Assembly (NCBI GenBank): GCA_050084515.1
Contig: CM114271.1
Location: 3,906,001-3,970,000, forward strand
Length of the DNA stretch: 64,000 nt
Direction of reading: 5' to 3'
From: Blasia pusilla
Taxonomy: Eukaryota
Part shown: in pieces, positions 1 to 64,000 of the stretch
Numbering within the stretch: position 1 is the stretch's first letter
How the letters are laid out: each line of letters begins with the position of its first letter
Position numbers and translations under genes: made by a program
Notes under the pieces: generated by a model
Told to the model about the DNA's origin: nothing
The model's input: the letters and a program-made list of their open reading frames with translations, nothing else
Databases searched by the model: none

Positions 1-727
1 GCACCGCACGCTTGGCCTTGCTGTAGGCGAATCCCGGAAGATCCACAGGTAAGCTCATCAGCCCGACGTTGAAGAGATTGTAGTCATTCATGAATTGCTC
101 GCGCGCAGCGTCTTCCATATAAGGCCCCACGAACGCTGCCTGGGATGTCTCCAGGTTTAAATCACGCAACAGCAGTCTCATTTTTAAAGGCCCATCCTTG
201 GCCAGCTCGATCCAATTCGCTATATGCTTCCTGATTAGCTTCTCCTGAATGGCTACATACACCCCCAAAGCTTTGTAAGTGAAATTGGGGGCAAGCCGCC
301 TGCGCAAGTCCCGGTGGTAATCCCCGAACAGGAAGATGAGATTATCCTCACCGAACAGTTTCTTCCCGAACGGGTGGCCGATCAGCTGGAACACTTCCGG
401 TTTCACATTCGCGAAAATTTTCTGCGACAGCTCCGTATCTCTAACGAAAACAATGAACCTACCGAACAACACATTCCAAGACAAGCCGACCTTAGACGCA
501 GCCTTGGCCTGGTCGTTCCAGAACTTCGCTGGGTCTCGCACCATGCCAATCGCATCTCCCAAGAATGGCACTACCAACCACGGTCCGGGCAAGTGCTTCC
601 CCTTAAAAACGTAGGACAGTTGCTCGAACACTAACCACAACGCCACCACTACTCCCACGATCAGCTGCCATTCCATCCACGACTGGAATCCCCACCGTGC
701 AGTCCTGGTTTCTGTCGTCAATTCCAT
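1..727 (-). CDS. CYP710A: Cytochrome P450 CYP710 family, sterol C-22 desaturase (5' part; continues beyond window start)
   Basis: Manual translation from the ATG at 727: MELTTETRTARWGFQSWMEWQLIVGVVVALWLVFEQLSYVFKGKHLPGPWLVVPFLGDAIGMVRDPAKFWNDQ...LIGHPFGKKLFGEDNLIFLFGDYHRDLRRRLAPNFT...RDLNLETSQAAFVGPY...DYNLFNVGLMSLPVDLPGFAY. It has an N-terminal membrane anchor, a Pro-rich hinge and CYP710-typical blocks. Absent from the ORF track because there is no stop in the window. Confidence 0.92.
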   Translation of the reverse strand, partial: MELTTETRTARWGFQSWMEWQLIVGVVVALWLVFEQLSYVFKGKHLPGPWLVVPFLGDAIGMVRDPAKFWNDQAKAASKVGLSWNVLFGRFIVFVRDTELSQKIFANVKPEVFQLIGHPFGKKLFGEDNLIFLFGDYHRDLRRRLAPNFTYKALGVYVAIQEKLIRKHIANWIELAKDGPLKMRLLLRDLNLETSQAAFVGPYMEDAAREQFMNDYNLFNVGLMSLPVDLPGFAYSKAKRAV

Positions 728-3700
728 TCCTCCCTGTCCGCGACTCTCTCGACTTGATCGGCCTCGGGGGAACAAGAGCGATGATACGCCGAGAGATGTA
801 TATATCACTATAGCCGGAAAAGCCCTCCCCGTGGAAACGCTCGCAGCTGGTTGGGCAGACTAGAGTATGCGCGGAGACAGACCACGGAGACGCAGTGGCA
901 ATGACACCTCTATTTATGCCTGCCCCGACGCTGACGGACCTGCCTGCTGCTTCTTGTGCTGCATCGGCCACTCCAGACTCCAGACGCCACAGCGGCCCCG
1001 CCAGCGACCCACCCTGCGCTTCTAATGAGGGCAGCTTCTGGGACAGCTGCATTCTCACACTGTTATCGCGCCTGTGCGCTTCGCGATTTGTCAGACTGAC
1101 GGAACTTCACGGAAGTCCTTACATGGGCCGTATGTCCGTTGTGGCTAGGACCCGTCACTAGCCAAAATGCCCTACGCACACAAAGAGTACGGCTTCCAAA
1201 GATAGACGGATTTCCCGAGGACACGTGCTGCGAAGCGAAGAGTGTTGCTTTACGATCCAACATACTTTCGCATTTCTTACCCGAACACGTGAAGTAATCG
1301 TACTAAACGCACGGCCAAGATGCATTCGGCTAGTCCACCCGTGAGATACGGGTAAAGGGTAAAGGGCAAAGGACTCGAGGCGCATTCAGAAATCATTCTT
1401 GAAAGTAGGAGGCTAAAAAATGATGCCTATTTTTTATTTGAACTGTTAACTTTTTGTATTATCATATGTTACTTTGAGAAAGAAATTCTGAGACTTTTTA
1501 TTGTTATATTTTTAGGCTAATGGGATTTTGAAGAGGATTAGAAAGCTCTCTTGTTGTTTTTTTCTGTGATTTCATGTTAGGGGGAATGTACTATTTCAGG
1601 TTTTGACTCTTTGAGTCCCCCTCTTTTGTACTCCGATGGGTTTTCCATCACTCGTTTTTATCGAAGTGCATCTTTTCGTTTTGAGAAAGAAATTCTGAGA
1701 CTTTTTATTGTTATATTTTTTACAATGTTTAGAAGGATTAGAAATTATTTTTTTCTGTATTTCATGTGTACTATTTCAACGCATTAGGTGCTAACTAAAA
1801 CAAGAATTTCGGAGGAGATGTAAGAATGAATCTTTTCTTTTATGAGACAAAAGAAAGGGATAAATTTTAAACAAGCCTTTCATGAGGAAGTTTTTTTCAA
1901 AGTGTAAAGTTTTTCAATTTGTGAGGGGGAAGGAAGGGATAAATTTTGAACCAGAAAGGGCTTTGAACGGGATTTTTTTTTAAATGGCTTAATTTGCAAT
2001 CAAAGAGGGAGATACAAAGTTGGAGAAGGTTTCTTACTTGATATGGTGGAACAAATACTAGTAGGCCCTCATCCCATAAATAGTCCATCGTCATCCTAAG
2101 CCTCTCATGAAGAATTTAACCTTTCGGGTAAGGGGGAAGGGGAGGGAGTGAGGGAGAAGAGGTGAATCTTGTGGATATCTCAATATGATAAAATTTGTTT
2201 TCATTTTTTTATGAGTGGTCATACAACTTTTCTAGTATGTACTACTAAAAAATCCATACCTTCCAAGGAATATTAAATTCATTACACTAAATAGAATTAT
2301 GAAAGTCCAAGTAAACTCAACTACTTCAATTCTTATGAAAGCAGTATAAATTTTAAACAAGAATTTTTAGATGAATCTTCAAAACATCAAGTTATAAGGA
2401 GATCATATGTTTTCTTATCAATCATTTGTCCATTTCTTATCTTAAGGAAGTTAGTTCCTTGTGTTCTCCATCAAATCTATTTTTTTAATTCTATGCATCT
2501 CGTCTTAGGTTTACTTAAGTTCATATTATGAGGTGGGATTCTAATAAGTGAAAATAAATTTATATTTTATAATTAAATAATTTATCTCACAAAAACATGG
2601 AGGGGTTTATGGAATAATAGAAGGAATCCTCTTTGTAAAGTAGAAGATTTCAAGTCCAAATCATTCCAATGATTTCATAATCTCACAATGCCAACAAAAA
2701 CCTATCTTAGACCCTAAATTCAGTTGTGATCTTTCCAAGATAGGATGTGAACTTCATATACTTGGATAATTATTATCTAGTTGTCTTGCTTCAAGAAAGA
2801 GGACTATCAAACCACAAAGAAGATCTAATGTAAAATTTTAAACATAACAATGATTTAACCAACCCACCCAAAAAATAAAGACAGTCTTGAAAATTTCAAA
2901 TCCAAAACAATCTCTTATTCTTAGCATCCACGAATACTCTCACCTTCCATAATTTCCTCCCATCTTTTCTTGCTTTCAAGGCTCCCACTTTCCATAAAAT
3001 ATTTTTTATTCAAAAGTAGCTCATACTCATGAGAAAGCCTTTACATGTCTTACTTTAGGTTACTTTTTAAGTTTTATTCAAAAAATAGAGAAAGAAATTT
3101 CTTCTTTACTATTCACCTTTTGCTCCCAAAATTTTTTTGAGTCCCCCTTTCTTATACCTTTTAAGTTATGATCTCAAAATTTTGCTTCCAAAAAACCAAG
3201 ACAAATGATTTCTATTTTTTAACTCCATTAATGCTAATTTCACTTATTGGCTATTTTTCTTAAAGAAAATTGTGATAGTTGTTAAAATTCTTTTCGAAGC
3301 TAGTTAGTCAAAAACATATTCTCTAAGCTAGTCGTCAAACTTCCTCTCCAATCGCACCTATCAAAGTTAAGACTTCTTCTTTGTATGATGAATTATCATT
3401 CTTGGTAATGGTAGTTTTATCCCACCTATAAATTTTTTTTCTTGAGTTTCATGCTTACTCTTATATTCCTAGTTTTGGAGTAAACCATTCAAATCCAGTT
3501 CAATAGTGGTGCTAATTTGTTGGTGCTTTCTTTATCTTGGGAGGTGCTCCTTTCATTCTCTACTAAGTTTAGAGTTTGACGATAAGGATTTTAAAAAGTC
3601 TTGGAGGACATATGTATCTTACATAGGAAACTCCAAAGCATATTAGAAATGAGAATACATGGAATGTTACCAAAAAAAGATATAAAAAAATTGGCCATTA

Positions 3701-6700
3701 AATGCATAATATATATAGTTCCTAAGTATGGATGGTGTTTAGATCAAATCAGCTACAATGTTACAAGAGTAAAATAGATGATGACCAACCTCTTGGAAAT
3801 ACCATAACTTTTTGGCTCAATAAAAAAATGAGTTACTACTTTTGATCTTACAATTTCTTCTTCCCTTTCTTCACATTAAATGTTATTGTAAACACTTTAA
3901 AATTTCCTCTACCTAAGATTACACGAATCCATAAACACAAATTTGGTGGGATCTCTAGTAGAAGTTGCTACCAGAGCAAATGGATGAGCATCTCCTTAAA
4001 TAGTCTCAACTCGATCAATAGAGAGTTAAATATCCTCTCCAAGTTTACTCTAGATAGAAACCTCTAATGTTTATAATAGCCCATAGGAAATTCCTTGACA
4101 ACTAAGGAAGCTAGTGGAATCATATTTTAAAGATGAGCATGTGGAATCATCCATCAAATTAGAGCCAATAGAATCACACATCATTTAAAAAATATTTAAA
4201 AAGAAGTTGGATTTTTATGACTCTCGGAAGAGAAAAAATATATGAGAAGGTTATTAAAGTTAGTATAAAGCTAGAGAACATTTCGTCACACCTCTCAAAT
4301 CTTCGATGAGATTTCGTTCTCAATGCAATTTCTAGAAGGGATACATGTCAAATAATCCCTTCTCTATTTCAAAATAGCCACCCACTTTCAATTAGTAGTA
4401 AAGATGTATATGTTGAGTCTCATATTTGAGAGTGGTTTCTAGCTTTATGTGTATATGGATTATGACAAAAATTCCTCATAATTCATGGTCATACTATGTA
4501 TCAAAAAGTTCTTTTTAAAAATATTTTTAAAGATATGAACTTACATAAAGAAAAATGGAATTTAAATAATATCCCCTTTTCTCATAATTAAACGTGATTC
4601 TCTACAAAAAAAAGAAGGAACTATTCCTTCTTTGGGCAATACTTCTTAAAAAAAAATTTCTCCTCATTAAAAAGTTTGCAAGTACTCTCTTCTTTCCGTC
4701 CCGTATATAGGAAAAAAATTAAAAGAGAATGGACATTGATACTAGATTTCCTTAACATAATATTGTCCTATATATAGATATTCCATCGAAGGCATGAAAA
4801 ATGATAAATAACTTATTTTTGCGTAAAAATTGGACAAAACATTTTATGGTGAGAAAGTGATAAAACATGCTAATGGAAATTGGAAAAATCGATATAAAAA
4901 TTCCTTGATCGATTAAAAAAAGGTTCTATATCTTCTAAGGTGTGTTACATTATAAATTATATTGAATTTTTTCCTTTGATCATACCATGCACTTTTAAAA
5001 TGCAAAAATATCCAAAAGTGCACGTTATGTCATTTACATGGGAGTAGACAATATCTTCTTGGCTTAATCAAATAGGTCAATCATTGATCATCATTGGTCA
5101 AGAATTACATATTGAGGATCCTTCAAGTAACTTATTATTTATTGTGAGTCATGTATTTTAATTCAACATAGTTGACTTTTCGTTATGAAATTGCTTCTTA
5201 GTCCACTATAGGATTAGGTATTTAGAGGTGACTTGTGTATATAAGTCATTAGGAACATGAAGCGGGTATACCTCAAGAGAGACGTATTAGGATCTCGTTT
5301 TCTCTTTTATTGAACCTCCTTCTATAAAATAGCAAAGTTCTAGTCTTCTCTTACCTTGTGAGTAACCACGAGTCTTTCACTATGAGAATGTGTTTGGTTT
5401 GACATAGAAGAGATCTTGGTAATATGAGAGTGTTGATACACTTAAAATTTATTGGAGAACTTTTGGTATATGATTATTTTTATGTTTAATTTGCATGAGT
5501 AAGTCTCATTTCTAGGTTCTTCAACTTGTTGGATAGGAATAAGAATTTATATATGCAGAACATACACTTTTTTCATACTTTTAGCCAATTTGGACCTTTA
5601 ATAAATGAAAAAATTCTAGTCCATGTTTTATTTCTCCTTTTTAGTTGATCATTCTATTTTATAGTTATGAATTATATTTCTTTTTATATTTTCTATTTGA
5701 ATATTATTTATCAAAAATTAAGAAATTAAATTATTTTATTAATGAATGAGAAATTAAATTTAAAATAAAAAAATATTTATCCCATAGTTGTGAAAGATTT
5801 TGAAAGACTTAATTTTAATTTAGGATTTCTAAACACTTTTTGTTGTATGAAAGTTCTCGTTATTAATAATAGTACTTTGTGTTCCTGCTAAGGATTAGGT
5901 GCATGGTAGCATATAAACGGACATAAACGGACAAGTCTAGACTTTGGACATGGATTGCAAGAGGCAGGATCCACACTTATAGTTCATGATGAAAGGCAAG
6001 GCAAGGGCGAGTGAAGTACTAAGGGGGGAGGGAGTGAACGTGGAGGAAGGAAGAAACGGGAGAGTATGGAACATGAAGGCAAGTGGGGGGAATGAGAAAG
6101 GGAAGGTAGGGCTTATGTTCGTCCGACGGTCAAACAAGTATGTGCAGGCACGGGTACCGCTCGAGCCCGCCCCTGAGCCTGTCGCGTAGATCCAAGCTGG
6201 CCAAGCCCAAACCAGCCCGCGCGGGCTCGTGCTACAAGACAATCGAGAAGAAGAGAAGAGGATTTAAACTTCCCTTTCTATTGATGCGATTATTGTTTCA
6301 TTTCTTAAGGAGGTTAGCTTTCTTTTCTATGAAAATTTCTAGAGACACTCAATTTGTAAGTTATCTTTTTGCCTTTCAATTTTTGTTTTTTCTCTTTTGG
6401 TCTTTATTTCAAAATTCACTTGTGGAACTTATATTATGTTTAAGGGTTCAGTTTCATCTTGACCCATCCAGTACATCGAAATAATGTTGGGATTTTTTTT
6501 ATTGCCCCACCCTTTTTCCATTTGATGAAAATAATGATACTTTTGCCCTTTTCTAAATCTGTGGACTAAAGAAAAAAAAAAAAAAACCAGAGGGGTAAGT
6601 GGTGAAAGAGATGTGCTAGATATCTCTCTTAGTCAAGTTTTTAACTCTCGAATTCCATATTCAATTTATTTAGGGAGAAAGAAATTTAAGCCATTGTATA

Positions 6701-6989
6701 TAGCAAGATAAAGCATTCTCAAATGACAACTTACTCTTCAAATTCCTTTTGAATTTTGTTTCAGTGGAGATAGGGTTGGTTTACTCCACCATAATTCAAC
6801 CAATCAAGCATAGAATTTTACGAGATAAGATTGAAGCAGTCAAGCATGTAAATTTGTGAGATGGGAAGCTCATGATGTGGTTACATACTTGAAGATCCCT
6901 ATGGGGAGATAATAGACGCTCCCATCCTAAGAGAGCAATTTTCCAATTCTTTTCAGCTCATTTGGAGCTATATATTCCGGATAATTTCC

Positions 6990-7290
6990 GATTATAAGTA
7001 GAGATAACTTTCCACTTGGGAAGTGGCACTTGACCCCCTATATGAGGTTAAGAGCCAAGGAGGTGAGGTGTGAGCATAGGTTACCATGGAGAGAGCTTAG
7101 GAGAGGGAAGAGGGTATACCCAAGGAGAGAGAGCTTTGGAGCTCAATCTCTATTTGTTAAACCTATTGGCATGAGTCGGCTGAGCTATGGTCCTCCTTGC
7201 CTTGTGAGGAACCCAAGCCTCTCATTAGGAGAGTGAGTTTGGTTTGACAGAAGAGAGATATAGTGATTTACAAAGAGAGAATGAGAGATT
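6990..7290. repeat. Dispersed repeat (probably an LTR fragment); inverted relative to copies at ~14540-14850 and ~53050-53390
   Basis: gagctatggtcctccttgccttgtgaggaacccaagcctctcattaggagagtgagtttgg is the approximate reverse complement of aaactcattctcctaatgagaggcttgggttactcaaaaggcaagaaggaccatagct (~14548) and of the 53 kb copies. Boundaries are approximate. Confidence 0.7.
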
Positions 7291-9449
7291 AGGAGCGCTA
7301 TAATGCGGGAGATTATTGTTTTCTTTCTGTATTTGCACGTTGGAGATTGTGTTCTCCATTGAGCGGCTCATCGGAGTGCTCTTGGGAGCAAGACCTGCTC
7401 GTTTCTATGCTTTGTTATGTAAATTTGTATACAAGAGAATCACGCGTGGAAGCGTTGCCCAATTTTTGATAGGATTTTAGTATGGGGACAGGGTTCTCCA
7501 TGTTAGTACTCTCAAGAGCACCTTGTAGCTTGCTAGAGGTAGTCTGCACAGTTTCTCAGTTGTTTGTGGGAGAAATCAATATGGAAGCACTACCAAATGT
7601 TTCGTAGGGTAGGAGGCCGCAAGCTGCACGATATTTTTTGTTAGTTTTTTATGGAAGGTTAAATGAAGAAATTGATTTGACGACGTCATAGTTGGAAAGT
7701 ATTGCACATTTTTAAAGAAATAGTGGGCAATTCAGACATGTGAGCATGGATTTGTGCCCTTTTTCAAGGGCTATCATACCCAACTTGTGAAGGAATGAGT
7801 AGTTTCAAAAATTTTGGTAAAATTCTTAGTTAAGAGGTAGAAAAAAGTAAACAATTATTTTATCTTAGTGCATAGGACAAGGGGAAAAAGTGATTTAAGG
7901 GTGAAGTCAAATAGAAACTTTATGTAGTGGGGGTTGACTCAAGATTTATGGGGCTTAGTGAGTATAAGACAAATGTAAGATAATTTTAGTAAGTTGATCC
8001 TTGGTTTAAGGGGTTGGTGGAGTGGGAAAAAAAAAAGAAATGACTTTTGAATAAGGTTAAAATGGAGCCATGTTTATTCACATGTGAGATATTATAATTA
8101 TCATTGGTGTTCTTGGACCATCTACCATTCAACCATTGTCGTCTATTTGACAACCGTCAACTATCGCTCGTTGCTATTCGAGTGTCGTTGACAAATGGGG
8201 TCAATGATTAGGCTATGCATAATGATGGGTAGCCGCTCACAAGGCCGCTTGACAATGATCGAGTACCGTGTCGTGATGCCCATAGTCGCAACGCGCTACC
8301 AATTGTTAAGTCGTGCCGCTCGTGCCCGCATCACACCGTCTCGATCACGGACCCACACCATCATTGAAGAGCACATTGTGTATTGCTGATAGAGGAGGGG
8401 ATGCTTCTGCGTGTTGCATTCCATCATCGAGTGCCGTGATGTTTGTAGTTGTACCGTGCCGCCAGTGCCCCACCGTACAGATGTATCCGCACAACACATC
8501 GAGGAGATTTGAGCATGACTTGTTGATTGGAGGAGTTATGTTCACACTTGAGTTGGGGTTGAGATTTGCAGTTGCTGAGGAGTGATAGAGACATTCTTCA
8601 GGTTATCCATTTTGGTATTTTTTCCTATACGTATGAGGGATTTCCAGATATGGTGTAGTTATTTGGGATATTGGGTTTGTACGGATGTTGAGAGGATCAT
8701 TAATGTATGTGATTAGGGGACAAAGATGTGTGTTGGCTGTCTAAAGTTGAAAGTATATATAGTCTATCGATGAGATGATAGGATAATTGTCAATTTTTTG
8801 CACCACGCCACTTGTTGCCTCACATTACACATCCTCAGTGCGAGGGAATGTAGATTGAGTGCCACATCCTTAGACTAAGTGATGGAAGGATTACTCATGA
8901 GAGTGAAATTGATCATGTGAGAGGGTTACGAGGGTCATCATGACATCCTTTCGAGACTTTGAAAGGGGAGGTGGTGTGTCTGAGAGTAGCTCTAGAAGAT
9001 TTACGCGTAGTGGCGCGAGGTTTTGAGGGTCTCCATGTGAGGGATTGCCTCGATCTCCTTCAGTGCCATCCTTATACAAGGGAGAGGGCGTAGTAGAGTT
9101 TGTTAGTACATCATCGCATATATTGAATAGTCATACCACCTAAGCGTACGAGATGGACGACCAAGATAGATGACCACGTAGCCTTTTGGGGGATGTGAGT
9201 CCAAATAGTTATACGGCTTCATTGCAGAGTTAAGGAGTTGGAGTGACTCATAGAGGGTCAAGAACTCCAAAGAGTTTAACCCTTTCATAGCATGGAATGA
9301 GATGTTCCAGTACATAGAGTTTTCCCAATAGTACGGACCCGAGATTGAGGCCTGGAGACTCTCAATCTAGAATGATTCCATGGATGTATTCCTTTTTGGA
9401 GGAACAAGAATCACTCTTTGATACAAAGGGATTCCATCATTCTATGAAC

Positions 9450-10880
9450 AAGGAACATTGGAGAAGCGATTTTGAATGAAGGATAAGGTGTTATTTGCAA
9501 TGCTTTACATAATGAGCTTGATAGAATTGGCTTCAATATTCTCAAACCATTCTCTCCAAGGATATTTTTCATCGATGATCCAGATGGAACCAAAAACACA
9601 TGGCAGAAAGAAATTTTTATATAATATTCTTCTTGCAAGTGTATGAAGCGTAAGATGTATTGCTTTGGCAATGGTATCATCTGGAATAGCTTCTCAATTG
9701 TTAGACGGAGGACGTCAAACACATTCAAGCTTCAAGATTTTGGTCAACATTCATGAGAGTACTTCTTGCAAGTAAGCATTTTCTTATTCAAAATCCCAAT
9801 TTCTAAAATATTCATTTATATTTTTCATCCCTCTTAGTATAAGAAATTATAATTTACTTCCCTGTGTGATTTATAATTTATCAATCAATAGTGATGCAGC
9901 GTGCTTAGTCCGTGTTGCAATGCTTATTATATGGGATGAAGTACCTTTAACTCATCATCACGCGTTTGAGGCAATAAATCAATCTTTCCAAGATATTATA
10001 ACTGTGATCTCTTCGTATCTAAGGAAAATATCATTTGATGGAAAACTCAGGATATTTGGTGGTGACTTAGTTTTCATCAAGTGTCGCCTTTTATTTGTCA
10101 TGGAGATTGCATGGTTGCACGAAAGCGGACATGTCCTTCCATGGGACTAATATGCCCAACCGATCCCCTATCGGGGTTTTTTCAGCACCCAAGTGGCCCA
10201 TGTGGACTCATGATGCGAGAACAGCTACGGGCTCACATTAAGTGAGGCGGGCAGGAATTGGTCCGCACATAACCCGCATTCACCCGCGGAGAGTGGGCCT
10301 ATAGCGGGCTTAGAACGGGTCGGTGCGGGTTATAAAATGAGCGACTGGTCCTTAGACTGGGTGCGGGCTGGCTGAGCCCGAGTGTACGTTGCAGGTGGGG
10401 CGGGCTCAGGCTGCAAGTACCTACGTCCGCACATACATGGATATGTCTACAGACATGGTCTTTGTCCATGCGTAACCTTGGCAGATCGTCCACAAATTAT
10501 CCAAACCACTATAAAGAGATCATCCCTATGGTCAAATATTAAGATGATAAAGTTGACAAAATACATGTGAGTTCAAAGGTTTGAAGGTCATATGCGTGCT
10601 CAACAAGAAGCTTTTGCTAATTGGTTTTGGAGGTGGGAGAGAGTCGTCTACTTTTGTATCCTCATTTGGGAGAAAATTTTATACCAGTATGACATGAAAT
10701 GGTTTCTAGTAATAATAAGATATCTGATCTTATTGATCTATAGAAAATTTTCTTCTCCATTACATGACATCAACTTCTTGAGAGATATAACTATTTTGAC
10801 ACTAACAAATAGAGATGTCGATGTAATGTTTGTGATGCAATTTCTCGGAGGGATAATAGTTTATTGTAGTTTGCTATGAC
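9450..10880 (+). mobile_element. Decayed Helitron Rep/Hel PIF1-like helicase remnant
   Basis: Broken frames give IFFIDDPDGTK (degenerate FFIDGPGGTGKT Walker A), LIIWDEVPLTHHHAFEAINQSFQDI...FDGKLRIFGGD, and IKRSSLWSNIKMIKLTKYM. These are hallmark plant Helitron helicase motifs, with many stops and frameshifts. Confidence 0.8.
10110..10480. mobile_element. Non-autonomous hAT-like MITE inserted in the Helitron helicase remnant
   Basis: GC-rich 371 bp block with imperfect TIRs CATGGTTGCAC / GCGTAACCTTG and a degenerate 8-bp TSD ggagattg (10102-10109) / gcagatcg (10481-10488). Removing it rejoins the helicase sequence. Confidence 0.6.
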
Positions 10881-13800
10881 TATTAATAAGACTCAAGAAC
10901 AAACGTTTCAAAACGTAGGAATTTCTTTGCTTGCTCACATGGTCAACTATATGTAACCTTATCGAGAGTGGATTGGAAAAATTCTATCCATATTATAATT
11001 GGAAATGACGCACATTCAAATAAAAAAATACACAAAATCTAATCTAAAAATAAAAACAAAAAGCAATAAAAATTACATATTTAATTTAAAAAACTGGACT
11101 TACATTCCATCCAACCATACATGCACGACAGCTTACCAGTTATCATTCAATACAGCCACGCCCTCTAAAAATATATCTGGCTGTTTTAATATTCCTAAAA
11201 TATTTCGGAGCCATAAATAACCACCAAATACCAATGATCGAACACCCTAATATTTCGCCACCGGGAAACCAATGAACTCGGGAATAATATTCCCGTAAGA
11301 ATGCACTCGCGACATAAATGTCGAAACAAGCGCCCGGCGGCCCCGCCTGGCCGGCCTCGTGTCACTCGACAGCTCATTTTCCACAAATGCGGAAAAGAAA
11401 AGAAAAGACCGCTTTCTCCAAAAGAGTCGTTCCCGCCAAAACCTCCGGAGTGCTGTAGCACCAAAACCGCCTCTGTCTACTACACAGAAGACGCGAACCG
11501 AAAAGAGTGCGACTGCGCGACGCGAAGAGCAGAGCCTTTGGAGATTCTCCGTCCGGGTAGGGACGTGGGGTTGTGCGTGCGTCACAAGCAGCAGTCCTCG
11601 AATGGACGGCGCATGTGCCGGTCGCGCTTATCGGCCGTTCCAGTCACGACGTACGTGGGTCGTTTCGTTTCGGTCAGTACCAGTATAGTAGGCCCTTCCT
11701 TACTTCCTTCATTTAGTAATAAGTAAGTATAAGAAGAAGTGCACGTCGACTTGTTAAGCGCTAGTAAGTAATCTCCCCAGGCTCCGGATGACCGTGACGT
11801 CACGACCACGCAACGCGACCCACCGGGCCGTCACGCTCCTGGTGGCACGGTGGCCTTTCGTAGCGTGACGAGTTGACAACTACGAGTCCTCGCCTAATGT
11901 CAGTTTTTTTATATTTGGAAAAGACAAGAAAAAGATGTAAGTATAAACAACTATGTGTATGCACGTAGAGACGTATTCGTGTTTGGATAAACTTGATCTT
12001 TCCCTAGGGAAATGGGAAAAAAATATGGTGGTAGAAAAACTGATTTTTTGAGCTTTTAGTGGGTGGGACAAAAAAGTTCATATCATGTATTATGAATTAA
12101 AGTAAAATGCTACTGGACGTGGGTGGTGTCTCGAGACAAGAAGAGAGATTTTTAGTTGGACTGAAAATTCGTTAGGATATGGAGAGAATGTTTCGATGAG
12201 GGGATACTATTCGGTGCAAGTATTTTTGCCTTAGTGTGTCCATACTTGTATGTCCAGAGAGCTGGAAGGATTCCCTCGAACTTTGTGCATCCAATCTTAA
12301 TTCCTACAGGGAGTGAGAAAAGAAATTTTCCTCCTCTCTCCATTCTTTATTCAGTGGTTTATTGATACATGGTGGAAAAGAAACGGATTTATCATTTCTT
12401 CTTATTTTTTCCTTAACGTTCCCCTTCACTTACCACTTTGGCTTGTCTCCATAAGATGTTTATAATTCTAAATTTGTGATTTGAATACACAAATCTGTCT
12501 TTTTTCCTGACCTTCCTTTTCAATGGTATCTGGCTGTGCTCCTCGCAAACCTTTTATTATTATTGGGATTTGGAGGGAGGAGAGCAAGGAGGATCATGAA
12601 GTGTTTTGATAGTAACTATTCCATTCCTATTGCAATCTTTTCAATGATAGACTCAATTTGTTCATCTCCTCAAGCTTGAAACTTGGATCTTTCTTTTTTC
12701 CACGTATGTTGTGTTTTTCCAACGTTTTTGAGATCTTTGGAACTCCTTCTCTTGTGAATATGCTTACATATCCCTAAACATATTTCACACATTTCACTCT
12801 TTTTATGGTTCAATTGCTACTTATAATCGGATCAAAGGATTCCTCTTGCTTTTCTCAATGTTTTTCTCCATAATGGGCATAACATTGCGACTACACATAT
12901 CAATCATCGGTGTGTGGCTATCATTGTCTCCTCACATCCTCTTTTGTGGTGTTTTCAATTTTCTTTGTTGCTTTCTCCTTGAATGTCGATTCCAAGTGTG
13001 CTAGGTCTTGTTACACTTATCTTCGTGAGCTACTTTTTTTTTTTTGGCACATTAGTGGGTTTTTTTATTTTTCTTCCTTCTCCGTTGATACATATTTTTG
13101 TGTACAAATTTTTTTTATGTCAATTCCTCTTACAAATCGTTCTTATTATTTAAATAGTTCACCTACCTTGGTTATATCCTTGAGAGCATTATAGAAAATA
13201 TCCCCTAGTTCCCCTCCTCATAAAAAATCCGATCACTATCCCTCGACACTTATACACCCATTACACTTTCTACATTTCTTTCATGTCCACTTCTCATTCC
13301 TTTTGCATCTCTTCTCACTCATTATAATCTCAATATATTACCATAGAATCCTACTACTTTGCCATCTTGATGTATCTCATCTAGACCCTTGCTCCCAACT
13401 CTCATCTTTTCTACCCTTATCCAAGGTTTCATGAAAATAGATATAAGTCCGCATCTCTTGAACACAAACTTTCTCCAATTAAAACTTGTCCCTTATTCCT
13501 CCTCTTCCTCCTCCTTATTAATTCCCCACATTGTTGTCCATTATCTCTTCCCACATCTTCCCCATTATAACCCTTCTTCTTCTATGTCTATGCCTAAGGT
13601 TTATTGCATACCTTATGGTAAGGGGATTGGGAGAATATTCCAAACGAGCATTTTTCCTTAATAGTGGCTCATCCCAATAAACACACCAATCATGGAAGGC
13701 CTTCAATACAACATCTTCGACATAGTCTACTTTTGAAAAATATTAATGATTTTTTACGTGAGGCTTGAGCATTTGGACCTCTCTCTCTTGCAGTTCCAAC

Positions 13801-14483
13801 TGCGATATAATGGCACACTTAGAACCTCATCACCCTCCTTTAAGTGGTGATGAATCAATTTTTATGGAAGACTAATGATCTTGACTTTGTTGTAGTAGGT
13901 AAGAGGAAGAATGAGATTATATTGAGGCCTATAGGGGTTCTTTTTAGTTCTCCTTTTAGGAGGTCAAGGTGACTTACTACCTTAGAGGTGATCTATATGT
14001 ATAGTCATCCTTGACTTTAGGAGTGGCACTCTTGGATAGATGCTACTTGTGATTGGTGATGAAAATTGGACCTATGGGGCCAAGTGAGATATGTTATGTA
14101 AGGAGGGTGTCCTCTTGTGAGAGGCCTTGCTTATGTATGATGATACTTGGTTGGATTAGCAATGCATGTGTACTCCACGTCATTTTCGACCTACTAGGAG
14201 GAGGCAACCTTTGTGGACAGGTTATCCATGGATGTGCTCAGGGGGGACGTTTATTATACTATGGATGATGCTTATTTGGAGCTTATCTTCCTTAGATCAC
14301 ATCCTTATTGGCATACGTCATCCAAGGAGGTGCCCAGAGGAAGGCGGTGTTATGCACATACATCATTGTCAATAATTACAACCACATATACACAAGATAA
14401 CATTCTAACTTATGACATCTTCATACCAAGATGATCATGTATCAAAATATCTCCAATAAAATCTAAAGTACTTCAACGGTGTA

Positions 14484-14485
<2 letters not shown>

Positions 14486-14538
<53 letters not shown>
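14486..14538. repeat. (CT)n microsatellite
   Basis: Direct observation. Confidence 0.97.
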
Positions 14539-14542
<4 letters not shown>

Positions 14543-14850
14543 AACAAAACTCATTCTCCTAATGAGAGGCTTGGGTTACTCAAAAGGCAAGAAGGACCAT
14601 AGCTATGCCATCTCACGCCAAGAGGTTCAACAAAGAGAGAATGAGCTTCAAAGTTCTCTCTCTTTGGGTATACCCCTTTGCTCTCCCAAGCTCTCTCCAC
14701 GGTACCGTATGCTTGTTGGTTATCTCCTTGGCTCTTGACATGCTATAGAGAATCAAGGGTCACTTCCCAAAGTGTAAAGCCAACTATGCATATAATAAGA
14801 ACTTACTAAAAAAAAGGTTCCTCAATATAGCTCCAAATGAGCCAAAAAAA
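14539..14850. repeat. Dispersed repeat copy (same family as ~7.0-7.3 kb and ~53.05-53.39 kb)
   Basis: Shared ctcctaatgagagg...ggaccatagct...gccaagaggttcaacaaa.agagaatgagct motif. Confidence 0.75.
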
Positions 14851-15849
14851 AGGGAAAAAACTACTCTTTGAAGTTATCTGCAATCTCAACAACTCATCCT
14901 TGCCTCCCAAGGATCTTCTATGCTCTCCTTGATGACGACCTATAGATACTTGTTAATCCATTTCATGACATACTCATGAGAAGGGGTATATTTTAGATGA
15001 TTCCAATTTGGAGCTTATTTTCCTTAGATCAAAACACAATCTTGAGCTTGGATTCTCTCAAATAAGAGTGGGGTAGGATTGATTGGAGGTCACATATTTT
15101 ATTGGAGATTGTCTCTTCCTACTATAACAATGTGTCTCATTGAGTGGATGCTAGGATAAAGCATGATTGATTTTCATTTTTTATTTTATATTGGAGTGTA
15201 TCCAATCGTTCTTGTGTAGATATGCTAGGATTTATAGTTAGATGGATCTTGGACTTATATACATGAAAATCAATGTATGTTGGTAGCGACATGTATTTGC
15301 ATGCCAACTTAGAACTTGACTTTGAGGTTTTCAAAAGGCCTTTGCTTCATACTCCTTTCTTATCAGTGGGCAGACTATCATGCATGGTTTTTTAGCATCT
15401 CCACAATCGCTTTATTCCAATAAATTCAAAAAGTGGCTTTATATCTCTATATAAGTTTGTGCATATATTAAGACGAGTCGTTTGACTCATTTGTTATCCT
15501 TTATCTCTCGACTCTTGGGACATGCCATTTACTGGCTATGGATAAGCTTCCTCGTAGTGTTTGCCCATAAGCCATTGGAGAGGCATTATATCATTTATTT
15601 AGTCAATCATTTTTCTTTTAGTTTTTGCCCACTTCATCATACATATATCCTCCTTAATTTGGAGTGGCCATCCTTGTGGTTGTGAGGCAATGGTTCATGG
15701 GATATATTCCACTCACGAACAAGTGTCCAGAAAAAAAAGATTTTACTAACCTAGCTTCTTCGAACCTCCGCAACAGCGTGGAGGCAACTTTTTTTTATTT
15801 TTTCTGCTCTAACCGTTTTTCAGAGTTATTAATTCATTCGGATTGGGTA

Positions 15850-16800
15850 GCTTTTCAAGCCAATGTGCCTAATACATTCAATTCGGTTTCTTGTGCAATC
15901 ATACTCGAGGTGACCATCATACTACTTCCAAACAATACAATATTCTTCAATCAATATGTGGCACATATGAAGGTGATCCTATTTTTTTCCATTGCATATT
16001 TTTTTGCCCTTTGAGCATCAGCTCAAGCATTTTCATATTTTCTATTCTTTTCTATTATTGATGATACCTATATTATAGGTCCTTCTCAAGTTGTATCTTT
16101 AGTCTTTTTTTTAGCAACCCTTTTTCTTAAAACTTCAAGTCCGATCTAGTATATGTCAAGTATGGTCTCCTTCATTCCTTCAATTAATATTTGCCCAGTT
16201 AATCTTTATTTTACCATATGCATCAAAGGGGTTTGAGTTCATGGTGTCCCAATTAGCTTCATAAACTATGAATAGAAGTTCTTGGATGAGTTACTTTTGA
16301 AATGTATAGAAAAGCTTTATCGGCTACGTCATGTAGGGGATCCCCAATTTGCTTCTAAGATTCTTTCCCAATTTAATGTTCCTCCTAATTTCCTCCCTCC
16401 CTTCTTTGCACTTATCCCCCCACCTTAGAGTTTTTGCATCACTTGGTATCTCTCAACACTTCTAAGCTCAAAACATTCAGTCAACTTCTAGGTCTTAATA
16501 CTTCTGATGGAGATGTTGTTGTCCTGGCTTCATGACATGTTATCTTGCCTATCTATTTTGGAGGTGTGGGTCTTTCTTCCATAGTTGCATTTGTGCTAAT
16601 AATTTTTTTTCTAGGAGTTGGATTTGATCGCCCCTATTATAACCTCAAGGTTTCTCCCATAAGTTACACTTTATCTTAATGGATTATGTGACCTATCTAG
16701 AGGAAATTTATTTATTTTTCCATCAACAAGTGAGATTTTTCCATGCTCCTCTTTCACTTGCTATACAAGCAAAGCTAACCCCCCTTTCAATCAATTAAAT
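15850..16800 (+). mobile_element. Highly decayed non-LTR (CRE/RLE-type) reverse transcriptase remnant
   Basis: ANVPNTFNSVSCAIILE resembles RT motif D..NAFNSVSR..I, and LPIYFGGVGL resembles the LP...GGLGL motif. Frames are heavily broken. Confidence 0.45.
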
Positions 16801-17944
16801 GCATATGGGCTTATCAACCTCAAGATTATCTCCAAGAATTTTCTCCAAATTAAATAAAGAGCAAATTGTTTTTTGTGTTAACTTATTTCCATTTCATTTT
16901 TTTATTCCTTACCTCCTTCTCTTCTTGACCCTCCTTGTCATCGTGTGAGGTTTGTTTTCACAATTAAATAGACTTTCATTAAGTGGACTCGTGTGGTGTG
17001 TTTTTTAAGGATGGGAGTCATGCGGAAGGTACTCACTCTGATAAGGAATGTGGAAGGAGGACGGAATGAGTCTATGGAAGAAGCAAAACGGGAGAAGGAG
17101 ATTCATCGGATGGAGAAGACAAATCCCCTGTGAAGAGTTAGTCTTCTCCAGTCCATGACAACAATGTCAAGCAGCTCCTGAGAAACGAACACTTTTCCAT
17201 GCGCACAATGTGGAGTCTGGATAAGATCCAGACTGCAATCCATATAACTAACTCTTCGTGCCGGCGCTATTCGACGTGATGCATTCCAACTCGAGACAGC
17301 TGTGGAATGGGGGAATGCCATTGCCCCCTTCTTCCTTTTCTGGTCTTGTTGTTGTGGCCTTCAGGTTTTGACTCTTTCACTCTTTTGTACTTCCGATGGG
17401 TTTTATCGAAGTGCATCATTCTTCTTCTCTTGTCACAGTGGAGTCCGGAGAACGAAAGTGGAGGATCGAGTCGTTACTAGTCGCGCGCGAGGGGCGGGAG
17501 GGATAACAAGCGCGAGATTTGCCGATGGCTACTTATCCTGCTGATGACGCCATCGCTCGCCTGAGTGGTCCTCAGGAGGGGGAGGTCGGGAGGGGTTCTT
17601 GAAGTCGCGATCAGTGTCGATGTTTACTTAAGTGAACACACACTTTTGGCTTCCAGAGAAGAGGACGAGCGTTCGAATGATTTACGGTTGTTACGCGTGT
17701 GTGGTCCTGGTGTCCTGGACTCTGGGGGCGCCTTTGTTCGCGTACTCTTCTCTTTGGGTTCAGGTCTCGCACGCCGCTGAGAAAGAGTCGGTGGAGTTAG
17801 GTCGGAGTTCATCGGACGAGGAGAGATGCTCGCCATAGCCCAGTCGCGCAAGCGCAAGCGCATTCCTCACACGTTACGCTCGTAGACGGCTTCCGACGTG
17901 GAACGACGATTGGATCGTTCAGGGATGGAGCCACTTGCGAACAT

Positions 17945-17996
17945 TGTTGGGATCCCTACCAAGTGCATACGTTACTACTTGGTAGGGATCTCAATA
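17945..17996 (+). other. Isolated 21-bp stem-loop (candidate small-RNA precursor)
   Basis: tgttgggatccctaccaagtg pairs with tacttggtagggatctcaata (18 Watson-Crick pairs and 3 G:U on the + strand) around a 10-nt loop. Confidence 0.5.
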
Positions 17997-19018
17997 TAGT
18001 GACACCGAAAAAACGAATCTGCCTTCGAGAAGCAAAAGAAATGCCCTATGAGCAGGTCTTTCTCCCGCGTTTAGGTGCGCTGACTTACGAACCGCTCCTT
18101 GTTGTATAGAATTGTAATCATATCTGATCCGCAAGGCTGATGGCAGAGGTGGTCGAGACTAGACTTCTTTCGGCCTGCAGTGGTTGACGCTCACAGTGTG
18201 AATGTGTCGAGGTGGGAGTCTTTCTACAAACAAACTAATAAGCTCACCTGAATATCTTAGAAAAGCTACAGATTTCAAGAAAAAAACCAAACTTGCGAAT
18301 CGTGCTGCTTCGTGGACGGTAATCTGTCTCGACAAATTCTTCCCTTGATACCCTACTAAAACCGACGGAGTACCATTTAAAGCGCAGTTTCTTAACAAGT
18401 CTTTGTTCTATGTTTGGGCAGAGTGAGAACGAACCTGAGGTGACCCTGTCCAGGCATACAACAAAGAATTGGAGAGGACTTCAGGTGAACAAAACCTCCA
18501 GATGAAAGCTAAAGTAACCAATGTGCCATACACGAAATCCAATGCACACGTAAGGCTACTACTGCTATGGCACGCACGCTGTTTCAGAGAATCGTGGTGA
18601 GAGGGATCCTGATGCACGATTCGCTTACGCCTTTCGACGACGAATGGAAATGCAGTGTGAATTGAGTGACTCGTGAGTCCGGCTAGTGGCGATCATTACA
18701 TTATCCACCTAATCTTCTACCAAGACTGTTTATGTACAACTCTGCTGCAAGCACGCTGACTTGCTATGCGCTTCAAAACTGGATTGGCCAACCTTTCTAA
18801 GCGCTGCCGCATCTGGGCTTGAGAGCAGCAACGGCGTGCGGCCTGAAAGAGATAGCCCTGTCCCCCGCTAGTTGAGGAAATTGTCCTCAGGAATGGTAAA
18901 TTAAAGTCTACTGATCGCCTCTCCAAATGTTGCATGGCTCATACCTTAAGATCCAGACTAGAATTGACATGTCCTTCAAGCGCACAGATAGATAGATTCA
19001 GGATTCAACTCAGCGGCA

Positions 19019-22000
19019 CTACGGATTGATTTTTCCCAACCTTACCCAATGCTCGATTGATGGAATCTCTAAACCTAGCCGTGTACAGTGGCGAGCTACA
19101 TCCTGAGCCACACCAAGAAGTTCTTCTTCTCGTTCTTTGACGACTTCCTGCAGGATTTTCACCTTGTCTTCAGCGGCTGGCATACTAACCGCAACGTCAT
19201 TCTGGAGATTGTTCACGACACTAAGCAGGTCATTGACTTCTTTGTCAGAAGAACCAGCGCTCCCATTTGCGCTAACAGAGCTCCGTCTGTTCGCCCGCAT
19301 CATCACAAACGTTTTCGTGTTGTCATACTCATTGTCCGTGTCCACAACTCGCTTTCCGACACCTTTGCCTTCATTGTCTTTCTCAAATAGCTCCAAGTTA
19401 ATGCGTTGGACTAGGGCCTCCTGAAACACGTCTTGTAGAACCTTATCCAGAGGATCCAGATAAATGAAAAGAAGTTGCTCCCAACAGCGCCCGAATTGCA
19501 ACTTGCTAATTCTTAGATGTTTCCGGCCCTCCTCCACCAAATGAGCAGGAGGGGCAAGGATGTTCTTCTCTTTCGCTCCTCGTCCCGAATGTTGAAAGGT
19601 TCCATTGAGATCACCATTAGTAGAACCGGCTTCGTGACCGGACACTTCGCTTGCGATTGTTGCCTTTTGTGCGTAAAGTCTCTGCATGCCGTCATTTATA
19701 GCAGTGCTCATAGAAGGTGTAGAGAGCATACGAAGCACATCCATAGTGTCACGCAGTTTCTGCAGACTCATTGACGGTTCCTCCATTGTTACATCATAGC
19801 AACCCCTTTGACCTGCAGTTGAGTTGATGGTTTCCAGCAAGTGAAGGCCAAAGCCCTTGCCTTGATAGGGTGGCAGCACCAATATCTGCAATTAACGTCC
19901 GACAGAGGCACGTATGACTGTCCGTCCCCCCAATCCCATCACCGAGAAAAACAGGAGCTGGACACCTAGATATTAGTTAAGCTGGACCTTGGTCCCTGTA
20001 TACTTGGTCGGCAAGCCGTCACGGAGGAATTACCTGACTTATTCGCAGTCTTGTGCTATCCGGATAGTGAAAGAAGCGGTATACGTTGCAGAAGCCAACG
20101 ACTCTCTTGTGATCCCCTTCTCCTTCCAGAGCAAGGTATACTTCCCACAGAGGATCATCACTTTCTATCGGCCGAGCACCTGTACAGCTTGGAGAATGTG
20201 AGTGTTTAAAAGCCAGTTTAGTACTACGACCGCTCATCTCGCACTGCTTGACACCTGTGAGAGACAAGATACTCGGAGCACTTGCTGGACGATTTCGGCT
20301 TCACTGCTGGATCAAATGTGGTGACTAGATGTACAATGTCGAGTCACGCAGCTTCAATAGTTGTACAGCAAGATAAAATCCCAGGTACCCATATTAACGA
20401 AGGAAGGAAGATGCACTCTAATTGAAAGAGTTCTTACCTTCGATATAAAGGAGAGCAAGAGGAGTCAGACGAGCATGCCAGGCCCTTACTTCATCATTGC
20501 TCAACTCCATTCGCAAGATCTGGAAGAAGGTTGGATAGGAAGTCGCAACTGTCAAAACATTGATACCAGACAAATATCATGTGACTCCTAGGCAGAAGAC
20601 TACGAAGAGTCCATACACCCTATTTTCAACAAGTCTTGGGCTTCTCCTGTATGGGTCAAAGGCACTCTGGATCAGAGATGGGAGTGGGAAGCTCTAGATT
20701 CATTCTGACGAAAAATAATATTCCTGCTCCACGCAACTCTCAGGGATACCAACACAAAATTTCACACCTTTGGATCACTGTCTATCATCGGTGCGAGAAT
20801 TGGAGAATGTGCAATCCTCCTCGATTTTATAATGTACCTACAGTCATGGGGTGGGGTGCAAAGACCCCACGACTAGCATCTAAGTGTTCTGACTGCATGA
20901 TATGATGTCAATAAGGACCTGTCCAAGTCTTGAAGAAGTTTCCACTTTGCTCTCTCTATCAATAGTCTCTCCATCAGCAGGTAGAGCACCATCAGTGTCA
21001 CATCTCCATGTTGATAGAACCTCTCCATGCTGTTTGATCATTTCTCTGGGATTCAACAAAAGACGTCAAAATATTGCTGGCAGTATAAGTTATAGAACCT
21101 TCCACCTGATAGACAACAAGGTCCGAAAAGAAGCACCTTTAGACAAGCAAACACTCTAAGTAGATCAATCTAGGAAAATTAAGCTGCAGATCAGGGTTGC
21201 GATACAGAAAAGACAGGTTCCTTACTCGAAGCCTTGGGAATACGAAGGTAAGCTATTAACAAATGCATCTCGATCATCAGTTAAACCGTCTCCAAACGCT
21301 TCCTGCCAGGCATCAACAAAGGACAACGGAATAAAGCCCCACCTATTGAGACGGTATCCAACCAGAAAGAAGTTCCACTATACTCACTCTGAAAAGCAGT
21401 ACATACCTTCAACTTCACGAGAATATCTGTAGCAGGCTTCTTCCCCAACTCACTCTGAAAGATGAGTATGAGTCATTGTCAGTGGACGAGGATGACACCA
21501 CAAGATTGAATGATGATCAATTAGTTGCCTTATGCAGATATGCACCTCTCCCGTAGTTTCATCAATTTCTTCACACTTCACGATAGTATATCATCTGAGT
21601 TTCTGTAAAAGCAAGACACAAAATCTGGAGATTAAATCTCATACCTTTGAGTCATACCGTATTTGCACATAGGTATGGAATGTCAGAGCGTGCAGCCACA
21701 AATCAATCTGCCGTGACAATTCAGTCGAGGTGTCAGCTTGTCAGCAGTTGATCCAAAACTCTGGTCAAGGACAGGACACCTTCTCCCTCGAGTAGGAATG
21801 ATAACCGACTTCATAGCAGGCTTGGGAGTTTATCAGGAAGAAGTCCTACACTAACTTGCTCAACATACGATCCTATCCAGACCTCACATTTCCAAGAAAC
21901 CCAAGTAAAGCGGCTTCTATATTTCTAGTCCTTGTTACCATTGTGAAGCCAGGTAACCTAGTAAGCAAGGTAACATCGTCTACAGAATGGAATTCTGTGG

Positions 22001-23890
22001 GACACTCACAGTAAGGCCCTTGTAGCCAAAGATAAGACCCTCTTCTCCCTCTTCCCCGCAAAAGATTCGTTCTGCAAACTCTGGATCAAAAGTATTTTCC
22101 TCGTCTTCATCACCAGCTTCTAAGTCCTGGGCAGTGAAAACTACAACCAACAAATGGCACCTCAGAAGGGAACCACACTTTAATTATGCGATAAACCGTA
22201 AAGCTTCGCAGAGGTCACAAAACCACATCCACATGAACAGGACATTGGTAAAAACCAAGTGTTCGATTTTAAAAACGAATCAAAACGCATTCACTGCAGC
22301 ATACATTCAAGGGGCAGAAATTAGCGTAGACCAATTTCTGGGTCATCAGGGCTTTGAAGATTCCATAACTTGAAATCTTGAACACCTACCAACGTGCAAC
22401 CTCATACAGTCATTGGCACTGCAGGAAACTGGAACGGAATCTGCACATTCCAGACCTAAGCTTCAGATTTCAAGTCTAAAATTCTGACATCCAACATTCA
22501 CATCCTGCCCAGAGATGCTAGAGCAAACTTAATGTAGTTCTCCCAGGAAACCAAACTGTAATTCCTCTCCTGCGGTAAGACATAAGGAAAGTTTAAATGA
22601 CATTAAAATGACTTCAAAACTACTATAGTACTCAAAAATGCTGAAAGAAGGCAAATACACGTGAACTTTAGTTTCGCGGACAGCTTGCAAAGACATTTGG
22701 GCAGTATATTTCATACCAACATTCGGAGCACACTAATAGAAATAAGCTATTTTCCCCCATACAAGTTCTTATTGCAAATTTCTCCATTCCATCGTTACAG
22801 TGATCTACAACTAAGTGAAACAAAGTCATCAGCTACGTTAACAATTCAGCTCAGGTCTTTGGGCTGCTCATGACATTTGCACGTCAAGAAGACCATACAT
22901 CACAACTGAGAGAAAGAGACACAAAGAATCAATTTCTATACGCGAACGATCAGCCAGCCACCAATAAACGGAAAAAAATGGGCTCCCAACGTATTTAGCC
23001 GTATAGGCAGTTCTTCGCAAGGCTCCGCTTGCCTATCGGGCGCCGAGCAAAGCGAAAGAGAGGTCAACTTCAACGACAGTGGGAGCCAGGATTGGCCATA
23101 CCGGGACTACAACGCGGGCAACCAGCAAAACAGACAACATCATGAGAGGAAGGGGGGATATAATGTGGTAGTCATGTGGACCATCTTCATCTCAAATTAC
23201 AGAATCTTTCCAAATGAACAAGAAAGAATCTTCACCTCTCGTCGTCACCGTGTCTTCATGCACAACAAGAATTCTCCACTACATCAGGAAAAGTGATGGA
23301 CACTGACGAACTAGTGGAGATGCCAGCTCAAAAGATAAGCTACATGCGTGAGGATCTCGACGCAGAGGTGGCAGGAGGAAGAAAATGAAAAGGCAAGGCT
23401 TCCACAAACTCCTGGACGCACCACACCATAAAGGTGCGAACTAAACAGCTTCGAGGGCTGTAAGATTTCCAGAATGTGGTGTGCAAGCGGGGGGAGGGGA
23501 ACGTAGGGATGTCGTTCAGTAAACTCGGCACAATTAAGTTTTCGATTCTAGTTACAATCACGAAAGACCCGGAGCGTAACCTCGCAGAAACCTGAGCATG
23601 GGGTGTGACTAGCAATTCCACAACATTAGCAAAATGAAAGAAGGGGAAAAACAAATATTCTCCATCAGCTCACATTCAGGCGGGGCAATCAGAGCAAGGC
23701 TGAACTGCTGTCAATTACTCGCACCACTTCCATTCCCAAAAGATCCTATCCCCTGACAGAAAAAAAAAAAACAACGTAAATTACATCCAGAGCCAGAAAA
23801 TTTGCCTGCAGAGAATCCAACTTTGCGACGCTTCACTGGCTCCCCACCACCATCACCGATCGCCGCTTTCAGCTTGCCTTTGGACGCCAT
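19019..23890 (-). CDS. HAT1: Histone acetyltransferase type B catalytic subunit (HAT1/HAG2), multi-exon
   Basis: Exon 1 23890-23806 MASKGKLK...EPVKRRKVGFSA; exon 2 22440-22390 DSVPVSCSANDCMRLHV; ~22.1 kb exon with FAGKRKRGSYLWLQGP in the ORF-track frame and GEEGKIYGYKGL-like sequence in the coding frame; exon ~20.1 kb GARPIESDDPLWEVYL...VGFCNVYRFFHYPDSTRLRISQ; last exon ILVLPPYQGKGFG (GNAT acetyl-CoA motif A)...YDVTMEEPS to the stop at 19019. Internal exon boundaries are approximate. Confidence 0.93.
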
Positions 23891-24910
23891 TCTTCGCCGG
23901 TCCAATTCCCTCCTCCTGCAGCAGCACCAGCAGTGGCTGCGGCGTTCGTCTCCGTTCCGAGTTCCGAAAGAATTGAAACCACTGCACGCACCACCCGAAC
24001 GCACAGCGATTCCCGCGCAACTGCGACGCGATTGATTGTTGTCACCGAGAAAGACGAAACTGGCCGTGCAATAGCGTCGATCCCCGGGCGCCAAAACCCC
24101 GCCCAAAGAAGAGGGAGGAAGCAGTGTGATCAATTGAAACAGGACAAGGAGAAAAGGAGCTCACGAAGGTAACCGCCATAGTTGCTGCACTCCACGGACC
24201 GAAACGAAGAGTTCTACGTAGTTGACTTGGTTACTGGCTTGTAAACCCTAAAGGCATGGTTCCAGTTTGAACACTCCACGTGTCAACCAGGAGTCATGAC
24301 GTGTGTTTTTCCCATCCCGAATTAGGTTTTATGGTTTGCCCGTTGGCATGTGTTTTTTCTTGGATCCCGACTTTGATAAACATCTTCTTCACCTTTCATA
24401 AAAACTATTTTCACTAATCTCATTCAATCACTCTCAAAAAAGTAATCCTGTGCAAAATCACTCTCTAAATATTTCCTTTCATTTTGAGTATACAACAATA
24501 TGTCTATTTTGCATGTTGGATGCTAATTCCTTCATAAAATAAAAAGGTAAAATTTGGAAATTGTTTAAAACTCGGCAAAACCAAGAACTTGACCTAACCA
24601 AATCTCATATATATGTATTTTTTGAGAAACCCCATTTTTTATTTTCTAAGTACTTTAAAAAATGCACAAAAATTTGTAAGAGTGCAAGTGTCGAACGGAC
24701 ATCCAAAATCTGACAATATTAGCAACACAAGTATCACACATATCAATTTTGAATCAATTCTTAGTTTTCTTCGTGCAATTAATTGTATATACATTCCAAA
24801 TTTCCGTACTTGTATGATAGTTGCAATCTAAATGTCATATTTGTCGACGAGGTATTCAACTTGCATTCAAAGATCTTCTCGATTGAAGTGGATTTAGTAA
24901 TATTTAAATA

Positions 24911-25101
24911 CTAGTTGGTGCCCGTGCAATGCACGGATATATAATTTTGAATTACCCATGCTAAGTGTATAATTGAATTTGAGCCATCCTATTGGCTTAG
25001 ACAGCGAGCGATTCTGTTGGCTAAAAAAGACATGTGTCAAAAAGAGAGATGATCAAAACAAAAGGCACTCTCCAATAATGATATAAATATATATATAGAG
25101 A
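24911..25101 (-). mobile_element. Small non-autonomous Helitron
   Basis: The minus-strand 3' end CCGTGCATTGCACGGgcaccaaCTAG|T has the subterminal hairpin plus CTAG. The likely 5' end TCTCTATATATATAT is at ~25101; that boundary is less certain. Confidence 0.7.
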
Positions 25102-25839
25102 CTAGAAGAGAAGAAAATTTGACAAGGCTTCATGAAAGCTTACACAATTTTTCCGGTTCACTAATTTTACATCAGGTTTTCTCTCATCTCCTCGATTTTA
25201 GGATTTTCCTTCCACCTGTCTCCACGGATTTTTTTAACAAGTTCAGTTATAAGTTGGGATATTTTTTAATAAATCAGTTCTTTCATTGGCATTTCCTATC
25301 TATTTGGTTTTTTTTTAGAGTTCATTGGCATTTCTTGTCATTTTTCGCACTCATCAATTTTTCTCTTGTATTCCTAGTGGTGCCTTCAACTCATCAGTTA
25401 ATGCTTGTATTTCTAGTTTTCTTGCACTTACAAGTTTTTCCTTATGAAATATCTTTTTTCTTTATCTCTAGTAGGATTTGAGCTCGAAAATCCCGCCTTT
25501 TGGGACATGAGGTACTAACAACCTCTTATATAAAGGCATGCAATGATAGCCTTTGTTTAAAACATTACATCTAATAGAAAGCTTGCAAAAAAAGCATTTG
25601 ACAATGATATAAGAATATCTAAGGAGCAAAGAAAAATTAAAGAAGAAGGGTCATCTGAGGATATATTTTGGGATGGCCTCTTGTTACCAAGATTGTTACC
25701 TTCATATAGCACGATTATATTTTCTAATAATCGAGGACGAGTACAATTGAGAGGTAACATACAAGTATACACATAAACTTCTTAGATCATTTCTACACAT
25801 CTTTGGATTTTAATAAAAACATCATCACATTCACTTTTC

Positions 25840-27200
25840 TTAAAAAAGATCTTCCATGTTGACTCTCATAAGTGCATCCAAATAGTTAGAACCCAAAACA
25901 TTCTTAAGCCTTGTTTTAATCACAATATGAATACTAGAGTCCCTCTCACATGTGGATGTACTTAGATATTGCACACTAATTATGTTATCTAATATTAGAA
26001 AATTAATATACCTCATACTCGAAGAAGGACTATAATTAATCATGGGCCATAAGTCCTTAAAAGATCTATCTTTCCATTGTGTTGAGGCCTACATCTCGAA
26101 TATCAAGAACTCATTTTTAATGGTTGCACCATCCAACGATGGCTTCTTTAACCTTCCATGTGAAGGCTTCTCTTCACCGTCAAATGAAACCAACATTTTT
26201 ATCTCTTTTATATCCCAATCTTTCAAGCCATCCATATGGGATGGCATATGAAGGGGATTAAGGATATTCATTCCTCCAACTAAGTCACTTTCCTCAAATC
26301 TGTCTCATAAGGCTACACATATTACTTCAAAAAACCTACTTTGGAAGAATAATGGATGCTCTATATCCTTACACAATACTTCCTTCGCCACTTGGATGGA
26401 GTGGAAGAAACACTCCCTAATTTCAAATTGTAGAGGCTTCAGATATCCATTTCGATACCTATAATTTGGAATCGGATGGAAACCATAATAGTCAGATACT
26501 AGTCGAGCATTCATAGCTACATTTTCATGAATGTAATTCATCCGAATATATGCAATCTTATTTTTAATAATGAAAGCCACATGTAAAATATCTATAAATT
26601 TCTTGTGGAATATATGCGTTGAAAATGGCCATATGATGCAATATGCCCTCCAAAAAGTAAAGATAAGAAATTATTTTAAACCAGTGTGTGGCCCTTTGAG
26701 AGGGTTGAGGGAAGAAAGTAAATACACACACGTGGTGGACACGTGGACAACCTAGATGTTGAGAAAAAAATGACAAGTATATTTAAGGGTTGTAATGATC
26801 TCTAGTTCTGAATTAAAGAATTTTTCATTCCATCATCTTCCCTATGATCAATCTTTTGGAAGAAAACTAATAAAGACTCCAACTACACTGTCCCAAAATG
26901 TTGTTATTTCTTGCCACTTGCTAAGTAATCTAATCTTATGACAACAATTCATATACTTCCAAGAATCATTGAACTTTATTTGGATAGACTTTCTTAGAGA
27001 ACTTATATTAAAGTAAAATACGAATTAATTTAGAGGATTATCCACTTTGTTACTAATTTCCATACAATGACTTTTAGTTCCATCAAGGGAAACTAGATTA
27101 GTCTTATGTGCCACATAATTCAACATAGATTTATGATGCTATACATGTGCCAACGTAGAACATCAAAATTCTAGTGGGCTCACACTAAGAATCTAAGATG
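25840..27200 (-). mobile_element. Decayed hAT transposase (ZNF862-like) remnant
   Basis: STSTCERDSSIHIVIKTRLKNVLGSNYLDALMRV matches the hAT C-terminal dimerisation consensus (S...CERGFS....IKTK.RN.L....LDALMR). Upstream frames are broken and the boundaries are approximate. Confidence 0.65.
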
Positions 27201-27279
27201 GAAAGACGTCAAAGTCTCGTGAAATAGACATGAATTGCAAAAATGAGACGTGAGCATTGATGGATGTCTTGGATAATGA

Positions 27280-28120
27280 TGGTTACGACTTGCAAAAGCA
27301 TGATCAAACATTATGAGGGAACTTGGGAAGAGTTCAAGCTCACACAAGAGTTGGATTCCAAGAAGATTGGAACCAAGCTCGGAGCTTGACTAAGTGTTTT
27401 GGCATTTTCCGTGTTTGAAGTCATAATCATTATCCATGATTTATTTGGAATAAATAAGATGTCGGTGAAAAGCTTATGAGAAATTGGTTCCAACGCACCA
27501 AAGATTTAGATAAACCATGAGTGGAGGTTCTCCAAGAGGCTCAAAATTATCAAAAAGATGGTTTGGATTGAGGCCATAAGAAGTGGCCCAAAGAGAGTTT
27601 TCTTGGGCAAAGGGAAAGGGAGGGTTTCTCTAGAACTCTACATCAAGGGGAGAGGATCCAAGGCACTTTGGAATATAAAGCCCACCTTGGGAACTATGGG
27701 GGTTGAACCAAGGGAAGGGATGGAGTAAGAGGTTGGTATTGGAGTTTTGACACTTAGCCAAGTCCAAGTAAGTTAGTTTTAGATCCCAATCTTGGACCTT
27801 GATTCAAGGCTCAGATCTTGAGTTGTGATTAGAGATTTGATCGAGGTCCATTAGGCAGTTGGGACCACAAGGTATGGTTGACTGACTTGCTTGTATTGGG
27901 GAGTGAGGGATGAGATCAATGTCTGACCTCATCTAAATCTTCCGAGCTTGAGGGATTACCCAAGACCAACGCCGGGATTGGAAACTCAAGTTTGGTTGAC
28001 CCAAACTTTGGTTAATGTGAGTGTAATTGGGTGCAAATTAGTAATGAGAGCGTAACTTGCTGAATGCAAGCTTCCGTAACATATAAGACCGAAGTTCAAG
28101 CTTAAGGGAGTAGATGCACA
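27280..28120 (+). mobile_element. Diverged LTR remnant related to the LTR at 49391-50296
   Basis: taatgtgagtgtaattgggtgcaaattagtaatgagag...ctgaatgcaagcttccgtaaca (~28013) aligns with taacgtgagtgtgtttgggtgcaaattggcaatgagag...ctgaacgtacactttcgcaaca (~50191). No TSD found. Confidence 0.5.
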
Positions 28121-30231
28121 ATAGTAAGCATGAATAAATGGACTATTTTCCTATCTTGCACAAAACAGAGGTAGGGTTTAAGAAGAAAGTTTATCCATCT
28201 TAGGGGAGAATATTCGTCCACATGAGGATTGAGGGATGGAAGAAAATATCCATCTTCGAGAGAGGTATAGATAGATACGAAATTCAATCCCCAATGGATC
28301 CTCCAAAACATAAGTTCATAAAATCCTTTTTCACATACAAAGTCCACCAAGTGATTTTTTCCGGTGGAAAAAATCACTTAATTCTAAAACTAGTGAAATG
28401 GTTTGTATTTCTTCACATAGACATGAGGAAGTATATGTGCACACAAAATTCACAAAGAGGAAACATGAAGGGAGTATGATTACCCATCACTAGTAGTGGA
28501 ATACACATCCTAGCAATAGGGGTGAGTATTTTCTATTTCTCCATCCTATTCCCCAATTATATGGAAATACATTTTTTTTTTTGGTTATGTCTCTTGATGG
28601 AGATACCCCTTGTTTGGAAAGAATATTCTAAAATAAGTAAAGTCTCATTATGGAATGATGAATTGTCTCTTGCTCTTTGTAGAGTTGACATATTTTAGAA
28701 TAATTTTAAAATATAATCAATTTCCCAGAGTATAAAATGCAAAATTTTCTAAACATTTACAAAGCTAAAAACACAAGATATATCTGTAGGATGCATTTCA
28801 CTTACATGCTAATTACTAAGATAGTAATCCAGAAAAGTTTTGTATTTTTTGCTTCTTGTTGTGACTTAAAACTAAGATCAAGATTCGTGTTGTGGCTACC
28901 GTGAAGTTTCCAAGGGGCAAGTTTATGGTTTGGACAAAGATAATAGAGATGCCAATGATCGATAAGCATATTGTTGAGAGATGATATTATGAGAGATCAT
29001 AATGACGTTAGAATTGCATGAAATCATGTTGGCAAACCTAATGGGTGTTCCATTGGGAGGTTAAGCAAATGGCCTTAACTTCACAATATGATGATGCCAA
29101 TAACAAGAAACAAAGTACCTTCGTGGGCACTTCTTGTGGTCATAAGGTGAGGAATGTAGTTAGGAAGTAACCCCATTCTTCTCTTTCTATTGATTAGTTG
29201 ATGCCCATGCAATGGACTATGGACAAATAAGATAGAATGGATAATTTAAATTACACAACGGTACCCTAAAATGCTCCAATGACTTAATCAACCCCCAAAA
29301 TGGCCATGGGGACATGTGACAAACTTGTATACTATTATGAGAGACGACTACGATGCTAGTGCTATGCAAGCAAATGCGGAAAATTTTATTGGCACCTTTT
29401 AGGCCTTCTTGATTCCTGCTGTGTTTGGTGAAATAAGGGTAGCCCTTGTCTCTTTCAACCATCATTCGCGATGCGAATAGAGCAGGAGAGAAGAAAGCCT
29501 CTCCAAAATAGGCCTGGTAGAGGCGCCGGATTACTCCTTAATTTTGACGGTGCAATCAAAGGGCAGGTGTTCCTCTAACCCCATCCCCATAATGTTGATA
29601 GAAGTATATAATTTTAGTCCTCTACAAACAACAAGTGTTTTTTTCTTTTCGTCTACCCTATCCACATTCCATTCACAATCTCTTACCAAGTTAGTTAAAG
29701 TAACTCCGATGTGTGACATTATGTGGGAGAGTTTTAGTTTACGATTGTGACGCCCTAAGTGTTCAGGATTTGTCACCGGTTCCCACATGAATCCTCGTAC
29801 ATGATCAATTCGAGAGACCTGGTCTCACTTGCGACTTCCAGTTACATTCGAGTCTTATGTAATCCAGCCACACACGCTGCCTGCATCATGGCGCTGTAGG
29901 AAGAATCCACAAGTCTTATTTGCGGAAAATAATGGCGAGTATGAATAGTTTGAAAAAGGATTGTATTTACTTTGACGATTTCTAGTTTCTTTCCAAATGC
30001 TCCACAACTGACGCAGGAATAATACTCCCACAATTCCAGGAAGGCCGCACCACGCCAAGTTTAACAGAAGGCTCGCCAAACATACGACTATTTATTACAT
30101 GAAGGCCGTGCAAAAAGTAAGAGGAAAGACTTATCTACAAAAATTTGCCAAGAAAGGGAACCATAGCCTGAGCTTGATCGAATGAATCACACTGATCAAA
30201 ACTCGGATTACGCCCGAATTCGTAATTATTA

Positions 30232-35383
<5,152 letters not shown>

Positions 35384-36249
35384 CTTGGAAACCTCCCGAT
35401 AACACTAATTCGCTGCTCCGCCTGCCTCACACGCCCATACACAGCTCCAAACTTCACCAATTCCGACGATCTCAAATTCCACTGCCACCACTTCTTCCAC
35501 GTCTCTCCGTTCCGCAATATTTCTCCTCGATCCGCAACGTTATTTTCTAGTGAACGCACTCCTTCCCCGCGTCATATTCGCAATTTCTCCATTTGCTGTT
35601 CTTCGCGAAGAAAGCCAGCGAAGAAGGCCGTCGTCTTCCTTCCTTCTCAGACACACACACACACGTGCGCAACCGGGGAATTTCCTGGTGAATCGGGGGA
35701 CGGCATTCGGTCTTCCAAAAGAGTGGTCGATTTCCCCGGCGGTGATTAATGTTTTTGTCTCCGTTAGATCTACATCCCACGACCCTGTCTCCGCCCGGAT
35801 GTCTCATACAATTTCCCGGCCACCGTTACCGGCAGTTTTTCAAACGAAGGGCGCTACCATTCAATGACGGAAGTCCTATGCTGACCATCGGATGCTGCGA
35901 TTGACTGTACCTGTGAAGGAACGAAGCCTAGGAAGGCGTTTAATCCGTTAGATGCAGACTTCAGTTTCTGTGGTTCCGACATCTGGCACACGATCGATAT
36001 CCTCGCCATCTATTGGTTGGGTGACGAAGGCGACCAAGTGCTTTTCCAGCGTCGCGAGGTTCAGGTGGTGAGACCGGCGCGCCAACTAGTTCAGCTGCTT
36101 TTGGCAACTTGAAGCCAGCTGGAATAACAGATATATCCATTTTATTATTTTAAAGGAAGACAAAGAAAGGTAATAACATTTTAAAAGAAGAGTAAAAAAA
36201 TGCATAAAAGTAAAAAATAAAATAGCAAGTAGCTAATGCAAACACCAAT

Positions 36250-37301
36250 TCAACGAGCTACACAATTGATAGTTTGAAACAAATCTGACAAGAACACGAG
36301 TGGTTGGTAAGACGTGAATGGACGACGAGGCGAGCGATCCCCCACCACCTTCGCACGACGTATCAATGCCAATGCTTGTGCACGTTGTAAGGCCAATGAG
36401 ATGCATTGCCAAAAATAAGTAGTAACTACATAGAGAGAAGGACTACGGGAAGGGGCAAGGTGGTGTTTCTCGAGGGAGTGGTAAGCACATGTTTTCACAA
36501 AAGTATCAAAAGACAGATGTAAATGACCGAATACTTCCACTTCAAAAGGAATAAATCCATCAGTCACATGTCTCACAGCATAACTTAACTCCTTGATTCT
36601 TGCTACAGCTTCGGCCGCCATATCTTTGGTATGTGCGGCTCGACACACCAAGTCAGAACGTGTTGGATCCGCAACCACCACATCACCTAGTGTTCGGAAT
36701 CCACCTCGATACATAACAAGATCCACTCTCCGACGAGAGGTTGCTTGTGTGGTTGAAGGTAAGCCATGGAGTTGCTCTTGCCCAATGGTGTATCATGCAG
36801 TACGAGCCACCGATGCTACCGCCTCTCTAATGACATCATGTGTGGCCGTTTGTTCTCCACCATGTGCACATCGGAGAATATGGATACCCTTGGCATCAAT
36901 GGGATCCCTGCATACACAATTCGGCACACCTAATAGAGAAGGATGGGGAAGTCCAAGACGTAACCGCAATGTTGTCGAGAATATACTTTGAGAAAGACGA
37001 AATGGAAGAATAAGAGGATTTGCAATAAGCCATGCCCCCGCTACGGTACCCGCATATGAACGCAGACGAGCTCGATGAGCGTCAAAGGATGCCTTGGAGA
37101 GACTGCTGGAAAAGTTGATTTGATGCAGATTCTCAGAGATATGCTCTTGAAGTCGATCAAGCCCTTCCGCTTTGAAAGGGGGTAGAATTGCTTGTGTAGC
37201 AAGAGGAAGAAGAGCTCGTGCAGATCTCAATTGTTGTTGAAATAACAAGTCCCCCTACTCTACATGGGCGATATGATCCATCAAGATAGGTGTGTCTCCT
37301 T
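36250..37301 (-). mobile_element. 3' part of a non-LTR retrotransposon with a restriction-like endonuclease (CRE/R2-type), degenerate; cut off by the Gypsy element
   Basis: LRLRLGLP...CVC...HILRC...THDVIREAVA (CCHC finger plus RHD-like motif), then DLV...GDVVVADP...ARIKELSY...FIPFEVEVFG...ISLALQRAQA (PD-(D/E)xK RLE domain). There is an internal stop at ~36793. Confidence 0.8.
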
Positions 37302-37748
37302 TGTCACATCTGAGTAGCCGATAGGCCGAGATCTATCGTGCATAGGGCGTAGGAGCCAGCAGACTATCTTGAGTGTAACTTTGTCCCACGGTGTCGGATG
37401 AGGTTGAGCATAGGTCCATTATGTCAGGAACATCATTTTTGACAACTTTCATGTTGAGGTCTTTTACAACCGGGTGACTTGTTGACCAGGTCACCCGCCC
37501 CTCGTAACCTATACACGCAGGTTACCAAGGGGAGGGCTATTTTTAGGGGAAGAGCCTTTTGGCTCTTCCCAACCCTATATAAGAGAGGAAGATTGATTTC
37601 CTAAGCCATCTTTCTCATGTTGGGACGTTGGAGTACCTCCCTTGTATGTGTGTGAGATAAGACTAGGGTGCTAGCGTCCGGATTCCTTGATAGCACAGGG
37701 TGGATGAGGCTCGATATGCCGATGTAGATTGAGGAGTGGAGTTTTAGG
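37302..37748 (+). repeat. 5' LTR (portion shared with the 3' copy; true 3' end unresolved)
   Basis: tgtcacatctgagtagccgataggccgagatc...gaggagtggagttttagg is repeated at 45955-46398. It contains a TATA-like cctatatataag at ~37574. Confidence 0.85.
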
Positions 37749-38681
37749 GCGATAGAGCGCCCCCCGCATTTAGGGCCCAGGGGGGATAGGGCCGTGGGCC
37801 AAGTTCTCCCCTCCAACGTGGTAGGAGTGGATGTGGTGGAGTTGTAGCGGGGCGAACGCGGTTGCGCATGGGCAACGTGGTGGCAGGGAGGATGTCGACG
37901 TGGTGAGTGACCGACATAGTTGGACAGCATGCGTGACATGATGTTTTTGGGGCGCGACAGAGCGTTGTGAGAGTTGACGATGGAGGGGCAGTGCGCATGA
38001 TGCCAACGGGTTGTCCGCATCTGTTGACGGGAGGATCGACGTGTTGGTCGAGGGGAGTGTTATGTGGCGGAGATTGTCATATCATGTGGAGGAGTGCATA
38101 TTGACGGTGCAGCAGGTTGGAGGGCGTGATCAGATTATCCATTCGAGTCCCTTTTCCCGCACTTGTCGTGTGTGATTGAGAGTGCTGGGTATCGGGTAGT
38201 AGCCGGTGCTAGATGGGTGCAGTGATGGTGACGAGTGTAGATTCTTTTCATGTGTAGTATGTTGGTGGATATACGGCGGTTGCCGAGTAGGGGTCGCGTG
38301 TATGACCCGAGAGAGTGTCGCTAGGTTAGGTGAGTCAGTTGGGAGGCTCATGGTGAGCCCGAGTGTTGAGCCTGCGTGAGGCCGGGTATGTCATCACGGG
38401 ATTGATGTTAGCATAGGTGAGCTAGTGAGGCGTGTGGGAGACTCTCGGTGAGTGTGAGTGCTTGAGCGGGTGAGACAGGGTTTGTCATCAAGGCGTTCTT
38501 CCAGGGTTCGGAAGAACGGGGTAGTGCGAGCAGTAGTAGTGGTGTGACACGGAGTGGAGTGAGATACCGAGGGGTTACCAGTGAGGAGCTACCTCGACAT
38601 CCATCCGTGGTTGGATCGTCATCACTGGACACTGGGTCTGGTGACGAGATCACAGACAGAGACAGTAGTACTTGGCAGGAG

Positions 38682-39700
38682 ATGGACGACATGGGCCATC
38701 GGGGCATGCGTCGTTTCTCGGGTGCAATGGGCACCATCGACTTAGATGATTTCATCCAAGAGTTCGACACATGGTGCGACTTCTAAGAGATACGGACCGC
38801 GACACGGTTCAACCCTTTCATGGCATGGAAGGGGTTGTTCCAGCACTTGGAGGGTCCTCCGATGGATGATTACATGGAGTTTCGATCACTATATTCAGTA
38901 GAGATCGATGCTTGGAGGATGTATTGGGCTCCAGGGTATGTGTCCACTAGTGGTCACGAGGCATATGATGGGATTGTGAGAGGAGAGAGACCCACACCAT
39001 CAGCCCGGAGACTAGATGGAGAGGAGGGCAGTGACAGAGGCGATGTGGTAGAGACCTCTGGTGGTAGAGGGCCACCCAGTTTCAGCCCCACAGTGGAGTT
39101 CTTCCGACAATTGGGGAAGAGCTACCAAGGCGTACGCACCGACAAGCTGAAGAGTCTACAGGATTTTCAGCGACGATCGGGTGAGAGTCTGAGAGAGGCC
39201 TTCACACGCATGAGGAGGCTGATCATTGCTACATTTGGAGTGACAAAGGCGCAGTCAGTCCAGTATTGGTACGGGGTTCTGGACCGAGAACTACAGAGGA
39301 GAGTCCGAGATGCGGTGCTGATTCACACAGGGAAGCCCACATTGAAGGTGGTCTTTGAGTTGTCTGAGCGTATTGAGCTCAACATGAGTGAGCGGTAGTG
39401 ACCGCTGGATTTTTTCGAGAGTCGACGGGTCCCGAGCGGCGGTGACCCCACAGTGCACGCAATGAGCACGAGTACCACGGGAGCGGGCCAGTGTGCCTAG
39501 AGTTCAGGGCGGGTACCGTGAGCCTATGAGGCAACGACCCGCACCTACATATGTTGCCCAACAGGGACTGATGTGGTCTTGTTGGACGTGTGGAGGGGCC
39601 CATAGGCAGAGAGACTGCCCACAGCATGGGAGAGGACCATCAGCGCCTCCGATTGCTCAAGAGCCACAGAGGATGGCCCGACCACAGCACTAGTGTGACC
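38682..39700 (+). pseudogene. gag-like region with Zn knuckle
   Basis: MDDMGHRGMRRFSG...LDDFIQEFDTWC (stop) ...FQRRSGESLREAFTRMRRL..., then CWTCGGAHRQRDC. Confidence 0.75.
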
Positions 39701-39924
39701 ATTGCCACAGATATGGTCACACTAGGGATAGATGTGTTGACCTTCGCCGAGGGGCACGTCCAGAGGTAGGCCGAGGGCCTGGGGGCGGTCGTCATGGAGG
39801 AGGTCGGGGAGTTCTTCCTGGACATGGTGGTAGAGGACCACCACCAGCCAGAGGAGATGGAGCAGGAGCACCTGAGTCGGCCCTTCTCTCACGCATTGAT
39901 CAGTTGGAGTAGAGGATTGTTGCC

Positions 39925-41385
39925 ATGACGATGATGCAGCTTAGGGAAGGCACAGTGCTGCGAGCAGCTAGTGTGACTCCAGTCTCTACCTCTTACCCTG
40001 ACCCGGGTGAGGATCTCTCCAACATGGGATTTATGTGTAGTGCAGCCCAAGTTGAGGCAGCTGCAGTGGTGACTCGGGGTGCTGCGAGAGGCACCGAGCC
40101 ATCGAGAGGTGGAGTTGAGATTGACCCACCAGAGGGGACCGATGGGCGGCAGGCGAGGGTTCCACAGTCGTTCACATTTTCGGAGGCACTACACACACCA
40201 TCGATGGTGCCTCGACGACCAGCGGTGCCTACAGTTCACGCACCTACGTCGACGTCACGAGGAGTTGGAGTGACAACTCCTATACCGGCTCGAGTGGAGT
40301 CAATGTCGACCATAGTGTTGGAGGTGGCCACTAGAGTGAGTCAGACTCCGCTATTTTCCGCCTTAGAGTTGGCGACGTTGGGAGTGGGACCAGCTGAGGT
40401 GTTCCGGTTGGCCGCCACGTTGTGTGAGCGTGGAGAGATGACTGCTTCTTGTTCAGAGGTAGTTGAGGAGGTGGTGGACTTGCCCTCAGAGCCCGTGCTT
40501 GGGTCATTCCCCACAGAGTCATGGCATGCGGCGGCGGCGAAGTTGGTAGATATGCAAGCTCGACCGGCCATAGAGCGAGCAATGGTGACACCTGGAGTAG
40601 TGTTACTGGATAACCAAGTTGGAGTATTTCGCTTGGTTAGTCCGACGGGGACAGTATACCACCCGCAGCGCGTCCTACTTGATTCGGGAGCGCAACCCTT
40701 GATGTTAGGGAAGGCGGCGTGTTTAGCGTTGGGGTTACGGAAGGCCGACATTGAGCCTTGTCCCTTCCAGATACAGACCTCGATTGGGGGCGTATCACCC
40801 ACTCAGTATATGACTCGACAGGAGATTGTTGTGAGAGTCCAGCCAGAGCATGCGACGGATAGTGCTATGGTGCACACACGTGCGATTACGACACCACTTG
40901 AGTCGTACGATGTGTTGATGGGGAGTACAGTGTTATATCCCCTAGGATTCATCCTTGACTTCTGGGAGGAGACCGTTGCTTATCGGCCAGGATGGCGGTC
41001 AGGTGACGGTCGGATGAGTCAGTTACCCGTGCAGTTTGCGGGACGAGGTGGTCGATCACGAGGCGAGTCTGTGACCACGTTGGCGGCTTTCACAGGTAGT
41101 GTTAGCTGGCCAGGAGAGTTGTTGGAGGGGAACGCACATGCGGAGGATGTCCCAGTAGTGGATAGTCCCACGGAGAGACAGGCCATGGCGGGTGTCTCTT
41201 CCCATGTTAGCGATGCCTCTTCACCATTATGGGGTACGACTCGAGAGCTACAGAGGAGTGTCGACGACCTCGTGAGGCAGGCGTGGAGTCATGTTTTTAT
41301 CCCAGAGCAGCGAGAGTCACGTGGCGATCAAGCTCTTGGAGTGGAGACGATGACCCCACTAGATACCACACCTGTTGTGTGGTAG
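39925..41385 (+). pseudogene. Retrotransposon aspartic protease-containing segment
   Basis: VLLDSGAQPLML and YDVLMG motifs. In the same frame as the DNMT ORF, separated only by TAG at 41383-41385. Confidence 0.8.
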
Positions 41386-42340
41386 TGCCCAGAGGAGGGT
41401 GTTAGGGTGTTAGATCTCTTTGGAGGGATTAGCACCGGATTGGCTGCAGTATTGCAGGCGGGCATACGGGTGCATCAGTACCTTTATGTGGAGAGAGATG
41501 AGACCCCGCGGCGAGTATCATTACGTCACGTGGCGAGATTGGTCCAGAGGTATCCTAAGTTGTTGTCGGTATCTGCAGTACGGGGATACCAGCATACGCT
41601 ACCTGTCGACATATCTTTGGTGGGAGCGCAGGATCTTGATAGAGTTGGCACCATTGATTTGGTGATTCCTGGATGGCCATGTCAGGGTCATTCATCAGCT
41701 GGCCGAGGATTTGGATTGCAGGATCCGAGATCAGGGATGTTTTGGGAGATGCTGCGAGTAGTACGACACTTGCAGGAGAGTCAGATATGTTCTCTTGCGT
41801 ACATTTTGGAGAACGTGCCGTTGTTGGGAGATACTCGTGCACGTGTGATGATGAGTGTACATCACGTGAGGTCCTGGTTGGGACCAGCTGTGTTGTTAGA
41901 TGCAGCGAGAGTTGGGTCACGTGCCCATCGTCCACGACTGTGGTGGACGAACCTGATACCATCAGAGGTACTGAGTCAAGCCTACAGTGGAGTCCAGAGA
42001 GCACCACATCTCACGGTGGATGCTATTTTGGACTCAAGGCGTCGATCTCAGGTGGTGACACGCGATGATAGACCACCATTGGCCACGGCCAATAGGGTGG
42101 GGGAGTTGAGGGCAGCCTTACCTACGTTGGTGAGCTTCCCAGCATCCGATGCCTTTCGTCAGGGAGGGCTAGGTATGATTTGGGATGAGGTGACCGGAGT
42201 ATTGGAGGAGCCTACAGCAGATGAGCGCGAGCGCGCCATGGGGTTCACTACCGGTACTACGGCGGTGCCAGGGATGACTGAGGCATCACGGAGACAGGTG
42301 TTGGGGCAGGCGATGGACCTCAACTGTCTCACATGGATAG
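41386..42340 (+). CDS. C5 cytosine DNA methyltransferase domain, DNMT3-like, within the retrotransposon polyprotein
   Basis: Motif I VLDLFGGISTG, II YVERDE, IV IDLVIPGWPCQGHS (catalytic PC), VI YILENV, VIII RAHRPRLWWTNL, IX ERERAMGF, X RRQVLGQAM. The order is non-permuted and there is no internal stop. Confidence 0.9.
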
Positions 42341-42699
42341 TCAGCCTAGGTATGGCTGAGCAGAGACGGATGCGAGTGTCATCCATGCCGTCACGTCCAC
42401 GAGTTGGACCATTGCCTACATGGTCTGTACAGGCATTGGATGGGAGCGAGACGAGGAGAGATAGGCACCCATGGACTTCCTGGGACATCGTTCGAGCAGA
42501 GAGTGCGAAGGCGGCTAGAGTAGCACATGTTCATTTTTCAGATGTGGAGCATGCTGTAGGAGGTCAGAGTGGAGTGGAGTGGCTGTTGCGGAGGTGGCTA
42601 GGGTTGCTACATACCAACCAAAGCCGGAGGTTGCGTCCTCTCCAAGTGAGGTCACGATGGAGACTTCGGAGCCTGTGATAGGTCTCAAGTTGATAAGAG

Positions 42700-44100
42700 G
42701 AGAGCGACGGAGAGTTCATAGGTTTCTAAGAGGGCATGTCAGTTGTTTTGCCTTCAGTATGAGAGACTTGGGTACGCTGAAGAGTCCCGAGATACGGATT
42801 GAGTTGGCTAGTGATACGCGGATCTTTCGTCAACCCTACAGGTATTCTGATATGGAACGAGCCTTGATTCAGAGCAGGATTCAGGACTTGTTGGAGGCAG
42901 GACTTGTGGAGTTATCACATGGGGAGTATGCATCTGCCACAGTCATGCCGGAGAAGAAGGATATGTATGGCAATTGGACGGATAGGTGGATGTGTGGAGA
43001 TTACCGTCCTATCAACCGACAGACGAGGTCAGATCAGTATGCCATGCCTACTCCTAAGGAGATCTTTGATGCGGTAGGGCATGCAAAGATCTTCAGTACT
43101 TTAGATCTCCGTGCTGGCTATCATCAGCTTCCTATAAGGTTGGAGGACAGGGAGAAGACATCATTCTGGGGGATAGATCGGTTCGGGAGAGATTGCTTGT
43201 ATCAGTGGCGGTTCTTACCATTTGGGTTGAAGAATGCGCTCACGGAGTTGTGGAGTTTCAGAGAGTGATGGATAGGATTACGGCTGGCTTGGATTTTGTG
43301 CGATGTTACATAGATGATATTCTTATCTTGATTCCACGGTTGAGGAGCATGAGCGACACTTGGAGGAGGTGTTTCAGCGATTGCAGTTACATGGACTGAA
43401 GTTACATCAAGGCAAGTGCAGATTCTTTCAGGAGCAGATTGAGTACTTGGGACATACCATATACCCAAGTGGGTTAGGCGTTCAGCAGACGAAGGTAGAG
43501 GCTATTGCGCAGATTCCACGCCCTACAGATGTGAGTCGAGTCTGAGCATTTCTTGGACTGGCGAACTTCTATCGACGGTATGTCAAGGGTTTTAGTGCGA
43601 TCGCAAAGTCTTTCACCTTGTTGACGAGACTTGATCAGGTGTGGTTGTGGGGAGATGATCAGGAGCGAGTATTTGAGGAGCTCAAGGACAGGTTGACGTC
43701 CTCACCCATTTTACAGAGACCGGTTAGGGGTTGCCCATTCCAGTTACATACGGATTGGAGCATGTTGGGTCTAGGAGCAATTCTTACTCAGAGGGATGAC
43801 GAGGAGAGGGAGTTCGTTGTGGCTTACGCGAGCCAATCAAACAACATTGCAGAGGCGAAGTACAGCTCCTACGAGGGAGAGTGCTTGGCTGCAGTGTGGG
43901 CCGTGGCACATTTTAGGTGCTATTTATTTGGCAACCCTTTCACACTTATCACTGATCATCAGCCGTTGAGGTGGTTGATGGAGTCCGACAAGCTTACGGG
44001 AAAGCTTGCCAGGTGGGCTCTATTACTATAGGAGTATGAGTTTGAGGTGGTTCATAGGCCAGGTTGGCTGAACCAGGATGCGGATGGGTTGAGTCGTAAC
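42700..44100 (+). pseudogene. Gypsy reverse transcriptase and RNase H (frameshifted)
   Basis: RQPYRYS, MCGDYRPIN, FSTLDLRAGYHQ, LPFGLKNA, CYIDDILI, IEYLGH; RNase H LHTDWSMLGLGAIL, YSSYEGECLAAVW, ITDHQPL. Confidence 0.93.
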
Positions 44101-44299
44101 CCATGTCCGAGTCAGAGAGACGACACAAGAGCTTGATGGCACGGAGAGAGTGATGAGGAGATGGTGCCCGGTTGGCATGCATCTGCCTATCTTTGTTGGT
44201 TGACTATGGCAGGTCTGCCACAGGTGATGACTCTTGTGGTGGGAATGGATGATGAGTCTTTGGATCCGGAGGTTAGTGAGAAGGCGACAGGTGGTCGTG

Positions 44300-45560
44300 A
44301 TATCCATGACGACGTGGAGGTTGTGGACTTCTTGCGCACTGGCGTCATTGCGAGTATAGTGAGTGCTAGGGAGCGGGATCGGATCCTACAGAGAGCCAAG
44401 AGGTTCAGGTGGGAGGGGACTCACATTTTGCGGGTATGGGGACATGGTAGGATACGAGTGGTACCTCATCCTTCCCAGCGAGCACGTGTAGTGCGACATG
44501 CCTATGAGGAGTTGGGACATTTCGGAGTAAAGCGTACTTACAGCTTACTCCTGGTTTAGTATTGGTGGCACGGCATGCATGCTGGGGTACAGCACTTTGT
44601 GGCCAGATGTATGGTATGTGACAGAGTGCGAGCATCCTTCAATGCTCCCACTCCGCAGTTACATCCTTTTCCGATTATGGGTTTAGGTTATCGGTGGAGT
44701 TTAGACTTCGCGGGACCTTTGCCATTGTGAGCGTCATCATAGCGTCGTGTCGGTCATGGTGGAGCATTTCTCCAAGTGGATAGAGTTGGTGTCACTACCA
44801 GACAATGCGAGCAAGGGAACAACTTATGCGTTTCTAGATCGTGTGCTTAGTCACTTTGGTGCACCGGCGGAGGTGTTCACTGACCAGGGTACCGAGTTCA
44901 GGGGAGAGTTTCAGGCCTTGTGTGATCAGGCGCTGATAGATCACCGCACCACATTCAGGGATCATCCTGAGGCGGATGGATTGGCAGAGAGAGTGGTACA
45001 GACGGTGAAGAGAGGATTGCGCAAGTATGGCTTGCAGGGGACGATTGAGGGAGTGGGACCTCGATTTGCCATGGTTGGCTATGGGTTATCGCTTTAGTCG
45101 GCATGCATCCTTGGCGTCATTTTCACCATACTTTTTGCTCTTTGGGAGAGAGCCAGATTTACCTGCAGCGATTCGACGTGACATGGCGGAGGTGTTAGAT
45201 CTTGATGATCCAGATGTGTGGGTGCAAGCATGTTCTCAGAGGGCAGAAGTTTTTTGTAGAGTTATGCCTATGGCCTTTGAGAACTTAGCTATTGCCCAGC
45301 ATAGAGATACATTGAGGTACGTGACCATTCGTGGAGGAGGTTATCGTCCAGGGATTAGGAGGTTTCATCCTGGACATTACGTGTATTTATAGCAGGCGGC
45401 ACCCACGACGCTAGATGTCACTACAGGGCGCACGATCCTACGTGTGCGCGAGGTATTACCGACCGGAGTCCTCATGTTGGAGGGACGAGATGGTATGGTT
45501 TGGAAGGATCATGTGCGCAATTGTGCGCCATGTCATCTTCCGAACGTAGATGGGACGGTG
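44300..45560 (+). pseudogene. Gypsy integrase (disrupted)
   Basis: LGHFG...CMVC Zn-binding region; DDE core WSLDFAGP / VFTDQGTEF / DGLAERVVQT; SPYFLLFGREP. Confidence 0.9.
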
Positions 45561-45596
45561 GATCCGAGCTTGGCAATGGTACCTGCAGGCTTGAGG

Positions 45597-45736
45597 TGTA
45601 TGTTGTGCGGATCTGCGAGGGGTGCAGCCACCATGTTGGTATGTGATGGTTGTTCTCGAGGGTGGCATATGTCATGTCTCGACCCCCTCTTGATGTTGTT
45701 CCCATGGGACGATGGATATGTCCGAGATGTGTATAG
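45597..45736 (+). pseudogene. PHD finger at the polyprotein C-terminus (one frameshift)
   Basis: CMLCGSARGAATMLVCDGCSRGWHMSCLDP, frameshift, then DVVPMGRWICPRCV* gives a complete C4HC3. Confidence 0.88.
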
Positions 45737-45954
45737 GGTAGTAGGTCATGTCAGAGAGATGTGATATTTTCTATCTGGAGTTAGGGGGATCCAACTGCCA
45801 CCTAGGGGGGCGGTTGTGTGATCTCCATGTATATGTATGAGTTCATTTTTGTACATGTGTGGATCGACCCGTGTGTGGGGAAGATCGGTGTTGTGTGGTG
45901 TAGATGTGACAAGCGATGTATGTTGTGTAGCGATATGTATGCGCACGGCATATT

Positions 45955-46398
45955 TGTCACATCTGAGTAGCCGATAGGCCGAGATCTATCGTGGATAGGC
46001 GTAGGAGCCAACGGACTATCTTGAGTGTAACTTTGTCCCACAAAGTGTCGGATGAAGTTGAGGATAGGTCCATTGTGTCGTGAACGTCATTTCGGCGACT
46101 TTCATGTTGAGGTCTTTTGGCCGTGTGACTTGTTGACGAGGTCACTGCCCAGTAACTGTGTCTGCGCGTGAGTTACCAAGGGAAGGGCTATTTTTAGGAG
46201 AAGAGCCTTTTGGCTCTTCCCAACCTATATAAGAGAGGAAGATGGCTTTCCTAAGCCATCTTTCTCATGTTGGGCCGTTGGAGCACCTCTCTTGTATGTG
46301 TGTGAGCTAGGACTAGGGTGCTAGCGTCCGGATTCCTTGATAGCACAGGGTGGACGAGGCTCGATATGCCGATGTAGATTGAGGAGTGGAGTTTTAGG
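45955..46398 (+). repeat. 3' LTR copy (truncated by rearrangement)
   Basis: Matches 37302-37748 with visible substitutions and indels. Confidence 0.85.
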
Positions 46399-47340
46399 CC
46401 GGGTGTGCCGTTTTTACTCCAAACATGTACTTCCTCATTTGACAAATGGAGATAGATGTGCACGTTGTCGTGCGCATACATATCGCTACACAACATACAT
46501 CGCTCGTCACATCTACACCATACAACACTGATCTTCCCCTCACACGGGCCGGGTGTGTCGTTTCTTCCCCACACACGGGTGTGCCATATCGCAACCCATG
46601 TCGTCCATCTCTTGCCAAGTACTACTGTCTCTGTCGGTGATATTGTCACTAGACCCAGTGTCCAGTGATGACGATCCAGTCACGGATGGATGTCGAGGGA
46701 GCTCCTCACTGGTAACCCCTCGGTATCTCACTACACTCCGTATCACACCACTACCACTGCTCGCACTACCCCGTTCTTCCGAACCCTGGAAGAACGCCGT
46801 GATGACAAACCTTGTCTCACCCGCTCAAGCACTCAGACTCACCGAGAGTCTCCCACACGCCTCACTAGCTCACCTATGCTAACGTCAATCCCGTGATGAC
46901 ATACCCGGCCTCACGCACGCTCAACACTCGGGCTCACCATGAGCCTCCCAACTGACTCACCTAACCTAGCCTAAACCACTCGGGTATATGGTGTGTCCCA
47001 AGTACTCAATCTGCTCTTGAAAGAATCTGCACTTGCTTGGATGTAACTTCAGTCCATGTAACTGCAATCGTCGAAACACCTCCTCCAAGTGTCGCTCATG
47101 CTCCTCAACCGTGGAATTGAAGATAAGAATATCATCTATGTAACATCGTACAAAATCCAAGCCAGCCAGAATCCTATCCATCACTCTCTGAAACTCCGCA
47201 GGCGCGTGTGTGGGGAAGATCGGTGTTGTGTGGTGTAGATGTGACGAGCGATGTATGTTGTGTAGCGATATGTATGCGCACGACAACGTGCACATCTATC
47301 TCCATTTGTCAAATGAAGAAGTACATGGTTGGAGGAAAAA
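46399..47340. mobile_element. Rearranged mosaic of fragments of the same retrotransposon family, bounded by a ~136 bp inverted repeat
   Basis: 46411-46546 is the reverse complement of 47205-47340. ~46595-46970 is the reverse complement of ~38320-38695. ~46968-47202 is the reverse complement of RT ~43250-43480. Confidence 0.85.
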
Positions 47341-48894
47341 TACCTGGACAATGTGATAATATAATACGATCATCATTAAGATCAAGGAGATCATAACTAT
47401 GAAAGCATGACACTCTCAGGCTTTCCGAGTCCACATCTTGTCATTTGGGAAGCCAATCTACTAGGCCATTGTAGTCAATTTCATCAAAGTTGAAAGGAAG
47501 ATCTCGTGATTTTTTATCCTTTTGACATGCATATGATATAGTACTATAACTTGCCACTTGTTGCCTTCTGCTGCCAATAAAAAATTACCTGGGCGTGATA
47601 TGAAAATGTAAAAGTTTTTAAGACAAGAGATTCTAAGTTTTTGCTAAAACTAACTTACCTTTGTGAATTCTTTCACAATAGCACTCCATTTGTATGGTAG
47701 GCTTGCACATCACAAATAGGTTGAGTCATCCCCTTCTTGAAGCAAAAGTCAACCATTTTTTTCCACTTTTGCTTTAAGCTGGCCATACTAGATTGAGTAG
47801 CGTAATTCAACTCCCTTTTTCCATCTCATGTTCTTTTGCTACAATAAAATTTTGATCTCCGAAGGCATCCACAAAATCAACTTTACATTACACATTGGTA
47901 CTTGAGAGTCAAGTATCCACCCAATCCTCGTCTTTATGATTTTCTTCCTACAATGACAAACAAACATATAAGTGAGATTTCTGAATTTTCCATTACATGA
48001 AAATAATAGTAGTTGATATGAAAATGAATATAGGGGAAGACTAATCATATTAGCTCCATATGTGGATGTTATACAAGCCCAAATATCTTTCGAGGTAGAC
48101 GATTTAAACTTTTATACCTACAATATGAGCTTCCTTATGTACTCTTCATTTATTGCTCTACAACAGTGATTAAAAATTATTAAAAAGTACATATTGTAAC
48201 CAAGAAAAATAATTGAGGGGCTAGCATGCACCCTCCCTAATATCCACTTCACTCGTGAACCTTCTATTGTGATTAAAACTTCAAAAAAAAATTGACTTAT
48301 AACAAAGAGAAATGAGAGTTTGGCATGAATTGTTGCTTGAAGAGATCACATATATCTTATGATGTACGATAAAAAATACATCATGGTGATTGAACCTCAA
48401 TTATGCAAAGGTTTTTGAATAGCTAGATGAAAACCCCATTGTAGAAAATTGTTAAACAAGCATGATTGGTGGAATACGGCTCTCTCACACACACATTACC
48501 ACGGAGAATGGAATTTTGCAATGAGAAAATATGGGGAGGTTGGTCCCCTTCTCAATTATGCAGGATGTGTATAGTAACCTTAACCCTCACCATAGTCTCA
48601 AGTTATACTAATTTTGGTTAACTAACCTTATCTAAGGTAATTATACTTAACTGACTAACCAATATTAAGCTTTCCTACTTTGTGTGGATACCAAAATCTA
48701 CCAGTTCATGTATCCAATAAGCTTGACTATAACTCAATCTTCAATACACATGCTACTATGTTGCCTACTTGTCCTTTTGGGAACTGAGATAAGACCCAAG
48801 TAGAGAAAACAAAAGCAAGGCTTCATATATTAAAAGCCATCAATTTGCAAAGATTGATTATACACTACGCAAGAGAGAGCAAATACTAAATTAC

Positions 48895-49008
48895 CTTACA
48901 AACGAGGACCTTACAAATGCAAGAACTGATTTCTCATGGAAAGACAAACTCAAGAGCTCTAGTGACAATGTGAACTTCATACCCTATCCCGAGCAAATGT
49001 CTCATCAC
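48895..49008 (-). pseudogene. Orphan exon fragment of L-arabinokinase (copy 1)
   Basis: ag|VMRHLLGIGYEVHIVTRALEFVFP*EI...K|gt resembles the ARA1 N-terminal segment VVRHLIAAGHDVHVVTGAPDFVFTSEIQSPRLKIRK (recalled from memory). Confidence 0.65.
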
Positions 49009-49186
49009 CTTCACATCGACCGGTTCACATGACTTAGCATAGTATCCACAAATAACAAGGCAAACGAAAAGAAGAGAGTGAATTAACAAGAAAGTGATTA
49101 AAGGTGTGCTTAAAGACATAACATGTATCTTATAATGTAAAAAGACTCATTATAAATTTTCCAAGAGAGAGCAAGTACTAAATTAC

Positions 49187-49297
49187 CTTACGAATGAGGA
49201 GCTTAGGAGAATTGATTTCTCATGGAAAGGCAAACTCATAAGCTCTAGTGACAATATATGTGAATCTCGTGCCCTTATTATCAGACGTCTTGTTATC
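49187..49297 (-). pseudogene. Orphan exon fragment of L-arabinokinase (copy 2)
   Basis: ...IVTRAYEFAFP*EINSPKLLIRK|gt. It is a tandem duplicate, including flanking intron sequence, of 48870-49100. Confidence 0.65.
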
Positions 49298-49390
49298 TTT
49301 AGAGAGATTGGTTCACATAACTTAGTACATTATGCACAAACAAAAAGTCATAGGAAAATAAGAGTGTGAATTAACAAGAGAGGAATTGAG

Positions 49391-52300
49391 TGTCACGACC
49401 CTCATAACCTAACGAGCGTCAAGCGGAACATCCGAACTCTAGCGAGCTCACGCTAGGATGGTTTGCGCGTTGGAGTGATCTCTTGGAAGAGACACAAGAG
49501 ATGAGACATGAACAATGATGAGCATTTCATGCATTTATGGTCGTAACAAAAAAACCTTGACCAAAATTGAACCAAGACTAGAGAGGAGTTGAGTCTAGGA
49601 AGGTTGGTTTCCAAAGAGGTGAGAACCGAATTTGGAACGTGACTAGCGTTTGGGGTTTTGACTATATTTGTGACCACAACTGTTAGTTCCAAGTTGTATT
49701 TGAGAAAATTGAGATGGCATTGGAAAGATTATGCAAATTTGGTTCCAATGCACCAAAGATCTCAGCAAACGCACAAGCAAAGAGTGAGATATTGGCCGAA
49801 AATGACTATATGGGTTGTCAAATTGAGGGCCAAAAAGAGGGGCATGAGTGCTCCTTCCCCAAAGGTAAGGGGAGGGCTGAGATACCTACAAGTACTACTA
49901 AGGGGGAAGGTCTCTAAGAGTGCTTGCGACTCGAACCCCACTTTGGGGCACCATAGATTCCAACCAACGACTCGTTTAGTTGGGTCTCATTTTGGGGGCT
50001 CATGTGAGGTCCATTGGACAATAGCTAGGGCACAAACGCCGCTTTAGGTGCCTGGAATAACCTGGAAGTTTCTCCCAAGTCTTGAAAGACTTGCGCGTGT
50101 TGGAAATTTAGGAACTAGGGAAGGTTGATCTTGATGAGGTGCCGAGTTGAGAACTCGGTCGGTTGGAAGGCCGATTGATCCATGCAAGACTAACGTGAGT
50201 GTGTTTGGGTGCAAATTGGCAATGAGAGTGTGTCCTACTGAACGTACACTTTCGCAACACTAAAGATTGACGTTGAAGAGGAGTAGGCGCATGACACATG
50301 GTATCAGACCTAATCCTTGGTGAGCAAGAACCTGAGGTCGTAGGAGCAAGTGGACGCTTGGGGAGAACTCAAGGTAGTAGTGAGGCCTAGACCATCGGGG
50401 AGGGACGGAAGAGACAAGGAGAAGATCTGAAGAGGCAAGTGCTTGAAGATGGAAATCAAGGGCAAAGAACCAAGAAGCGTCGAGTCAAGCGACAAAATCC
50501 GAGAGACAAACTGATGCCAAACCAAGAGCCAGAGGAGGAGACGCTGGTTTTCAAGGTGCCGAGCTCCAGTCATTGAGAATATCCCACATAAGAATCCTTC
50601 CACTGAGCCTTCGACTCTAAACTCAAGTGACCTGGCACTCTATATCCAAATGATGGACTTGATGAAGTTGATGAATGAGTAGATAGCTTAGGATACTAAG
50701 TGGATTGTTGAGCTCGAGTGGAACAGAGCTTCTAGCTCCGGCAAGAAGCTTTATAAGACAAATATTCCAACGCCATTTATGGGAATGTGGCAATTTCAAA
50801 AGGTGAAAAATTCCTGACGGAGGTGGAACTTTACTTTGAGGCACAGAGGGCAAAAGAGCAAGCCAAGGTGACCATGGCGGTCATGTTCCTAAAGGATCAC
50901 CCACTCGAGTAGTGGATGGCTCATCGCAAAGAACATCTAGGCCGTGGAACATCTATGAGTTGGGAGGAGTTCTAGGTGTTGATTGGCAACCGATTCATTC
51001 CAAAGTTTCAGGAGTTTTGTGATAGTGTGAAGTTCGTACGCTTGTGGCAGAGTGGGTCCCTTAGCGCTCATATGTCGGGGTTCTATGCAAAAATGAACTC
51101 GCTTCCCAAGATGGATGAGTTTACAAAGAAGGTGATCTTCTTTAGTGGACTTAAGCCTACTGCATAAAAGGCTCTCTTCCGGATGCTAGAGCTACTGAAG
51201 ACGTGTGTTGAACTTTTGAAGCTGGCAGAGGGGATAGGGGACGATGAGGTCCAAGTCCAGAGACCCTTGGAGCATAAAAGTTTTTATAAGTTATCGAAAA
51301 ACAAGGGGGCATCCAAGAGGGTCTCTTACCCCTGCAGCGAAACGAGTGGAACTCCACGCGAAGCCAAAGGGAGCGCAGCATCCAAAGGCAAGAAATGACA
51401 AGGTGACATGCTACAATTTTGGGGAACTAGGGCACATTGCAAAGAGATGCTCAAAGCCAAAGGTTAGTAATTGGAGTATGATTGTGTTTTCTGCTAAGCA
51501 CTTATCGGCGGGAGGTCTAGAGATGTCCCTTCAAGTCACCAAGAGGACGCCCAATTTGGTATATGTAAGATCCAATATCTCTGATCGTGATGTGATGTTG
51601 TTCGTTGATACAAGTGCTTTGCACTCCTTCTTGAGTCTGAGAATTATGAAGGAGTTGGGTTTGTCAACCACTAAGGCGGACAAGCCCATTTGGGTAGGCT
51701 TTGCTAGAGGCAAGTCTCGCTGAACTTCTGAGATTGGTTCCATGACTAACATGTGGATGCGGAGTATTTGAGTTGAAGGAGAATTTCAGTGTGTGCGAGA
51801 TGGACAGAATCAATCGAGTCTTGGGAACACATTCTTGGATGTGTATGAGGTGGAGCTATGACAAAGTCTATTGAGGTTGAGCGTCTTAGTGAAAGGAAAA
51901 TGGTTGCAGGCGAGGTTGGTTCATAAGGTTCATTTGAAAAAGGAGTTGGTGAACGCTATTATAAGGAGGAGTTTGACCAAGCTAGAAGATGGGTCTCTCT
52001 GCTTGATGAGACAAGTAGAGGAGACTACAACCAAGAGACGCGGAGATCATGACTCAACTTCGAGGGGAATCCCATACTTGCTCCAGAGAGTAATAAAGGA
52101 ATTTGGTGATGTCTTAACGAATGAGCTTGCAAATGAGTTGCCACCACATAGGGCAATCGATCATAAGATACATGTCATCCCTGGGTCTCAACCACCTTGA
52201 AAGGTCCCGTATAAATTGAATCATGAGGAACTTGTTGAGTTGAAAAATCGGTTTAGTGAGCTCTAAGAGAAGGGCTACATCAGAACTAGCAAGTCATCGT

Positions 52301-52750
52301 ATGGAACGCCCATTCTCTTTGTGAAGAAGAAGGATGGGAAAATGAGACTCTGTGTTGATTACCCTACGTTGAATAACGTGACGGTGAGGAACAATTCCCC
52401 TTTTCCGAGGATCGATGATCTCTCCGATAGATTGTAAGGGGCGAAGTACTTCAATAGGATTGATTTGAAGTCATGATATTACCATATTCGGATTGCCGAA
52501 GGTTCATGAACTCCATTTTTCACGAGGAGACGGATGAGTATATGATCATCTACATCAATGATATGCTAATCCATTTGGAGTCACTAGAAGAGCACGCTCA
52601 ACATCTGAGAGCGGTGTTGTCGAAACTAAGGGCAAACAAGTTGTATGCGAATGTGGATAAGAGTGAGTTTGGGTTGCACAAGATCTAGTTCTTTGATTAT
52701 GTGGTTAACACAGATGGAGCTAGACCAGATATGGATAAGGTGAAAGTTTT
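49391..52750 (+). mobile_element. Second, truncated Ty3/Gypsy element (LTR, tRNA-Met PBS, gag, protease, partial RT)
   Basis: LTR TGTCA...TGACA at 49391-50296, PBS tggtatcaga at 50299, degenerate knuckle CYNFGELGHIAKRC, FVDTSA protease, and [18 protein letters not shown] and IYIND RT. Heavily disrupted, with no DNMT seen. Confidence 0.88.
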
Positions 52751-52944
52751 CATGCACATACACATCGCTGTCACCGAATGCACATACAAACACACACGAT
52801 CCCATGCTAACTCATGGAATTCACACAACGAGACAATAAGTACCAAAATATCTCCAATGGAATCCTCCAAGAGAGAGAGTTTGAGAGCTCATTATCTCTT
52901 TGTAAATTTCATGGATCTCTCCATGACAAGGTCTCACAAATATG

Positions 52945-53050
<106 letters not shown>

Positions 53051-53066
53051 AAATCCTTTCTCCTAA

Positions 53067-53391
53067 TGAGAGGTTTGGATTACACACACGAGGCGAGGAG
53101 GACCATAGCTCCATCACCTCATGCCAAGAGGTTCAACAAATAGAGAATGAGCTCTCAAGCTCTCTCTCTTAGAGATAAAGTGGGACTTGACCATTTTGAA
53201 AGGTAATCATTGTGGAAGGTAATTTAATTTTGAGAGGCTTGGATTACACACACGAGGCGAGGAGGACCATAGATCCATCACCTCATGCCAAGAGGTTCAA
53301 CAAACAGAGAATGAGCTCTCAAGCTCTCTCTCTTAGAGGTAAAGTGGGACTTGACCATTTTGAAAGGTAATCATTGTGGGAGGTAATTTAA
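53067..53391. repeat. Near-identical tandem duplication (~164 bp unit) of the dispersed repeat
   Basis: tgagagg.ttggattacacacacgaggcgaggaggaccatag...aggtaatttaa starts at 53067 and again at 53231. Confidence 0.9.
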
Positions 53392-56300
53392 ACATGTGCA
53401 TAGCTCGTGTTTAAATTACTAGTGTAGGGCCTACACCAGTTTTTTATGAAGTCGCATAATTTGTTATTGGTGTAAAGATACCACCAATATTAAAAACACG
53501 TCTCCAAAAGCTTTCTCGGTGGGCTTGGCTCCTACATAAGTACCCTATCTCCATCTATATTATTAATGAAAAATGTCCCTTCAATTGCAAATTCCTCTCT
53601 TGTTGACACTAGACTCTCTCAACTATTTGTAGTATTTATGAAGAATTGATTTAAAATAGCATTCAAAACTTTTGAGAGTTTATTAAATTATTATTAATCA
53701 TACTCTTATTAACTTAAATTAACCATCATGTGCATCCACTAGTTGTCTTATGATGCACAATCAGTTCTCTTTCATGTCTAGTAAGCAATTGATAAGTATC
53801 CAAGTGGATACTTTGTATGATTACAAAGTCGTGTTGAAGCGCTTAAAAACATCTTTCATGTTTATTGCTCTACATGGCATTGCCCTCTCTTTCCTACGAG
53901 GCCATTTGACTCTCTCTCTCTCTTCGAATCCCTCCGTCTCTCTTTGAAAAAACCCACGGCGCTTTTGCTCTTTTCCCTCACTTGCACGTATGTGGAGGAA
54001 CGACATCCGTGACGTTGGATGGCGTCAAAGAACGACATCCACGATGATGGATGGATGGATGGATGGATGGTGCTGCTGCTGCTGCCTATGAGAATACGTG
54101 CTCAGAGGAGGCGAGCGAGTCCATGCACTCCTTTCTTCGGGATGGGCACACAGATCGGCCATTCACTGTCTGCCGTGTAGAGACTGCGCTGCGCAGGCAC
54201 TCCGAGGATTAATTGTAAACCAACGCGAATTTACGGTAGCGCGAGTCGATGATCGTGGCTTTACTGATGGAGATCTACCGTTTCTCCATGGAATTGCAGG
54301 GTTTCGAGAGCCGCGAATGGTCAGCGCAAGCAATAAAAGCTGCGGGAAGTCGAGAAGTTGAGACTGAGATCGGTACCAGGTCTGGCGATTCTTGGCGCTC
54401 ACGGATGATGACATTTTCTCCGGAGAATCTTTGCATGCGCGCAGCGGCCACGCGGCTTTAGCGATGGGAAGCACGGGGATTACCGTTTGTCTGCGACTGA
54501 TTCTTTTATTTAAACATGTGCTTCCTGCACTCCACCAGAGCGGCCTCCGGCACAGGTCGGAGCGTTTGTTTACATCTTTTGAGGCGAGCAAGACATGATT
54601 CAGTTTTGGAACATGTTCAGAAAACGCTCAGTTGCTAGACCGGTCGGAGCAGGAGACGACGTGTTCGATCTGCTTCGCGCTTGTTTCGTGGCCCGATGAG
54701 CTGTGGAGGTTAGATTCAACGGATTTCCACAGGTGTCGCCATCCTCTACAGGTACTTAGATGGAGTGGCCAGAAACGGGGATTCATGTCGAAGGCAACTC
54801 CATCCCATTACACAAAGTTGGTGAACATTCTTCCTCTTTTCAGAAAGTCAAACTGGTAAGGAAAGTTTTTAGATTGGTATTGCAAATGAAGCTCGTTTGC
54901 AACCGGTATAAGTTATTCCAAGAACTTCACCTATTCCTCTCATATGCGGGAATTGTGTGGTGAATAAAGATTTTCCATTTCTCGGGATGGGCAATTGAGC
55001 CCATCGATGTAAGCGATTACAGAAAATCTTAATGCCTTTCTCGTACGTGAGAAATCATACACTGTTATATGTTTTACACAATCACAAGAGCCGGTTCCGT
55101 CCATAGTACCAATCAAGCACGTTTCCTCACGCCCGCTGCATAATTTTTTCCACCGCCCTTGTCCGCAGATCTCCTCGAACGATTCGGCCACACTAGTAGC
55201 CCGTGCATCCTGGTGAAAAGTTTTTTATTTAGGTCAGGTAACGGGAAATTGGCTAGGCGGAGAATAAGCCCTTGAGTGCCCTGAGGCCTAAAAGTATGAG
55301 GACTAATCCCATGCATTGACACGCACTGGATTTCTCCGCTCAGCTTCCCAGAATGGACTCCTAACCACCACGCCAGTTAGCACATCAGCATTCTTCTTGA
55401 TGCCATTGAACGTGGCGTCACAATGCCGCGGGCTCCGAAGAATTCTCCAGACATCAGAGTATGCTCTCGTTCATTATCTGCACGGCAAGCTGTCGTCCAA
55501 TAACACGATCTTCAGGCGGTTCCACGTGACTTCCCATCCCTCCTGATCTTCGCCGGCCTCAGGTGGACCAACTGGACTCCCGAGTCCTACCGCGTATCCG
55601 GCTTGAGCGTCCACGTGTGTCGGACTGACTCCGCCGACTGTACGGCGGCACTCGGGTTTCGGCGGGTCGACCAACACCTCTACGTGGGTCGAAAACCTTC
55701 GCTGATAGATCGTTAGATTACATTTGCATCACTTTCAATTGGAACATATGCCTGACCATTACACACCATGTACATGAGACATAGGGTTTTGAATGGTGTC
55801 GGGTCACGAAGCTTAGAATGACTGACAGTCTTTATCTTGGAAGTTCCCGAGGAACTCAACAAATTAGCTTTACATAAACGACCAGGCAAGAGCCTGCCAT
55901 TTTCTCATGCAAATACTCTACTTGGCCTGGACACACTAACCTGTGCACTAACCTACTATCAAATGCATCCTTCATGAGAGGTCATGCATACTACAAAAGC
56001 AGATCCCTCGCAGCGACTGATTCCTAGTTGCCTCGAGCTTGACACTGTCAGCCCATGCTTCCAACAACTAGGGCCGCCAAACTTCTCAATCGGACCGCCA
56101 AAAACACCTGGCCCAGAACTCTGAGCTCTATGGTCGACCTTTACCAATCACCTATCCTGGTGATAATTTTCCTGACACCCTCCAATCTGCATATCAATTT
56201 CTATCCAGAAACTGCCCCATCCCTCCTGAGGCAGCTCGTGTCGTGCAGTGAAGACCATCTTTGCCGTGCAAAAGGCTGGAGTCAAGAAATCACTGATCAA

Positions 56301-56538
56301 TACCTGTCATTTTGGGAAGCATCTACCTTAAATCTGGATTGCTTACTTTTGGGCTCCTCCCAAAAGGAATGGATATCGTGCCTTCAACCTGAGTCATATC
56401 ACAATTGATGTCGAAATAATTAACTACCAGAAAGAGTGGGAATGAACAACGTACTGTCACTGCCAAGTTCCATTTGTGACAGACTCAGTACATCGTTTGT
56501 CCCCACTCCACTCCTTCATATGACCAAAGGTCTACCAT

Positions 56539-59500
56539 CTAATCACACTTGATATTTCTATAGATTCTTCTAATAAAAGTTGACGAGCCAAGGTAGCCCA
56601 CAGCACCTGCACACACAATTGTACTTCATTAGAGACCAGCAGAAATAAAACCACCTATACAGATCCTCCTTCAAGGATTAGCAAGACAAACTTACACCTA
56701 GGAGTGTTAGGAGTTCCACTATCTGTATAGCTGCTCAGAGTGCCCACCCACTCACTCCTCCATTTCACTCGCCCACACACAAGAACACATGACTTGCTCT
56801 GCATATGAACCTCCCTAAAACTAGCTAGAAATGTGAAAATCTTGCTGAAAACAAGTAGGCAACCTTCATCATGGTCCTAGTTTGTTTTACCAAGGTAATT
56901 GCATCACTCACCACAAAGTATTCCTAGTCCAATACAGAACATGGCTGTGTAGCCGAAGTAGAAACTTGTTTGGAAGAACCCAGACATCTTCGTCTTCATG
57001 AAGTAGTAATATATGGAGTACAAGTACACATAAGCAGCTGTAGATGCAGCAGAGAAGAAAGATGTCCATTGCCAGTGGTAGTTTTCTGCATTCAGTAAAA
57101 AGTATGTCCCGACTATGGTGACACAGACCGTGACTATAACCAGAATTAAGAAGACCAAGAGCATGAACCCATACACATAGTATACCTGTACAATACAATA
57201 AAACAATTGCAAATCAGAGCACGATACCCAACTTTAGGAAAGAGAACATAAAGCATAAAAACATGGACACAAATATTTGCAATGAATTCATGACGCTACA
57301 AACTCTCCAGAATAGCAAAGAAGATACACCAGGAACAACATTCTCCAGCACAGTCCCAATCTCACAATTCCAAACCCGTGAACTGGCAATTTGGAGAAAT
57401 ACTTTACCTTGTAATTCCAAAAAGATGTGAAGACAAAGTACATCTCTATGAAGATGCTTCCAAAGGGCAGCAGCCCACCCATCAACGCAACCACTGAGGG
57501 TGTGAGATACCACTTCTTTTCAGGAATTGGTCTGGGGATAGTCTTTACTCTACAAGGATTGTCAGGTACTCCACTCCAGTTCCTTCCGACCACAGTTCCA
57601 AGAAGAGCTAGGGGGAAGGAAATGAATGCCCAGATGACCAAAACCACCACCTGAACAAGACAACCGAGACTTCTGGGTGAGATCTGAGAATATCTTTAAG
57701 TGTACATATCTTAATCACGGACTTCCTACTTTCAAGAGAAATAACCATATGACATATGACGAATTTTCAGCCGTACTCATCTGATATAAAATTGATACTG
57801 CCATTGCTCATTGTAAAGAAAAACATGCAAACATCATGTACCATTGTTCCAAAAGGAATGGCTGCCAGAGAATGGTAGAAAATGGCCACAGTGTTCAGAA
57901 GAAAGCCTATTCCGAAACAGGTAAAAGGAAACAATGATGCAGTGAGAAGCATCGACTTGATCCAGTGCTTGCCTGCACAGGCACGACAACAGAAATCAAG
58001 ATCCAGTTCACTGTGAATGGATCAAAGCAACACAAATTGAGGCACCAACATAAAAACAATTCAGTGCTAAACCTCCTCATTTAACTCATCCAGTTACATA
58101 ATTACTTGAGAGTAATTTACCATAGGATGGTTGAAACTAGCTTTCAGGGTCTTCAGAAACCAAGTCTTGGGTAACAGAGCTGGGATGATTCAAGAGAAGG
58201 GACTGTACCATCATTACGCGAATAGAAACCTCCACTGACATATCCAGCAATGAACGATGTAAGTGCGTAGCAAACAATGAAGGTTGTCACAATAGCTCCA
58301 CGCCTGCAATACACACATTCTCACGATGAGCAAATAAGTCCTTTGGAGTGTTTCCACAAGAACAGACAAAATCTAGAATATGACCAGTCACAAGTCAGTA
58401 CTATAATCCACAAATACACTGGCAGCACCATGTTGTAATACACTTCAACATACAAGCCATACATGTCTATTACCAGAGATCATTTTCTCTCAGAGAAGTA
58501 AATAGCCACAATATGTTAGGCACACTGATTGGACATACCCGACATATAACATGCCTATGATGGCAAAGAGAATAACCAAGAGGACTAGCATCGCTAGCTG
58601 CACGCCAGTCCCCACCAGTGCTGACAGGAGAACCAGATTGCGAGGAGACCGAAAAACATCTCCATGGACCAACTTCCATCCTGATTCTTCACTGACATCT
58701 CTCTCCTGCAATTCACCAAGGTGGGTATCAGAAAGCCCAATTTCAGTGAGCACTCTACTAGAGCTCACATCAAAGTAAATATAAATTAGTGTGACTACCA
58801 AGGTAAAATATCTGACTAACAAGAGGATTCAAAAAAATATCAACCTCCAACCCCACTCCAGCAAATATGTGTTTGTGCAAAGTAAGGACATATTTGCCAG
58901 CAGAGCCATTCTAATTCAGAATCGATGATTTACTGAATCCATAAGTAAAGACAGAAGGAGATGATGAACAGTGTATCTTGACCCGAGTACTATGAATCAG
59001 ATGGCGGTAACCTCTAGAGGTTGTAAATTGCTTTCCGGTCACAAGCCCTCAACTATGCATCCACTTCCAGAAGTACTGCAGATGAATTGGAAGGCATAAA
59101 ACTTTCCAGTGACACTGGACATCACAAGCACGTTTTGCTGTAGTCAAGGATGTTACTGACACTGGGCACATTTGCAATTGCAATTTCCATATGGTGATTA
59201 TGGATCATGGTTTGGATCAAAACTCACCAATGTCTCCAAGTCATCTTCCTCCCTGGCGTACTTGGCATAGTCATTTCGTAAAGTGCGCATGAGGATCATG
59301 GAAACAAGTCCAGTCAAGAAAATGACCATCATGAACGAGTTGAAGATGGAAAACCAATGGATCTGCAATACGGAATATACCATTGTCAGAATGGTAAAAC
59401 CACAAGCAAAGCAAAAAGTCATACATAGCAAATCCATGTTCCAAGAGTTCAATCCATCTCTAACCATATCTCATTCCCCAATGCAAGAAGTGAAAATACC

Positions 59501-61771
59501 TGATGCTCAAAGAATATATAGTCCAAGTAGGCATCAAACCGCCTTGCAAAAGAAGTATTGACCTCCACCCATTTTACTGAGTAGGTCAGCTCCAAAGCCC
59601 TTCCAGGTACAATAGGCTGAGGATTATCTTGAGTGAGATTCACTTGTATGATCTGAAAGAAAGCAATCCATGGTTTATCACCCAAGTCCCTACAAATGAA
59701 ATCACTGAAATAGTCATAAATGTGCGGGCTCAAAATTCATGGAATTTTCCACCTCCACATGAGGTATACCTGATCATTGTTGTACTTCACCACAAAGTTC
59801 TTGTGAGTATAAAGCAAAGCTTTGTTCTCATCCTTCTTATCATTGTGAACTTCTCCGACAAACCCTGTGACAACAAAGGTGTGAGTTTTCCACATTACAG
59901 AGGACCAACCCTTCACATTGCCACATACTCACAAATTTGACTCTCCAAGAGTTTGAAATCTATGCCTGTTACTGTGAAAATAAAGTCCTGCATAAACCTT
60001 AAACTGGGTAGTGGGAGAGTCCGTATCACATACCCCACAGAGGCAGGTCGTCTGAACTTGACAGCAAGATTGTACAGCATAACATGCCACCAAAAAGAGC
60101 AAGTAAGATGCAAACCGAAAGATAAAGGAGTAAATTATAATAATACCAGAGAACTGTGCATTGCAGAACTTGACAGCAAGATTGTATAGCACAACATGCC
60201 ACCAAGAAGAGCAAGTAAGATGTAAACCAAAAGATAAACGAGTATGGTATAACAATAACAGAGAAGTGTGCATTTCAAAACGAAATGGACTATGTTGGGA
60301 GTGAGAAGCGAAATTGACAAAATTGGAAGAGGCGCTTGATTTGGTGACATATTAGAACCCAAGTCCTTTGGATGAGAGAAGCGCACCCATAAAGAACTCA
60401 AACCAGTAAGTATTCTCAATAGCTTCTTTGAACTCTTTGGCATCCTCAAGTTTTAACTCCTCCACCTTACAAATGACGCTCTTCTCGATTGGGACTGCAG
60501 ATGATACAAGTAGCGCCAGGGTAAATTCTGTGAATCTTTCATGTTGAAAGCAATACCACCCGCACATTCTTTGAGCTATAATACAATGGTGAACTAATCA
60601 TCCGGACACCAAAAGTCACATAGAATTCGAAGTCCGGCCAAGTAAGACCGTCCCTGACTTTTCTAGCATCAATCTGAAGAACAAACTAGAACAGAACAAC
60701 TTGAATGTAAAATGCAGAGAATTTTTCTACAATGAAAATCACAATGGGTGTAAAGCATTCACTGTAGCTGGTCTCCAAATAGGATCTGCTTGAAGGAGAA
60801 GAGCACGTACTTTTGAACTTGATGTCAATCTCACTGTCTATGAGTTCATTACCCTCCAAAACTTCCCCAAGCCCTCCCCATTTGTGACTGGGTTCCTTCG
60901 TACTGGGCTTGCAAAAGGGCAGGCTGTAGTAGTTGTATGTTTCTTGAGGATTGTTGTACGGACCGACTTTGTTCACCCAAAGTGTGACGACGTCACCATC
61001 TGCATACTGCTCCAACAGACGAATGGAACCAACACAAGTCAGGACCGCAAAAGACAAGACCTCTACTCAACTTTGAGAGTCGGAGTATCCCACAAGAAGG
61101 CAGGCCTGCTGCCAGATCTACCTATTCGAATCAATATCTTAACAGTAAAGCCCAACGCACAAAGGCGAGAGATCACGACTTGGTGGGCGGGGTCGCAAAT
61201 GCGTGTGATTTGACAAGAACCCAAATGCACTACATTCCGAATTTCTTCCAAAGAAGTCAACAAACTTGGAGCAATTGACCAGATGGGATCTGCCAGCGAA
61301 ATTCGTGGTGACGAAGATATTGGAAGTCAAGCAAACGCTAGTACGAAACAAAAAGAAAGGCCGTAGAGAACAGGGCCCGAGAATAACGGCGCCCAGTCAC
61401 ATGGGCTGGGAGACTGCCTCACAAAGTCAGGACGCAGAAAATGCAGATCTCAAGAAACAAAATATTCTCTGACAGAAAGCTTTGGAAGAAAGCCTCAGAA
61501 TCTCGTATTCGCTAACCCCAGAAAGATCGCATTGGTAACGCTTGCCCGAAGGCATATCGAAGTGCCTCTCTTGTGCATTTAAAAAAATGAAAAATAATAA
61601 ACGCTGCGTGGCTCGAAGAACCAAAGACAAGCTCGTAATACAGACGGAAATCTTCTCAGGAAGTTCGATACGCACCTTGTGATCGTACTCCGTGGCACTA
61701 CACGAACTAAGAAACAGCACTAGAGTGACACAAACGGTCTGCCAAACCACTGCTCTCGTTATTTCCCGCAT
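56539..61771 (-). CDS. TMN1: Transmembrane 9 superfamily / endomembrane protein 70 (TMN1, TM9SF3-like), multi-exon
   Basis: Signal peptide [32 protein letters not shown], then [81 protein letters not shown] and [10 protein letters not shown]. The C-terminus is IYRNIKCD* (KxD/E Golgi retention motif). Confidence 0.96.
60054..60244. repeat. Intronic direct repeat (~79 bp, spacing ~112 bp) in TMN1
   Basis: gaacttgacagcaagattgta.agca.aacatgccacca..agagcaagtaagatg occurs twice. Confidence 0.85.
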
Positions 61772-62278
61772 CTTCGACTTCTTGCTCAAGCCTTTCGGCC
61801 CGCCTACGATCTTTTTCAAGTAATCCTCTCCGTTCCACTGCTTGCTCCTCCTCCTCGTCCTTCCCCTCCTCCTGGGAGACTGCCCGACACAACCACAAAC
61901 CCCCCTCCCTCAGATCTGCTCTGCGTCTATTCTCGACTACTGGCTCCCGCACCTGTTCCCACATCCACCACTACCATCCGACACCTGCGCACGTACGCTC
62001 TCCGATCGATGAGTAGATGCAGTGGAAGATCGCGCACAACGGAACGATCGATCGAGCGAGCCAAAGCAGCACCACTCTCGCAGCCCAAGCCAGAGCAAGG
62101 AGCGGCAGACGCGAAGGGCCCCCCAGCTCTAGAGCCGACAGCAGCTCAGGCAAACCCCCCTCGACACGCTCTGCCCTGTCTCCTTCGCTCCCCGCCCCCG
62201 CCCCCGCTCCGCTCCGAGCCTCCCTTCCGCTCTTCACGGCCGTCGCCCGCAGAGTCTCGACTTCATCGGGCTCCCCAC

Positions 62279-62455
62279 GGCCGACCGCGGTTATCTACGA
62301 CTCCGGGAACTGAGACCACTGGGTCGCGGTTTCTCCTCAGCTATACTGCCTGCGTCTTCCCGGAGGCCGACCGCGGTTATCTACGTCTCCGGTACCTGAC
62401 ACCACTGGGTCGCGGTTTCTCCTCAGCTATACTGCCCGCGTCTTCCCGGAGGCCG
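62279..62455. repeat. GC-rich tandem duplication (~86 bp unit) upstream of TMN1
   Basis: ggccgaccgcggttatctacg...accactgggtcgcggtttctcctcagctatactgcc.gcgtcttcccgga occurs twice. Confidence 0.9.
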
Positions 62456-63726
62456 CCTCGGGGTTCACCGAGCCTGAGTGTCGCAGCGAATCCGCTGTCC
62501 GAACCTCCACTATAGATGAACGCCCTCGACCGTGGTTTCGTTCAGCCCACTGCGGTGTGTGCAGAGGGTGATCATGGAGGAACTCCGGTTTAGCGCGGTA
62601 GAGAAACGCGCAGTTCATCCAATCCGCTGTTAGCTGTGCCGATCACGGGCGACCCGCTCACTGCGGTCACAATCGTGGCTGAGCTAAGGGCCTCTCCGTA
62701 CCGCGCCGTCCCACGTCTCGGCTTTCGTCTCTGTTCGTTCGGTCGTGTCGTGAAAGCTTTCGGACTGTGCGACCGTGGTGTTTGAAGCAGACGTCTTTGG
62801 CGAAAGTCGTGGGCGCCTGGAACGTCGGCGTGGTCGACCGCTCCAAGATCATCACCGCGACGTTCGTCAATAGGCGCGGCGTCGCGCCTCGATGAATGTA
62901 GTGTAGTGGTTTGATGCATCAGGTCTCCGGTTGCATTTTGCCATGCAACCGGAGACCTCAGATCCGCCATTTCATATGCCGTTTTTTGGTGTAGAAACTA
63001 CTAGGGCTCCTTTGATAGTTGGATAATCTATACTAAGTTCTGGGTTTGAAAAAGGGTTTATGAGAAGACTACTAGGAGAAACCAGGAGGAGAAAAGTTAC
63101 TCCACATGTTAGTGCATTAACATGGGGGAGTAATGAATTGGGGAGATGTGATGGCTTTACTACGGATTACCTCACATCTATATGACGGTAATAGGCAGTT
63201 GAGAAGTCCATATCCAACGGATGAAAAGACTACAAAATAACTTGCATTCCACAGCCTCTCCACTCATAATCGCCTACTAGTGACGAGGTGATAAGGTGCA
63301 CGACCGATGCATGGGTATAAATCCGCGTGTTTGTGTAGTACTACTAAATTCTTTATTTCAACCAAGTATTTTTGTATGCTGCATTTCGCGTGTAAGCACC
63401 TTCTTTGTTTGAATGTTCATTGCTTCCAATCATAATGTGTATGGAACTTATTTTCCCTACCCTACATAGTGCTACATATAATTGACCATGAGATAATACA
63501 TGAGTAGCTTAATAAATTCTAATATTTTCTAGAGTTTGACCTTTAGACTTATTAATAGTCATAAAGTAGGAAGAATAGGAAATTGAAACCTACGTAAATC
63601 AAATGGCATACTAGAATCAAATGTGATCAATGGAATGGGTGGAATGAAAACTCGATCTCCAATATTCTTCACTGTGATGATTTTGGCATCTATGCAATGT
63701 CACATGAATCCACGAATTACTAATCT

Positions 63727-64000
63727 TGTCGCGATCCTCATAACCAAACGAACACCAAGCGGAACTTTAGCAAGCTCAGGCCTGGATGGTTGCGCTTTGA
63801 AGAGGTCTCTTCGAGGAGTCACAAAGACAAAACGCACCAATAGAGTTTGTGCGTTTCATGCGTTTATGGTTGTGACCAGGAAACTTGTACCAAACGTGAA
63901 CCAAAACTTGAGAGGAGTTGAGTCTAGAAAGGTTGGTTGCCAAATAGGTGAGAACTGGATTTGGAACGCGACTAGTGTTTGGGGTTTTGACTGTGTTTTG
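63727..64000 (+). mobile_element. Start of an LTR related to 49391-50296 (runs off the window)
   Basis: tgtcgcgatcctcataaccaaacgaac...gaggagttgagtctag.aaggttggtt...ttggaacg.gactag.gtttggggttttgact matches 49391-49665. Confidence 0.8.

Follow-up and report, generated by a model that had tools for sequence, protein, structure and literature searches.

Retrotransposons with a captured DNA methyltransferase (DNMT) have been described in Symbiodinium and in Klebsormidium nitens (de Mendoza et al. 2018, Nat Commun, PMC5890265). In the available text of that paper, the Symbiodinium DIRS-type DNMTs are Dnmt3-like, lie in Pol and carry out de novo CG methylation in yeast, and their capture was judged by the authors to be independent. 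KnitGypsy-Dnmt3 of K. nitens has, like the element analysed here, a Gypsy-type pol and an intron-less, non-permuted Dnmt3-type domain. The Fig. 4c legend of the same source describes Gypsy domains within a K. nitens repeat structure the "same as" in DIRS retrotransposons, and the DNMT of the K. nitens element had no activity in yeast, a result that the authors themselves called inconclusive. [quoted passage not shown] 2005; both via the available part of PMC6673714).

Layout and decay of the window copy

The window, the whole 64,000-nucleotide stretch analysed here, contains at 37302-46418 on the forward strand a Ty3/Gypsy-type element with a non-permuted C5 cytosine methyltransferase after the protease (Table 1). 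Two open reading frames in the same frame (39913-41385, 490 aa, and 41386-42678, 430 aa) are separated by one TAG, placing the DNMT in the protease frame as the preliminary description had stated. The second of these matches PF00145 (E=6.1e-10; 39.5 bits, the cut-off being 22), and 3' of the DNMT, Pfam identifies RVT_1, RT_RNaseH, RT_RNaseH_2, Integrase_H2C2 (weak), rve and PHD. The coding order is protease, TAG, DNMT and then reverse transcriptase (RT)-RNase H-integrase-PHD. This confirms the methyltransferase as well as the earlier claim that RT, RNase H and integrase (IN) directly follow it inside direct repeats, which align at 37300-37751 and 45953-46401 with 89.06% identity over 457 columns. 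Matches to relatives reach E=1e-156, far above chance, and the protease-homologous region of three of them (P0025, P0188 and P0227) matches Asp_protease_2 / gag-asp_proteas. No tRNA-type primer-binding site was recognised in the leader (37758-38681). Of the limits proposed earlier, the left one stands (TG at 37302), while the right end lies at about 46407-46418 and not at 46398.

Table 1. Features of the window element and its 3' tail (window coordinates)
Feature	Position	Strand	Marks or basis
Terminal direct repeat A1	37302..37757	+	TG start, first bases TGTCAC; TATATAA ~37576-37582
Leader / 5' untranslated region	37758..38681	+	between A1 and start of gag match
gag, broken	38682..40300	+	tblastn of Marchantia P0001; motif and stop positions; 38682-39392 in frame 3, resuming at 39484 in frame 1; CCHC knuckle 39694-39735
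Aspartic protease and linker	40600..41385	+	LLDSGA 40675-40692; terminal TAG 41383-41385
DNMT3-like C5 cytosine methyltransferase domain	41386..42400	+	PF00145, PDB sequence match, AlphaFold2, Foldseek; motif I LFGGISTG 41416-41439; motif IV GWPCQG 41671-41688; motif VI ENV 41809-41817; AHRPRLWWTNL 41923-41955; ERERAMGF 42223-42246; LGQAMD 42301-42318
DNMT-RT linker, frame change within	42401..42653	+	frame map
Reverse transcriptase and RNase H, three frames	42654..44031	+	Pfam, frame map, motifs; FGLKNA 43221-43238 frame 3; YIDD 43307-43318 frame 2; RNase H 43546-44031 frame 1
Integrase and C-terminal PHD finger	44422..45764	+	Pfam, frames, motifs; zinc-binding part ~44470-44559; DDE core 44705-45034; DHPEADGLAE 44960-44989; PHD 45597-45677; frame end 45764
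G-run, polypurine-tract-like (CCTAGGGGGGCG)	45801-45812	+	sequence
Repeat segment B1	45813-45950	+	directly after G-run; split-read target 45813
Terminal direct repeat A2	45953..46418	+	TATATAA 46226-46232; family reads continue to 46418
Rearranged tail	46411..47340	-	self-BLAST, sequence, tblastn

The window copy is pseudogenised and unable to make protein. Two in-frame TAGs (39910-39912 and the one preceding the DNMT), at least five frame changes, terminal repeats only 89% identical and a rearranged 3' end mark it as dead. Its RT-IN part is split across five frame segments in a colinear tblastn map with intact relatives, and the TAG before the DNMT stands opposite a sense codon in Marchantia P0001. 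The DNMT frame itself is open and retains all catalytic motifs; in the linker that follows, a small indel separates this copy from most family reads. The tail occupies the position expected for a B2 repeat and is an inverted composite of same-family pieces, with leader sequence at 46595-46970 and RT sequence at 46969-47200. By self-BLAST, leader sequence 38320-38695 recurs in inverted orientation at 46970-46595, and tblastn places an RT match at 46969-47223 on the minus strand. Inverted repeats of 140 bp with B copies flank the composite fragment; besides B1, B copies lie at 46466-46551 (-) and 47205-47285 (+). The upstream TAG, the gag in another frame, the five RT-IN segments and the 3' rearrangement had been overlooked in the preliminary description.

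The methyltransferase domain and its family

Judged by its best matches to solved structures, and not by a tree, the domain is DNMT3-like and non-permuted, in agreement with its first assignment. The best PDB sequence match of the window DNMT is DNMT3A (E=7e-10). A family profile searched against the PDB gave DNMT3A (3e-20), DNMT3C (2.8e-18) and DNMT3B (7e-17), with weaker matches to tobacco DRM (2.9e-9), M.HaeIII (6.6e-9) and DRM2 (3e-4); its Gypsy parts matched Ty3 Gag-Pol (7q5b, E=2.7e-33) and Ty3 RT (4ol8, 2e-17). The AlphaFold2 model of the domain has a pLDDT of 95.1 and a pTM of 0.92, and all 50 top-ranked Foldseek chains were DNMT3A, 3B or 3C, with TM scores up to 0.84 (target length). 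DNMT2 was absent from the best 60 of 66 sequence matches and from the top 50 fold matches.

In metagenome contigs, 147 of 287 pattern matches were confirmed and 80 loci retained; in 60 of these 80, the RT starts within 1.5 kb after the DNMT end. DNMT position is identical in all 44 classifiable PR-DNMT-RT database proteins (PR, protease). These counts bear out the view that the methyltransferase is part of the polyprotein and neither a neighbouring gene nor a one-off insertion. Full-length DNMT domains number 173 (44 PR-DNMT-RT, 90 RH-DNMT-IN and 39 fragments), giving two polyprotein positions, the second of which, between RNase H (RH) and integrase, belongs to a sister lineage that includes Scenedesmus. 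The DNMT is retained in 236 clusters at E<=1e-30. Family hosts are streptophyte algae, liverworts and one moss: M. polymorpha accounts for 14 of 35 long homologues (57-76% identity) and Sphagnum fallax for one, and PR-DNMT-RT proteins also occur in Closterium and K. nitens (GAQ93235.1). The majority of the family copies seen are decayed.

The K. nitens protein GAQ93235.1 (P0227), which may or may not be a copy named in the available text of PMC5890265, has a CCHC knuckle at 297-313, protease at 598-691 and DNMT at 833-1148. Its DNMT aligns with 37% identity over 321 aa (E=2e-55), its protease aligns too (E=6e-5), and it falls on the PR-DNMT-RT side of the DNMT-tree split with support 100. Because it has the same CCHC-PR-DNMT order and DNMT clade, we assign the window element by sequence to the lineage of KnitGypsy-Dnmt3, that is, to the published Gypsy-DNMT3 in new hosts, now extended to liverworts including Marchantia. 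The novelty of the locus was thus overrated at first, this lineage having been published for K. nitens in 2018.

Split repeats, a putative leaky stop and a working model

Split direct repeats (A1..B1-A2-B2) are complete in 5 of 24 loci, with B1/B2 alone in 4 more, and 2 further split-repeat cases were found among 25 loci. "LTR retrotransposon" therefore calls for a qualifier, relatives having such split repeats in place of a plain LTR pair. In split-repeat loci a G-run precedes B1, A begins TGTCATG and B ends ...ACA; a CTAGGGGGG-type run stands before B1 in five of them and is present in the L021 tail as well. Four copies were testable for target duplications (ATCA/ATCA in L065, CCTA/CCTA in L046, TGGT/TGGC in L076 and none in L050), giving a 4-bp duplication in 2 of 4, alongside TG..CA ends and an rve-type DDE integrase. 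The clade that provides the clear split-repeat cases has a DNMT only 33-39% identical. For the window's own clade, the evidence consists of one locus ended by a contig edge (L005) and of 311 split host reads that join the A end (46418) to exactly 45813, the B start. The intact loci L021 and L023 have no terminal repeats within their contigs.

In intact relatives, the DNMT-RT linker contains TAG-CAR-YYA, a described read-through motif (available part of PMC3159437). Of 60 loci, only 6 (L001, L021, L022, L023, L038 and L071) have the exact motif in frame where ORF1 meets ORF2, compared with about one expected by chance anywhere in those 60 linkers. TAGCARYYA has no match in window positions 37001-47000. 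Further, ORF1-type database proteins have conserved C-termini, a median of 85 aa beyond the DNMT (31 proteins). A leaky stop at this site would place the DNMT in the Gag-PR product.

We propose that in intact members translation would mostly halt at the conserved leaky UAG right after the DNMT, making Gag-PR-DNMT the abundant product and leaving RT-RH-IN-PHD to read-through. The protease would free the DNMT, which may accompany the particle or pre-integration complex and carry out de novo methylation of the element's own fresh DNA, either ahead of integration or as it takes place. The integrase PHD finger may read histone tails and so influence the choice of integration site, with the DDE integrase inserting at TG..CA ends and producing the 4-bp target duplication. 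The integrated form would be permuted (A-coding-B-A-B), like a two-LTR circle opened at an internal ...ACA-NN-TGT... site. Gene order is what suggests the read-through, packaging and cDNA-methylation steps, and none of the steps is within the window copy's own reach. To the reading of the locus as a decayed Ty3/Gypsy-type copy, gag(CCHC)-PR-DNMT3-like-RT-RH-IN-PHD, of the KnitGypsy-Dnmt3 lineage, together with this working model, we give a probability of about 0.6.

Alternative roles and known systems

WGS and RNA reads under the same species label were used for the host. In the DNA reads, the DNMT bins have a depth of 1177-1384, which is 45-87% of the RT-IN depth; the rearranged tail has 676-922, and leader bin 37806-38339, at 731, lies below its neighbours. 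The single-copy baseline is 0-0.93 (mean 0.30) in five bins and rests on about five reads; the family amounts to some 10^3-10^4 copy equivalents. Family RNA is strongly stranded in the sense direction (21.3 versus 0.58 in bin 41010-41543, run X17). RNA depth is 3-22 over gag-PR-DNMT and 32-97 over RT-IN, whereas DNA depth differs only about 1.2-2.2-fold, suggesting that many transcripts may derive from relatives without a DNMT or with a different one. The proposal that the family persists in its host thus holds for the family, which is abundant and transcribed, but not for this copy. The same-species RNA also splices a neighbouring host gene (5 introns, 33137-35137), indicating that the contig comes from that organism, and a plant-like host CYP710 fragment upholds the land-plant assignment.

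Such copy numbers and sense transcripts would also suit a DNMT acting in trans, on host chromatin or other transposons and not mainly on its own cDNA, with the methylome reshaped, the integration neighbourhood marked or transposition damped to spare the host. The conserved catalytic domain and the PHD histone reader within the same polyprotein are consistent with this, and the available text of PMC5890265 considers consequences for the host in Symbiodinium as well as the idea that transposition might be slowed. That text, however, reports the K. nitens methylome as not unusual; most copies seen are decayed, and placement in the Gag-PR ORF, in a particle-forming product, suits a cis role at least equally. 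We consider a mainly trans role unlikely.

The DNMT is under purifying selection. Between the intact loci L021 and L023, dN/dS is 0.127 for the DNMT, 0.035 for RT and 0.022 for IN, with dS above 1 and near saturation, and the DNMT is less constrained than RT and IN in this pair; all-pair medians are 0.47 (1181 pairs), 0.39 and 0.44. In 35 sequences (33-49% identity) no variation is seen at C98, the cysteine of the PC motif, or at E141, which lies in ENV. A set of 32 sequences has F11, E141 and V143 without exception, with at least 90% conservation at P97, C98 and N142. The weaker constraint, the lower RNA coverage over the DNMT part and the negative yeast result for K. nitens could mean that the domain is a passenger, captured once long ago and without a life-cycle role, or that it now acts on RNA, which the 2018 authors raised for a different (LINE) element (available text of PMC5890265). 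A passenger would not be expected to show a dN/dS of 0.13 when intact copies that have diverged are compared, or invariant catalytic Cys and Glu residues at such divergence, and the domain is kept across the 236 clusters in two polyprotein positions. Fold and sequence match the DNA enzymes DNMT3A/B/C, with DNMT2 missing from the matches considered above, and we find both versions quite improbable. Finally, heavy damage and inverted 3' fragments show that local rearrangement happened, but a local artefact (host gene fragment, one-off insertion, chimeric assembly or contaminant contig) is already contradicted, and is most improbable, given that the PR-DNMT-RT order recurs independently in 14 Marchantia proteins, in Closterium, in K. 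nitens and in 60 of 80 metagenome loci, and given the same-species WGS depth over the DNMT part, the spliced neighbouring gene and the plant-like CYP710 fragment, in a test that, at a single-copy depth of about 0.3, rests on family reads and not on host-element junctions.

We did not find in print land-plant hosts of the Gypsy-DNMT3 lineage, the conserved TAG-CAR-YYA signal between DNMT and RT, split direct repeats with TG..CA ends and 4-bp duplications alongside a DDE integrase, or the sister lineage, with Scenedesmus among its hosts, in which the DNMT follows RNase H and precedes the integrase. The A1-internal-B1-A2-B2 layout is common to Ngaro/PAT elements (DIRS order). Ngaro/PAT-type elements rely on a tyrosine recombinase and are not known to duplicate their target, whereas in this family the integrase is an rve-type DDE enzyme, the ends are TG..CA and 2 of the 4 testable copies show a 4-bp duplication. 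Among the papers listed on split direct repeats in LTR retrotransposons, titles and abstract starts gave no integrase-bearing case. Tobamovirus-type leaky stops (UAG-CAR-YYA, available part of PMC3159437) have the same six bases after UAG as the family loci; in the family, the putative leaky stop divides Gag-PR-DNMT from RT-RH-IN of a retroelement. With cellular DNMT3A/3B/3C of animals, its best sequence and structure matches, and with plant DNMT3, the element domain has in common the catalytic fold and the motif order I-IV-VI-IX-X; it differs in being about 21% identical in structural alignment, in having no PWWP or ADD, and in the position of its catalytic domain between protease and RT.

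SymbioDIRS-Dnmt3 and SymbioLINE-Dnmt are, as here, retrotransposons with a captured DNMT, but on a tyrosine-recombinase DIRS or LINE backbone in another supergroup, and not on Ty3/Gypsy with a DDE integrase (available text of PMC5890265). By the same text, KnitGypsy-Dnmt3 has DIRS-like repeats that agree with the A-coding-B-A-B layout and a Ka/Ks below 0.2, compared with 0.13 here; that text makes no mention of a read-through stop, target duplications or a PHD finger. It differs in host, ours being land plants (the window host, M. polymorpha and Sphagnum), in copy number, with few copies in K. nitens and thousands in the window host, and in the DNMT, which is only 37% identical to GAQ93235.1. 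Chromoviruses and PHD-bearing LTR retrotransposons likewise fuse a chromatin reader to the C terminus of a Gypsy integrase; in contrast to chromoviruses, the reader here is a PHD finger and not a chromodomain, and it is joined with a DNA methyltransferase.

Organization of the window copy

The element under study is a decayed Ty3/Gypsy-type copy (37302-46418, forward strand). The preliminary description had read its coding order as protease (PR), TAG, methyltransferase (DNMT), reverse transcriptase (RT), RNase H, and integrase (IN) within direct repeats, and stop-to-stop ORFs together with Pfam matches bear this out. The left direct repeat begins with TG at 37302. Pfam matches and the alignment of relatives to the window give the gene order PR-RT-RNase H-IN, as in Ty3/Gypsy elements.

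Features of the element and its neighborhood in the window
Feature	Position	Strand	Basis or remark
CYP710-type sterol 22-desaturase, first exon	2-859	-	host gene piece
Short gag-like fragment related to the element family	9218-9358	+	sequence likeness
GNAT acetyltransferase, last exon, HAT1-like by eye	19019-19891	-	host gene piece
Expressed host gene, five spliced introns	32458-35137	-	three RNA runs; one exon matches SIS domain
High-copy repeat directly upstream of the element	36204-37271	ORFs -	DNA depth ~580-630
Direct repeats	37300-37751 and 45953-46401	+	89.06% identity over 457 columns
Gag-like ORF	38787-39398	+	stop-to-stop ORF, without Pfam match
490-aa ORF with aspartic-protease motif LLDSGA (40675-40692)	39913-41385	+	ORF and motif
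TAG before the methyltransferase	41383-41385	+	same frame on both sides
430-aa methyltransferase ORF	41386-42678	+	PF00145, E=6.1e-10; frame of the protease ORF
RVT_1, RT_RNaseH, Integrase_H2C2 (weak), rve, PHD finger	3' of the methyltransferase ORF	+	Pfam
Different Gypsy-type element fragment, CCHC, protease, and RT	51238-52862	+	RT 24-28% identical to the element family

Intact relatives align colinearly to the window copy, yet the alignment is interrupted by frame breaks. Gag (38682-39392) lies in frame 3, the segment 39484-42579 lies in frame 1 and is interrupted by TAGs in that frame at 39910-39912 and 41383-41385, and the RT-to-PHD part is divided into five segments in frames 3, 2, 1, 2, and 3. 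The second of these TAGs is a sense codon in the alignment to the Marchantia protein Mp_4g09160 (P0001), so that it represents damage rather than a signal. Further, most family members in same-species whole-genome shotgun (WGS) reads show small indels relative to the window copy at or near its frame changes, indicating that the breaks are private to this copy. The window copy is a dead relic. The 11% divergence of its repeats would correspond to millions of years since insertion, given repeats that were identical at insertion and an assumed rate. No target duplication is readable at this copy, whose left flank reads CCTT and whose right end has undergone rearrangement.

The right repeat is followed by a 930-bp composite inverted fragment of the same element family (46411-47340), bounded by 140-bp inverted terminal repeats that are 95% identical. 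Inside are inverted pieces of the leader (matching 38320-38695) and of RT (matching 43249-43479) in non-colinear order. DNA depth over the unit is 676 to 922, indicating that its pieces are high-copy in their own right; the unit may have arisen by local rearrangement or be a non-autonomous derivative. The repeat directly upstream of the element carries two minus-strand ORFs without Pfam match (36250-36792 and 36793-37254) and is transcribed mostly from the minus strand; a Cys/His-rich stretch in its sequence may mark the tail of a non-LTR element. The second Gypsy-type fragment, at 51238-52862, gave no DNMT match.

A DNMT3-like domain shared across a Gypsy family

The assignment of a C5 cytosine methyltransferase domain holds in Pfam (PF00145, 39.5 bits against a cut-off of 22), and relatives of the window domain likewise match this family. 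The catalytic motifs are also present in the window: LFGGISTG (motif I, FxGxG), GWPCQG (motif IV, PC), ENV (motif VI), and the C-terminal ERERAMGF and LGQAMD. The closest solved structures by sequence are DNMT3A, 3B, and 3C (E=7e-10). The window domain is colinear with DNMT3A residues 6-171 and 235-268, from motif I through motif X, whereas DRM2 aligns through the C-terminal half alone (226-346), as expected of a permuted enzyme. The domain is thus not circularly permuted, unlike DRM, in agreement with the preliminary description.

A profile of the family gives the same order of matches, with DNMT3A at 3e-20, DNMT3C at 2.8e-18, and DNMT3B at 7e-17, against 2.9e-9 for tobacco DRM, 6.6e-9 for M.HaeIII, and 3e-4 for DRM2. 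For the pol portion, matches are to Ty3 Gag-Pol (7q5b, E=2.7e-33) and Ty3 RT (4ol8, 2e-17). An AlphaFold2 model of the window's own methyltransferase domain (pLDDT 95.1, pTM 0.92) was searched with Foldseek, and the best 50 chains were all DNMT3A, B, or C (top match 6f57_D, E=4.6e-18, TM 0.84 by target length). The proposed likeness to DNMT3 therefore stands: these are the closest characterised DNMTs by profile and by predicted fold. "DNMT3-like" here denotes best matches to solved structures, by sequence and by model; placement in the DNMT3 clade of a tree with reference DNMTs is reported for the Klebsormidium nitens copies in the text consulted (PMC5890265). Matches in the ESM Atlas carry the label "PF00145, Streptophyta" or belong to phage methylase clusters. 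Cellular DNMT3 enzymes have N-terminal PWWP and ADD readers, whereas Pfam scans of the window ORFs and of full-length relatives found neither, and the element instead carries a PHD finger at the far C terminus of the integrase.

The same DNMT-RT order recurs in proteins and metagenome loci, so the domain is a feature of the family rather than a one-off insertion. M. polymorpha accounts for 14 annotated proteins among the 35 long homologues (57 to 76% identity), and Sphagnum fallax for one. Mp_4g09160 (1278 aa) contains gag-CCHC-PR-DNMT in a single frame, and the homologous proteins P0035 and P0032 contain DNMT-RT-RH-IN(-PHD) in a single frame. A scan of metagenome contigs yielded 287 pattern matches, of which 147 were confirmed and 80 loci kept (numbered L001 onward); in 60 of the 80, the end of the DNMT is followed by the start of RT within 1.5 kb. 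A search of 1.84 billion cluster representatives returned 236 clusters at E<=1e-30 and 831 at E<=1e-10. Organism names were attached to five of 30 representatives checked: Scenedesmus sp., three Closterium entries, and K. nitens GAQ93235.1 (P0227).

In a sister lineage, Gypsy-type polyproteins have a DNMT of the same family located after RNase H and before integrase, usually along with PHD (RT-RH-DNMT-IN-PHD); examples are the Scenedesmus sp. proteins P0184 ("pol") and P0314, as well as P0247, P0181, and P0212 (and 85 others). Of 173 full-length DNMT domains, 90 are of this type, which extends to chlorophyte algae. In a tree of these 173 domains (FastTree, SH-like support, midpoint root), a branch with support 100 separates all 44 PR-DNMT-RT proteins plus 12 fragments from all 90 RH-DNMT-IN proteins plus 27 fragments. 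The window DNMT groups with seven Marchantia proteins in a clade of 10 rows (support 100). Closterium and K. nitens lie deeper on the same side (supports 86 to 98, under the midpoint root only), and under this root Klebsormidium branches first, Closterium next, and the liverwort clades after. A third arrangement occurs in P0299, from an ENA contig, in which the DNMT (517-852) precedes the protease (889-993) and RT-RH-IN comes after both; in the tree, this DNMT sits on the PR-DNMT-RT side.

Among 32 DNMT sequences, residues F11, E141, and V143 do not vary, and conservation of P97, C98, and N142 is at least 90%; the Cys of PC (C98) and the Glu of ENV (E141) are invariant in 35. For the intact pair L021/L023, dN/dS is 0.127 for the DNMT (dS 1.34, near saturation), 0.035 for RT, and 0.022 for IN. 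Median dN/dS over every usable pair, most of the copies being decayed, is 0.47 for the DNMT (1181 pairs; 0.61 over 1112 pairs with another reference), 0.39 for RT, and 0.44 for IN. Comparisons of the window with its nearest loci (L001, L013, and L028) are saturated, and dN/dS is not computable.

A stop codon after the DNMT and a split-repeat layout

In L021, L022, L023, L038/L039, and L071, and in L001 of the window's clade, the DNMT and RT share one frame and are split by a single TAG, followed by CAG-TTA, CAA-TCA, CAA-CTA, or CAA-CCA. The exact sequence TAGCARYYA is found in six of 60 loci, all at the homologous DNMT|RT boundary; chance alone would place about one anywhere in the linkers. 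UAG-CAR-YYA is described as the tobamovirus-type read-through context in the source consulted (PMC3159437). ORF1 proteins from independent database sources have conserved C termini, a median of 85 aa past the DNMT (31 proteins); six end in GGMNALSATK or close variants, and Marchantia proteins end in ...TKEGTENPPLEQVS. The boundary motif and the conserved ORF1 ends together suggest that the abundant Gag-PR product includes the DNMT, and that RT-IN-PHD would arise solely through read-through of TAG-CAR-YYA. The motif has been lost from the window copy.

The terminal repeats consist of segments A and B. The split layout A1-coding-B1-A2-B2 is present in five of 24 loci examined (L076, L046, L065, L050, and L059, the last truncated at its left end), and a B1/B2 pair in four more (L043, L049, L031, and L032); L005, from the window's clade, shows A1/A2 before reaching the contig end. 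With 25 loci examined, L047 and L064 add further B1/B2 pairs. In split-repeat loci, a G-run lies directly 5' of B1, A begins with TGTCATG, B ends in ACA, and the inner B1|A2 junction reads ...ACA-NN-TGT.... Similarly, the window has a G-run at 45801-45812 followed by B1 (45813-45950) abutting A2, so that the purine run precedes B and not A2. Further, 311 WGS reads join position 46418 via 13 extra bases to exactly 45813, indicating a second B after A2 in most host copies.

Outer ends were testable in four copies: 4-bp duplications flank L065 (ATCA) and L046 (CCTA), L076 matches at three of four positions, and L050 has none. The layout could reflect a two-LTR circle, with LTR = B+A, that was opened at its inner TG/CA site. 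Downstream of A1, neither the window nor the split-repeat loci showed a tRNA-type primer-binding site. L021 and L023, which have intact ORFs, show no terminal repeats or end overlaps, and collapse or insufficient length of their contigs may account for this. Just outside both ends of L046, an 85-bp stretch recurs (1339-1423 and 12202-12286, ~85% identical), 15 nt upstream of A1 and 6 nt downstream of B2, and the two flanks of L076 are alike over ~150 bp of AT-rich sequence. This likeness of flanks could reflect insertion into a tandem repeat or a trait of the integration route.

Abundance in the host and comparison with known elements

The CYP710 exon at the window start shares 74% identity with M. 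polymorpha, 73% with Riccia fluitans, and 67% with Calypogeia, confirming a land-plant host, probably a liverwort distinct from these. Same-species RNA reads splice five introns of the neighboring minus-strand gene between 33137 and 35137 (33137-33575, 33727-33859, 34004-34238, 34367-34761, and 34934-35137), indicating that the contig is genuine. Depths were taken from reads at least 80% alike, in a single WGS run and three stranded RNA runs that carry the same species label. DNA depth is 0 to 0.93 (mean 0.30) over five single-copy bins, 731 to 1384 from leader to DNMT (DNMT bins 1384, 1208, and 1177), and 1592 to 2647 over RT-IN, so that DNMT depth is 45 to 87% of that of RT-IN. The family numbers on the order of thousands of copy equivalents, given a baseline of about five reads and a several-fold error either way. 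Of 131,279 DNA reads, 610 are at least 99% alike, 19,343 are 95-99%, 43,009 are 90-95%, and 68,317 are below 90%. The single-copy depth of ~0.3 (33000-35669) was obtained from ~2 billion bases, about 1/100 of the WGS run; set against the element depth, it points to a very large host genome in which the family is a visible fraction.

Family RNA is sense and strongly stranded. With this transcription and copy number, the suggestion that the family persists in this host is upheld. RNA depth is 3 to 22 over gag-PR-DNMT versus 32 to 97 over RT-IN, and part of the RT-IN signal may stem from relatives without, or differing in, this DNMT.

Cytosine methylation is the main host weapon against transposons, which makes a transposon with its own de novo methyltransferase a paradox. 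The role of the enzyme has been a standing question since 2018, because the known hosts (dinoflagellates and Klebsormidium) are hard to manipulate and the K. nitens element DNMT is reported to have given no activity in yeast (PMC5890265, as far as consulted). The same lineage now appears in land plants and is abundant and transcribed in this host. M. polymorpha, with good genetics, has annotated open gag-PR-DNMT frames such as Mp_4g09160, making the role of the enzyme testable. The conserved, putatively leaky stop and the permuted repeats with integrase-type ends give two checkable predictions on its expression and the integration of the element.

We give about a one-in-five chance to a joint reading in which the lineage would be older than land plants and largely vertical, the DNMT3-type enzyme would be made in Gag-like excess upstream of a leaky UAG, integration by a DDE integrase would be permuted and circle-junction-like, and the enzyme would be a real contributor to bryophyte de novo methylation, with possible transfer to or from the plant DNMT3 gene lineage. 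The proposed contribution to methylation draws on 10^3 to 10^4 copies, ongoing transcription in the host, and the intact gag-PR-DNMT frames annotated in M. polymorpha.

The finding itself is real and well supported, and belongs to a known kind of element; new here are land-plant hosts, including a genetic model, and testable features of expression and integration. The literature searched held no paper naming a DNMT-bearing retrotransposon in Marchantia or any land plant, and supplements could list such cases. Two later papers, in the parts consulted, mention DNMT-bearing elements as "streptophytes" only (PMC12344493; bioRxiv 10.64898/2026.05.21.726589), and PHD fingers in retrotransposons are already documented in the text available to us (PMC6673714).

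The closest published relative is KnitGypsy-Dnmt3 of K. nitens, described in the text consulted as a Gypsy element whose Pol ORF contains a Dnmt3 under purifying selection, with repeats arranged as in DIRS according to the legend of figure 4c (PMC5890265). The K. nitens protein GAQ93235.1 has CCHC (297-313), protease (598-691), and DNMT (833-1148) in that order; its DNMT is 37% identical to that of the window over 321 aa (E=2e-55), and its protease aligns as well (E=6e-5). In the literature searched, as far as its text was consulted, split direct repeats with an integrase were not found, and the cases there are all tyrosine-recombinase elements. DIRS elements use a tyrosine recombinase, whereas the window family carries rve and Integrase_H2C2, a DDE integrase, and scans of the window ORFs and of full-length relatives matched no recombinase family. 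KnitGypsy-Dnmt3 and the window family both have a homologous DNMT3-type domain within a Gypsy polyprotein, and the DIRS-like layout given in that legend recurs here in five complete relatives and in host junction reads, the window copy itself being rearranged. The shared CCHC-PR-DNMT order, the homology, and the common side of the tree indicate that this is the published Gypsy-DNMT3 lineage in new hosts.

Follow-up and report, generated by a model that had tools for sequence, protein, structure and literature searches.

A PHD finger at the integrase C-terminus of a decayed Ty3/gypsy element with a DNMT3-like domain in Blasia pusilla

The element and its interrupted PHD finger

The window, meaning the whole stretch of 64,000 nucleotides analysed here, carries a Ty3/gypsy element at approximately 37300-47340 with the order gag-PR-DNMT3-like-RT-RNaseH-IN-PHD. 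Pfam recognizes, in this order on the plus strand, DNA_methylase (ORF 41386-42678), RVT_1, RT_RNaseH, Integrase_H2C2 (weak; 19.6 bits, below its cut-off), rve, and PHD. The Ty3/gypsy assignment follows from the PR-RT-RNaseH-IN order and the presence of an integrase C-terminal module. The coding region was traced by tblastn with Marchantia and metagenome polyproteins as queries, and both of its frames were covered.

The first frame, gag-PR-DNMT, occupies 38682-42579 and contains one frame break and an in-frame stop. It begins with a gag-like part (38682..39392, plus strand), matched in frame 3 by residues 1-238 of the Marchantia protein P0076 at 58% identity. The remainder (39484..42579, plus strand) encodes the protease and the DNMT3-like domain and is interrupted by the in-frame TAG at 41383-85. 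The aspartic protease motif LLDSGA (40675-40692, plus strand) lies in the ORF preceding the DNMT. The DNMT3-like motifs on the same strand are FGGISTG (from 41416), PCQ (41671-94), ENV (from 41809), and ERERAMGF (from 42223). Pfam DNA_methylase matches this part with an E-value of 6.1e-10 and no other Pfam family is found there; its PDB matches are led by DNMT3A/B/C (E 9e-10), with plant DRM2 next.

The second frame, RT-RNaseH-IN-PHD, extends over 42651-45736 on the plus strand and is broken near 43245, 43335, 44728, and 45035 as well as within the PHD finger. Reverse transcriptase (42651..43330; RVT_1, E 5.7e-7) is recovered by tblastn in frames 3, 2, and 1 and contains the breaks near 43245 and 43335. 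It is followed by RNase H (43546..44031; RT_RNaseH, E 1.3e-32) and by the zinc-binding part and catalytic core of integrase (44137..45097; rve, E 5.1e-12), which contain the breaks near 44728 and 45035. A GPY/F-type integrase C-terminal module ending in NCAPCHLPN (45291..45575) aligns without gaps to residues 881-975 of P0008 and is interrupted by a TAG at 45390-92. No chromodomain (Pfam Chromo) is present in the window ORFs, in the precomputed Pfam lists of the 71 related proteins described below, or in 25 scanned polyproteins.

Directly 3' of this module, and in the integrase frame, lies a C4HC3 PHD finger (45597..45736, plus strand), whose first Cys codon is 45597-45599 (CMLC). Its frame is that of the integrase C-terminal ORF 45009-45392, with the lone TAG at 45390-92 between the two. 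The translation of ORF 45393-45764 is CMLCGSARGAATMLVCDGCSRGWHMSCLDP and includes the first half of the finger. In this frame the finger reads ...LRCMLCGSARGAATMLVCDGCSRGWHMSCLDP, after which the pattern is lost. The second half, PPLDVVPMGRWICPRCV followed by the TAG stop at 45734-36, is readable only from 45680 in a different frame. The break inside the finger is the C run at 45683-87. Pfam PHD (PF00628) matches ORF 45393-45764 with 28.8 bits (cut-off 24; E 1.3e-6) over profile positions 1-30 of 47; in the relatives, the full profile is matched with 26-50 bits. The initial annotation had described a full C4HC3 finger here. All eight zinc ligands are indeed present and the Pfam score exceeds the cut-off, but the ligands are divided between two frames, the last two Cys lying in the other frame past the C run, and no single frame of the window copy holds the complete C4HC3. 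We confirmed that the window encodes a genuine PHD finger, broken in this copy.

Because of its frame breaks and in-frame stops, the copy is dead. Contigs from another organism's run show length differences at three of the break sites (44727, 45036, and 45680-82), and a contig end in a further run has a different length of the C run in the finger. The breaks therefore belong to the window copy and not to the family. In one RNA run, 83 reads fell on 43200-45800; 81 of them were only 95-99% alike, and the minus strand carried most of the first mates. Low-level transcription of some near relatives follows from these reads, which say nothing on the window copy. Among 40 listed differences between 43200-45800 and other copies, 22 are T/A here for C/G elsewhere and four are the opposite; of 12 T sites, five are followed by G and four by AG. 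Such an excess is what deamination of methylated cytosines in CG and CHG contexts would be expected to leave. The GC skew of 38000-46000 is strongly positive in comparison with the flanks (+0.20 to +0.27; G 33%, C 20%).

The coding region is bordered by repeats. A direct repeat, A, is present on the left (37300..37751, plus strand) and on the right (45953..46401, plus strand), the two copies being 89% identical. A short repeat, B, has its first copy at 45865..45950 and its terminal copy, detected by self-BLAST, at 47201..47340 (both plus strand; 45865..45950 is 98% identical to 47205-47285). The layout is A-coding-B-A-B, disrupted by an inverted block between the right A and the terminal B (46411..47200, minus strand; self-BLAST, 93-96% identity). 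This block consists of reverse-complemented pieces of B (46411-46551), of 38320-38695 (at 46595-46970), and of 43249-43479 (at 46969-47200), and resembles a rearrangement of the foldback type that involves the element's own sequence. Within the region 46411-47340, the block is flanked by inverted repeats of 140 bases. A clean A-coding-B-A-B layout occurs in two of three related metagenome loci (L031 and L053) and was not found in the third (L036). The A repeats begin with TG and do not end with CA, and around the element neither a primer-binding site nor a target-site duplication was recognized.

Integrase-PHD fusion and its pairing with DNMT among relatives

Relatives were searched with the 251-residue translation of integrase and PHD, in which X was placed at the stop. 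The search returned 71 longer proteins (best E 3.5e-117), and the precomputed Pfam lists give PF00628 for 59 of them, so the finger is not a product of chance. The relatives belong to liverworts, a moss, and green algae; those with a named source are from Marchantia polymorpha (77% identity), Calypogeia fissa, Volvox, and Tetraselmis, and a cluster look-up added Hariotina reticulata. A look-up of P0017 in the Protein Atlas returned generic gypsy clusters only (best score 0.89). By pattern search, a complete C4HC3 stands beside the integrase C-terminal module in 61 of the 71 proteins; five of the remaining ten are too short to judge and five lack the strict pattern, with P0033 and P0070 among these visibly degenerate. 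In uninterrupted relatives, such as P0008, P0010, and P0017, the PHD is in frame with integrase, and the initial annotation would have been contradicted had it been out of frame in intact copies. The finger follows the GPY/F-type module at the very place where chromoviruses carry their chromodomain, as the initial annotation had stated. These comparisons show the PHD to be a conserved, in-frame C-terminal extension of integrase throughout the lineage, and the fusion is old.

Many relatives extend beyond the finger. A C-terminal extension of 245-450 residues with no Pfam family follows the PHD in P0034, P0037, P0040, P0041, P0046-P0050, P0052, P0053, P0056, P0057, P0059-P0062, P0064, and P0065; where the architecture is known, these are of the type called B below. 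The type-B polyprotein P0058 has a G-patch domain between DNMT and integrase (residues 1158-1199; E 6e-6).

A search with the DNMT part found 54 proteins, including many 'hypothetical proteins' of Marchantia polymorpha (up to 72% identity) and one protein of Sphagnum fallax. Of the 20 with an integrase core, 16 list PF00628. Many annotated 'hypothetical proteins' of Marchantia polymorpha (e.g., Mp_7g09570, Mp_4g09160, and Mp_8g17980; P0006, P0076, P0078-P0088, P0097, P0100, and P0101) are fragments of the family of the window element. Transposon fragments that pass for PHD or DNMT 'genes' in Marchantia could inflate counts of host chromatin genes.

Metagenome contigs were scanned by means of an alignment of the integrase-PHD proteins. 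Both search patterns lay in integrase, outside PHD and DNMT. From the 506 stretches that were confirmed, the best 80 loci (L001-L080) were retained. Since these are the closest 80 of 506, the counts describe the lineage of the window element and not all gypsy elements. In this set of the best 80, a PHD homolog directly follows the integrase module in all 67 loci with at least 250 bases there; 64 of these loci cover most of the finger and 29 have an uninterrupted C4HC3. A DNMT is present in 37 of the 39 loci of the same set with at least 3.3 kb upstream of integrase, L035 and L067 being those with no DNMT. In 24 of the 37, the DNMT precedes RT as in the window (type A); in 11 it lies between RNase H and integrase (type B), giving the order RT-RH-DNMT-IN-PHD with DNMT, integrase, and PHD contiguous; two are internally deleted. 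Both PHD and DNMT are found in 30 of the 31 loci assessable for both. The check on co-occurrence that the initial annotation had called for thus came out in favor of pairing at each level, in these loci and in the integrase-bearing DNMT relatives with PF00628. Where Pfam missed the DNMT (P0050, P0054, P0055, P0057, and P0065), phmmer with the window DNMT as query recovered it. In the Tetraselmis protein P0068, no DNMT is detectable in the 1012 residues that precede RT; this protein has a C4HC3 after integrase by pattern, and no Pfam PHD is listed for it.

In a quick maximum likelihood tree of integrase with 71 rows, all type-A and short-linker proteins fall on one side (38 rows, SH-aLRT 93). 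The type-B proteins fall elsewhere, in a group of 26 rows with a support of 94 and a weakly supported group of seven rows. As types A and B separate in this tree, the position of the DNMT tracks integrase phylogeny. Either a single capture followed by a move or two captures could have given the two positions. Relatives showing alternative DNMT positions are P0017, P0058, and P0103-P0126. The near-obligate pairing of PHD with DNMT and the two positions of the latter are a modestly new point at the level of the family: a gypsy lineage that bears DNMT3 carries a second chromatin module, the integrase PHD, almost without exception.

Type of PHD finger

The fingers of a Marchantia protein and a Volvox protein were compared with the PDB by phmmer, and 60 of 90 and 60 of 81 matches were listed, respectively. 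Among the matches listed are CHD4 PHD1/2, PHF12, DPF2/3 PHD2, ATXR5, PHD1 of KDM5A/B and Lid, and PHF21A/BHC80, with E-values down to 4e-16. KMT2C/D, BAZ2A/B, WSTF, UHRF1, AIRE, and ORC1b are also among them. Neither ING, BPTF, nor TAF3 occurs among the PDB matches listed for the two queries (60 of 90 and 60 of 81), and no DNMT3 or ATRX ADD chain is among those listed for the finger. These matches mark the finger as a canonical PHD, of the CHD4/KDM5/BAZ2/DPF type and unlike the ADD domain of DNMT3. The entry titles state unmodified H3 tails for the structures of BAZ2A, ATXR5, and UHRF1. Other matched entries (BHC80, KDM5 PHD1, CHD4, and AIRE) we take to be readers of the unmodified H3 tail as well. 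The expectation that fingers of this kind read the H3 tail found support in this respect: BAZ2A, ATXR5, and UHRF1, whose structures contain unmodified H3 tails, are among the closest solved relatives.

A structural model was made by AlphaFold for a natural relative, P0133 (281 residues, 45 aligned sequences), and not for the window copy. Its mean pLDDT is 72, with values of 80-88 across the finger, and its integrase part matches the PFV and Ty3 integrases. The finger of the model has the PHD fold, superposing on solved PHD fingers at 0.6-1.3 Å. The values are 0.6 Å for DPF3 (48 columns, 42% identity), 0.9 Å for the ATXR5-H3 complex, 1.1 Å for BHC80, 1.2 Å for UHRF1, and 1.3 Å for BAZ2A with an unmodified H3K4 peptide. 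Among the matches listed, the finger appears nearer to those solved with unmodified H3 peptides than to the aromatic-cage readers of K4me3.

In 75 fingers of the family, the Trp two residues before Cys7 is found in all 75, the Asp after Cys3 in 73, the aromatic residue before His in 70, and Met-Leu-Leu before Cys3 in 44. The conserved Trp, the Asp, and the Met-Leu-Leu strand presumably form the groove for the H3 tail. The deep conservation of the ligand and groove residues, at an overall identity of 40-50%, argues for a function. At the depth of close copies, dN/dS gives no clear sign of purifying selection on the PHD: the median is 0.57 for its 45 codons in 41 non-independent pairs, and 0.08 for 100 codons upstream of it in eight pairs. 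The value for the PHD is uninformative, since close pairs mostly record the neutral decay of dead copies after insertion.

Acidic residues of the first loop contact K4 in readers of the K4me0 type. The first loop of the window finger, GSARGAAT, has none. An acidic residue is also absent from the first loop of 10 of the 27 fingers in the clan of the window element, where a neutral or basic loop is frequent; among type-B fingers, 17 of 23 contain at least two D/E in it. Since the first loop of the window's clan often lacks acidic residues, a preference of this clan for a methylation state of K4 is unreadable from its sequence.

Possible roles of the finger and comparison with known elements

Gypsy elements bearing DNMT3 were published in 2018 from Klebsormidium nitens (KnitGypsy-Dnmt3; de Mendoza et al., PMC5890265). 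They are described there as having the repeat structure of DIRS elements with gypsy-like domains, and the legend of Fig. 1e gives the DIRS layout as A-coding-B-A-B. The name 'streptophyte Gypsy-DNMT3' is used in a 2026 preprint (bioRxiv 10.64898/2026.05.21.726589). As far as these descriptions go, the window element resembles KnitGypsy-Dnmt3 in its set of gypsy domains, in the DNMT3-related catalytic domain that its polyprotein contains, and in the A-coding-B-A-B layout, which is clean in L031 and L053 and disrupted in the window. Unlike the K. nitens element, it has its closest named proteins in Marchantia polymorpha (72-77% identity), which suggests a liverwort-like host. No sequence named as K. 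nitens was among the relatives recovered with the integrase-PHD and DNMT queries or by the cluster look-up. Matched to the published elements by description, the window element is a new, dead member of the Gypsy-DNMT3 family; that the combination of gypsy and DNMT3 belongs to a published family had escaped the initial annotation. The word 'PHD' is absent from the main text and three supplements of PMC5890265, and 'KnitGypsy' and 'Marchantia' are absent from the three supplements.

In chromoviruses, a chromodomain is located at the integrase C-terminus (PMC3605345), and the role proposed for it is chromatin-guided integration (PMC3605345; Gao et al. 2008, cited in PMC6673714). As described, chromoviruses share with the window family a domain of the histone-reader type fused past the integrase C-terminal module. 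They differ in that the domain here is a PHD instead of a chromodomain, and the likely mark is the unmodified H3 tail rather than H3K9me. EpiLTRs combine a chromodomain, a DAM, and a DNMT in one LTR element (bioRxiv 10.64898/2026.05.21.726589), and so also unite a histone-reader-type domain with a DNA methyltransferase in one LTR retrotransposon. According to the part of the preprint that describes them, they differ from the window family in that their reader is a chromodomain, their DNMT is sister to DNMT4 and lies at the 3' end (Cymbomonas), and they carry an adenine methyltransferase too.

PHD fingers also occur in other transposons of the green lineage, where, like the window finger, they form an accessory chromatin domain in a retrotransposon. 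REM1, reportedly described by Perez-Alegre in 2005, is said to be a PHD-bearing retrotransposon, and CR1 LINEs with a PHD were reportedly noted by Kapitonov and Jurka in 2003. PHD fingers in retrotransposons have been called widespread (PMC6673714), and the PHD has been called a common accessory domain of Chlamydomonas transposons (PMC8557442). Gypsy-7a_cRei of Chlamydomonas has a PHD in its polyprotein, at a position that the legend of Fig. 6 leaves unstated (PMC9940879), and fusions of PHDs with transposable elements in general have been surveyed (bioRxiv 10.1101/2021.11.30.470311). Unlike these elements as described in the text available, the window family has its finger paired with a DNMT and placed after the integrase of a DNMT3-bearing lineage. 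Our literature search, which covered texts and part of the supplements, found neither a text with a PHD after the integrase of a DNMT3-bearing lineage nor a report of near-obligate co-occurrence of PHD and DNMT or of two DNMT positions.

We favor the explanation in which the finger tethers integrase to chromatin, as the chromodomain may do in chromoviruses, and the DNMT is a separate tool, in what is now a dead, multiply frame-broken Ty3/gypsy-type retrotransposon of the Gypsy-DNMT3 kind. This explanation as a whole has in our judgment about an even chance of being right. In active copies, the finger would tether the integrase-cDNA complex to nucleosomes whose H3 is unmethylated at K4, and insertions would then be biased away from active promoters with methylated H3K4. 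The logic would be that of the chromovirus chromodomain with a different mark, and histone-guided integration, as suggested in the initial annotation, is plausible. The DNMT3-like domain would act separately by methylating the element's own DNA, as proposed for the Gypsy-DNMT3 family. PHD and DNMT would then be two chromatin tools inherited together, and their pairing would not amount to a single physical reader-writer enzyme.

The finger might instead serve the DNMT, as an ADD-like reader that brings the DNMT3-like domain to H3K4-unmethylated chromatin or activates it there, so that new copies or their flanks become methylated. The ADD domain shares the specificity for unmodified H3 (K4me0), some of the solved PHDs nearest to the finger have unmodified H3 tails in their structures, and PHD and DNMT occur together in 30 of 31 loci and, by Pfam, in 16 of 20 integrase-bearing DNMT relatives. 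In type B, reader-writer coupling is possible, since the adjacent DNMT, integrase, and PHD could form a single mature protein. Such coupling is less natural in type A, as the two domains occupy different frames at opposite ends of pol: in the window, the DNMT is part of the upstream gag-PR-DNMT frame and the PHD stands at the far end of the RT-RH-IN frame, with RT, RNase H, and integrase between them, and the two need not share one mature protein. No ADD-domain chain is among the PDB matches listed, and P0068 of Tetraselmis has a finger (by pattern only) and no detectable DNMT in its 1012 pre-RT residues. We consider service to the DNMT an unlikely explanation. The parallel with animal DNMT3 that had been drawn at first is weak for the window architecture. 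Common to both is the idea of joining an H3K4me0 reader to DNMT3 catalysis, and both the co-occurrence and the nearness to H3-type fingers favor the parallel; it remains an analogy, however, with a canonical PHD that is fused to integrase rather than to the DNMT and lies far from the DNMT in type A.

Some PHD fingers bind non-histone partners, and the finger, rather than reading histones, might be a zinc module that serves a host chromatin protein, nuclear import, or assembly of the intasome. The window's clan, in which the first loop often lacks acidic residues, would suit such a module, and PHF12 PHD2 is among the best sequence matches. On the other hand, nearly every member retains the Trp before Cys7, the Asp after Cys3, and the Met-Leu-Leu strand, and the model superposes at 0.6-1.3 Å on fingers of which some were solved with H3 peptides; we consider a non-histone module quite improbable. 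An accidental Cys/His pattern, or a host exon captured by the window copy only, would fit a finger split by a frame break in a dead copy. We rejected it as having next to no chance, given the Pfam match above the cut-off, the 71 relatives (E to 3.5e-117) with the finger in the same place, and its presence in 67 of 67 assessable loci.

A more far-reaching reading can also be considered. An old gypsy clade of the green lineage may have kept an H3-reading PHD and a DNMT3 through at least two domain orders as a transposon counterpart of ADD-DNMT3, in which docking of the intasome on H3K4-unmethylated nucleosomes would be followed by marking of the new copy by the element's own DNMT. We put this forward as a speculative and rather doubtful reading. 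If it is true, a retrotransposon chooses and then writes its own chromatin state. Retrotransposons with chromatin tools of their own illustrate the negotiation between mobile DNA and host silencing, and the integrase PHD opens integration targeting to concrete tests in bryophytes and green algae, where knowledge of it is scant.

The host-gene exons on the flanks of the element place it between genes and not in a transposon desert. They are a weak P450 match just under the Pfam cut-off (2-859, minus strand), a GATase+SIS (GFAT-like) gene approximately 2.3 kb from the left repeat (32461-34953, minus strand), and an EMP70/TM9SF gene (57291-61066, minus strand). At this distance from the GFAT-like gene, the window copy is not in obvious heterochromatin, and as one insertion it proves nothing either way. 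A second, unrelated, and degraded retroelement is present at 51238-52862 (plus strand), with a weak gag-asp_proteas match and an RT 24-31% similar to that of the family. A PIF1-like helicase fragment (9776-10147, plus strand; E 2.9e-10) in an AT-rich stretch may be a Helitron remnant.
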